A DNA stretch of 64,000 nt from positions 76,634,001 to 76,698,000 of the forward strand of contig NC_086097.1 in NCBI RefSeq assembly GCF_963921235.1. The letters are read 5' to 3'. This document shows positions 1 through 64,000 of the stretch, in pieces (position 1 is the stretch's first letter; each line of letters starts with the position of its first letter). This DNA is from Mobula hypostoma (lineage: Eukaryota). Under the pieces are notes generated by a model. The model had not been told where the DNA came from, searched no databases, and saw only the letters and a list, made by a program, of their open reading frames with translations. The translations under genes and the position numbers were made by a program.

Positions 1-230
1 CTCATTTTTCCTTCTAAAGATACTCATCGTCTGTACAAACAGAATCCTGCTGACCACAACAAATGCCAAGGGAAAACATTTGCAGATTTGATGCATGGAA
101 CAGAAGACACTGCAGTAAGCATGTTAACTATTTATTTACAAGACAAACAGTGAAACACTCAACCAAATATCAAAGTCAAAAAAGTACTTATCCAAGTCCC
201 TTATGTTACAAGACTATGATACTGGACCTT

Positions 231-2912
231 CATAGAACACAGAACATAGAATAGTACAGCACAGTACAGGCCCTTCAGCCCACAATGTTGTGCCGACTCT
301 TAAACCCTGCCTCCTATATAACCCCCCCCCACCTTAAATTCCTCCATATACCTGTCTAGTAGTCTCTTAAATTTCACTGGTGTATCTGCCTCCACCACTG
401 ACTCAGGCAGTGCATTCCACGCACCAACCACTCTCTGAGTAAAAAAACCTTCCTCTAATATCCCCCTTGAACTTCCCACCCCTTACCTTAAAGCCATGTC
501 CTCTTGTATTGAGCAGTGGTGCCCTGGGGAAGAGGCGCTGGCTGTCCACTCTATCTATTCCTCTTAATATCTTGTCTACCTCTATCATGTCTCCTCTCAC
601 TTCCTTCTCTTCAAAGAGTAAAGCCCGAGCTCCCGTAATCTCTGATTATAATGCATATTCTCTAAACTAGGTAGCATCATGGTAAATCTCCTCTGTACCC
701 TTTCCAGTGCTTCCACACCCTTCCTATAGTGAGATGACCAGAACTGGACACAGTACTCCAAATGTGGCCTGACCAGAGTTTTATAGAGCTACATTATTAC
801 ATCGCGACTCTTAAACTCTATCCCTCGACTTATGAAAGCTAACACCCCATAAGCTTTCTTAACTACCCTATCTACCTGTGAGGTAACTTTAGGGAATCTG
901 TGGACATGTACCCCCTGATCCCTCTGCTCCTCCACACTACCAAGTATCCTGCCATTTACTTTGTACTCTGCCTTGGAGTTTTTCCTTCCAAGGTGTACCA
1001 CCTCACACTTCTCTGGGTTGAACTCCATCTGCCACTTCTCAGCCCACTTCTGCATCCTATCAATGTCTCTCTGCAATCTTTGACATTCCTCTACACTATC
1101 TACAACACCACCAACCTTTGTGTCGTCTGCAAACTTGCCAACCCACCCTTCTACCCCCACATCCAGGTCGTTAATAAAAATCACGAAAAGTAGAGGTCCC
1201 AGAACAGATCTTTGTGGGACACCACTAGTCACAATCCTCCAATCTGAATGTACTCCCTCCACCACCACCCTCTGCCTTCTGCAGGCAAACCAATTCTGAA
1301 TCCACCTGGCTAAATTTCCCTGGATCCCATGCCTTCTGACTTTCTGAACAATCCTACCATGTGGAACCTTGTCAAATGCCTTACTAAAATCCATGTAGAT
1401 CACATCCACTGCACTACCCTCATCTATATGCCTGGTGACCTCCTCAAAGAACTCTATCAGGCTTGTTAGACATGATCTGCCCTTCACAAAGCTATACTGA
1501 CTGTCCCTGATCAGACCATGATTCTCTAAATGCCCATAAATCCTATTTCTAAGAATCTTTTCCAACAGCTTTCCCACCACAGACGTAAGGCTCACTGGTC
1601 TATAATTACCCAGACTATCCCTACTACCTTTTCTGAACAAAGGGACAACATTTGCCTCCCTCCAATCCTCTGGTACCATTCCCATAGACAACGAGGACAT
1701 AAAGATTCTAGCCAGAGGCTCAGCAGTCTCTTTCCTCGCCTCGTGGAGCAGCCTGGGGAATATTCCATCAGGCCCCGGGTACTTATCTGTCCTAATGTAT
1801 TTTAACAAATCTAATACCTCCTCTCCCTTAATAACAACATGCTCCAGAACATCAACCTGACTCATATTGTCCTCACCATCATCAAGTTCCCTCTCATTGG
1901 TGAATACCAATGAGAAGTATTCATTGAGGACCTCGCTCACTTCCACAGCCTCCAGGCACATCTACCCACCTTTATCTCTAATCGGTCCTACCTTCACTCC
2001 TGTCATCCTTTTGTTCTTCATATAATTGAAGAATGCTTTGGGGTTTTCCTTTACCCTACTCGCCAAGGCCTTCTCATGCCTCCTTCTTGCTCTCCTCAGC
2101 CCCTTCTTAAGCTTCTTTCTTGCTACCCTATATTCCTCAATAGACCCATCTCATCCTTGCTTCCTAAACCTCATGTATGCTGCCTTCTTCCACCTGACTA
2201 GATTCTCCACCTCACTTGTCACCCATGGTTCCTTCACCCTACCATTCTTTATCTTCCTCACTGGGACAAATTTATCCCTAACACCCTGCAAGAGATCTCT
2301 AAACATCGACCACATGTCCATAGTACATTTCCCTGCAAAAACATCATCCCAATTCACACCTGCAAGTTCTAGCCTTATAACCTCATAATTTGCCCTTCCC
2401 CAATTAAAAATTTTCCTGTCCTCTCTGATTCTATCCTTTTCCATGATAATGCTAAAGGCCAGGGGGTGGTGGTCACTGTCCCCCAGTTGCTCACCCACTG
2501 AGAGATCTGTGACCTGACCCGATTTGTTACCTAATACTAGATCTAGTATGGCATTCCCCCTAGTCGGCCTGTCAACATACTGTGACAGGAATCCATCCCG
2601 GACACACTTAACAAACTCTGCCCTGTCCAAACCCTTGGAACTAATCAGGTGCCAATCAATATTAGGGAAGTTAAAGTCACCCATGATAACAACCCTGTTA
2701 TTTTTGCACCTTTCCAAAATCTGCCTTCCAATCTGCTCCTTGGTATCTCTGCTGCTACCAGGGGGCCTATAGAATACTCCCAATAGAGTAACTGCTCCCT
2801 TCCTGTTCCTGACTTCTACCCATACTGACTGAAAAGAGGATCCTGCTACATTACCCACCCTATCTGTAGCTGTAATAGTATCCCTGACCAGTAATGCCAC
2901 TCCTCCTCCTCA
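231..2912 (-). mobile_element. CR1 LINE, 5'-truncated, ORF2 (APE endonuclease + RT) disrupted
   Basis: ORF 2151-2900 (GDFNFP, SDH) and ORF 789-1961 ([22 protein letters not shown]) are in the same frame with stops; 3' tail reads catagaa repeats on +. Confidence 0.95.
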
Positions 2913-3184
2913 TTAACCCTTAAAGCTAAACACTGTTGCAGATCCTTGGCTGAACTGAATGCCTGAAGTGGCAAGACAAAGCAGACACTAAACATACACA
3001 TACTGTAGTGGCAAATACCTAAAGTGTGCTCCTGGGTCTACAGCATTGTTTACCATTTTGACAGTACCCTCATCTACTTGGTCCACAGTGACACAAAAGG
3101 AAAAAGAGACTGCATGGTTACTGCGTGCTGGATTTAAACCACATTGCTTCCAGCAACTCCAGACATTGCTGTCCTGCTGTCATC

Positions 3185-3420
3185 CCTGATAGGGTACCCC
3201 TTCCAATCAACTTTGGCTAGTTCCTCTCTCATACCTCAGTAATTCACTGCTCCACTGTATTATTAATACATCTGACTTTATCTTCGTCATATCAAACTGC
3301 AGGATAATTTCCTGCATATTTAGATCACTTCTTCCTAGGGGTTCCTTTACCTTAAGCTCCCTAATGAAAACTGGTTCATTACTCAACAGCCATCCAGCAT
3401 TGTGTTGATCATTCATTAAC
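3185..3420 (-). mobile_element. CR1 fragment (end of endonuclease domain)
   Basis: ORF 3207-3422 IRELKVKEPLGRSD resembles the CR1 copy at 40405-40725. Confidence 0.75.
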
Positions 3421-4224
3421 AAAACTAGGTTAGGAAACTCACTACATAACTCTTAATTAATCAAAGTTTGCACTTTAATGTCTCTGCACAAACAACAATT
3501 TAACTTTGTTGACCTCAGGTCATCAACTTAAAACATAAATTCTACTGTCTCCTCTGTACCAATACTCACCCAGACCACTTTTCCCATTGATATCACTGAA
3601 ATAGAGGATCGCCCATGGCTAGATGATCAACTTTCCTCTCCCAGCCCCTGGCATGGGGTTTCTTCCTTGTGATGGTGAATCTCTGAAGCCTCTGCTTTTA
3701 TATTCATCCCCTACCAGTTCACATGTTGCATTTCAGTGTTATTGGCTATAGGGTCATCTGACTGATCTATAACACCTTCTTATTAGCTCTGGTCTAAGCC
3801 AGCATCCATTTAGTGCTCCCTTCTGAAAGTGACAACTGGTAATTTATGGCTTTTTGTTTTAAATCTGTTACCAAACCAGGACCAGGTTGAATCACTCAGG
3901 GCAGACGCAGACCCAACCATTTACAAGCCTGCATGTTATATCTAACAAAAAAAACACCTCACAAATAATTTCTTATTTGAAGATGATTCCTAGTTCAGCA
4001 GATTACCTGACATATCATTGTGTCTACTTTAAAGCACTGTCTGAGCCAGACAACGCCAGTTCAGAAAAAGAAGGATGCAGAGCAGATTCGCAAGATGGCA
4101 GCCTCCATTCCTTCGACCTTCTGGCAAGAACAAAGACAATCTGTTTTGTCTGCTTCCACTGTCCTTGACCCTTTCGAGTTTGACGTTTTCAACCATATTT
4201 TAATTCCTCCATGGCCAGCAATTA

Positions 4225-4555
4225 TCTTTCCCTTAGCGGGCTCAACTACAAGCTGCTCTAAAAAGCCTTCACGTAGGCATTCTACAAAACCTCCCTCTTG
4301 GGATCTAGACCTGATTTTCCTAATCTACCTGTATATTGAAATCCTGCTTGACTATCATAATGTTTCCCTTTTTACATGCCTTTTCTATCTCCCAGTGTAA
4401 TTTGTAGCTCACACCCTGGGGACCTGTATATTAATCGCATCAGGGTCTTTTTATACTTGCAGTTTCTTAACACTATGCACAAGGATTCTACATTTTCCAG
4501 TCCTATGTCACCTCTTTCTAAGGATATGGTTTCATTTTTTACTAACAGAGCCATC
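4225..4555 (-). mobile_element. CR1 endonuclease fragment
   Basis: ORF 4372-4554 MALLVKNE...ESL..LRN; similar to 40750-41090. Confidence 0.75.
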
Positions 4556-4561
4556 TTACCC

Positions 4562-6660
4562 TGGGATCAAGCAGCATCTGGGGAAGTGAATAGACAGTCG
4601 ACATTTCATGCTGATACACTTCTTCAGGACTGAGAAGGAAGGGAGAAGATGCCAGAATAAAAAGCCAGGGGAGGGGAAGGAAGCTGCTAGGTGAAGCCAG
4701 GTGGATTGGAAAGGTAAAGGGCTGGAGAAGAAGGAATCGGATAGGAGAGGAGAGTGGACCATCGGAGAAAGGGAAGGAGGAGGGGACCCAAAGGGATATA
4801 ATAGACAGAATAGACAGGTGAGAAGAGGTAAAATGTCAGAGTTGGGAATAGAGGAAGTGTGGGGGGGGGGGTGAAATTTGTTAACTGGAAGGAGAAACCG
4901 ATATTCATGTCTTCAGGTTTGAGGCAACTTAGACAGAGTATAAGGTGTTGCTCCTCCACTCTGAGGATGGCTTCATCTTGGCACAAAAAGAGGCCATGGA
5001 CCAACATTTTGGAATAGGAATGGGAAATGAAATGTTTGGCAACTGGAAGTCCCACTTGTGGCGGAAGGGGTGTGGGTGTTTGATAAAGTGGTTCCTCCAG
5101 TTTATGAAAGGTCTCACCAAGGTAGAGGAGGCTGCATTAGGAGCACCAGACACAATAGACGACCCCAGCAGATTTGCAGGTGGAGTGTTGCCTCACCAGG
5201 AAGAACTGCCTGGGGCCCTGAATGGAATTGAGGGTGGAGGTCTATGGACAGGCGTAGCACTTAGGCCACTCACAAGGCTGAGTCCTGGGAGGAAGGTTAG
5301 TGTGGAGGGATGAATAGACAAAGGAATTGCAGAGGGAGCAATCACTGCAGAAAGCAGAAGTGGGGAGGGTGGTGGAGATAAAGGTATGTTTCGTGGTAAG
5401 ATTCCTTTGGAAATGGCATAGGTTGCAGAGGATAATGTGATGCAGAGGCTGATGGGTTGGTAGTTAAGGACAAGAGGAACTCTCTCACTGTTAAGACAGT
5501 GAGAAGGTTGGGGGAGCACAGATGCTAGGGAATGGAGTTTATGTGGGTGGGGGCAGCATCAATAGTGCAACCCCATTCTTTATAGAAGGAGAAAATCTCT
5601 GATGTCCTGGAAAGGAAAGCTGTGCCATGGAAACATGCAGTAGAGGTGAATAAACTGAGAAAAGGGAATAGCATTTTTACAGGAGGTAGTGTGAGTAGGG
5701 GTATAGTCGAGTTAACTGTGGGAATCAGTAGGCTTATAAAAGATGTTGCTTGACAGTTTGTCTCCAGAGATGGAAACAGAGAGATTGAGAAGGGGGAGGG
5801 ATGTGTCAGGGATGGACCAAAGGAAGTTAAGGGGAGGGTGGAAGTTAGAGGCAATGTTGATAAAATTGATGAGCTCAGCATGGGTGCATGAAGCAGCACT
5901 GATGCAAAGGTCAATGTAGTGGAGGAAGATTTGGGGAGTATAACCGGGGAAGGCCTTGAGCACGGACTGTTCTACGTAGCCACTGAAGAGGCAGGCATAG
6001 CTGTGGCCCATGTGAGTCCCCATGGCAACCCCTCAAGTTTGGAGAATGTTGGAGGAGCAAAGGAAAAAAAAATTGGTCAGGGTGAGGACCAATTCTACCA
6101 GATGGAGGAGGATTTTGGTGGAGGGAAATTTGTTGGTTCTTTTGTCAAGAAAGAAATGTACAGCTTTGAGTCCTTCTTGATACAGAATAGAAGTGTATAG
6201 GGACTGAACAACAGGGTGAAAATGAGGTGGTCAGGGCCAAGGAATTGAAAGTTACTGAGGAGATCGAAGGCATGAAAAATGTTGGCGATATAGGTGGGAA
6301 GGTACTAAACCAAGGGGGACAGACTGGAATCGAGATATGAGGACACGAGTTCAGTGGGGCATGAGCAGGCAGAGACGAAAGGCCTAACTGGACAATTAGG
6401 ATTGTAGGAGGTAGAAGCGAGCAGTGCGGGATAAGGAAACTATGAGTTTGGTGGCAGTGGAAGGGAGGGAGTTCTCCAGAGTAGATGAGGTCAGTGATGG
6501 TGTCAAAGACATTTTTCTGATGGTCTAGAGTGGGGCCCTCTTCGAGGGGTAAGTATGAAGCGGTGTCTGAGAGTTGCTGCCTGGCCTTGGCAAAGTAGAG
6601 GTCAGTGTGCCACTTTGCAACAACACCCTTTTTGTCTGTGGGCTTGATGGTAAGGTTGTG
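4562..6660 (-). mobile_element. Penelope-like retroelement, degenerate RT + C-terminal GIY-YIG endonuclease (Neptune/Nematis-like), with pLTR
   Basis: Minus-strand remnants IKPTDK, MGTHMGHSYACLF, YID, FYKPTDSHS, Cys linker CEWPKCYAC, GVVYC...YLGET and EEQHLI. Degenerate hammerhead motif at 4595-4632. Confidence 0.88.
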
Positions 6661-8410
6661 TATTGCAGGCTGTTTTCACTGTTTAGCATGCAAGCATTCC
6701 TGTTTTGCAGTTTTGTAGTTCAAGAGAAGTGAGAGGATTGCTACATGGCTGTACTGAAGGAAAGCAATAATAATTTTGTAAGGATGGTGATAAGGATTAT
6801 GCAAATGTTAGTGCATTGGGAATGGGAAGAATGTGAAGCACCCTTCAATGAAATGTAATTAGAGAATACTGACAGCTAAGGACACTTATGATTGTTGTTA
6901 CTTCCACTCTTCCCCTTTGTACTAGTTCTCTTCTTTGTGGGCTCCAATTCAGTAGTAATGCTAACTCTTCAGGTGGTTGATACGACCTAATGCAAAGTTA
7001 CAAAGCATGAGACAGGTAACCAAATCCAAATTCCAGCTGAGGTGGGAACATGCAAAAGAATGTGAATTTAGCTCAAGTTATTTTCGAACAAGGGGAAGTT
7101 AGCAATGCATGCACAGCCTCATTCTCTCTTTGCCTTCTGCTCTTTTCATTTGTGAGAGAGATTTATCTATTTCTTCTAGTGTAGATAGCTCCATTGACAT
7201 CCTTACACAAATGAAATCTATCAAACAAGAGGTGTTGATGTAACTTTCTACAGCTCTGGTAAGAGCCAATAGCATAAATGCTAATGCCCACGGTGACTTT
7301 GTGTTTAGCCAGACAGTGTAGGACTGTTGTGCAGATGATAGTGCTGTTTCTCAGCACTATCATTCAAAGATCTGGGTTCACTTCATTCATCTAGACTCCA
7401 CTTTTTTGGAAGAAGAAACACACTACATAAAAACATCCAACAATATTGAACCCAGTTGTTACAGGATGTGCCCTTACTTTTATGCAAGCTCATTCATCAT
7501 TGAAATTTTATTTAAATACTAATTAGTAACTCAAATGGCTTCGGACCCTAATCTGTGCAATAGCTTCTTTGAATGTGGTTAGTACATTCTTAGACTAAAA
7601 TGAGCCCTTTGAATGACGAGACCCCTGTTTTGAAACTGTTTTGAAGCCATAGTACGACCAAATTTCAATGACATAGTTCCTGTTTTGGTTGTTGATTGCC
7701 AGTTTGAAAGCAAGTAAATAATCTGCTAATAATGATTGGGACATGTTCCAGAATTACATCAACTATCATTGAGTTTTGCCCAACTATCCTGCTTGTGAGC
7801 AAAATCATGAGTTAATAACACCATTAATTTGTACCATAAACAAAATTCTTTGACCTAGTTCATTTAAAAAGCGATATCAATTGGGGGCAAAAAAGCTTTG
7901 TGTTGGCTGCATTATGGGATAAAGTATCCTCAGTGTTTTTGAGGAAGCAGTTTACAGAGTAATACTTAAAGGAAATCTTAACCTAAAATATAGTAGCATG
8001 TAAGTATTGATTGCATGCATCATGGTTCCATAATTAAAACTTTGTTAATAGAAGCAGAATGCCGCTTTTTCTTCCTATTATTTTAATCCAAAACCCCTCA
8101 TAAAAATTCAAGGAAAACATTACAGCAAACACAACTTCAAATGTTTTATCCCCAATAGATACAATATGTTCACAAAAAATCCATTATTTTACTTAGAACA
8201 TAAGCTTCTTCTGAGACCCAGGTAGAAATATATCTTGGATTTTACTTTACTGTTCTATATAATCTTAAACTGAGCCCAAAAACAGATTAAAGTCTTTTTC
8301 CACTCTGTCCCATGAACTGTCTCCTCAACTTTAGCAATACAAATTGTGAAAGCTGGAAGCCTGATGGCTAAAGAGAAAGTAATTGAAACACTCTATATTG
8401 GTTAACATCA

Positions 8411-8828
8411 TCCAGAGGACCACAACTTTGTCATAGTTTGAATGCTTGCATGCCTGAATGACCTGGAGAGCTATGTTGGCTGGAGTCAGGACTTTATGCT
8501 TTGGCTCTTAGTAGGGTCACCCTTGCCAAACAGGTCAAAGGATATAGGACAAGCTAAGAGTACCCCACTGGTCCTCCAGATTCTTGGGGTTCAGCTTGGG
8601 CTAACAATTCTGACTGGTAAAACAAAATTGTTATGGAAACGGCAATGAAGAATCCTTATACATCTGAGTGCAACAGTATTCCTGTGTCTCCACTCGGGAC
8701 TTGTATGACTGACAGTAGTGAAAAATCGAGAGGAAGCTACCATCATGATGAGGAATCCCTGAACACCACCAGAGATGGAGGACCTTCATTGCTGCCCTAA
8801 ATGCCAGTGATGTAACAGGCAGTAAGTA
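8411..8828 (+). mobile_element. Non-autonomous RTE-derived short element (5'UTR + 3' end), copy A
   Basis: About 420-bp non-coding repeat also present at 26790, 27105 and 33857. Its 5' part resembles RTE/Expander/BovB 5'UTRs (ttgtc...gagctatg...gggtcaccc...caggtca); ends in cagtaagta. Confidence 0.7.
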
Positions 8829-9199
8829 TATTAGTTAATATGGAAAGAGCAGAAATTTTGTAATTCTGGTTGCAGAGGATGTCTGCGTGTCCTGTTAGTT
8901 TATCTATTTTCTCCACAGATGCTGTTTGACTGGGTGAGCCTTTCTCAAGGAAAATAAATCAGACGCCACAGTAATGAACTTCCTTTATCATTTATCAATA
9001 ATGTGATGTTTATGGGAGAAGTTTAGTTTGTATTTTAAAGCATTTTGATATTCCTCCCCATTCTGACTTCACACCACCTTTGCAACACTGGAATCTTCTA
9101 TATTTGGTCATAGGTATGTGAAGCAACTTTGCATGACACTGCAGCTATGCAACATATGCAGCACTATTAATTGGAGCTTACACATTTTTAAAGTAGTTT

Positions 9200-11260
9200 C
9201 TGATCTGAACAGAAAATTATCCTGACTACTTCCTTACCCTCAATGTTTTCACTTCTTAATAAATTTAGCCAACTTTCTGGTTGTAAACTTAATTTACATA
9301 AGAGTGAACTCTTTCCAATCAACAGAGAAGCACAAGCTTTAGTATTCCATGACCTCCCTTTTAAATTAGTTAACAATCAATTCACTTATCTTGGTATTAC
9401 GGTAACAAGGAAATTTATAAATCTTTTCTGAGGAAATTTTACCAATCTTCTAAACTCTGCAAAACAGAGTTTGACACAGTGGTCACCCTTGTCTATGTCT
9501 CTTGTAGGTCGTATTAATGTTATTAAAATGTATATCCTTCCTAAATTTTTGTATCTGTTTCAGTCTTTACCAATTTTTATTTCTAAGGCTTTTTTCCAGG
9601 GGTTAGATTCTATTATTTCATCTTATCTATGGAAGGGTAAACGTCCTAGACTTAATAAAGCTCATCTTCAAAAATCTAAAAAGGAAGGTGGTATGGCCTT
9701 GCCTAATTTTCATTTATATTATTGGGCAGCCAATATTCATTGTCTTATTTTCTGGTCTTTCTTCCATCATAAGTCTGACTGCCCAAAATGGGCTGCAATG
9801 GAGTTGAACTCTACTAAGGATCTTTCAATTTCTGCACTTCTTGAATCCGCACTTCCTTGTCATTTGCCTAGACTTATTGTTAATCCTTTTATTAGTCATA
9901 CTTTAAGAATATGGGCTCAGTTCAGAAAATGTAATGGTCTTCATGGTTTTTCCCTCTGTAGCCCTATTTTACACAATCATCTTTTCCTACTTTCTATGCG
10001 GGATTCAACATTTTATGACTGGCATAGAAAAGGTATTAGGCGCTTCGAAGATCTTTTCATAGATAATCGTTTTGCAACTCTTCAACAATTGTCTGTAAAG
10101 TTTAATCTACCTAATACTCATTTTTTTAGATATCTTCAAATTAGACATTTTATTAACCCTTTGATACCAAACTTTCCTGAGATGCCTGAGGAAAAATGTT
10201 CTGGATTTGTTTCTTTGTATCAATCCATTGGGTAAAGGTTTAATATCTGCTATTCAGGATAAGTTAGTGATTTTGAGGCATGCCCCTTTCGATAAATTCA
10301 GAACTGCCTGGGAACAAGATCTAAATATCTCCTTATCTGATGCGGTTTGGGATTTAATTTTTAAGTCAGTCAACTCAACCTCTCTATGTGCTCGCCACAG
10401 CCTTTTGCAGTTTAAGGTTGTACACAGGACTCACATGTCTAAAACTAAATTATCGCAGTTTTACCCTGACATTCGTCCTGTCTGTGATAAGTGTAAAGGG
10501 GCTGAGGCTTCCCTTATTCATATGTATTGGACCTGTCCTAGTCTAGAGAAATTCTGGAAAGAGGATTTTTCAACCCTATCTCCATATTCTTAATTGCCAT
10601 TTAGAACCTAACTCCCTGGTTGCTCTTTTTGGCACCTTGGGTGATGTAAATTTGCACTTGAGTCCGACTAAATGCCGAACATTATCTTTTGTCTCTCTCT
10701 TGGCTAGACGGTTGGTTCTTCTTAGGTGGAAAGATGCTGCCCCACCTACCCACGCTCAATGGCTTAGTGATATTATGGTCTGTTTAGACCTCAAAGATTA
10801 ATTATTCACTTTTCAATTTGGACATAAAGTTTCATAAGGTGTAGGTACCTTTTCTTGAATATTTTCATAATTCTTCTTTGGGTGGAGTTTATCATTTTTG
10901 TACGCTACAATCCCTTACTTTCCGCTTTTTTTTGTAAGTTATACATTTTTTTTTGTTGTGAATTACATTATACTTTTGGTAGTCGGCATTATACTTTCTT
11001 TTTTCCTATATATATTTACATTTCTCTGGGGTTGTATGCTCCAATTGATTATTCTTTCTTTTATATGCAAAATGGTTGGTCTGTTTTTTTTTCAGTGGGA
11101 GGTTGGGGTGGATACTAATTTTACATAATTCTCTTTTGGGTGCTTTTCTTATTGTTAAAAATTACATATTGGATTTGTTTGATTCGCACTGTATAAATCT
11201 CCATTTTGTTGTTGGGTTTTCTCTTTGTAGTTTCTTGTAAAAATGCATAAAAAATTATTT
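9200..11260 (+). mobile_element. L1/Tx1-clade LINE, 3' part of ORF2 plus T-rich 3'UTR
   Basis: ORFs 9243, 9471 and 10207: SGCKLNLHKSE, FTYLGI, SLVGRINVIKM..LPKFLYLFQ, GGMALPN, C-terminal CDKC...HMYWTC knuckle. Confidence 0.9.
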
Positions 11261-11877
11261 GCACTTCTTTGATTTTTAATTGAGTTTCAGCAGCTGACAG
11301 ATCTAACAATATGCATCACTTATTGCCAATGTTACACATCAACGCAAAAAGCTTATGCTCAGTTTGTAAGATAACTTAAACTTCATTGGGGTTAAAGATA
11401 AAGCAGACACCATACTGAGACCCGTTTGTAGCAAGAGGTCTGCCTGACCCAATGCTACATGACATTTTGTGTGCTAAAGGTCAAAGGACAATTACATATT
11501 TACAATGAATCCGCAGTACTTTCTATAAACTACACACAAACTTCACAACTCCCACTTCGCACCCACACCACAGACATCTAAATGAATTTTAATCAGCATT
11601 TTCTGTGATACGTGGTTTTCAGGAACCCATTGTTCGGAGCTGCACTTTAATCTTAATCTAAAATCTATATTCAGATTTGAAAATTTGTGGCTGAAGTTAT
11701 TTACTCTGTTCTAACCCCAAATATGCCCTAACAATACCTAAGATAGTAAGCTGTATTGCACAGTCTACAGCACAACAACTAGTTATTCAGTCCAGTTGGT
11801 CTTTACTGACATTGATGTTTCATATGATCCTTGTCCCACCCTACTACATTCAAGCACATAATTGTATTTTTTTTTAA

Positions 11878-12235
11878 AGTGTATAAGATAATAAGAGACA
11901 TTGATCATGTGGATAGTCAGATGCTTTCCCCCAGGACCGAAATGGCTAGCACGAGAAGGCACAGTTTTAAAGTGCTTAGAAGTAGGTACAGAGGAGATGT
12001 CAGGGGTAAGCTTTTTTTATGCAGAGAGGGGTGAGTGCCTGGAATGGGCTGCCAGCAATGGTGGTGGAGGCAGATATAGTAGAATTTTTTAAGAGACTGC
12101 TGGATAGGTACATGGAGCTTAGAAAAATAGAGGGCTATGGGTAACCCTCAGTAATTTCTAAAATACATGTTTGACACAGCATTGTGGGCCAAAGGACCTG
12201 TATTCTGCTGTAGATTTTCTGTGTTTCTATTTTTC
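11878..12235 (+). mobile_element. CR1 3' fragment
   Basis: YKIIRDIDHVDSQ..RRHSFKV motif, CR1 3'UTR and tttctat-type tail. Confidence 0.85.
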
Positions 12236-12236
12236 T

Positions 12237-13005
12237 AAACACAAGATTCTTTGGAGGCTGGAAATCCTTTGTAACACCTGAAAAGTGCTGGAGAAACTCA
12301 GCAGGTCAGGAAACTTCTATGGACATAAATAAAGATTTGACATTTTGGGCTGTAACCCTTCTTCAGGACTGAAAAGGAAAGGGGAAGATCCCAGAATATG
12401 AAGGTGGAGGGAGAGGAAGGAGGGCTAGCTAGAAGATGATAGGTGAAGCCAGCTGGGTGGAAAAAGTAAAAAACTGAAGAAGGAGGACTCTGATAGAGTG
12501 GAATAGGACATGGGAGAAAGGAGAGAAGGAGGGGCACCAGGAGCAGGTGATGGGCAAGTGAGGAGAAGAGGTAAGCCAGAGTGGAAAAATAAGAGGAGGA
12601 AATTGAGGGAAAAATTACTGGAAGGAGAAATCAATGTTCATGCCATCAGGTTAAAGTCTACCTTGACAGAATATGAGGAGTTGCTCCTTCACCCTCAGAG
12701 TGGCCTTGTCATATCAAAAGAGGAGGCCATAGACTGACATGTTGCAACAGGAATGCAGATTGGAATTAAAATATAAATTGGCCACCAGGAAATTCTGCTT
12801 TTGGCAGATAGAGGTACTTGACAAGGTGAACCCCCAATTTACGTCAGGTCTTACCAATGTAGAGGAGGTTGAATCTGGAGTATCGGATACAATAGATGAC
12901 CACAACAGAATCACAGGTGAAGTGTTGCTGTTTGGAGTCCTGAATGGAGATGAGGAAGGAAGTGAATGGGCAGGTGTAACACTTCTATCGCTGGCAGCGA
13001 TATGT
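12237..13005 (-). mobile_element. Penelope-like element 3' fragment (GIY-YIG remnant + pLTR)
   Basis: Colinear with 4562-5300; degenerate hammerhead at about 12335-12372 (cagtcctgaagaagggttacagcccaaaatgtc on the minus strand). Confidence 0.85.
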
Positions 13006-13706
13006 GCGCTACTTTTTCTTTTGTGTATTTATCATGCAAGAGAAGGCCACTCGGCCTTTCTGCTCTGCACCAGCATAGAATTCAATCATGACTGAACTGA
13101 TCACTAATCTCAATTCTACACTCCATTTTCTCTGTCCATATCTCGATGTTTTTGTGGCATGAAACATATCCATCTTCTTTAAATTATCCATCACAGGTTC
13201 ATTACTGTCTGAGTGAAGAACTTTCTTCTCAGTCCTGTGTTTCTGGCCCTGCTCCTGAAACTGGAGACTGTGACACTTGGTTTTAGTCACCACGGGTAGG
13301 GGAAAACACCCTTCCCATGTTCAGTTCGACTTGCTTTGTCAGAATTCTCAAAGTTTCAATTAAGTTCCCTTTAATTCCTCTAAGTTCTAGTAAATATAGT
13401 CTACTCTCAGGCTGTGTTTCCACCATCCCAGGAATCAGGCTGTGCTAATCCCCTCAAATGCTTCATCGGGTAGCAAGTTCCATGTTCTTAGTACTGTAGT
13501 TTCTCCTGAATTACTTATTGGATTTTGGAGACCTGACTACGGTTATAGCTTTTGTCTGTGCAGGAAATAGTTAAAAGTTTAACTTTTCTGGAGTCTCAGT
13601 CTCTTCCGTATTTTCTAATGAGTGCTTCCTTTGAATTTTCAGTAATCTGGCCCCGAAGATTCAGGGAGAGGGCATGGAAGATATAAAAGTGCCACAGTGG
13701 TGGTAT

Positions 13707-14124
13707 TGTAAGGAACGGGGTGAACCCAAACGCAGGACACTGTGATGGAGATAGGGTTAGGATGCAGATGAGGGCGTGAGTGTAGCTGGAACCTGACCCG
13801 AAGCATTGCTGGAGTTGAACGGCAAACAGAAAGGCAGGCGGCAGGCAACCCTTATCTTAACACGGAGCGTAGAAAGGCAAGCGGTAGACAATGCTTTTCT
13901 TGACACGGAGAGACACAGTTACCCAGGTAAACCTTGGTACTGAAGTAAAACTTAGAATACACAATCCTAAACGGCGTTTAAGAAACGTTAATTGCTACAC
14001 CGGCTAAACAACGATCTGGCAATGAAGCCGGGGGTTTTATGCTGCAGGTCTTGATGAGAACCACGTGTGCTGCCATCAAAGGGAATTAGGAGAAAATGGG
14101 GAATTAACGGTCGGGACCGTGACA
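13707..14124. mobile_element. Solo LTR-like element (TGT...ACA), Gypsy-like
   Basis: Starts tgtaaggaac, ends cgtgaca, CpG-rich. Shares blocks with the copy at 16906 (gaacccaa..caggacac, cacggagac/agg, cttagaat). No clean TSD. Confidence 0.6.
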
Positions 14125-14549
14125 GGTGGAGTCCCGGGGGTATTTTGTTTAGGACGTCATTCAAATGCATTATTAGAACAAGACGACAACTTTTATTATG
14201 CTGTGTGTACAGTATATGTACACTGAATATGTTTGTATTCAGACCCTGCAATAGAACCGGTTGGTCATTTATAGGCACATACTTTTATGAGAACTATAAC
14301 TCTATTCTTAAAAATAAACTATTTGCCCTAGTGTATTTTTTATTACTTCGGATGTTTTTAACCATAAAATTCAATTTGTCAACAGCCTGAGTTACGTAAT
14401 TTTGAAAACGTAAACATAATTAAATTCTGACAAATGTTGAGTGAAGTGATTTCAGATCATATGTGAGTTAGAAGGGGTCCATTTCTGGGATTCCCGCATT
14501 TTAGAAGCACTGGAAAAACAATATTGCTGCCTGGCCCCGAAAGATGCCT

Positions 14550-16400
14550 GAAAAGATTCAGTTTTAGCAGAGATCCCCTTCACCGCAGCGCGCACTTTTC
14601 TAGAATACTAACCAAATTAGATTATGGAATGTTAACGCACACTGTGCATGGTTTGATTTCTGGTTATCTTGTATTAACATCTGGCAATTAAGCACATTCA
14701 TCAAGGCGTTTCGCATATGATGAGAAATTTTAAAAATATCCTTCCAACTCATAATGCAGCGGTTGTTGAAGCCTCAATGCGGTGTTCTTATAAACGCAGA
14801 ATTAAACTGGAGCGCAGAGCTGTGTGAGGATTCCCTACCATCTTTCACCTGAACGCAGCTGATTATTTCAATATGCGCAAGTGGAAAACTATTATGTCCA
14901 CAGCTAACCTCGGTGAAATTGTTCTTGGCTCTGCGGTGGTTAAAACGCTCGTACGCGAATCAGGCAGGCTTCTGGATAGTTTCTTTTTCACCATTCAGTC
15001 CCACAAAGTGATCTACGCTGAGCAGATCGTGAAGAGAAACTAAGGGTTGCATTAATCACACTTTTATGTTTCTTGCTCAGTACATAAGGGAAACAAATGT
15101 GGGGTTTTGTTTGGATGGACGGCAAATTCCCCTTGATGAGAAAAAGCACAAAGACAAATGTTTTGCTGGTTTCGGAATTTCCCGTGGAAGGGCAGATGCA
15201 ATGAAAGTGAGGGCTGATTGACAGTCGTCGCTTACGGCGTGCCCAAGCTCCCCTATATGGATGTATGGATCCGTCTTATGCTAATACCGAGAGATCAACG
15301 GTTTACTGACAGTAGAGGGACGAAGGGTCCAGCGGGTGAGCGCAGCCGGCTCTTCAACAACCATGGCTGAAGGGGGTGAAGGGGAAGATGAAATTCAGTT
15401 CCTCAGAACTGTGAGTATCGTTATAGAAATAACCCTTTTCTACACAAACAAGAGAACGCGACTCAACCTATATTTTAAGTCAGCAATTCTGTGCGATCAC
15501 GTAGCGTGGGTCCCGAGTTCATGGCATTCACGGTGGTGTAGTTTGCACAGTGTGAAAATCAACTGGGAAAGTGATCGATACTAAACTAGATTATCTTTAT
15601 TTTGCTATTCCCTTTGGTTAATGTGCCCTAGTGAATTATATTTGGAGTGCCATATACAATGCAACGACGCTTAATGTCACGCTGCAAGGATAAGAGACCA
15701 AAATTCCACGGTGGTAGTGATGATCTTGTATCTAGTTTAATGAGTGTACGTAGAACAGTATTTAAAAACATGCATCCCCCAACGATGGGTTTCTAAGAGA
15801 TTATTTTAGCAACATTCCTCGGCTATCCGGGAACCGTGGTAACGCATTAACACCGGCTTGAAGTTTGCCGCTTATTTAATTAAAAAAAAGACGGTGCATT
15901 TTTAAAAGAATACAAGTTACAAGTACTATTACGTGCTTAATAGAGTAAGTAGTTGATGATAGCATGTGCGAAATGTAGATCTTTCCTAAAGCTGAGCTGT
16001 CAAGACTAATTCAAACTAACTCTTACACAAACTGGATTTCCTTGGACACTGGGCTTTCCCAAGAGAAGAGCGGCACGCAGCTCAACTTCATTACATGGTG
16101 GTTCTGCCTATTTTTAGTGGGATGACTGCGGTGTATGTAGGGAATGTGCTGCCCGGTATTGTACTGTAAACGATACGAGCTGGCGGCCCACACGCGCGCA
16201 ACAGGTGCCTTGTGGCATGTTGCTCCCTCCGGGACCATCCGGCCGGCCACTGCCCAGGCAAGCGCTTGCAGTGGGGTTGGGGCTGGGGCTGGGGAGTGAG
16301 CCGAGACACGGCGTTAGTGTGAGATGAATGCTGAGGAGAGCAACTTCTAATTTCACCCAAGAGCAGAAGTAACTAGGAACAGATTATTATCACTTGACAA
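14550..16400. promoter_or_regulatory. CpG-enriched promoter / first-exon region of RYR3
   Basis: Visibly more CG dinucleotides (e.g. cgcagcgcgc, cgctcgtacgcg, acgcgcgc) than the CpG-depleted remainder; spans exon 1. TSS not determined. Confidence 0.6.
15363..15410 (+). CDS. RYR3: Ryanodine receptor (RYR3-like) coding exon 1, MAEGGEGEDEIQFLRT
   Basis: 16 codons matching the RyR N-terminus; strong Kozak context (acaaccATGg); canonical donor ACT|gtgagt at 15411; phase 0. Confidence 0.93.
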
Positions 16401-16641
16401 AGGAAAGGCGTTGGAGGAGGTGTTAACTGGATAACATTTTATCCTCCAGCCTTTTATTAAGTATTTGACACTTGAAGCTACATTACCACCACAGCGATAA
16501 ACTTGGACACCTAAATCAAAGTTGTATTGTCCGAAAACCGATTAATCCAAGTCAATTCAAATCCACAAAATATTGGAAAGCAATTTCAAGAATCAGGCAC
16601 CTATGTCCTGTGTAGTTGAGCAACTAGGAGGGAGTCTGGAG

Positions 16642-16800
16642 CCATACACATCAAAGTTGCTGGTGAACGCAGCAGGCCAGGCAGCATCTCTCGGCCCGAA
16701 ACGTCGACTGCACCTCTTCCTAGAGATGCTGCCTGGCCTGCTGCGTTCACCAGCAAGTTTGTATGTGGCTTGAATTTCCAGCATCTGCAGATTTCCTCGT
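16642..16800 (+). mobile_element. Short fold-back PLE terminus with 14-bp TSD
   Basis: TSD gagggagtctggag at 16628-16641 and 16801-16814; perfect 35-bp inverted arms 16657-16691 / 16722-16756; same family as 32004. Confidence 0.9.
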
Positions 16801-16905
16801 GAGGGAGTCTGGAGAGAGATTTTGTATCCTCGCCATTATATTCATAGCAAAATTTAACAGACTGGAATATTTTAGCTCATTCGGAGTTTATTCCCCGCCC
16901 CCGGT

Positions 16906-17931
16906 TGCAAGGACGTGGCTGGGGACGAACCCAAGAACAGGACACATGCACGGAGACAGGGTCGTGAGGCGTTAGCGTAGCCGTGAATCGTGGAACAGGT
17001 ATTCAGGAGAATCTTTACACGGAGACAAGGTTTACCAGCTTAGAATTGACAGTCCTAAGGGATCAGGAAACGAGATTTACCCACCCTAGAATAGACCAAC
17101 GGACTGGCGAGGTATGATAGTGACGCCAGGGTTCTTATCCTCAGTTCGCTGATGGAAAGTAGGTGTGCTGTAATTAATGAAAACTGGGAACAATTGGAAA
17201 TCAGACGAGGAGGTTAAGACCTAATCAAGGAGATAATAGCAAGATGGTCATTGTGGAGTGGAGGGTAATGAAAAGGTGGATAGTACAGCTAAACAATGGC
17301 TCAAATCGTCTGTAATAGAGGTCCAGATCCCTCTTAGCAAAGCGGAAGTCAGGAGCATTATAAAAACACGTATTGAGACATGGCAGAAACATTGGGATGA
17401 GAGTGAAACAGGGAGACAACTGTACAAATACAGAGGCAAGTCAGATACAAAAGATTGTCAAGTGGATATAGAAAGACAGAAGTGATCATCAGTCGTTTGA
17501 GAATTGGACACACTAGTCTTAATTACACATTACACAAAATAGGGAAGCATCCAACTGGGTTGTGTGAATACTGTAATCAACCAGAAACAGTTGAACGTGT
17601 ATTGATAAAATGTAAGAAATATCAAAAAGAAAGAGTGAAGATGATAGGAGTGCTTAAGATAAACAAAAAAAAACTGATGTGGGTATAGAAGACATTTTAA
17701 GTGGGAATTCAAGAGAAATACAGATCCATATCATGAAGTATCTGAAAGACTCAGGTTTATTATATAGAATTTAGGGAATGCAATTCTTTTCCCTTCTCTT
17801 TATCCAATGATCCACACTCCAGTCTAGTAGGTGGTGGTAATGCACCTTAAAGCTGGTTTGCCAACTGCCATAAAACAGCACAAGAAGAAGAAGTATAGCA
17901 AGATGGGGCATTGCCGGACTGGAACATGACA
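16906..17931. mobile_element. Solo LTR-like element interrupted by a LINE insertion
   Basis: Starts tgcaaggac, ends catgaca; related to 13707-14124; split at 17248-17894. Confidence 0.55.
17248..17894 (+). mobile_element. Nimb/I-clade LINE 3' fragment (end of RNase H + CCHC knuckle), (AAG)n tail
   Basis: GHCGVEGNEKVDSTAK and SRLRIGHT..C..C..ETVE..L..C motifs; 12-bp TSD atagcaagatgg at 17236-17247 and 17895-17906. Confidence 0.85.
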
Positions 17932-20900
17932 CCCCCAAGTCATCCTCAAAGTGTAGACATTGCCTGCAGTACGTTGCTCATCTCCAGTTCTGCTAAGGTG
18001 GTAGTAATTGTCTAGCTTCTTCCTCCTATCTCATGTAGGACCATTTTGATGCAGAGTTTAAATTAAGTGAAAAAAATGCAACACATATGCCATCAGATTG
18101 GGTTTATCAATTCATTGTCAATTATCAGTTCAACGTGAATGCAGCCAACCTTTCTTTCCAGGTGAAAAAAACAACTTCAAGCTTGCATGATTCTGGTGAT
18201 GCTTTTTCTGTGGTAATTATTCAGTACCATGATAAATATATAAAGAGCAATTACAGTAATTTCAGAGCCCACACTTATTATGATGGCAAAACTCTCAGTT
18301 ACTGTATATTTATTATCTCGCTATAAAGCTGGCAGCAAATGTAGGGGTGGGTATGTTAAACCTGTACCACATAGTTGAAGTACTGCATGCATGCAGGGAG
18401 CACTAGGAGAGAAGATCTACAAGGATGATGGCAGAAATGCAAACACATCAGGAAAGGACTAATGGTCTGCATCCTTTTTCACAAGAAAGGAAAAGGGAGC
18501 TTGCTAAAATCATGAGGTGTTTTGGTTGAATCGTTATAGAAGAAAATGAGGCTTGAAAGGGGTGCACACACTGATGTGGACATGTTGAGCCAAATGGCCT
18601 TTTATGTCATACAGTATAGGCCTTAAAATCTCTTTGGAGCTTTTGTAGTTAGTGCGTACATTTAGGTCAATACAGAGATCTGGGAGTTTAAATTGACACT
18701 TCCTGGCTTCTTTGCAGGATGTGTTGCTAAATAGAAATTAAAATTTACAAATGCAAGTCTTCTTGTAGTCACTGAATTGATAACTCAAAGTCAATGGCCC
18801 TCTCTTTCAAGCCCTTGGAAATGGCGAACTCCCAACCGAATGAAGTGTATAAAAGTTTTTAATGGCACTTACAAAATTTTTGTTGAAAACCTTATTGGCT
18901 GTGAGAAATAGATGTTACTTGCACCAGTATAATTCATTCACAATAATTATTCCAAAGTTATTTGTTTTAATATTAAGATGTTTGAAACTTTATCTTTTAC
19001 ATGAATCATATGTTTATGCCACAGGCTTAATTTTTCTTCCTGTAAACAATAAAAAATAAGTTTGTTAAACATAACAGCAATTTTTTTTTGATTTAGTAAC
19101 AAGTCCTTAGTGTGATTGGCTGATGTAAGTTTATTACTATTGGAGAACTCAATAAAGGGTAATATTTGAAATGGCCATGGATCTGCACATTTATACAGAA
19201 GGCAGTTCAAACTAAAGTGTGGATTATCATAATCCTGTGGTAGGTATTCATGACAGCACAACTGCTGTGTATTACTTTTTAGCAATCCAGTCATTATGTA
19301 GTGAGCTTTCATATTGTTTGTTGTTTCTTTTGTTATACTGGCATATACCGATAAGCTTTCAATCCATTTGTCAAATAAAATGTGTAATTGGTTCCAAAAA
19401 TCATCAGCAACTTGTGAAAGGAAGGAAGGAGAAAGCCAGAGTAACCTCTTACTCCAAAAAACTGAAGCATTTTAATATGTAGCACGAAGTTGAAATGTAA
19501 AGTCTCAGGTTATCAAATTCAATACTGAATTGGCTACAGAAACTGAGATTAGGCATAGAGAAGAAAAAATGCATGAAGGAGAGGTACAGGAGACAGGGGA
19601 GGGGAAGCTTTTTTGAATGGCTGGCCAAAATAAGTTAAAGTACTAAAACAGTATAGTTGCCAATGTTATTTCTCAGTACCAGAGTGACAAGTTGGCAGTA
19701 ATTAACATTTGACTGCTACAGAGAATATGATTTCACAAGATTTGGCAAACTGCCGCTTTTCTGGTGTGTTTAATACTTCTGTATCAGAGAAAGCTAGAAG
19801 TGCACACGCTTTAATGCATTAATGCACAGGTGAGTTTCTCAGAGTTACCATTATTACTTAGCTTCTGAAGAAGCAGGGCATCATCCTGATTTATAGATTT
19901 AATTATCCATGTGCAAACATTTGAAGTTGCTGATGATTAGTAACAATCAACAATGTGGTCTATTGTTATTGCTACAAAATACAGCCCAAAATATCAAGAT
20001 AATGAAAAGATGTGATGTTGTGGTCAGGGAACTGCAAATACTGTATTGTGGAATATGTTACTTTGAAAAACAAAGCTTTAGAAAGGCACATGACCTTTTG
20101 CCTTATTTTCAAAGACCCACATGGGGAAATAGTAGCCACATCTCGGGGATTATTGGATGCTTCAATTAAAACTAGCTTGAGCTCACATTTACTGTACCAT
20201 TCCACATTATATTAGCCTTTATGCAACCAGCCATGGTTTGATGGGATTTGTGCACAACAGAGTGAATAAGCTAATTTATTCTTGCCAAAACATTACCAGT
20301 CAGACAGCAAATAATAATTGGATATTTCCTCATTAGCCCAAATCATCTTAATTACTAGTATTTCAGTATTGTATGCTGAAATACACAAGATTATAATTAG
20401 ACCCATGTAATTAAGTGATGCAACAAAGAGGCAGATTATAAGCTAGTTTATGCATATCACAGTAACCCCATATCAACAAGGTTTGACTAAGTCGAGTGTT
20501 AGCCTGGATTTTGTTCAGAAGAACAACTGAAAGCAATGTTTTTTTTAAACTTGTACTTGCCACAAGCATTGTGTATATTTCTATACATTGCTGTGAAGCA
20601 ACTATCCAAATATCAGGGCAAACAAGCAAGTGACCATTAACCTAACTGAAGACTTGTTGAAGGGCAATACTGAGTGTGATCAAAGAAGTGTTAATGTCAA
20701 ATCAAACCAGAAAGAAACAAAATGAAAGATAGAGCATGCTAGGAGAGATTAAAAAAAAAAGATTTTTTTAAAAAAAAACCTTGCTGAAGAATGGGTATAG
20801 CACTTGTACAAGTTAATTTCCAGAGCTATTGTGGTTGTTTGCTAATAATTAAAATATAATTTGTTGTTGAAGGGTGTACTTACTGAGTCAGAGCCTAATA

Positions 20901-21659
20901 CAGTGAGGTAATCACAGCAGTGCAGCTTGACTCTGTCCAATGTACTTGAATGTGAGTTGATAGTATATGCCCATTTTGGGAAGAGCAGTGATTTTCCAAA
21001 GCTAAATCTAGCCAGATATTAAATATACTGTCCAAGATTGAAAAAAACTACAGAATACAATTTATGTTTGGACTCATTATACTGTTAATGTTACAAACTT
21101 TGAGTAACAGATTTATGAAATGTATTACTTTAATTATCTTTCTGGATTGGAATAGTACAATAGATTAAATTCTAGGGTATATCTTTTGGTCAATAGCACA
21201 TTACTCCAGTAGATGGCTGCATATGAAGCATTTGCCTGAGCCTGCATAGCATTCTGCTAATTTTTCATTCAGTCAGTCTTTAATCCACTTTGCTCTTAGA
21301 GACATTTTCTAAGCCAAGTATCTCTAAAATGTGCCCAGGAAGCTTTTATTTTCTCAGTTCTGAATGCTAATTAACAGGTCTTTTGAATATTGCACACCCA
21401 ATACTATTTCTTGTCAAACAGCAAAAAAAAACTCAGAAGCTAGAAATCTGAATTAAAACAAAAAAAAAATACTGTAAATTCTTAGCATGAAAAATATCTT
21501 CTGTGGAAGAAAAAATGGAATTAATGTTAATTCTATTTCTCCCTCCATAGATGAAACTAGAATTGCTGAATATTTCCATAATTTTCTATTTTATGTTTCT
21601 ATTTACTATTTCCATTAAAATGTATGTAAGGTATAGTGTAAAGGTTCAATTTCTTTTGA

Positions 21660-22061
21660 TATCAGTCTTCGTGAACATCGATTTCTCCTTCCAGTATTTT
21701 TTTTTCTTTTCTCCTCCCTTCCCTCTTCTATTCCCCACTCTGGCCTCTTACCTCTTCTCCTCACCTGCCAATTACACCCCCCACCCCCAGTGCCCCTCCT
21801 TCTTCCCTTTCTCCCATAGTTCACTCTCCTCTCCTATTGGATTAATTCTTTTCCAGCCCTTTACCTTTCCCACCCACCTGGCTTCACCTATCATCTTCTA
21901 GCTAGTCCTCCTTCCCCTCAACCCACCTTTTATTCTGGCATTTTACCCATTTCCTTTCCAGTCCTGAAGATGGGTCTCAGCCCAAAGTGTTTACTGTTTA
22001 TTAATTTCCATAGATGCTGCCTGACCTGCTGAGTCCCTCCAGCATTTTGTGTGTGTTGCTC
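21660..22061 (+). mobile_element. PLE pLTR / 3' fragment
   Basis: Reverse complement of the 4562-4910 type sequence; degenerate hammerhead cagtcctgaagatgggtctcagcccaaa near 21959. Confidence 0.85.
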
Positions 22062-22597
22062 CAAAAGTGTGACTTTGTTAGGCCAGAGCAAGTCTTCTTC
22101 AGGAAACTCTTCTGGAACTCTTGACAGCTGGCAAGCCCCTGCCATCTAACTTTGCCATTTATGAAAACTGTCAGCATTTTCAAATGTTTCTAAACACATA
22201 AAATATTTAAAATGAAATAAATCATTAAGCAATCTGAAATGATTGAAGCATTTTTAAAAGTTAGTGAATAATATCAACAAATTCTTTTCAAAAATTACTG
22301 TAGTTATCAGTTGAGAGGCTACACAGAAGGATCAATCAGAGAGTCTGAGAGTGTTTTCTCTGAAGTAAAGCCTGGGGAGAGATGTGGTTCAGAATATAAA
22401 GTGATGAGTGATTGTGGCTGGCTGTTCCCTTTGGTGGATTAGACATCACAGGTATAAATTAACAAAAATGAAAATTAAGAGTGATAAGCAAAAAGATCTT
22501 TTCAATACAGCCTATGGATGTGTGGAGACAGGTTCTGTTGTGGCCTTCAGGAGGGAAGTGGACAAATACTGAATATTAACATATAATGTAGTTTGAA

Positions 22598-24102
22598 TTC
22601 ATACTGCAATTTGAAAGGGAGAAGCATAAGTCACATGTATCAATATTGCAATGGAATTAAAGGAAATTACAGAGGCATGAGAGAGGAGCTTGCCTAGGTG
22701 GATTGGAGGAGGATACTGGCAGGGATGACGGCAGAGCAGAGATGGTTGAAGTTTCTGAGAATAGTTCACAATGCGCAGGATAGACATGTCCCACAGAAAA
22801 AGAAGTTCTCAAATGGCAAGGGTGGACAACCGTGGCTGACTAGGGAAATTAAGGACAGCATAAAAGCCAAGGAAAGAGCATATAAGGTAGCAAAAGGGAG
22901 TGGGAAGTTGGATGATCGGGATGTTTTAAAATCAAACAAAAGGCAACTAAGAAAGCTCTAAGAAGGGAAAAGATGAAATATGAGGGCAAACTGGCTAATA
23001 ATATAAAGCAGGATACCAAAAGATTATATAAAATGGAGGTGAAAGTTGATATTGTACCATTGGAAAATGATGCTGGTGAGGTAGTAATGGGGGACAAAAA
23101 ATGGCAGATGACTTAATGGGTACATTGCATCAGTCTTCACTGTGGAAGGCACTAGCAGTATGCCAGAGGTTTGCGAGTGTCAGGGAGCGGCAGTGACTGC
23201 CATTGCTATTACAAAGGAAAAAGTGAGAGGCAAAGTCAAAGGTCTTAAGGTGGATAAGTCACCTGGACCAGATGAATTACATCCCAGAGTCCTGAGAGAG
23301 GTTGCAGAAGAGATAATGGATACATTGGTCATGATCTTTCAAGAATCACTCGATTCTGGTATGGTCCCATAGGAATGGAGGATTGAAAATGTCACTCCAC
23401 TCTTTAAGAAAGAAGGAAGACAAAAGAAAGGAAACTGTAGGCCAGTTAGCCTAACCTCAGTAGTTGGGAAAGTGTTGGAATCTATTATTGATGATGATGT
23501 TTCCGGGTACTTGGAGACTAATGATAAAATAAGTCAAAGTCAGTATGGTTTCTGTGAAGGGAAATCTTGCCTGACAAATCTGTTAGAGTTCTTCCAGCAA
23601 GTAACAAGCAGAGTGGACAAAGGAGAGGCAGTGGATGTCATTTACTTGGATTTTTAGAAGGGATTTGATAGGTGCCTCATGTGAAGCTGCTTAACAAGAT
23701 AAAATCCTCTGGCATTACAGGAAAGATATTGGCATGGATAGAAGAATGACTGACAGGCAGGAGACAGTGAGTGGGAATGAAAGGGGCCTTTTCTGGTTGG
23801 CTGCCAGTGACTAGAGGTGTTCCTCAGGGGTCTGTATTGGGACCGCTACTTTTCACATTGTCTGTCAATGATTTTGATATTGGAGTTGATGGCTTTGTGG
23901 TGAAGTTTGTAGATGATAAAAAGATAGGTGGAGAGGTAGGCAGTGCTGAGGAAGCAATGCGATTGCAGCAGGACTTAGACAAATTAGAAGAATGGGCAGG
24001 TGTATGGGGTTGAGCAGGATCCGGGATCAGCCATGATGGAATGGTGGAGCAGGCTCGATGGGCTGAATAGCCTAATTCTGCTCCCGTGTCTTATGGTCTT
24101 AT
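22598..24102 (+). mobile_element. CR1 LINE fragment with internal deletion
   Basis: [16 protein letters not shown] and DLDKLEEWA are joined directly to the CR1 3'UTR and cttatggtcttat tail; same subfamily as 38182. Confidence 0.92.
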
Positions 24103-24669
24103 ATATAGTGAACTAAAAATTTGCAGAGCTACGGAGAAAAGTTTGCAATGTGAAAATAGCACGTAGCTGATCTAGATATTAAGGGCTGAATGGCTGACTC
24201 TAGTGCTGTAGCTATTCTGTATTTTTATGATATGACATGAAAGTAAACAAAAATGAATTTAGAAAAGGGTATGTCCTTCCTTTCAGCTCCAGAAGCTCAA
24301 TTAAAATCCGTAGGTTTGTGGATCCAAGAATCTATTTCTCCACTACTTTTCCCATACTACACTCCCTGACACACACAATAATATCAGCTATCCCTGCTGC
24401 CCCCTTGCTAGGATTAGTTCTGTTTAGAACCACCAGTATATCCAGCAAAATCTAGGTCGTGAATTATTTCTTATGTTATGAACTTTTCAGTTGCATAAGT
24501 TGTTGAAATGTTCATCTTCAGCTCCTCTGTCTCAAGAAATCTTAAAAGATCTAAGATATAAAAGAAAGGAAAACCTGATTTTGAATGGTGCCTGCCTCAA
24601 TCATAAAACACCTCATTGTATTTATAGTATTTTGATTTCTCTCACTACGGCAATATAGAAAACAACAAC

Positions 24670-24800
24670 AGGCAAGCTTGCATTGAGAATATTCCACAAA
24701 TAAAAACATTGCAAGTGACCAGATGTTTGTTTACATGATATTAGTTTGGGGATAAATGTCGGCATTGGGACTGTATAATTCAACTGCTTTCTTCAAGGAA
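24670..24800 (-). mobile_element. Old DeuSINE (SacSINE1-like) fragment
   Basis: ccacaaa...tgaccagat...gggataaat...ctgctttcttc resembles my recollection of the consensus; highly diverged. Confidence 0.4.
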
Positions 24801-26789
24801 CCTATTGATAGCAAGTTAAAGCTCTTTGAAGAATCAGTCAGATGCACTGCGTTTTTTACATGATATAAACTATAGAACAGATTTTTGCTGGCAATGTATA
24901 TGTGAAAACTGAAATGATTAATATAAATTATTTTCTATTAAGGTGATCCTTAAATTTATCTCGATCATTTTAATTGAAATGAGTTAGACAAAAAAGTGAT
25001 CATTGGCAAATTTCCAATACTTCTTTAAAACTATGTTGCTTTGATTGCATTTGCAGTCCTTAACAGCAAAACTCCTGATCAGCAACAATCCACATTATAA
25101 TTAATGGGCCATTACTTTGCCTAGTAAGAGATGCGTGAAAGAAAATAGGGTGCCGTATTTTTAAACGTTCAGAAGAAAAACATTGAGAAGATAACATGAA
25201 TGCATCAGACATTTATGAATGCATTGTAATTTACATATTGATGCAATACTTTTGGTTCATCTCTGATATTGTGAATGTTATTTTATTTGTCGCCATTTCA
25301 GATTTTCTCGTGAGGTTCTTTAAACTGCTGATTTGCTTTGACTAAGTAATAATGTATGTCATTTTCTAAAATGAGAATTAATAATGTAGATAGGGAGCTT
25401 TTGTCAAGCGGATTGATGATGAAAGATGCAAAGTCCTGTGGATAGATTAGCTTTATCAATCAGCTGATTTATGGCTAGATTAATAGACCTTTGAGGCATG
25501 TTAATTAAATGAGTTGTTAGCTACCTCAGAAACACTGAAGAATATTTATTATTGAAACTTTGTAGTGGTCGCTTTCTCCGCTCTCACTAACAAAATTTGA
25601 TACTAATAAGATTTAAAATATGGATCTGCAAGAAATTGAGAAAAATTACCTTTGTTACACTTTCCTAGACAGGAAACACACTGCCACACCTTATTTTACA
25701 GCAAGGGACCTCTAAGTAAGCTATCATATATATTTTTAAAAAACGGGAGCTATAAAAAGTCAGAATAAAAGTTGTATTTATTTGATTTATTTTTTGCCTG
25801 TAGTGCTTCATTCATTAAAATGTTGGGCTCAATTTACCAAATTAAAGTCAAACAACTTTAGAGCAGGCAATCAATACACAACTCTTCAGAATATTACATA
25901 ATAATTAAATCATTAAATATCTAATTCCAGTAAAAACTACTAGCAATTCTCTTAGTAGTTTTTATGTGCCATAAATTTGTAAACATTGTTGAAAATTTTA
26001 AGGTATTTGTGGTTTTGACAGTTGACTATGAACATTTAAAAAAAATATTTGGAAGGAGAAATGGATCTGATATGATAGTTTGTCTTTCCTTGATGAGATC
26101 ATTGTAGGAAATTGTTTACTGTTAAACTTGCAGGTATCTGAAAGATTAAGTGACAATCATAGTAAAAAAAAATGCTAAAATTTCTCAATAGGCAGGACAA
26201 TATCCCTGAATAGAAAGAGAGAGAGAGTCTCACATTTCAGATTGAAGTCTCTATATCAGAATTGAAAAAGAATAATTTTCCCATCAGAATCCACTTTTCC
26301 TCACAGAGACATATTTGCTATTCTTTGTCGTCAGTATTTTTTCTTGCGTTCATTCCGCTCCACATATTTTCTTGTGCTTCACTTTCTATTGCCCCATCAT
26401 TTGCTTCTGATGTGTGAAATTAGTAAAATATTTAATAACTGTAGCTTTTTCCTGTTCTTGTGAAAGGTCATCATCCTGGAACATTAACTAGTACACTTTC
26501 TACAGATGCTGCCTGACCTGCTGAATAATTCAAGCATTATCAATTTTTCATTTCAGATTTCCAGGATCTGTAATATTTTGCTTTTGTTTAATGAGTCAAT
26601 TAGTTCAGCTTTCTCAGCTGTTCATGTAAGCAATATAATGAAATGAGATATCACCTATCTTTTAACATAACATAGAACATGCTGTGTGCTAAGGCAATAA
26701 GACATTTTAGATGTCAAATGATAAGTAGGACTTAACTAGTTGTTGACATAATTTCATATGTGAGATTCAACTGATTGTTTTTTTTAATG

Positions 26790-26955
26790 TGACTGCCTTA
26801 ATGATCTGGAGAGCTATGTTGGCTGGAGTCAGGACTTCATGCTTTGGCTCTTGGTAGCATCACCCATATCAAACTGGTCAAAGAGTAGAGGCTACACTAA
26901 GAGTGGATGCTAGTCCACTGATCCTCTAGATTCAGGGGTTCAGCCCAGGGCTACT
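26790..26955 (+). mobile_element. RTE-derived short element, partial copy B
   Basis: Matches 8450-8600 (gagctatgttggctggagtcaggactt). Confidence 0.8.
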
Positions 26956-27104
26956 CCTTCCAATGACTTTGTCTCCTTCTTAATAAAATAGAGAAAAATA
27001 AAGATAACTTATAATTTTTAAACTTATTGATCTGTTAGGATTTCAGTTATTTGTTATTTTATTATTTTATGGACAGTATCTTAGAAAATAATCCCAATGC
27101 CATA

Positions 27105-27525
27105 GTCTGTTATGCCACTGGCATTTCGGGTACCAATGAAGATTCTCCATCCCTGGTGGTGTCCAGGGCTTCCTTCATCATGTCAGTAGCTTCCTCTCGG
27201 TTTTCACTACTGTCTGTCATGCAAGTCCTGGATGGAGACGTAGGAATACCATCGCACTCAGATGTGGAAGGATTCTTCATTGCTGTTTGCATAGCAATTT
27301 TGTTTTACCAGTCAGGATTGTTAACCCTGAACAAAGCCCTCGAACCTGGAGGACTAAAGGGCCAGTAGACCACTCTTAGACTGGCTTCTACCCTTTGACC
27401 TGCTTGACGTGGGTGACCCCACCAAGAGCCAAAGCATAAAGTCCTGACTCCAGCCAATATAGCTCTCCATTTCCTTGAGGTAGCCATGCCTCCAAACCAT
27501 GACAAGGTTGTCGTCCTTTTGGAGG
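27105..27525 (-). mobile_element. RTE-derived short element, copy C
   Basis: Reverse-complement match to 8411-8828 over its length. Confidence 0.8.
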
Positions 27526-29059
27526 TTAGACAACATTGGCACCTACCTATATTTTGCCAGTTGAAAAATATTGCAAATTCTATCTGTTAACATAAATTGA
27601 TGGTACATGTTCTTTATGTGATTGTGCACTAAAGGATAATGTCAAGAATTATCAAGAAATATGGAACTAAGTTTGCAAGCTGTTCTATCATGATCAAATG
27701 ATGTTGTTGCAATACTAACTGTTTTCCAAATTTTTTGACTGTGTTTTGGAGGAAAATCTTAAATCAACTCACTGCACTGGCAGATAATGTACATGTAGAT
27801 CTAATTATAGCTCTGGTAAACTAACTGCATTTTAGCAGTGTGTAACGCAGCTTAGTTCAATCTGAATTGAGGTCAATATTAACTCTACCTTATGAGCACT
27901 TGGCCCTTCACTCATCTGTGCTACATATATTTTAAAGACATAGTTAGAATTCCATTTTATTTTGGAGCACAATACAGGTAATAAGCAACGGAAGTGTGTT
28001 TGGTAGTGTAAAATGGGCTATTTAGTGTTTCACTGTGTTGTATTCAGGGGAATTCATTAAAAAGTCAATAGAGTATGAAGATTTTTGGTGCTGCTGACTT
28101 GGAATGAAATCTGGGGGAATTGATTTCCATGCTTGTTTATTTCTCAATAGAGTTCTTTGAAAGCAGCTGTGTTGATAAATGATACTGGGTCTGATATATC
28201 TGTAGCTATTGCATTAGTCAGTCTGTGAAATAACGATACAAAACTTGTGCATGAGAATGCATAGCTACAGTTTGTGAAGCAATTCCATGCAATTCTATGT
28301 AATGCATTATCCTGCAATGAAGTTTTTAAATATTTTTAATAAGCTATAGTTAAAAAAAGTTATTCAGAGACCACATATAAATATTACAATAGAAATGCTG
28401 AAATGACAACCAAAGTAAATACCATTTCATTTTCTTTTGAAAGGTGAAAGTTAAAGGTTAGTTCTGTGAGAACATGTTCTGCTGTCTCTTATTTGGAGAA
28501 AAAATTCTTCTGGAACCATACTGCCTTCTGGTTCAGTTCTCCCTGGTATAAATTTAGATGTAGAAAAGCTGATGTTGCCAAGATGAATGTGGTTGGTGCA
28601 CTCGTCTGCCTTCTGAGACCATTGAACTAGCTCTACCACATTAGCAAAGTGATGACACATGCTAACTGCCTGCAGCATAGAATTTCTACAAAAGTAGCTA
28701 TTTCAGAAATATAATTGGATCATGATACTGTTAATTTATTCTGTGTGAACTATCTTTAGGCCTATAGGATTATAACTCTCACATAGTAATAATTTGTCTA
28801 AAGGATTACAATGAAACTTTGCAAGATAAAGCATTGTACTGTTGATAATTTTCTTATAAATTATGAAATTGTATGCAGTAATCTGAAATGGCAGGTATGT
28901 TTTTATATATTTGCTGTCTGGAAGACTGAAATTTTACTGATAAGCCATATCTTGCTGCAAAAGGGTGGTGGTTCTAAACAGACAGAGTCTAGAATCTGAG
29001 TGTACAACTAGTGTAGGAATAAAGTGATGCACTTTTGGAACAGAGATGAGGATGAATTT

Positions 29060-29285
29060 ATTCAGGCAAATCTGTGAAATTCATTATCAAGAAAGGCTGT
29101 GGAGGCCAAGTTATTGGGTGTAATTAAGGCAGAGATTGCTAGGTTTTTGATTGGTAAAGGGTTAAGCATTATAGCGGGAGGGTGGGCGAATATGGTTGAG
29201 GAAAATAAATCAGTCATGATTAATTGATGGAGTGGACTCGATGAGCCAAATAGCTTAATTTTGCCCCTAACTCCATTAGTCTTAA
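29060..29285 (+). mobile_element. CR1 3' fragment
   Basis: ggctgtggaggccaag...catgat...actcgatgagccaaatagc, CR1 3'UTR similar to 24000 and 50480. Confidence 0.7.
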
Positions 29286-29639
29286 TTAGCCTTTGAAAAG
29301 GTGGGAAGCTTTGTACTTCAGTGCATTCACTGTAACACTCCTGCCTTGATCTGTGTATGTGGCATATAGTTTGCTTCTATCAATGCACTCCACAGGGATT
29401 CCTGTGGCCATGTTACTGAAGTCCACAGCATTTATTTTGGGAGACTTTCACCAGGTTAGCTTGAGCCCAACCTCAAGCCCACTGATTTCAATGGGAATTT
29501 GGAGGACTGCACATACTACACAAAGGGGCAGTTAAGTTCCTTTTTATGTTGATTTTAATGTTTTTAGTTAAGTCGTTATTGAAGTTTTAACAGCTCATAA
29601 AAATCTGTTTAAAATTACATCTTGCGTTTTGCAGCTCTG

Positions 29640-30330
29640 TAAAACTGAGAACAGTGCCTGGCTCTTGTCTGCAACTCAGAGTGAGGTTATTATGTTGGAG
29701 ATGGAAGACTGAATCAAAAAGTTCTGGAGGCTTAGTCCCTTCAGAATACTGCACGCAGAGGGCAGGGAAAGATGTGTTTGTGGTGGTTGGAATTGAAGGA
29801 AGTTGAATGTGGACACTAATGGTGTGAAACATGAGGAAAAGAGGTATCCTGTTCTTGTTCTGGATAGAGCAGAAGGGGAGAAAAAAAACAGGAAATCAAT
29901 CAGAAAGAATTGAGAGCCCCAAGGTGAAAAGCATGGGTGAGGAAAAATGAAATTCAAAGTCCACCTCTCCACCTCCAATGAGGACTGGCTCATGGATCTC
30001 AATCTCCCTCCTATATGCTGATTGAGCACTATCTTTGATTTGGCTTAGTCAGCAAACTTCAACATGGCATTGGAGAATGAGTAGAGTACTTGGAGGAAGC
30101 ACTGTGGAAAGGAATGAAGTCATGGTAGCTGTGTGTACCAGTGGACTTGTGGTTGAATACTGTCTATTAACCTATCTATGGAAATGGTGCAAAAGTTAAA
30201 GACTGGCCATTGAAAGTGAGAGCATTGTGGATATTGACAGTGAAGGTAATGAAACATTCTGGTTCCATATGAGAATAAAAAAGAGCACTGGACTATCATC
30301 ATAGAACTGGGGAAACCCAAACAGGAAGTC
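29640..30330 (-). mobile_element. Old, highly diverged PLE remnant
   Basis: Minus-strand remnants HKSTGTHSY and NKNRIPLFLMFH parallel YKPTDSHS and ERVPLVLNY of the 4562 copy. Confidence 0.5.
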
Positions 30331-32059
30331 CAACATTGTGTCCACTCAGACAAGTTCCCATGGTTACACCTCTGAAGTAAGTGAATGAAGTTAAAGAAAA
30401 TTTTGCTCAATGGATGGACATTCAGTCAGTATTGGAGATAGAGGGGAATTGGTTAGGATTCTATTTAAAAAAAAAAGTGAAAGATGCAGGAGTGAGGAAT
30501 TAGCCATCTGTGGTAAATTTGAGCCAGTTGGGCTCAGAAAATCATAAATTGGGCCAAATTGTCAGAAATGTCACATATGCAGGTAGAAATTAATTGAGCA
30601 AGAGGAGAACAAATAGACTCAAGCTAGGGAGAAATGAGTTCTGTGAAGTGGGAATAGTATGAAATTAAGTGTCTATCAGAAATCGTGTTTTGTGGTTTGT
30701 GGGAATGGTACAGAAGTGTGCTGTACATGGTTGGGGGTCTATAATGTTAGAGGCTATGGAGGAAAGATCTCTAGAGGAAGTGAGGTAAGTTACTGTCTCC
30801 CTGACCTCGTTCCATTGCGGACATTCCATTTTAATCTTTTATCCCATTCTGCTTTTTTTGCACTCAAAATTGTTTTGTCCTCTGACAGTTGCATGTTCAT
30901 CTGAAAGTCACCATCCTAAATTCTGTTATTTTCACAGGTGTACTCTAAGTACATCCACCTTTTTTTATTTCACAAAGTTACTGTAGTTTTAAACATCTTG
31001 TATGATGTTCAGTTTTATGACAAAAGTTCAATTTGAACATTTTATGAGGTGAAACATATCATTTGAATTGTGAACATTACAGTTTGTAATCATGTGATTT
31101 GCTCATCAAACTTGTAATTCCATTTCTTCATCATATTGGAACAGATTTTTCTGGTCTGGAAAGATCTGCTCCAATATGATGCAGCAAATCTTCTTTCATC
31201 GACCACCCTGAAATAGAGGCAACTGTTCCATTATGTCCATATGGACTTTGTGGTGGACAGGGAAATTCCTTTTGGCCCAAAGTATCCCCGAATCCAGCAG
31301 TGACAGTGCTTCCATGGTAATATTGAGGAAGGCCAACTTCTGAAGCCTCCCTGTAAACTATGTCAGCAACAAAACCGTATTCTCATCTGCCAAGGTTGTT
31401 TATATCCCTTGTATGTGGAGACATTTTAATGTTGTTAAAATTGATGAAGCAGATTTTAAAAAAAAACAAAATATAAATAATTAAAGATATTAAAGTAATG
31501 TGAAATAATTTTTTTAAAAGTGATCTTTCCACACTTTTGTCTCCTAGTCTACAGCCTTCAAATCTCTTTTGAAATCAATAGGATCTTGTATCTTGCACCC
31601 TTGGACCTGGTGCCAGATCTAAGATACGGGACCCCAGTGTAAAAGAAGGACATCACAGCAAACTGAACTGCACAGCTAGGACTCTTGTATTTTACCGTGC
31701 CTGTACAGGCAACATTTTATTTAAACTGCAGAAGCCTTGTAGTTTGATTATCTAACATGCTCCATGCACAGATCAAGTTTACTTTTGACTTCCTTTGATA
31801 CATTTTTATCTTTTTTGTGTGTCTGATTCTTCAGGTAAATACTTCTGTTCATGTTAATATACTCTCTGTTTTGTGTAATTTGACCAATAATTTTCTCAAA
31901 ATGGGCATGGAACATTATCTCCCCCTTTTGCAGCCATACTTAAGATCAATGATGACATTTTAACTGAACAACAACTTACTAAAGCAGATCTGATTAAAAA
32001 TATACATCAAAGTTGCTGGTGAACGCAGCAGGCCAAGCAGCATCTATAGGAAGAGGTGC

Positions 32060-32095
32060 AGTCGACGTTTCAGGCCGAGACCCTTCGTCAGGACT
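32060..32095 (-). ncRNA. Minimal type I hammerhead ribozyme motif (antisense arm)
   Basis: Minus strand reads agtc CTGACGA agggtctcggcct GAAA c gtc gact. Confidence 0.78.
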
Positions 32096-32145
32096 AACTG
32101 AAGGAAGAGTGAGTAAGGGATCCCTTACTCACTCTTCCTTCAGTT

Positions 32146-32181
32146 AGTCCTGATGAAGGGTCTCGGCCTGAAACGTCGACT
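32146..32181 (+). ncRNA. Minimal type I hammerhead ribozyme motif (sense to RYR3)
   Basis: agtc CTGATGA agggtctcggcct GAAA c gtc gact: stem I agtc/gact, complete core, stem II agg/cct, loop-less palindromic stem III ACGT, GUC cleavage triplet (cut predicted after 32177). Confidence 0.8.
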
Positions 32182-32351
32182 GCACCTCTTCCTATAGATG
32201 CTGCTTGGCCTGCTGCGTTCACCAGCAACTTTGATGTATGTTGTTTGAATTTCCAGCAGCTGCAGAATTCCTGTTGTTTTCTGATTAAAAATATTTGAAG
32301 TCTTCAATAAGGTATTTGAAGCCTCAGGGGTTTAAGTTTGAAATGCTAGCG

Positions 32352-33055
32352 TAGTGGATTTTGGTTAATTGGGACACATCGAGACCAGTACACTTTGGCC
32401 CAATTAAACGGCTGCCCCAATTAGCCGATGTTTCATGGCAATAGTTTAACAAAGACGAACAACCATTTAACTGAGTAACAAGTTACCTGTATGTATTTAA
32501 ATAAAATACAGAACAAATTATAACACTACCAATATTACTATAGTACTATAAAACTGTATTAGTTCCTAATAGTTTTGATGGAGGAATTCATCCAGTGTAT
32601 GCTGCTATGGTCTTTTGATCGACTGTAAAAGAACAAAATCAGCGCTGACACCTAGTGCAGATAATGGGCTTCCTGCATGAAGTACTGTCAAATATCACTT
32701 TTTCAATTTAGCATTGATTGGCCCAAATAAATAACATAGCACAAGCATCTGTAACTGATGCTATTTAAAAACTGTTCACTCTAAACACGGTGTTGTGTCT
32801 AACCGCTACACAATTGCATGCGACTGGCACTAGTTAGAAACTATTGCATCCTTCAAATCTTCGTGTCTGACGGCCAGATAACTGCATGTAACTGGTGCTA
32901 GTTAGAAACCGTTTAGCTTCAACAGTTTCTTGTCCCTATTACTTAGAATAGTGTAACAAATAAACAAAGGAAATCCTGTTTATTTTCTCAATTAGTTTCT
33001 GTTTTTTTAAGAGTTGTCCCAAATAAGTGGCTGCCCAATTAACTGGAATCCACTG
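32352..33055. mobile_element. Non-autonomous DNA transposon (Tigger/pogo-like MITE)
   Basis: TIRs tagtggattttggttaattggg / cccaattaactggaatccactg (18/22 match); subterminal ggctgcccaatta repeats; no ORF. Confidence 0.8.
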
Positions 33056-33289
33056 TGCTACCCTGAAATATGAATTAGGTTGTGTTCTCCAGCTTAAACA
33101 AGTGTAGGACATCAATGATTAAATAAATACATTTAAACTCTTTCCAATGTTCATCAAACATGTTTTATAACAAGATTATTGCACTCATTTATCTTCTGAA
33201 AATAATCGTAAACTTGCTGCATTGCAATTATACTTTCTTGTTGGAGAAGGTCACTGGTGCCACAATTGGATCTATGGTTTAACTGAAGA

Positions 33290-33660
33290 AGAACAATTTA
33301 TATTTGTATTGAACTTCTTTCAACTGTAGAACATTCCAGACTACTGTACTGACGATTATTTTGAATTGCTGATGCAAGTTAGCTAATTTGAGCACATCAA
33401 TCTTCTAGTGACGTTAACTGTAAGATAAAATTATGCTAATGTTCTTCGGATGACTCCCAATTCCTTCAAAAATTTGTGATGTAATCTTTCATGTCCACCT
33501 AGAGAGCAGCCAGAAACTCATTTTAAAGTTGCATCTAAAAGATGGATCACTACAAATAAACAAAACTCTCCCACTACAGAACTAGAGTGTCAAACTAGAC
33601 TTTGTGCTAAGGAGTTGGATCTGCAACCTTCTGTCTTGGAGATGAATGTGGTATTATTGA
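33290..33660 (-). mobile_element. Old DeuSINE (SacSINE1-like)
   Basis: gtccacct.gagagcag...catctaaaagatgg...gagtgtcaaactagactttgtgct...caaccttctg follows the reverse Deu-domain/tRNA head as I recall it; diverged. Confidence 0.55.
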
Positions 33661-33856
33661 CATCTCTGAAATCTTGCATGGAAATGCCACATGTGCATAA
33701 TTGCCAATAGGACCTCAAAACTTTGGATTTTTCATTCTGTATATACAAATGTGTAAGTTCTGAACTTGATAGCACTTATTAGCAAGTGTTTTCCCCGTAC
33801 GTTCCATTGCTCCCTCCTCCTCATGCTCTGTCTCCCTTTTTATTATATATAACATA

Positions 33857-34262
33857 ACTGTCTGTTACACCTGGCACTTAGGGCAGCAGTAAAGGTCCTC
33901 GATCCCTGGCAAGCACAAGGCTTCCTTCATCATACTTCTAGCTTCCTCTCAGTTTTCTCTCAGTCATGCAAGACCTGGGTGGAGACAGGACTACCATTGC
34001 ACTCAGATGTCGAAGGATTCTTCATTGCTATTTCTGTAACAATTTTGTTTTACCAGACAGGGTTGCTAGAGCTGTTAAACCCATGAACCTGGAGGATCAG
34101 TAGACCATTCTTGGTCTGTCCTCTACCCTTTGACCTGTTAGGCATGGGTGACCCTACCAAGAGCGAAGGCATAAAGCCCTGATTCCAGACAACGTAGCTC
34201 TCCAGGTCATTGGGGCATGCAAACCTCCAAACCCAGTAACAAGGTTGTGGTCCTCTTGGAGG
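33857..34262 (-). mobile_element. RTE-derived short element, copy D
   Basis: Colinear with 27105-27525. Confidence 0.8.
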
Positions 34263-37200
34263 TTCCTACCACAGCATGGCATTTAAATTCAGGAATATGC
34301 TAATGAGGATACAATTGGCTTTGTATACAAGTCAATATTGGGAAATCTACACAAGGTAAATATGCCTTCTTTTGTAAGTCAGCAGCTGACCATGAAATCC
34401 AGGCTACTCATTTTACCAAAGCAGACTCTTATTAAAGTAAACAAGGTCATTTGTAATGGGCATATAAAAGTAAGGACAGAGTGTACAGATTTTTGCCATA
34501 AGTGCAAATACTGGTTGTGCATCCTAATATAGCTATTCCTCATACTTAATCCCCAATTCATCTTAAAGCCACATTTCATCTTGACTTCCCATGTATAATG
34601 CCATCGAAGATCAACTAATACATAATGTGTGTAAACATAAAGATCATATTTCCTGAACAATTTGTGCTATTCCAAAATGATTACTCGATTTACAAGTATG
34701 AATTTCTGGCTTGCAAACTATTTAGTTACTTGATTGCCCTTGAGCCATAGGCACAAAAATAATGTAGGCTTTAAAGAATGCTGGTATACCTCAACAACTA
34801 CGGATATATGAAAAGGAAAGTATCTTTTCTCTGTCATCAGTGGGATCATCCTTGCTATATTACAATATTGAATACGTTGTTGAATTATATTTAACAATGC
34901 CAAAGTTGCACAAATACCTTCTCTTGCCAACAGTGATAAACAAGCACCTTAAGTGACTGAACAAAGTCAATTGGTGGGAAGTATAAGCCACTGCTAATAT
35001 GGATGAATAATTATCCAGTAAGTTTGAAAGATGTAAGATTAAAGAATCATCAAAAGCCTCGCAGTGATGTTATTAAAAGTAAAATGAAATGGATAAAGGG
35101 AGGATAAAATTTGCTTTGTGTTGAAGTAGAAGGTAAATATAAGAGACAGCCAGTTAAAGTTTTAAGTAGTTAGATGAGGCAATGCTACTGAGATTTTGTA
35201 GCTAGAGATGGGAGCCAGATTTGCAATGCTTTGTCTTGTGATGGCTTGGATCAGAAAGAAAGGACTGTTACCAACATTGCCAAATCTAGATTTGGTCATC
35301 CACGAAAGAGATTTCATTATGAGCGGTCAAAACCATTTTGAGACTGAAGCAAATGCATGAGTTGCTATACACAAGGAGTTATTAAGCAAAAGTTTCTCTT
35401 CTTTTCTCCTAGTTCTGTGTTCTGATTATATGATTAACGATCAGTCTCATGATTACACTTTGTACTGCCTGCAAAGTTCACACCATTTCCTTTGCATCAC
35501 ATCATTGTTAATAAATATAGTGGCTTAGAGTTTGGACTAACTATAGTACAAGGCAGTTGATGCATTATTGCCTGAAATTGCACTCTACTGTTAGAAGCTC
35601 TGAACTCAATATTTTATTTGCTTTCGTGCTTGCTCCTCCATGGAGATTCTGCACGGTGAATTCTGTTTCAATAATTCGTTGATCACAGCATGCTGATTAC
35701 TGGCTGCAGTGTCAACATCCTAACTGAAATCAAGTGTGAATAATCACAGGATTTTTGTAAATTTACAAAACAGGTGAAGATCCACTGTTATTTAGCCCTT
35801 TTCTCATCTTTAATTGCTGTAAAATGGACCTGACAGTTTTTACCCTTTATCATCTTTGTTATATCATCATTTTAGATTTAGTCTTAAATGATAACCTTTC
35901 CAGCTTCAAATTCGGCTTGGAAGTTTTAGCATAAAACACCACTGGAGTTTTCTTCCTGCAATGTGCTTAAATAGTATGTTAGATAAGCAACATTATTTCT
36001 TTTTTGAAAGAAAAGGATCAGGGGATGTTAGCATTGAACCTTCTTCCTTCTCTGGTTTCCAGTATCATATTTCAAGTTAGCTGAAGACATTTCACTATGA
36101 AGAAGATGGAATATTATATTGATGTACAGCAGAACGTTTTGCCTAAATGCAGAGTATGGGAGTATGACTTTTTGTTTCTGGTTCTTCACAGTTCTTTGAG
36201 AAAATTCACAGGACTATTTTCCTTCATGCATGTATATTACCTATAAAATGCAATCTTTCATGATACTTGCTTCCAGAACCTTTGAAGGCAAGCTGTTCAT
36301 ATGGTTGCTTTGAACAATGAGGTCTATTAAAGGCTACCTTCAATGTTATAGTTTACAAATCAGCTACCTATCATAAGTCAGCTTCATCATTCAAGCTCCA
36401 AAAGCTAGACTTTATGGCTGTCAGTATTCTGATCATTTTTTCCCCCACAAGCTCATTTCATAAAATAAACAATGCATTCCTTTTAAAATGCTTCCAAGCT
36501 ATCCAGTTTATCTTAAAAAATCTATTGCTCCAAAATAAAGAAACATTCTATCCCTAACTTGCAAAATCTACCTCAAGAAAGCTGTTAGGGGATTGATTAT
36601 TCCCCTAGTATGCCTAGACACACGGAGACTTGGACGAACCTTTGGAGGTTAATATGTACTTGGAGAGATCAGTTACTGGCTTCTGTATAACATTGTATGT
36701 TTGATTGTCAATCACTTTTGATAATATGACCAAACTTTTCAGAGAGGTCTTCTGTCTCATTTGACCAATGTATTCAAGGAAGTCAGAAGTGTTTGTCAGA
36801 CGGGATTTGCCCCTGCCAAGTACAGGCTGAAATTCCCCATCTCATCTTGAGAAACAGTTCCTGTTAATCCACAGAGCTTTAGGTTTGTAGATTTGTGGCT
36901 AAACTAGTTCATAAATTTTAAAAGTCCACTTTCATGATGTAACATTGGTGTAAATTTTTATTAAATATCACTCATCCTTAGTTGTTGCAGGACGCATAGT
37001 GGAGGCCTTTCTACAATTGATATAATTTAAATTTCCACAGTTCTGTTATGTAGAAAATCTTCTACTTTTGCTTCAACGGCCAATTTCTGATTGATGCTTT
37101 TATTTCAAATATTTGCTGTTAATGTAGAAAACATGTTGAAAATGTGAGTGCTTTATTCAGTTATTGCTGTATTGGCAATGTATGACATATTATAGGCTGC

Positions 37201-37349
37201 AAGAAAAATGTTAACTTGGCCTGATTGCCTTTAAATTTTCAACGTGGTCCTATTTTGTCCAACATTGTCCTTATGACAGATGTTAAGAGAAAAAGTAAAG
37301 TAAGTTGAGAGGAAGATTGAAAGGAAAAATATAGATTGGTCAAGTGAGC

Positions 37350-37535
37350 CAGGTATCTCCTATGCTTAATAAAGTGGCCACTGAGTGTATGGTTGTGGTC
37401 TTCTGCTGCTGAAGCTCATCCACTTCAAAGTTTGATGTGTTGTCTGTTCAGAGATGTTCTTCTGCACACCACTGTTGTAATGCGTTACTGCTGCCATCCT
37501 GTCAGATTAAATCAGTCTGATCTCTCTCATTAACA
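37350..37535. mobile_element. Tc1-like non-autonomous DNA transposon fragment
   Basis: Contains taataaagtggccactgagtgta, a Tc1-type TIR followed by TA; partner TIR not seen. Confidence 0.5.
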
Positions 37536-38181
37536 AATAAAGGGAAACCACTTCCCTTTATTTACCCTGATCAATTCAGTTATCTCCTTCTACCCTTCCA
37601 CTAAATTATCTTTGCACCACGAAGCTCCGGTTAACACTAAAAGACAATTTTTGATGACATTCAGAATTAAAATAGTTGGATAATCATTCAGCTTTTTCTG
37701 TGAAATGTTTTTGTAATCTTTTTGATCTTAAGCTGATAACTAATGACCTTGAAATTACCCTGTAGTGCAAAAAGACATATTTTTGAATTTCCCCTGTGCA
37801 TTATTTTATTGGAAGCACTTACCCAGAAAAATACATTAAAGGTCATTCATACTACAATTTCACACCATATAACTTCAAAGCAAGTGCAATATAACATTGA
37901 ATTATATAGATTCTCTCTCACATAAATAATCTGTTTGGACCAGCTGATTTCTACTCTACTAGAGCATTTCTCATCCTTCCTCATTTAATTCCATCTGTAC
38001 AAACCTCCACTCAGTTCTTCATCACGTGTTTATTGAGTTTGTCATAGATTTTTCCATACTATTCCATACGATTTTGCTACAGCAACTTCATTCTTATTAT
38101 TCACTGGCTATAGAAGCTTTCTAGGACCCATTTTGACTTCTTGATAACTTTTTTGCTCTTCCTCACAACTGGAAATACAGT

Positions 38182-41100
38182 CCATAAGACCAGAAGACAT
38201 AGGAGTAGAATTGGGCCATTCGGCTCATTGATTCTGCTCTGCCATTCTATCATGGCTGATCCTGGATCTCACTCACCCCATACACCTGCTTCCTCACCAT
38301 ATTGTTTGATGCCCTGACCGATCAGGAAACAATTAACTTCTGCCTTAAATATACTCACAGACTTGGTCTCCACTGCAATCTGTAGCAGAGCATTCCACAG
38401 ATTCACTACTATTTGGCTTGAAAAGTTCCTCCTTACCCCTGTTCCAAAAGGTGACTCCTCAATTTTGAGGTGGTGCCCTCTAGTTCTGGATACCCCCACC
38501 ATAGGGAGCATCCTCTCCACATCGACACTATCTAGTCCTTTCAACATAGGGTAGGTTTCAATGAGATCCCCATGCATTCTTCTAAATTCCAGTGAGTACA
38601 GGCCCAAAGCTGCCAAATGCTCCTCATATGCCCTTTCATTCCTAGAATCATCCTTGTGAACCTCCTGTGGACTCTCTCCAATGACAACTTTCTCCTTTCT
38701 GAGGTACGGGGCCCAAAACTGTTGACAATACTCCAAGTGCGGGCCTGACTAGTGTCTTATAAAGGCTCAGTATTATCTTCTTGCTTTTATATTCGATTCT
38801 CCTTGAAATAAATGCCAACATTGCATTTGGTTTCTTTATCACAGAGTCAACCTGTAAATTAACCTTCTGGGAGTATTGCACGAGGACTCTCAAGTCCCTC
38901 TGCACCTCTCATGTTTGTACCTGCTCCCTGTTTAGATAATAGTCTGCAATATTGTTCCTTTTACCAAAATGCAAAATCATACATTTCCCAACACTATTCC
39001 ATCTGTCACTTTTTTGCCCTTTCTTCCAATTTGTCTAAGTCCTACTGCAATTGCATTGCTTTCTCAGCACTACCTACCCCTCCACCTATCATCGTATCAT
39101 TTACAAACTTTGCCTCAAAGCCATCAATTCCATTATCCAAATAATTGGCAAACAATGTGAAAACTAAGTTCCCTGAGGAACACCACTAGACACTGGCAGC
39201 CAACCAGAAAAGGCCCCTTATATTTGAACTCGCTGCATTCTGTTTTTCAGCCATCCATGGCAGTATCTTCCCTGTAACACCATAAGATTTTATCTTGTTT
39301 AGCAGCCTCGTGTGACACCTTACCAAACACCTTCTGAAAATCCAAATAAGTGACATCCACTGCTTCTCCTTTGTCCACCCTACTTCTTTTTACCCCAAAG
39401 AACTCTAACAGATTTGTCAGGCAAGATTTCCCTTCCCAGAAACCATGCTGACTTTGACTTATTTTATCATTAGTCTCCTAGTATCCTGAATCTTCATCTT
39501 TAATAATAGACTCCTGTGTTGGCACGTGGCCAAGTGATTAACTCGTTCATCTAGTGATTTGAAGGTTGCCAGTTCGAGCCTTAGCTGAGGCAGCATGTGT
39601 GTCCTTGAGCAAGGCACTTAACCACACATTGCTCTGCGACAACACCGGTGCCAAGCTGTATGTGCCCTAGTGCCCTTCCCTTTGACAACATCGGTGGCGT
39701 GGAGAGGGGAGACTTGCAGCATGGGCAACTGTTGGTCTTCCATACAACCTTGCCCAGGCCTGGGCCCTGGAAACCTTCCAAGGCACAAATCCATGGTCTC
39801 ATGAGACTAACGGATGCCTAAGAAATAATAGACTCCAATGCTTTGCAATCTTCCAGTCCTCTAGGAATCAAGTGATTCTTGAAAGATCATGACCAATGTA
39901 TCCGTTATCTCTTCAGCAACCTCTCACAGGACTTTGGGATGTAGTCGATCTGGTCCAGGTGACTATCCACCTTAAGATATTGGAGTTTGCCTAGCATTTT
40001 TTTCTTTTGTAATAGCAATGGTACTCACTCCTACTCCCTGACACTAACTAACCTGTGGCATAATGCTAGTCACTTCCATAGTGAAGGCTGATACAAAGTA
40101 CCCATTAAGTTAATCTGCCATTTCTTTGTCCCCCGTTACTACTTCACCAGCAGCATCATTTTACCAGTGGTCCAATATCAACTCTCACTTCCCTCTTTAC
40201 CCTTTCTATAACGGAAAAAATGTTTGGTTTCCTGCTTTGTATTATTGGCTATTCTGCCCTTATATTCAATCTATTCCCTTCTTGTAGCTGTTTTAGTTGC
40301 CTTTTGTTGGATTTTAAAAGCTTCCCAATCATTCAACTTCCCACTCACTTTTGTTACCTTATGTGCCCTTTCCTTGGCTTTTATGCAGTCCTTAACTTCC
40401 CTTGTCAGCCATGGTTGCCTACCCCTGCCATTTGAGAACTTCTTCCTCTGTAGGACATATCTAACTCTGCTTTGTGAACTATTCCCAGAAACTTCAGCCA
40501 CCTCTGCTCTGCCATCATCCCCGCCAGTATCCTCCTCCAATCCACCTGGGCAAGCTCCTCTCTCATGCCTCTGTTATTCCCTTTATTCCATTGTGATACT
40601 GACATATGTGAGTTATGCTTCTCCCTCTCAAACTGCAGTATGAATTCAATCATATTATGGTCACTGCCTCCTAAGGGTTCCTTTATGTTAAGCTCCCTAA
40701 TAAGGTCTAGGTTATTACACAACACTGAATCTTATATAGCCTTTCCCCGAATAGGCTCAAGCACTCTCTGCTCTAAAAAGCCATCTTGTAGGCACTCAAC
40801 AAATTCCCTCTCTTGCAATCCAACACCAACCTGATTTTCTCAATCCCCTTGCATATTGAAGTCCTCTCTTACAACTGTGTCATTACCCTTATTTCATGCC
40901 TTTTCCAGCTCTCTTTGCAAACTCAAGCCCACATCTTGGCTACTACTTGGAGGCCTATATATTACTTTCATAATGGTTCTTTACCCTTGCAATTTCTTAA
41001 CTCCACCCAAAAAGATTCAACATTCTCTGAACCTATGTCACCTCCTTCTAAAGATTTAATTCCATCTCTTACCAACAGAGCCACAGCACTGCCTATGCCT

Positions 41101-41455
41101 TCCTACCTGTCTTTGATGCAAAATATATCCTTTGATGTTAAGCTCCCAACTATGACCTTCGTTCAGTCATGACTCAGTGATGCCCACAACACCATACTGA
41201 CCAATCTCTAATTGTGCCACGAGTTCGTCCACCTTATTCCGAATGCTACATGTATTTAAATACAGCACCTTCAATCCTGCATTCTTTGCCCTTTTGATTT
41301 TGGCCTCTGTGGTACAATTTAACTCTTTGCTCTGTCTGCATTTGTACCCAATCATTGGCTTCTCCTTCCTTACGTTCATGTTACACCCATCATCTACCAG
41401 TACTTGCAAACATGCTGGCTGATCCTCAGGTTCCCATTTTCTTGCCATATTAATT
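38182..41455 (-). mobile_element. CR1 LINE ORF2 region, degenerate, with nested SINE
   Basis: LYLNTCSIRNKVDEL..GITE, GGSDHN, EYCQQFWAPY, TRGHHLK motifs; tail ccataagaccagaagacatagg. Confidence 0.93.
39515..39823 (+). mobile_element. tRNA-derived SINE inserted in CR1
   Basis: A box tggccaagtga and B box gttcgagcc; 13-bp TSD aataatagactcc at 39502-39514 and 39824-39836. Confidence 0.88.
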
Positions 41456-42079
41456 TAGACCAGTCTTTTTCTATTCTTTCATAACTTTAAAGACCTCTGT
41501 GATCACCCATTCGGATCCCTTTGAGAAAACTAATTCATATTTGAGGAAAATGACATGACCTCACAGTATCCTTGTAAATCTGTTTGCATGCTCTAACCTT
41601 GCTATGTTATGGTGATCAGAAGTGCAAAATTAAGATGCAATATTAGATTGGGCACTGCAGTCACTGGGTGTAAATGCAACAGCAATAACCTGTGCCTGAA
41701 TAGTTTTGATATGTTAGAACATCCCTTGATATTTAACAGCAGCATATTGAAGGTGGAGAAATAATCTAGAACTGTGGAATGTAGAGAACAATCTTAAAGA
41801 GTGGTGTGTACAATTAAATTGTAAGCTTCAAATAAGAAATGGTGTGAAGTAACATTGGTGGGTAGGTTTGTAAAGCAATTAAACCACAGCGAGGGAAGGG
41901 AAGGATACGCCTGTGTTTTCAAAATCTTTGCTATCAGATGTAATAATCAAATAACATGAGAAAAATTATTAACTATGAGGATATAGTAGAGTAGAGCTAC
42001 TAGGACTTGATGTTTCAATCCCTATGATAAGTTGGCACTCTCGATGTTGGCAGTGGGCTTGAAGTGGTGACAAGGAGGG

Positions 42080-42428
42080 TAGGTACCTCTCTGAGTTGTC
42101 AGGTGGGCACCCTCTTTCTTTGACATTTCATTGATAAGCCCACGACATCTCCAGAGGGCTCAACGGTGCTACCTGGCATTCCAGATACACCCCCCTCAGT
42201 TCTATACCCTCCTGTCTTCATCTTGCAGCCCAGTTGTCTTTCCTTTTAATCCAAATCCAATTGCTGCTTTCTTCTGCTGCATTTGACAAGGACTTGATTG
42301 CTTGTTGGAGGGAGTGACCCTCATCCGCATCTTCTTCAACAGACTGGTTGTAGATGTAGCAATGAATCCCCTGCATCCCACTTCTACAGGGAAAATCTTG
42401 GTCTTCCAGCCGTTCTGGGCAGCTTCAT
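42080..42428 (-). mobile_element. HERO-like (restriction-like endonuclease) non-LTR retrotransposon 3' fragment
   Basis: Minus strand EAAQNGWKTKIFPVEVGCRGFIATST..LL, then after a frameshift QAIKSLSNAAEESSNWIWIKRKD. Confidence 0.75.
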
Positions 42429-43533
42429 TCCTAAGAAACCATCTTTGTGAGTTGTAGTGAAATTTGTCCTCAATCCATCACAGAATTAGCATAAAGGAAG
42501 TGGTTTAACTTAGGACTGGAATCTCTATTTCTCATTTGGTACATAAGGGATTATTTCCCAGCTATATGTTCTACATATGGTAAAGTTAGGTTATAGTTAT
42601 CTTTAGGTACAATTTTATCTTCAGGTATTCTATTGGATCATTACGTCTGTTGCATGTTGGACTGAATCATGATGACAGCTGACCCACATGGCCATGGAGA
42701 ATGGATGGCACTTTGAGATGACTTCACTTGCGTACAGAAAAATATGGCTGTTGTCCTGCAAATCTCAAAAGAGTGCTGAAATTATAAGTTGAAGCAAGAT
42801 CAATTCTGAAACCATTTTGGTAATGTAGAAACTTGATAACACTGAACAAACTCTCTCGTGTATTACATAGGAGCAGAAATAGGTGCATTGCTCCTTCCCT
42901 TTGAGACTAATCCACCATTATATATGATTTAACGCTTCCCTTAAGCCAGGCACTTCTGATATTTTATCTTAATTTAACTTGATGTTGCACAAAAACTATT
43001 TAAATCAACCATCTGAAACAGTGAAACAACTATAGTCACTAAAATACTATTAATAGTAATTGAGATTGTTGCGGTACAATTATACACTTCTCAAATATTG
43101 CAAAACTTCTACCTGGCTTCTGCTAGAAAGAAGTATCAACAATGCCTCAGCTTTTTTGATTATTTCCTCTACCCACCCATGATAGTTCATTGAATTCTGC
43201 ATATGCTCACCCATGTCACTGTGGACCTTCACTGCTTCTGCCTTTCAATGGGAAAGTAATAGAAGAAACTGAATAGCTCCAAACAATTAGTAAATCAAAA
43301 GGTGCTAGTTTGGTTGGCATTACAGTTAGCTACTGTGGTGATCAGATTTGACACTTCCTAAAATTCTGGAGTAAATCCTGACTCTTACACAATTGTGATC
43401 CTTAAATCAATTATGGGTCCTTTTTATTTTCATTTTGATCTCTGCATTTTAATCATCTCTCACTGCATAGGACATGATTGTTTATATCAAAATATTCATA
43501 TCTTTGAAAACGCGGTTGCTGGTTTGCTTACAA

Positions 43534-43800
43534 AGGTGGCACAGTGGTTAGTATGCTTGCTGTACAACTGCAGCAACTCAAGTTTGATCCTAGGTTCCAG
43601 CGCTGTCTGTGTGGAGTTTGCATGTTCTGTCAGTGACCATGTGGCTTCTTCCCAGATACTCTGGCTTTGACCATTGTACTGAATATCTGCTGGCAGATCA
43701 GTTGGCTCCTAACATAGAGGATGATGAGAGGATTAGGGTAGTTGATGATGTGATAGAGAATGGATCACTGGGAAATAAGTAAGGGAATGCTGGGATTGCT
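43534..43800 (+). mobile_element. V-SINE / HE1-like tRNA SINE
   Basis: ggtggcacagtggttag head, B-box-like gtttgatcc, V-domain gtgtggagtttgcatgttct. Confidence 0.7.
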
Positions 43801-44269
43801 TTGAGAGCTGTCCTCATGAAGAGAACTGGCTGTTTCCTGCATTCCCCTTCCGGGGTGAACTTTTCTCTCACTGTGCAAGGGCATTGTACGGTAATCATTG
43901 CATTCCACAGCCATCTCATTGGAGCTACAGCCTGTAACTCTGATCCATCTTGTTTACTGTTTCATGACCTCTTGCTACCTATCTAGTACAGCGGTCTACT
44001 GATCTGTCTGAGCAGGGCCAGCTTTCCCCAATGTGTGAACACATTCTGATCTTTTGATCTCTCCATCTGATCTTTTCAAAAACATGGTTTCTCAATCTAA
44101 GTGGCTTGATCTGATCTATGACCATGTCCACTGGTGCATTCTCAAGACCCATAGTTATAATGGGCAAATGGGCCCAATTCTCTTCTAGGGAACCAGCAGT
44201 TCACTTCCCTCACACTCAAACAATTCTTTTTCTACATAAGGCCAACAGCATTTTCTTCTGGAGACATGA

Positions 44270-44450
44270 GCCACAGCAGATGCTGGAATCTAGAGCAACA
44301 AAAGACCTGCTGAAGGAACTCTGTGGGTCGAGTGAGGAAAGGAATTGTTGACATTTCAGGTCAAAAACTGATGCAGGGTTTTGAACCAAAATGTTGATAA
44401 TTCCTTTCCTCCCACAGATGCTGATTAACCAGCAGAGTTCCTCCATCAAA
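44270..44450. mobile_element. Diverged fold-back PLE terminus
   Basis: Inverted arms aggaaaggaattgttgacatt / aatgttgataattcctttcct and ggaactctg / cagagttcc around a decayed hammerhead (ctgatgcagggttttgaaccaaaatgtt). Confidence 0.7.
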
Positions 44451-47021
44451 TCAATTGTTGCACTATTTTCTTCTGTCTTAATGGAAAATCATTGAGGTAT
44501 TTCAGTTTCACCAACAGGCTTAGAACAGATTGACTTTGTCACTGTATCTCTGCATACATATACAGATACTTTCTCAATTCATAGGTAGCCTTAAATCTAT
44601 TCAATAACCTCAGATATGTGATAGATGCCATTAAGCACTCCTGATTCTACTTCCTCCTGACCTTCTATACAGTACTCATAACCTCATGTCTCTGTTTTTG
44701 AGCTGTACAGGGGCCAACAACTTTATCGGCAGTTGCTTTCTTCAGGGACTTGCACCTCCGCATGCTGTATGCCCTACCCCCTGAAGACAGGTACACCGTG
44801 CCAGTTAGAATGGGTATTCTGAGACTGGTGGTTCCCACAACATACTTGCCAAAGCCTCTGGGATTTTGAATCCAAGTGATTCTCAATCTTCCCACTTGTG
44901 TTCATGTTTTTTTTTACCAGATCTATCTGGAGTACCATGTGACTTGTTGCACCGAAGAACACTATATTTCTGTTACCATCTTTGCCAGCTTGTTTCCTGC
45001 CTATACCTCACAAAAAGTATCCAGAAAAACTGTCCTCACATTTTTAAGTGTCATTTCCATCCTGGTGCCTGCATTATATGTTTTCTTAAAAGTGAAGTCC
45101 ATCATATTAAGCTGTTTGCTTATATTCACCCATTCACCATTCTGCATGCCAAGTGATCCAGCAGTATCAATATTAACTATGAGGATTACACCTTTTTTCT
45201 GGTGCCTTTCCTCTGCCCATTTAATTCTTTTATTTTTCCGGATGCACGTTGTAAACAGAGCTCCTAGAAATCTCCAGCATTTGATTAAATTATTTTTGTC
45301 AAGGTTTCACTATTTTCTCCTGAGGCCTGATAGCTGGTTTGTGACACCACTTTGTTTCTGATCCTACTACCATCAACAATATTGCCTTTTATTTTCTCAT
45401 ACTTGTGTATTTGTTTCTATTATGTGTCCTCTCCAAGGACGTCGACAGAATAGTTCACCCACAGGATTGCTCGTCCACTGGCTCTCCCAGAAAGAGTGAA
45501 TAGCTGAGCACGCATGTATCCTTTGAGCCTGCCATTATATCTGACATATTCACTGCTGCTGTTCTGCTATTATTACTGGCATAGTCCTGCCTGCTGTTCA
45601 GCTACTCTATCTGACACATCCACTGCCTGCTGTCATCACTGCTGCACCCTGCCTTCTACTTCCTGCACACTCAGTCACTCTTCTGTGATCTCTTCAAGCT
45701 GCAGCATCTTCTTGTGATGCTTGTTGGCTCTTTTATGTTGTCACTTGCATAATCAAATAAACAGGAAGATATATCAAAAGAACATGATTTTCAACGAGCA
45801 TGACTTTCAAATAAGCAGCAAATTGTCATGCAATGACCAACATCATACCATGTGATGTACTAGCATTTTAAAGATACACGTCTGTTGAGATGAAATTATC
45901 TTGAAAGTGGAATTGCAAAAAGGCATCTTTTGTACATGATTATGCAGTGTAATGAACTTCAGGTCTGGGGACGGACTCTTTGTGGAATTCATCACTGAAT
46001 GCTATTTGCCTGCATTTATTGTTTGCATGATTTTTTCGCTCTGCACTTTGAGTGTTTGATGGTCTTTTTTTAATGGGTTCTTTTGGGTTTCTTTGTTTTG
46101 TGGCTGCCTGTTAGGAGACAAATCTCAAGGCTGTATAATGTATACATACTTTGATTGTAAATATACTTCGAACTTTAATTACTTTAATAAGTTTCATTCA
46201 GGAATGCAACAGATTTATTTTCAATTTTCCAGATTGAAATAAAGATACTTTGAGGCGATATTCTGATCCAGAAGAAAGTTGGAATTATTTTCTGTGCCAA
46301 GATATAATCTTAACAGTTGAGATCATAACATATTTAGATCTCTCGAGTTACTGTCAAAGTAACTCTCAGATCACCAATGTATCACTGTCTCACTGCACCT
46401 GTTTTTAATAGCTAAAGTCATTTGTCAATGTAAGGAATGTTTACGGTAAAGGTGGCTAATTTCTAAGAATTCTGGGTTCTTAAAAGAGCATGGGTTTTAA
46501 AAAAAAACTTGCATTTTTTGCATAAAAATGAGGAATTTGTTGTTTTGCTTTGTGCCACATAAATGATAGATGGAGCATAACTTTAATTTTCCAGGAGACT
46601 GTTTAGGCCTGCAGTTTAGATTGGCTCAACATGTGAAAGCAAGTAAATGGATGCAGCAAACCCTTAGCTCTAAACATAGCCTGTATTAAGAATCGTCAAC
46701 TGTTGGTGTTCATGTTTCAGTAAAAGAAAGTGCCAACGATTAACAAGATCAGCTTACAGCAAAATTTATGGCATCCAGAATTTGAACTTACTGTATCTCG
46801 GATCTGTTATTTTAATACATTTATGCAAATATACACCTTTGGAAATGTAGCCTTTTTCACCAGGGCTTGGGTGACTATTGGCTTTCTCTGCACATTGTTG
46901 GTGAGTAGAGTAGCACAGTGGCAGAGTCAGGAATGCAGCTGACTCTGGATTCCAGATTTGTAACTCGGCTAAATATTTTAGGCCATGTGTTATGGCCTAA
47001 ACTGGAGAAAATCCACGCATT

Positions 47022-47327
47022 GATGAGTTATTAACTTCAAACTTTCTGCATGATCCTCAAAGAGTTGAACTGCATGTGCATGTAGCGAGAGCTGTATAAC
47101 TCATCTCCTTCTACCTTAGGCCACAAACTTATCAATCACCCCTGCTGTGGACCACTTTCTGGAGGTCCAAGACGCTGACTTCTACAAAGAAGGGATCCGT
47201 ATGCTCCACGACCGCTGGACTAATTGTGTAAATGTAGGAGGGGACTGTGTTGAAAAATAAATGTGCTAGGTTTTCTAAAACTGACTCATTCTACCTTAGG
47301 TCACAAACTTATCAATCACCCCTCGTA
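47022..47327 (+). mobile_element. Mariner remnant: mini-MITE plus transposase C-terminus and right TIR
   Basis: 47144-47260 encodes AVDHFLEVQDADFYKEGIRMLHDRWTNCVNVGGDCVEK*; 35-bp TIR-like block at 47109-47143 and 47289-47323; ends cg-TA. Confidence 0.85.
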
Positions 47328-48164
47328 TAATGTGGAGAAGTATAAAGTTTCCACCTTGGAAATGGAAAGGTGGTTATAATTTTTCTCTTCAAATATGATA
47401 ACAGTGTAACAGTAGATAGAGAAATCTGGGTAAATCAAAGAAAATTGACATGCCTACATAAAAATATAACATCAATATGTTAGCTTTTATTGCGATGAGC
47501 TGGCTATTTCCCTTGAGTCCAGGACCTAGATCCAAGGGTCATGTCACAGGATATAAGATCAGCCACTTACAAATAAGAGGAGGAAGTATTTCTTAACTCA
47601 ATGATTGGGAACTGTTGAAATTTTCTGACAATGATTTGGATGTTGGAATAATGTGCAATATAAGGACTGTGATTGACGTGCATTTGGCCATTAAGGGAAG
47701 GAGACAGTGTGGGATATCGGGATTATTCTGCAGTGATCTTATGAAATGATGAAGTAGCCTCAAGTGGCGTATTAATGCTCATATTTCTTATGCATCTGTC
47801 ATTGGTAAGGTTATTAATTTAAAAATATTGCTTTAATGTGTGCTTTAGCTATGAGTTTTATGTTACTTTATAAAAACTTAAGTACTGTTGCTGCTTAGAT
47901 TCTGAAATAGGAAACAAATAATAGTTGTTTGGAAATAGCTATTATACCTCGAGAGAAAAGAATTTAAGGTCAACAGCCTTTCATTGGAACTAGAAAGATT
48001 AGAGATATAATAGATTTTAAAGAAGTACAGTGGAGGAAAGAGGAAGCAAGTTGGAAAGAGTGAATCAGAAGATCTGTGGTAGGGTAATATCCAATGTCTG
48101 CCATCTGCAATTGCAAGATCCAGTACTCGAGCAGAACCTTTGTTTAAGTCATCAGTAAGTTTAC

Positions 48165-48530
48165 TTGCTAAGAAGGTTAATGATGTTTGGCTTGTCACTG
48201 AACACTCCAGCAAACTTCTATAGATTGTACTGTTGAAAGTATACTGACTGGCTGTGTCATAATCTGGTATGGAAATTTGGATGCACAGGAACACAAGAAG
48301 CTGCAGAGAGTAATGGACTCTACCCAATACATCAAGGGCAAATCCCTTCCCACCATTGGCAGTATTTATAGGAGACACTTCTTCAAGAAGGCAATATTCA
48401 TAATCAGAGATCCCAACCATTTGGGCCAAACCGTCTTTCTGCAGCTACCATCTGGAAGGAGGTACAGAATCCTGAAGTCCCACAAGTTTCAAGAACAGCT
48501 ACTTCCCTTCAAACAATCAGTTCTTGAACA
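48165..48530 (+). mobile_element. Rex1/Babar LINE 3' fragment
   Basis: ESILTGC..WYG, LQRV, IIRDPNH, LPSGRRYR motifs. Confidence 0.82.
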
Positions 48531-48645
48531 AGTGGCAAAACTAACAACACTATGGTCATGTTACACTAAAATGGCCTTTGTTTTTATTTGATATAATTGT
48601 GTCTTTTCTCAATAAAATTATGTATAATTTATGTTAATTATGCAC

Positions 48646-48935
48646 CAGGGTACCATAATGGTTAGCATGACGCTATTTCAGGTCTGGGCGTTGGAGTTCA
48701 GAGTTCACTCTGACTGCCTCTGTAAGAAGTCTGTACATTCTCCCCATAGAATGCGTGGATTTTCGCTGGGTGCTCTGGTTTCCTCCCATAGTCCAAAGAT
48801 GTACCGGCTCAATAGAATAACTGGTCATTGTAAGTTGTCCCATGATTAAGTCAGAGTTAAACTGGGGGTTGTTGAGAGCTGCTGTACTCTGTGACACGAG
48901 GGGCTGGACGGCCTATTCCATGCTGCATCTCTGAA
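48646..48935 (+). mobile_element. V-SINE-like element
   Basis: ggtgctctggtttcctcccatagtccaaagatgt V-domain block. Confidence 0.7.
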
Positions 48936-49139
48936 TCAATTATTTGTATTTCTCTTGTTAAAGCTGCTTATAAGAAGCTATGTGTTTGCACCTGTATGTA
49001 CATGCACTTGTGCATTTAACATAAATTCAACTTTAACTTTGTAAAGAAATAATGAGAAATGTACTTGCACTGATAACTTTCTGAGATTAGCTGCTGTGGT
49101 GAAAACTGACTCAGAAGTCTTTCCGATCCTGATATATAG

Positions 49140-49945
49140 TTCAAAGTAAGTTTATTATGAAAGTACATATATATCACCATGTACAACTGAGAAATTCAGT
49201 TTCTTATAGGCACGCTCAGTAAATCCTAGAAACATACTAGAATCAGTGAAGGACTGCATCCAACAGGATGGACAAACAGCTAATGTGCAAAAGACAACAA
49301 ACTGTGCAAATACAAAAAAAAGTAATAAATATCAAGAACATGAGACCAAGAGTCCTTGAATGTGAGTCCATAGGTTGTGGGAGCAGCTCAGTGATGCAGG
49401 GGAGGGGGCAGGGCGTGAGTGAAGTTGAATGAAATTATCCCCACAAGTTCAAGAGCCTGATGGTTGAGGGGTAATAACTGCTCCTGAACCTGGCAGTGTG
49501 GGTCCTGAGGCTCTTGTACCTTCTGAAGGCACCAGTGAGAAGAGGGTATGGTCTGGATGATGGGGGTCCCTGATGATCAGTGTTGCTTTCCTGCGACAGT
49601 GCTCCGTGTAGATGTGCTGAATGATGGAGAGGGCTTTACCCGTGACGGATTGGGCCAAATCCACACTTTTTGTAGGATTTTTCGTTCAAGGGCATTGGTG
49701 TTTCTAAACCAGGCTGTGATGCAACCAGTCAATACACTCTCCACCACACATCTATAGACATATGTCAAAGTTTTAGATGTCGTGCTGAACATTCAGAAAC
49801 TTCTAAGGAAGTCGAGGTGGTGCCGTATTTATTATTATTGTGGCACTTACATGCTGGGCCCAGGATAGGTCCTCTGAAATGATAACACTGAGGAATTTAA
49901 TGTTGCTGACCCTCTTCACCTCTGATCTCATGATGAGGACTGGCT
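49140..49945 (-). mobile_element. Rex1/Babar LINE 3' fragment with 3'UTR
   Basis: YRCVVESVLTGCITAWF and IIRDPHHPDH motifs (ORFs 49449, 49577). Confidence 0.85.
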
Positions 49946-50204
49946 ACTGGTGACTTTCACTTCAACACTAAATGTGCTTTTGCTAGAGGTACTCCAATGC
50001 ACATAGAGCATTGGAATTTATCAGTGTGCACTATCGTCTCCATATGAACCATAACGACATGCTGGGGGTTGCTTACAAAACTTCTAAGTGCATATACAGT
50101 ATCTCTTTTGAATTACTCACTGCATTCTGCAGTATGTAATTTCCCTTTAAGTAATGCACTACTTTGGAACTGTCTTAATGAATTGGTGATTTCACAATAA
50201 GGTT

Positions 50205-50667
50205 AATTCCCAGGATGGCGGGACTGTCATATGTTGAAAGGTTGGAGTATACACTGTATACACTGGAATTTAGAAGGATGAGAGGGGATCTGATTGAAAC
50301 ATATAAGATTATTAAGGGATTGGACACGCTGGAGGCAGGAAGCATGTTCCCGCTAGTAGGTGAGTCCAGAACCAGAGGCTACAGTTTAAGAATAAGGGGT
50401 AGGCCATTTAGAACGGAGCTGAGGAAAAAATTTCACCCAGAGAGTGGTGGATATATGGAATGCTCTGCCCCAGAAGGCAGTGGAGGCCAAGTCTCTGGAT
50501 GTTTTCAAGAAAGAGATGGACAGAGCTCTTAAAGATAGCGGAATCAAAGGTTATGGGGATAAGGCAGGAACTGGATACTGATTGTGGATGATCAGCCATG
50601 ATCACAGTGAATGGTGGTGCTGGCTTGAAGGGCCGAATGGCCTATCCTGCACCTATTGTCTATTGTC
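50205..50667 (+). mobile_element. CR1 3' fragment
   Basis: GLSYVERL..LEFRRMRGDLIETYKI..TRGYSL; tail ctattgtctattgt. Confidence 0.9.
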
Positions 50668-50689
50668 TTCTGAAGGACTAGATGGAATT

Positions 50690-50915
50690 AACTCTCAGGC
50701 ATGCAGGTATGGCACCTTTAAATGGATAAAGGGTCATTGCCATAGCCATAAGAGAGCGAAGGGGAGTGGACTCCAGGCCAGGCTGAAATGCAGAGGGATG
50801 AGCCAATCTCAACCCAGCATCTTGTTAGTAAATGTGCAGTGGCTGGAGAACAAGACTGTGGATCTAAGGGCAAGACTGCTGTATTGGAAGGAAATGAGGA
50901 ATTGCTGCCTTCTGT
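50690..50915 (+). mobile_element. Rex1-type endonuclease N-terminal fragment
   Basis: PSILLVNVQWLENKTVDLRARL...MRNCCLLC motif. Confidence 0.7.
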
Positions 50916-52309
50916 GTACTTTGATAATAAATTTACTTTTTAGGTGTGATATTGACATATTCTTTAGTCTTTATTTTATTCAGTGCATTCAGCCATTGCT
51001 TGATGTCAACTTGAAGATTATCTTCTGTGATACTTGGTTTCCCTACTACTTGGTACTTCTGGCTCAAGATGGTTGTAAAACTTTCAGTTTGAATATTCTC
51101 ATTTCTGTACTGGTCACTGCCAAAAAGTTGAAAATATGGATCTTCATGGAGCCTTTACCCCTTATGAATGCTTTAACTATCCATCCAAATTCATAACTGA
51201 ATGAATGCCAAGTCTTGTGGTTGGGGGAGTGCTAACTTCTATTTATAGTTTATCATATCAACTGAGAATTATTTCCCCAGCTGTAGCAATAGCTTGTCTT
51301 GCTGCAGCCTTTGATCTTTACAGTCAGTTCCTATGCTGAGTAACCCAGCCTGAAAGAGTAAATTGACTTGGGAAAAACTGGTGTGAATAGGCAAGCCTGA
51401 GAAATTTGTGGACACTCCCTATCTGAAATATGCAAAAACTAATTTCTATGCAAGATGCACTGTTCAGCTGCAAGATCATAATTAAGATGATTTCAGTTAT
51501 TAGTTATAAGACTAAGTTAAGCTAAGACATTTATCACTCTCTGATTTGAACATACTTGAAATACTATAATATTTTAATTGCCAAACTGCAAAGAAAATAA
51601 ACATATTGAGGAAAACACGGAGAAGAAACATGATGTCAGGTGTAATGAGAAGCTAAGGTTTTAGGGAAAAATCACATGAACAATTCAAAATAGCATTAAT
51701 AAAGTATATCAGAATATTATGAAAGGGATTTTGTTTAGAGGTATGCTTGAAGGCTATCTCGTCAAAATGAAGGCAGTATCACAAATGATACAATATTCAC
51801 ATTGACACAGAACAGGAGAAAGTAGCAAGACCAGCATTATTATCAATCCATAATTGCTCTTCAGAAAGTGGTAGTATGCAGCTGGTCTGAACTACCGTCA
51901 TCCAATACATGAAAAAGCTCCCCCAGCTTTGCTGGCTGAGGAGTTTCAGGTTGTGAACTTGGCTACAATAAGATAGATTTCTAGTTCAAAATGGTGTGTA
52001 ACTCAATTTGGAGGGGTCCTTGCAGCTGCTGTCCTTAATATTCCAGGTAGCAGAGCTAAGATCATAGAGTTGCATGTTATTGCAATAGACCTCAGCGACT
52101 GTATAAACTGAAGCCATGGTGCACTGGTGTGGAGGGGACATCAGATAGATTGGCTGCTCTGTCCTGGATAGTGTCCAACTTCTTGAAATTCGTAGGAGCT
52201 GGATAGACCTACACATTTTACACTCTGATGACATCCATCTGAGTGAGCCTTTTGTGTCACATGGCTGCCTGAGGAAAGTGGGGAGTATTTCATTACATCC
52301 CTAATTTGT

Positions 52310-52856
52310 GGCGCCTGGAATGATACTGAGGATGTTCTACGAGTCTGTGGTGACCAGTGCTATCATGTTTGCTGTTGTGTGCTGGGGCAGCAGGCTGAGG
52401 GTGGCAGACACCAACAGAATCAACAAACTCATTTGTAAGGCCAGTGATGTTGTGGGGATGGAACTGGACTCTCTGACGGTGGTGTCTGAAAAAAGGATGC
52501 TGTCTAAGTTGCATGCCATCTTGGTCAATGTCTCCCGTCCACTACATAATGTACTGGGTGGGCACAGGAGTACATTCAGCCAGAGACTCATTCCACCGAG
52601 GTGCAGCACTGAGCGTCATAGGAAGTCATTCCTGCCTGTGGCCATCAAACTTTACAACTCCTCCCTTGGAGGGTCAGACATCCTGAGCCAATAGGCTGGT
52701 CCTAGACTTATTTCATAATTTACTGGCATAATTTACATATTACTATTTAACTATTTATGGTTCTATTACTATTTATTATTTATGGAGCAACTGTAACGAA
52801 AACCAATTTCCCCCGGGATTAATAAAGTATGACTATGACTATGACTGTGACTATGT
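52310..52856 (+). mobile_element. Rex1/Babar-related LINE 3' end with (ACTATG)n tail
   Basis: ORF 52308 MFYESVVTSAIMFAVVCWG...RHRKSFLPVAIKLYN; aataaa followed by gactat repeats. Confidence 0.85.
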
Positions 52857-53922
52857 TGCAAAGGTTTTGGGAAGGGTTTGGAAAGTGAGCCGCTTGCCAC
52901 AAAATATACGGGGTGAGAGAGGTCAATGTCATGAGGTTACAATTTGTTATGAAGTGTAATTCTGATTCTGGTCCACAGAGCCTCATGGATGGCCATTTTT
53001 CAGCAGGTAAAACTGCTGTCATCTGCCATACTTATAGTATATAATACAGAGGTCTTAGTGTGAAGAAGGAACTTTACACAACAAATACTGCACAGTGTGA
53101 ATGCTGCTAATACATCAGCAATAAGTAGTTTGATAAACTTGAGGATAGAAAGTTAAAGCCATGGGTTGGTTGACACCACCTGTCACAAACTCAATCTTGA
53201 CATCGATGTCCATCAGAAATGCAGCTGAGATAGTAGTAGTGATAATGCCAAATCAGTCTTGGTGCTGGACATTAAAATTCCACACCCAATGTGCATTCTG
53301 GGGTGGTGGTTGGTAGGTAGTAATCAGCAGAAGGTTTGCTTGCTGGCCTGATGCTATCAAACTCCATGCTATGCTTTGCCAATTCTGAGGACTCTGGGAT
53401 CTATTTCCTTTCGATTGTGGATATGTTCTCCCAGTGTGACAGAACTTTATGATTAAATCAAGGCAATTGGACTTGCTGTGTTGTCTAGAAGCCATTTCAT
53501 CACTCATCCAAGAGGTTTCTTCAGTCTGATCCATGGTGGGTAGTTTTCCAGTTGATAAACTCTGTGAGTTGTTTATAGGTATAGCAATCATATGAGGGTC
53601 GTTAAGAGTCATAGAGGTAATGAGAGCGTTATTAGTCTTATCTTTGCATGAATGGAGGCGTGAACTGTTGTGGAAACGCTGGGGTAGAGATGTTAGGACT
53701 GTATTCTAAATAGCTGATAGGTCATGTCGTACCCCAACCCCTCTATTCAGGGACAGAGGTGGCTTCTTTAACCATATATAATGACCTGGATGACTAAGAA
53801 ACTTCATGGACATTATGATTAAAGTGTCTGGGACACTGTTGGTTGATATTTTCTGGTCAGTCATTAAGCATTTTAGAAGCATATAAACCTGTTCTCACCA
53901 GACCCATTTTTCTTTCTTATAG

Positions 53923-54042
53923 GATGATGAAGTTGTACTTCAGTCCGTTGCCACCATCAATAAAGAACAACGTAAATTTTGCCTGGCAGCTGAAGGATTT
54001 GGTAATCGTTTGTGCTTTCTCGAGCCTACTTCAGAAGCTAAG
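53923..54042 (+). CDS. RYR3: Ryanodine receptor (RYR3-like) coding exon 2, [40 protein letters not shown]
   Basis: 120-nt exon with polypyrimidine tract and ag (ttttctttcttatag) and donor AAG|gtattc. In frame with exon 1. QRKFC and EPTSEAK match RyR3 rather than RyR1 (QLKLC, EPTSNAQ) or RyR2 (QQKLC, ESTSNSK). Confidence 0.92.
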
Positions 54043-54779
54043 GTATTCAGGTCGTCTTTTTCATGTTTTTGGCGGAATATTTATCCTCACTGATGACATG
54101 GCCTTTAAAATCCAGTACTCGGGGGGAGGGGAGGGAATGTTAAATGTGTTCAAGTGCATTTGTGTACAATGAACAATTTAATCAGATGGAAATCAATTGA
54201 TGAATTATTAAAATAAAATTCCAATCTAATTTTAAGTTTGAACCTTATTTTCTTTGTCTTGCCTTTTTTTTTATTGTGGAGCAGAGTTGATTGGCCAAGT
54301 GGCCTAATTCTGTTCCTACATATGTCTTGTGGTCTTCTATTCAGGAAAATGAACATTTAGACAACTTATTCCTCAGCAGTTGCTAGTGTCTAGTGAATGA
54401 ATTGATCAGTGCTGCATGGAAATAAGATGAATAGATAAATTGTATTTTTCATTGCCGTGCCCAGTTTCAGTGTACTTTACTCTCTACATTTTTGTTTGCT
54501 TTGTAATTTTTTGCAACTTTTTCATATTTACTGTAACTTGATGTAATGATAGAGATTTGTCACATAACTCTTGATAAATTGCAGAGATGAACTTTTCAGG
54601 CAAGTCCTTCCATCCCCACCCTCTCAACACCATCCAGACCCTCAACTTTTCTCTTTGTATTCAGTGATCAGTTACTTCACCTCTACACAGAGAACATCTA
54701 GTTTTCAAATTTCCATGTCAACCTTAGGTTGTCACAAATTTTCAGACGCATGATGGTGCATGCACAACTATCCAATGTA

Positions 54780-54912
54780 GACACATGAGAATCTCCATGT
54801 GCTGGGAATCTTGAGCAGCAGAGATAAAATATTGAAAGAACTCAGCAGGTCAGGCAGCATCTATGGAGGGAAATGAGCTATTGATGTTTCGAGTTGAGAT
54901 CTTTCAGTAGGG
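54780..54912 (-). mobile_element. PLE terminus fragment
   Basis: gaactcagcaggtcaggcagcatctatggagg family signature. Confidence 0.75.
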
Positions 54913-55629
54913 CTGGTCCTATCTACCTAGTAATGTAATACTGTATATCAAGACCTAGAAATTAGATTGAATAGCAAAATATTTTTGTGTACAATGTGAT
55001 ACAATTACTTTAAAAATACTTTGGAAAGTAATGCTATTGTGGCATCTGTGATAATAATTCCCTACCACACTATTAGTCAGATGCATGCTGTGGTACCTAG
55101 CACCATGCAGGTCCAGCATAGGCTTACTGTGGGCAACAATTTACTTCTGTGTGGCTTCCCAGCACACGCTCCGCCTAGCTTTGCTGATGTTTAAAAAGAA
55201 CTTGAGTAAGAAGGAACTAATGTGTGGAATTCTGGTGCTTGGAATTTGCTTTGGACGGTCTTTAAGTTAGATCATTGCAACATCCTTGAGTGAGGACCAT
55301 TTCCCCCAAAACAAAATGGTCGCTGAGTCCTCTCCTTAATCATGTTCCTCATGGACTCCTCACACAGTCATTGCTATTGTCCCTCCTGGGTCTCTCCTCT
55401 CCTCCCACCATTTCATCCACTCTACAACCTAATCTCCACCTTCCAATGCAAGCCTATAATCTACCTATTTGCTTTCATATTTTTTCACATGATCGAAACA
55501 ACTGGAGGAAAGTTACTCATTTTAAGCTCATACAACTGACTTAAGATACAATATCAGTCACCAAAGAATTTCAGGATAAATTCTTTAAAACAGGAGTGCA
55601 TTTAGTTCTTTCTTTTAGTTCTTACAGGA

Positions 55630-56875
55630 TCAACCCAGGTAAAACTGCAGGGCCTAATAACATACCTGTTCAGGTGCTGAGAGACTGTGCAGCCTAGTTA
55701 ACAGAGATTCTAGCAGATGTCTTCAACGTCTCTTGGGAACAGTCCAGCGTCCCCTCAGGCTTCAAGGTGACCACCATCATCCCAGTGCCCAAGAGGGCAA
55801 CAGTAACCTGCCTCAATGACTACCATCCAGTAGCACTGACCTCAACAATAATGAAGTGCTTTGAGCAGCAGATAATGGATCATGTTAAGTCCAATCTTCC
55901 CACTATATTGAACCCTTTCCAGTTAATTTATTGCTGAAAGTGGTTCATTGATGATGCCATACTCTCTGCACTCCACTTTGTCCTGTCCCATCTGGAAAGT
56001 GGTGCCTCATATTCCAGGATTCTGTTTATCGATTTCATCTCGGCATTTAATATGATCATCCCTCAGAAGCTGGTGGGTAAATTGTCAGTGCCTCGCTCTG
56101 GAATAGATCCGAGACTTTTACACAGAAAGGCCGCAACCGGTCCATATTGGCAGAAACATCTCTGGCTCCAACATGTTGAGCACTGGTGCTCCAGAGGGCT
56201 GCATGCTCGGCCCACTGCTGCTCACATTGCTGACACATGACTGCACTGCTAGATCCAGTTCAAACTGAATCATCAAATTCATTGATGGCACAACAGTGGT
56301 TTGGCCTCAGCAACAACGACAGCGAGATGGCATGCAGTGAGGAAGTAGAACGGCTGATATAATGGTGTGACAACAAGTTGAGTCGAACACAGACAAGACC
56401 TAAGGGATGATTGTAGACTTTAGGAAGATGCAGCTAACAGTACATGCCCAGCTCCTTCATGGAGAAAATTAGGAGCACCAAGTCTCTAGGGTACACATAA
56501 TGGACAATCTCACATGGTCCCTCAACAATACCTCTTTGGTCAACAAAGCACAGCAGCATCTCCACTTCCTGAGGAGATTGAGGTGAGTGAGGACTCCGCC
56601 ACCTCCTGCCTCAGCCCCGTCCCCAATTCTAACCAATTTTTACAGGCACAAAGGTGTCTTGACCAGCTGCATCACCATCTGGTTCAGGAATCACAAGGCA
56701 TGCACCTCAAGTCCCTATAAAGGATTGCAAAGATTTCTGAATGGATCATCTTCCACCCATCAGAGGTAGTTATCAGGAGCGCTGTGTACACAGGGAATTT
56801 AACATTGCCAGTGATCCCTCCCATCCATGCAACAATCTCTTTCATCCCCTACCATCAGTCAGGAGGTACTGTAAC
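55630..56875 (+). mobile_element. Rex1/Babar RT fragment, degenerate
   Basis: IIPVPK..CLNDYHPVALTSTIMKCFE and [14 protein letters not shown] motifs. Confidence 0.88.
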
Positions 56876-56939
56876 ATTTGGATGTGACTATTGGGATGGG
56901 AAACTACTGTCTATTGTTTGCATTGACTTTGACTGGGTA

Positions 56940-57140
56940 TTATGTTGATAACCCCAAGGACAGTAGTGCTAATGAACTGTTCTGCATCCTAGACAATTAT
57001 GGACTGGCACAGCATGTGACAGGGCCCACACACAGCAAGGGCCACGTTCTTGACCTAGTCATTTCCAAAGGTCTAAACACTTCTGAGGTTGTGGTAATCG
57101 ATATTGCTCTTTCTGATCATCTCAGTGTTTTCTTCCAACT
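56940..57140 (+). mobile_element. L2-type endonuclease fragment
   Basis: GLAQHVTGPTHSKGHVLDLVIS...ALSDH. Confidence 0.8.
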
Positions 57141-57191
57141 AAAGAATTTTTAAAAATTATTACCCAGCTTCTTGAACACTTGTAATCCACA

Positions 57192-57757
57192 GCAACACAC
57201 ACAAAATGCTTGAGGAACTCAACAGGTCAGACAGCATCTATGGAAGAGTAAACAGTCAACATTTCGGGCCGAGACACTTGTGCTGGGTCCAGAACAGATT
57301 CTCTGAAGTTATAGGAATTTAAAGTAGGTGACACTCTCCACCTCTGATCACCCAATGAGAACTGGCTTTTCGACCTCTGGTTCCCTTTTTTTGAGTTTTG
57401 CCGGGATGATGATATTGAATGCTGAACTTTAGTCAATGAAGAACATCATGATGCATGTATCTATGTTGTCCAGATTTTGTGGAGTTGAACGAAGAGCCAC
57501 TGAGATGTGGATCTGTGGACCATTCTGTCTTGGTCTCGTTCTTTGCTATCATCATGACTGCAGTCTACATCTCACCTGAGGCAGACATCAACTGCCGTGA
57601 TCAACAAGAATGAAAATAATCTGTCCTGATTAAGAGTGTCAGCCCGAAGTATCAACTGTTTCCTCTTTTCCATAGATGCTGCCTGATCTGCTGAGTTCCT
57701 CTAGCATTTTGTGCACATTGCTTTGGTTTTCCAGCAACTTCAATTTTCTTGTGTTTG
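57192..57757. mobile_element. Inverted pair of PLE termini (57192-57279 minus; 57632-57757 plus)
   Basis: cacaaaatgct...cagcatctatggaa versus ttccatagatgctg...agcattttgtg; about 350-bp spacer. Confidence 0.75.
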
Positions 57758-58039
57758 TGAGACTTCTAATCCATATCCAGCAATTAAATGATAGAAGCAA
57801 AGCAAAATTCAGATTAGTACTTTACTTTTGTTAGTTTCTCAATAAGTTGCACTAATGGCAATAAAACCAGAAAGTAAGCAACTCTCACAAGTAATTCAAC
57901 TACCTAGGAGATCTTTTGTACCCAAGTTATTCCTTTTGATGTATCTTTCACAAAAGGTACCAATAATTCTTTCTCCCAACAGAGGGATTTTGTACAGTTG
58001 TCATGGGGGTCTAAGTAGAGTTATACCATAATAGCATTG

Positions 58040-58184
58040 AAGTTCAAGTTCAGTTTATTGTCAGTCAACCATGTACATGCGTACCACCAAACAAAATAAA
58101 ATCCCTCCGGACCAAGGTACACAACACAGTACGTACAGCTCACGCACATAACAAATATAGTAATATTACCACAAATAAATTAAC
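58040..58184 (-). mobile_element. Older LINE 3' end (Rex1-like), split by the CR1 insertion and resuming at about 62274-62404
   Basis: aagttcaagttcagtttattg tail, similar to 49140; sequence continues after the CR1 TSD. Confidence 0.55.
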
Positions 58185-61100
58185 CATAGGAACTACAGCA
58201 CAGAAACAGGCCTTTTGGCCCTTCTTGGCTGTGCCGAACCATTTTCTGCCTAGTCCCACTGACCTGCACACAGACCATATCCCTCCATACACCTCCCATC
58301 CATGTATCTGTCCAATTTATTCTTAAATATTAAAAAAGAACCCGCATTTACCACCTCGTCTGGCAGCTCATTCCATACTCCCACCACTCTCTGTGTGACT
58401 CCCACCACTCTCTGTGTGAAGAAGCCCCCCTAATGTTCCCTTTAAACTTTTCCCCCCTCACCCTTAACCCATGTCCTCTGGTTTTTTTCTCCCCTTGCCT
58501 CAGTGGAAAAAGCCTGCTTGCATTCACTCTATCGACACCCATCATAATTTTATATACCTCTATCAAATCTCCCCTTATTCTTCTACGCTTTAGGGAATAA
58601 AGTCCTAATCTATTCAACCTTTCTCTGTAACAGAGTTTCTCAAGTCCCGGCAACAACCTTGTAAACTTTCTCTGTACTCTTTCAACCTTATTTATATCCT
58701 TCCTGTATTTTGGTGACCAAAACTGAACACAATACTCCAGATTCGGCCTCACCAATGCCTTATACAACGTCATCATAACATTCCAGCTCTTATACTCAAT
58801 ACTTCGATTAATAAAGGCCAATGTACCAAAAGCTCTCTTTATGACCCTATCTACCTGTGACGCCACTTTTAGGGAATTTTGTATCTGTATTCCCAGATCC
58901 CTTTGTTCCACTGCACTCCTCAGTGCCTTACCATTAACCCTGTAAGTTCTACCATGGTTTGTCCTTCCAACATGCAATACCTCACACTTGTCTGCATTAA
59001 ACTCCATCTGTCATTTTTCAGCCCATTTTTCCAGCTGGTCCAAGTCCCTCTGCAGGCTCTGAAAACCTTCCTCGCTGTCTACTACACCTCCAATCTTTGT
59101 ATCATCAGCAAATTTGCTGATCCAATTTACCACATTATCATCCAGATCATTGATATAGATGACAAATAACAATGGACCCAGCACTGATCCCTGTGGCACA
59201 CCACTAGTCACAGGCCTCCACTCGGAGAAGCAATTCTCTACTACCACTCTTTGGCTTCTTCCATTGAACCAATGCCTGATCCAATTTACCACCTCTCCAT
59301 GTATACCTAGCAACTGAATTTTCCTAACTAACCTCTCATGCGGGACCTTGTCAAAGGCCTTACTGAAGTCCATGTAGACAATATCCACTGCCTTCCCTTC
59401 ATCCACTTTCCTGGTAACCTCCTCGAAAAACTCCAATAGATTGGTCAAACATGACCTGCCACGCACAAAGCTATGTTGACTCTCCCTAATAAGTCCCTGT
59501 CTATCCAAATGTTTGTAGATTCTGTCTCTTAGTACTCCCTCCAATAACTTACCTATTACCGACGTTAAACTTACCGGCCTATAATTTCCCGGATTACTTT
59601 TCGATCCTTTTTTAAACAACGGAACAACATGAGCCACTCTCCAATCCTCCAGCACCTCACCTGTAGACAGCGACATTTTAAATATTTCTGCCAGGGCCCC
59701 TGCAATTTCAACACCAGTCTCCTTCAAGGTCCGAGGGAACACCCTGTCAGGTCCCAGGGATTTATGCACTTTAATTTTCCTCAAGACAACAAGGACCTCC
59801 TCCTTTTCGATCTGTACAGTTTCCATGATCTCACTACTTGTTTCCCGAATTCCATAGACTTCATGCCAGTTTCCTTAGTAAATACAGACGCAAAAAACCT
59901 ATTTAAGATCTCTCCCATTTCCTTTGGTTCCACACATAGGTGACCACTCTGATCTTCAAGAGGACCAATTTTATTCCTTACAATCTTTTTGCTCTTAATA
60001 TACCTGTAAAAGCTCTTTGGATTATCCTTCACTTTGACTGCCAATGCAACCTCATGTCTTCTTTTAGCAATCCTGATTTCTTTCTTAAGTATTTTCTTGC
60101 ACTTCTTATACTCCTCAAGGACGTTATTTACTCCAGTGCTCAGGCAGGACAGATTAGAGGGCTTCCTATACATGTCATACAACCCCCTTTTCTTCTTTAT
60201 CAGAATTGCAATATCCCTTGAGAACCAAGGTTCCTTATTCCTATTCACTTTGCCTTTAATCCTGACAGGAACATACAAATTCTGCACTCTCAAAATTTCT
60301 CCTTTGAAGGCTTCCCACCTACCGATCACATCCTTGCCTGAGAACAACCTGTCCCAATCCACGCTTTTTAGATCCTTCCTCATTTCTTCAAATTTGGCCT
60401 TCTTCCAGTTAAGAACCTCAACCCTAGGACCAGATCTATCCTTGTCCATGATCAAGTTGAAACTAATGGTGTTATGATCACTGGAACCAAAGTGCTCCCC
60501 TACACAGACTTCCATCACTTGTCCTAACTCGTTTCCTAACAGGCGATCCAATATTGCATCCCCTCTAGTTGGTCCCTCTATATATTGATTTAGAAAACTT
60601 TCCTGAACACATTTTACAAACTCTAAACCATCTAGACCCCTAACAGTATGGGAGTCCCAATCAATATATGGAAAATTAAAATCCCCTACCACCACAACTT
60701 TATGTTTCCTGCAGTTGCTTGCTATTTCCCTGCAGATTTGCTCTTCCAATTCTTGTTGACTACTGGGTGGTCTGTAATACAATCCCACTAATATGGCCAT
60801 ACCTTTCCTGTTTCTCAGTTCCACCCATAAGGACTCAGTAGACAAGCCCTCTAATCTGTCCTGCCTGAGCACTGCTGTAATATTTTCCCTAACAAGCAAT
60901 GCTACTCCCCCACCTTTCATTCCTCTGCCTCGATCACATCTGAAACATCGGAACCCTGGAATATTAAGCTGCCAGTCCTGCCCCTCCTGTAGCCAAGTTT
61001 CACTAATTGCTATAACGTCATAATTCCACATGTCAATCTACGCCCTCAACTCATCTGCCTTCCCCGCAATACTCCTAGCATTGAAATATATACACCTCAG

Positions 61101-62273
61101 AAGATTTTTACCACCATTCACAACATTTCTATTAGCGGATTTGCTTGAACTTTTAACAACATTTATTTTCACCCCAGCCACACTGTCAGCTCTGGCACTC
61201 TGGTTCCCATCCCCCTGCAAATCTAGTTTAAAGCCTCCCCAATAGCACTAACAAACTTCCCTGAAAGGATATTGGTCCCCCTGTAGTTCAAGTGTAACCC
61301 GTCTCTCTTGTACAGGTCCCACCTGCCCCAGAAGAGGTCCCAATTATCCTGAAATCTGAAACCCTGCCCCCTACAGCAGTTCCTCAGCCACTTGTTCATC
61401 CTCCAGAGCATCCTATTCCTACCCTCACTGGCACCTAGCACAGGTAGCAATCCTGAGATTACCACCCTCATGGTCCTGCTTTTCAACTTCCTACCAAGCT
61501 CTCTATACTCACTGTCCAGGACCTCTTCACTCTTCCTTGCTATGTCATTGGTACGGATGTGCACCACAACATCTGGCTGGTCACCCTCCCACTTCAGAAT
61601 GTCATGTAATCGATCAGAGACATCCTTGAACCTGGCACCCTGGAGGCAACAAACCATCCTGGATTCTCTGTCACGACCACAGAACCTCCTATCTGCACCT
61701 CTAACTATTGAGTCCCCTATCACTACCGCTCTCCTCTTTTCCCCCCTCCCTTCTGCACTGCAGAGCCAGACTCATTGCCAGAGATCCGGCTACTGCAGCT
61801 TGTCCCAGGTAAGTCATCCCCCACAACAGTATCCAATGCAGTATACTTGTTGTTGAGGGGAATGGCCACAGGGGATCCCTGCTCTGCCTGCCCTTTCCTC
61901 TTCCCTCGCCTGACAGTGACCCAATTTCCAGTGCTCTGCTCCTTTGGCGTAACTACCTCCCTGTAGCTACTATCTATAATCTCCTCATTCTCCCGAATGA
62001 TCCGCAGGTCATCCAGCTCCTGCTCCAGTTCCCTAACGCGTTTTGTTAGGAGCTGCAGCTGGATGCACTTCTTGCAGGTGTCATTGTCAGGGACACCGGA
62101 GGGCTCCCTGACTTCCCACATCCTGCAAGAGGAGCATTCCAACATCCTGCCTGGCATCCTCTCTACTCTAAACTATCTGAACAAAAAAAAAGCTTACCGG
62201 AACCTACCCTGGCCTCTGCCTGTTCTCACCGAAGCCTGTTGAGCCAAAGCCGTCCCACTCTGACTCAGTCCAC
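58185..62273 (-). mobile_element. Near full-length CR1 LINE: ORF1 (CxxC zinc finger, coiled coil, SGNH esterase) and ORF2 (APE + RT), inactivated
   Basis: ORF1 62157-61223 (GDSIVR, TND, DGLH; one frameshift). ORF2 from 61220 to about 58350 (two in-frame stops, two frameshifts). 8-bp TSD aaattaac at 58177-58184 and 62274-62281. Confidence 0.96.
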
Positions 62274-62419
62274 AAATTAACAAATAATAAGGTGCTTTTA
62301 CATCACAAGTTAAAATGTAAGGAGTATAATGCTACTGGTACTTCTTCGGTGATGAGACCTGGGTTGTGCCAGGGTGTTCAGTAGTCCTACAGTCTCGGGG
62401 AACAATGCAAGGCAAGACA

Positions 62420-63165
62420 GGCAAGTTTATTTGTATAGCACTCTTCAAACACAAGGCAGTTCAAAGTGCTTTACATAGAACACGATAAAAATGAAACTTC
62501 AAATTTCAGACAATTTAAAGAGAGTAATATCACACATAAAAATAAAGAAATAAAAGTTACAATGAAGGAGATCCTAATTAAAGACAGTGAAAAGAGAAGT
62601 TTTAAGTGTCGATTTAAAAGAGCTTAAAGCTGGGGCAGACTTCAGATCCTCTAGAAGGTTATTCCAGATACATGGAGCATAGTAACTAAAAGCTGCTTCA
62701 CCATGTTTAGTTTTGACCCTGGGGACGCTAAGCAGACCCACCCCAGATGACCTGAGAGCTCAGGAAGGTTCCTAATGCAGCAAGAGATCGGAGATGTATT
62801 TTGGCCCTAGACCATTCAGTGCTTTATAAACCAGTAGTAATACTTTAAAGTCAACCCTCTGATGGACAGGAAGCCAGTGTAGTGATCTGAGACTGGGGTG
62901 ATGTGTTCTACTTTCTTGGTCTTATTGTGGACTCTAACAGCAGTGTTCTGAATGAGCTGCAGTTGTCTAAGGGATTTTTTTACAGAGACCTATGAAAACG
63001 CCATTACAGTAGTCAAGTCTATTAAAAATAAATGTATGGACAAGTTTTTCTAGACCTTGCTGAGACATAAGCCCTTTAACTCCCACTATATTTTTAAGAT
63101 GGTTGTAGGCTGACTTTGTAATTGTTTTAATGTGGTAGTTGAAATTTAAGTTGGAGTCCAAGGTT
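62420..63165 (-). mobile_element. L2 LINE 3' fragment
   Basis: DSNLNF..HIK.ITKSAY.HLKNI...LEKLVHTFIFNRLDYCN; L2-type tail (tttatttgtatagcac on +). Confidence 0.88.
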
Positions 63166-63344
63166 TCTGGCTTGGTTTGTGGTCAGTAACAACTGGGATT
63201 CTAAGTGAGAACTGACTTTTAATCATTTTTTTTAACACCAAAAACAATTATTTCAGTTTCTCTTTGCTTAACTGGAAGAAATGTTGGCTCATCCATCAGT
63301 GATTTGTTCAGTACAGATTTTTAGTGATTGTAAAGTTAAAAGCT

Positions 63345-64000
63345 TATGTCAAAAAGCCAAAGAAAAATGGTTAAACCAGGAATGTGAGTAAGTAGAAAAA
63401 ATCCCTATTACTGATCCAAAAAGGTTACATCAACAAATCAAGAATATCACTGGTAAAAAAAGCTCCTCTGTTCTTCAGGTGGATGTTTGAAAGCAAAGGA
63501 CGGTACCATTATCATGGAAAAAGATGAGATTATGAACAGATAAACTGTGTATATTCAGGAATTGTTTGAAGACGATCGAGGTGAAAAACCAGAAATTAAG
63601 AACATTGAAGGTCCAAGTATTTTAAAATCTGAAGTTCGTAATGCAATGAAAAAAATGAAAAAGGAAAGGCAGCAGGTCCTGATGAATTAGTAATAGAACA
63701 AATTATTGCCCTTGAAGATTATGGAATTGAAAAACTTACTGATTTAATTAATGATATTTATGAGACTGGAATAATACCAGAAGAGATGAAAAAATCAGTA
63801 TTTATCACTCTTCCTAAGAAACTGGAGCAATAGAATATGAACTACATAGGACCATAAGTTTAATGAGTCATTTCACCAAGATGCTTCTAAGAATTTTGAT
63901 GACAAGAGCTAAAAGTAAGGTACAAGCTGAAATAGGTAAGGAACAATGTGGTTTTGTGAAAGACAAAGGTACAAAAAACACAATATTGATGTTAAGGATA
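63345..64000 (+). mobile_element. RTE-clade LINE RT fragment (runs off the window)
   Basis: KAKEKWL, ILKSEVRNAMKKM, GKAAGPDEL, SVFITLPKK, HRTISLMSH, EQCGFVKDKGT. Confidence 0.88.

What the first reader, a model, noticed from the sequence alone, without database searches (positions are those of the whole stretch)
32002..32239. 238-bp spacer-less palindrome with two mirror-image hammerhead ribozymes in RYR3 intron 1
Seen: two 119-bp arms meet with no loop (ggga|tccc at 32120/32121). Each arm carries a complete hammerhead core. The single mismatch (32087 G vs 32154 T) falls at N7 of CUGANGA, the position that tolerates any base, so both cores stay canonical. A roughly 40-bp unpaired extension follows, and the insertion has a 15-bp TSD. 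Established: PLE pLTRs carry minimal type I hammerheads whose loop-less palindromic stem III is thought to need dimerisation, and PLEs often integrate with an inverted, 5'-truncated pLTR. Inference: a young, non-coding PLE insertion whose transcript from either strand holds one ribozyme and its perfect antisense. In RYR3 pre-mRNA it should fold into a roughly 119-bp hairpin that masks the ribozyme and could feed ADAR or Dicer. The N7 mismatch is also a CpG transition, so it need not reflect selection.
Basis: partly seen in the sequence, partly recalled or inferred. Interest (0 to 1): 0.85.

Follow-up and report, generated by a model that had tools for sequence, protein, structure and literature searches.

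The report
Mirror-image Penelope retrotransposon stump in RYR3
The palindrome is real but ordinary for this genome: it is a short, recent insertion of two mirror-image ends of a Penelope-type jumping gene in a ryanodine-receptor intron, one of an estimated tens of thousands, likely made when both cut DNA strands copied the same element RNA and the two copies were joined head to head.

Summary
Confirmed: arms 32002-32120 and 32121-32239 pair with one mismatch; each holds a minimal hammerhead motif; a 40-bp tail and a 15-bp target duplication frame the insert, in intron 1 of a RyR3-like gene. It is not unique. The family gives 92,395 exact 21-mer hits; 59 of the first 100 sit in a head-to-head inverted pair (about 27,000-40,000 pairs, my estimate); 58 loci share this centre within 8 nt. 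The parent is a ~3.5-kb Neptune/Nematis-type Penelope-like element (RT, CX4CX2C, GIY-YIG). Inverted pLTR, tail and opposite-strand hammerhead pairs are published. All 37 sampled pairs have one tailed and one tail-less arm, either arm can reach further 5', arms share variants within a locus, and both outer junctions show microhomology: best read as priming from both target strands on one template. Side result: arm 5' ends peak 2.7-3-fold exactly at the predicted ribozyme cut site, confounded by microhomology. Ribozyme activity and ADAR/Dicer use were not tested; Rfam gives no hammerhead hit. The scan noted similar palindromic stumps before in other genomes (e1-7858806, e1-7858714).

The parts
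31989..32003 (+). Left copy of the 15-bp target-site duplication; last 2 bases also match the element (microhomology)
32004..32120 (-). Tail-less arm: inverted, 5'-truncated pLTR end, element positions 1-117 (119 with the microhomology)
32059..32096 (-). Minimal hammerhead motif of the left arm (core CUGACGA 32091-32085; predicted cut after 32064)
   Evidence: features from PMC4209133
32119..32122 (.). Spacer-less centre; the native element reads ...CAAA-TCCC here, so the join has a 2-nt self-complementary overlap
32121..32279 (+). Tailed arm: 5'-truncated pLTR end, element positions 1-159
32145..32182 (+). Minimal hammerhead motif of the right arm: stem I 32145-32149 with 32178-32182, core CUGAUGA 32150-32156, stem II region 32157-32169, GAAA 32170-32173, loop-less palindromic ACGU 32173-32176, predicted cut after 32177
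32240..32279 (+). Unpaired 40-bp PLE 'tail'; in full elements it lies in frame with the start of the ORF
32280..32294 (+). Right copy of the target-site duplication
15363..15410 (+). Host gene coding exon 1, ryanodine receptor (RyR3-like)
53923..54042 (+). Host gene exon 2, ryanodine receptor (RyR3-like)
16642..16800 (.). Second head-to-head insertion of the same family in the same intron (arms from positions 76 and 41, neither with CUGANGA), 14-bp TSD at 16628-16641 and 16801-16814

Best explanation
The palindrome is a recent, non-coding insertion of two 5'-truncated copies of the hammerhead-bearing end (pLTR) of a Penelope-like retrotransposon, set head to head between a 15-bp target duplication, and likely made in one event in which both cut target strands primed reverse transcription on the same element RNA. 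Shown: membership of a family with an RT + GIY-YIG parent, one tailed and one tail-less arm, TSD, arms alike within a locus, variable centres across loci. Inferred: the endonuclease makes a 13-15-nt staggered cut; one 3' end primes at the downstream start window (positions ~155-166, giving the tail), the other at the upstream window (~120-126); both cDNAs run towards the RNA 5' end and are joined where they stop, helped by microhomology; here both stopped at the same base. The two ribozymes are passengers: on either strand the antisense arm is transcribed first, so the motif is predicted to be masked, and the two motifs lie on opposite strands and cannot dimerise within one transcript. No function for RYR3 is indicated.
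For: Parent: tandem ~3.5-kb units in L179 and L183 with an 885-aa frame holding RT and GIY-YIG (Pfam E 5.8e-5 and 8.2e-4, both under the curated cut-offs). Abundance: 92,395 hits; 724 and 542 head-to-head loci in two 30-nt gap bins; 59 of 100 sampled arms have an inverted partner. All 37 of 37 pairs in that sample have one arm ending at 151-159 and one shorter, 34 of them at 114-131. The tail-less arm reaches further 5' in 17, the tailed arm in 11, within 5 nt in 9 (3.4 expected, p=0.003); a tail-primed cDNA folding back on itself cannot give the 17, and a tail-less one cannot make a tail. Arms agree at 637 of 687 variable-site comparisons against 0.66 permuted (111 pairs). 20 loci with this exact centre carry 10 different haplotypes, matched across arms in 19. 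TSD of 12-17 bp in 94 of 111 pairs. Microhomology at both outer junctions: 1.25 against 0.73 (0 of 3000) and 1.01 against 0.68 (p=0.003). Single arms of both end types carry TSDs of 11 or more (6 of 14 tailed, 5 of 27 tail-less). In vitro, an anole PLE cuts and extends both strands and starts at two sites that bracket the tail (PMC11167929).
Against: The in vitro work is on a Poseidon-clade element, this one is Neptune/Nematis-type. A hairpin intermediate trimmed by the endonuclease on either arm would also give both asymmetry classes. Identical arms could come from two RNAs of one source locus, or from later conversion. cDNA length distributions of the two arms give no sign of collision on one RNA. 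The sample is the first 3.2 Mb of one contig; pair ends come from BLAST and are blurred by a few bases; 30 of 41 single arms had no TSD of 11 or more (two of them run off the fetched stretch). The 104 letters beyond the TSD in the relative were not shown, and only the left half of the locus was laid.
Confidence: 0.7

Rival explanations
1. Same insertion, but the inverted arm is made by self-priming: an antisense transcript (or a cDNA) folds back at its 3' end, is copied into a hairpin, and the endonuclease trims the tail from one arm, as proposed for rotifer Penelope elements.
For: [quoted passage not shown] Arms are alike within loci and symmetric centres are in excess, 9 of 37; centres favour natural short palindromes.
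Against: Single arms of both end types with TSDs, microhomology with the target at both ends, a 10-nt spread at both outer ends, and the two start sites seen in vitro. Plain cDNA fold-back fails for 17 of 37 pairs.
Confidence: 0.2
2. The palindrome is itself a non-autonomous mobile unit (a MITE-like PLE derivative) that is transcribed and reinserted whole.
For: 21 of the 50 loci fetched have exactly this centre.
Against: Those loci carry 10 haplotypes, each mirrored on both arms, with no arm-specific shared variants; centres elsewhere are as common; a 2-nt overlap favours this join.
Confidence: 0.05
3. The insertion has been kept as a functional RNA hairpin or twin ribozyme that regulates RYR3 pre-mRNA through cleavage, editing or small RNAs.
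For: A 119-bp near-perfect duplex is predicted in the intron; both core boxes are intact.
Against: It appears absent from two relatives, is as intact as other young copies, has thousands of equivalents, and a core-less twin lies in the same intron. A single min-HHR showed no cleavage in vitro (PMC4209133).
Confidence: 0.04
4. Fold-back assembly artefact.
For: No read spanning the centre was examined.
Against: TSD on both sides, tail on one arm only, one CpG mismatch between arms, the same grammar at 94 of 111 other pairs with their own TSDs; a read-derived contig runs 22 bases into the left arm (below the tool's 31-base bridging rule, and possibly the assembly's own sample).
Confidence: 0.01

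Closest known systems
Endonuclease-positive Penelope-like element insertions with inverted 5'-truncated pLTR and 30-40-bp tail (PMC3846280; PMC8557442; passages read)
   Same: Head-to-head inverted pLTR, palindromic junction, tail on one end, TSD, tail in frame with the ORF start, C-terminal GIY-YIG parent.
   Different: Here the insert is only the two pLTR stumps (276 bp), TSDs are 12-17 bp (8-10 bp in the rotifer examples read), and the form occurs tens of thousands of times.
Minimal type I hammerheads of metazoan PLEs (PMC4209133; parts 1-2 of 4 read)
   Same: Core boxes, 4-5-bp helix I, loop-less palindromic helix III, extra base after position 9; that paper also notes pairs of min-HHRs 100-700 bp apart on opposite strands in Schistosoma.
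   Different: Helix II is 3 bp rather than 6-8, and position 11.1 is mostly U in this subfamily, so the closing pair is G-U or A-U.
PAc, Poseidon element of the green anole (PMC11167929; parts 1-2 of 4 read)
   Same: Two reverse-transcription start sites that bracket the tail; both target strands cut and extended in vitro; ribozyme just upstream.
   Different: Other clade; the text read does not join the two extensions into a head-to-head insert, and found no RNA ends at the ribozyme cut.
L1 twin priming (recalled, not read; one search listed only two papers that mention the term with Penelope)
   Same: Both target strands prime, giving an inversion joined by microhomology within a TSD.
   Different: L1 cDNAs copy separate parts of the RNA; here they start about 37 nt apart and usually copy the same stretch, giving a palindrome.
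Non-LTR retrozymes (bioRxiv 10.64898/2026.07.22.740005; part 1 of 5 and passages read)
   Same: Non-coding, hammerhead-bearing, PLE-related.
   Different: Retrozymes are tandem direct repeats; this is an inverted pair cut directly from an autonomous element.

Membership tests
EN+ Penelope-like element | Single ORF with RT followed by C-terminal GIY-YIG endonuclease in the parent | tested here: met
   L179 4212-6869, 885 aa: RVT_1 E 5.8e-5 at 376-538, GIY-YIG E 8.2e-4 at 788-862, both below Pfam cut-offs; YIDD motif visible; one stop separates it from the N-terminal 157 aa
EN+ Penelope-like element | Two cysteines between GIY and YIG (CCHH motif) | tested here: met
   VIYCVRCSRCGLLYIG with downstream histidines, read by eye; feature from PMC8557442
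EN+ Penelope-like element | Partial tandem forming pLTRs | tested here: met
   L179 and L183 hold the arm twice about 3.5 kb apart around the ORF
EN+ Penelope-like element | Inverted 5'-truncated copy, 30-40-bp tail at one end, TSD | tested here: met
Neptune/Nematis clades | CX2-5CxxC motif in the RT-EN linker | tested here: met
   CKRNKCYTC; feature
Neptune/Nematis clades | Placement in an RT phylogeny | not tested
   No tree built; Neptune and Nematis not told apart
Minimal type I hammerhead of PLEs | CUGANGA, GAAA and UH core with 4-5-bp helix I and palindromic loop-less helix III | tested here: met
   164 of 208 motif hits in window and loci have stem I of 4 or more pairs; 143 of these read CGUC
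Minimal type I hammerhead of PLEs | G10.1-C11.1 pair and long helix II | tested here: not met
   11.1 is U in this copy and in 153 of 164 motifs; helix II 3 bp
Minimal type I hammerhead of PLEs | Covariation in the stems | tested here: inconclusive
   Copies are too alike; only scattered decay variants
Minimal type I hammerhead of PLEs | Self-cleavage as dimer or with protein | not testable with these tools
   Only an indirect genomic peak of 5' ends at the cut site
Rfam hammerhead families | Covariance-model hit | tested here: not met
   No hammerhead family listed at gathering score over the window, nor at E up to 5 (30000-34500) or 10 (single arm)
Non-LTR retrozyme | Tandem direct repeats each with a hammerhead | tested here: not met
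   Arms are inverted
MITE-like unit that moves whole | Copies share one centre and arm-specific variants | tested here: not met

The most novel reading that the evidence does not exclude
This family's tens of thousands of junctions are a fossil record of the unresolved Penelope integration cycle: head-to-head palindromes arise by twin target priming at the two tail-bracketing start sites on one RNA, and the sharp excess of arm 5' ends at the base after GUC (581 against 186-214 at neighbouring positions, with no such step at a matched GAC control, 624 against 607) is an in vivo footprint of an animal minimal hammerhead cutting its own retrotransposition template.
Probability: 0.35. Interest if true: 0.65.

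Novelty: new member of a known kind. Interest (0 to 1): 0.3.

Why it matters
The locus itself matters little: it is a neutral-looking young insertion. The family is a good natural data set for two open questions named in the papers read: how PLEs form inverted repeats and tails, and whether their minimal hammerheads cut in vivo. A genome that tolerates thousands of spacer-less or near spacer-less palindromes of 100 bp or more would also be a test bed for palindrome decay and for double-stranded RNA load in introns (inference; not measured).

Tried and rejected
Rfam: only weak below-threshold hairpin matches (mir-4788, MIR5229) and chance hits; no hammerhead. RNA evidence: no RNA holder listed; run X13 is RNA by guess only and its contigs cannot show ends or expression. 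Loose ends at 32059, 32095 and 32117 mark older subfamilies with other flanking sequence, not truncation points. The idea that this centre is a special hot spot (an initiator-like start) was dropped: symmetric centres in the sample lie at 0, 7-9, 17-19 (twice), 24, 25, 28-33, 34 and -468, and 32 of 98 arm 5' ends fall at 10-39; no same-design control at another centre was run. Collision of the two cDNAs on one RNA: not seen. Unconstrained cofolding of two arms gave a symmetric duplex, not a test of the active dimer. The position-57 count (266) allowed T and so overlaps the position-58 set; 34 of its first 100 had C. The position-55 pattern excludes the commonest symmetric junction and needs an intact CpG, so 206 is low. 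A null that only swapped TSDs was one-sided and was replaced. Search by sequence of earlier findings: nothing. The shark/ray literature search returned only hammerhead sharks. No paper joining twin priming to PLE inverted repeats or using genomic 5' ends as evidence of PLE ribozyme cleavage appeared in the listings; subscription papers are not covered, and no supplements were read (those of PMC11167929 map insertion ends and may bear on this).

Full report
Observation. The arms 32002-32120 and 32121-32239 are reverse complements with one mismatch, 32087 G against 32154 T. A 15-bp direct repeat flanks the insert at 31989-32003 and 32280-32294. The region is predicted to fold into one hairpin of -257 kcal/mol, z -36.5; no other perfect palindrome arm in the window exceeds 12 bp. 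Each arm carries CUGANGA, a 13-nt stem II region, GAAA and CGUC, with the mismatch at N7. Ryanodine-receptor exons 1 and 2 lie at 15363-15410 and 53923-54042 on the + strand; RyR3 is the best full-length PDB match of the 38-aa exon-2 peptide. I number the element from 32121 = position 1.

What it belongs to. The right arm has close copies all over the genome (40 of 893 candidates scored, 96-100%), and a 21-mer from it occurs 92,395 times. Upstream of longer copies lies an ORF with RT, a CX4CX2C linker and a GIY-YIG domain; L179 and L183 are ~3.5-kb partial tandems. These are the features given for Neptune/Nematis-type PLEs (PMC8557442, passages); no tree was built. The pLTR resembles repeats I recall from cartilaginous fishes; that label comes from no call. 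Inverted 5'-truncated pLTRs with a 30-40-bp tail are described as typical (PMC8557442; PMC3846280), and pairs of minimal hammerheads on opposite strands 100-700 bp apart were noted in PMC4209133.

How common the palindrome is. 58 loci have a centre within 8 nt of this one; of the 50 listed and fetched, 21 have the identical centre. Two gap bins give 724 and 542 further head-to-head loci. I took the first 100 motif hits on contig C1 as a structure-blind sample and recovered all 100: 59 have an adjacent inverted partner, which scales to roughly 27,000-40,000 pairs (my estimate). 13 of the 37 pairs found there hold two whole hammerhead motifs. A second head-to-head copy, with neither core, lies at 16642-16800 in the same intron.

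How it is made. In all 37 pairs one arm ends at 151-159 and the other is shorter, 34 at 114-131; with TSD-anchored ends the windows are about 155-166 and 120-126, and TSDs are 12-17 bp in 94 of 111 pairs from all sets. The inner ends vary: the tail-less arm reaches further in 17, the tailed arm in 11, and 9 are within 5 nt against 3.4 expected (p=0.003). Arms of one locus agree at 637 of 687 variable-site comparisons, against 0.66 when partners are permuted, and 20 same-centre loci carry 10 haplotypes mirrored across arms in 19, so each palindrome is built anew. Both outer junctions show more microhomology with the target than a two-sided null. The geometry is what two target 3' ends would leave if each primed cDNA on sense RNA. 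An anole PLE protein cuts and extends both strands in vitro and starts at two sites that bracket the tail (PMC11167929). I therefore favour twin priming on one template with microhomology-aided joining (inferred, 0.7). Self-priming on an antisense template with endonuclease trimming (PMC3846280) is not excluded (0.2).

Age and function. One CpG mismatch separates the arms; C is the family state at N7 (154 of 164). Contigs of two relatives stop at 32003 and 32000 with further letters that do not lie on the arm, as empty sites would; those letters were not shown and only the left half was laid. In a head-to-head pair the antisense arm is transcribed first from either direction, so the ribozyme is predicted never to fold, and the two motifs cannot pair within one transcript. 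A single minimal hammerhead showed no cleavage and dimers little (PMC4209133). This subfamily also has U at 11.1 and a 3-bp helix II, and Rfam lists no hammerhead. Editing or Dicer use is possible but has no evidence here.

Side result at the cut site. I counted arms whose three bases upstream of a position all differ from the element. Position 58, the base after GUC: 581. Positions 55, 59 and 61: 206, 214 and 186. Position 57: 266 with T allowed, 34 of the first 100 with C. A control at another GAC start showed no step: 624 at 32, 607 at 33 (different anchor). Against this: about half of 30 position-58 loci join through GAC or GACT microhomology, which the ribozyme's own stems supply; only one control pair was run; positions 32-33 are as frequent as 58; and PMC11167929 found no RNA ends at its cut site. 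The excess is about 1% of arms (my estimate). It is suggestive only.

Earlier notes. Two notes of this scan on other genomes describe the same kind of stumps, built anew at each insertion, with 5' ends clustered just before the ribozyme; my counts agree (32 of 98 ends at 10-39) and add the small peak at the cut.

Verdict. Interest 0.3; the family-wide junction record, not this locus, carries what novelty there is.

Noticed in passing
window 16628-16814: Second head-to-head insertion of the same PLE family in the same intron, 14-bp TSD, both arms truncated below the catalytic core.
   Followed up: yes
window 57193-57756: Two older, 71-75% identical pLTR fragments of a related PLE family facing away from each other 344 bp apart; perhaps a decayed head-to-head pair.
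   Followed up: no
window 4595-6657: Older PLE copy on the - strand, about 68% identical to the young family, with broken RT and GIY-YIG frames and a variant hammerhead motif near 4627 whose stem II differs.
   Followed up: partly
window 32347-33060: 27-nt imperfect inverted repeats 660 bp apart with internal 47-nt direct repeats, right beside the insertion; looks like a non-autonomous DNA transposon.
   Followed up: no
window 789-2909 and 58348-62172: Two LINE-like copies on the - strand with long endonuclease and RT frames; the second also has an upstream esterase-like frame (recalled resemblance to CR1).
   Followed up: no
genome-wide, and 49 listings: A recurrent junction that joins element position 34 directly to 58-60 through a 3-nt overlap (about 13 of 100 listed); it would delete stem II if it is a direct deletion, though L218 is an inverted join.
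   Followed up: partly
L069, L077, L124, L220: Some arms carry short internal duplications or restarts near the hammerhead, suggesting repeated template jumps.
   Followed up: no
L181 1724-2635 (-): An exon with RNase III-like (Dicer-like, recalled) motif lies next to a large inverted PLE insertion.
   Followed up: no
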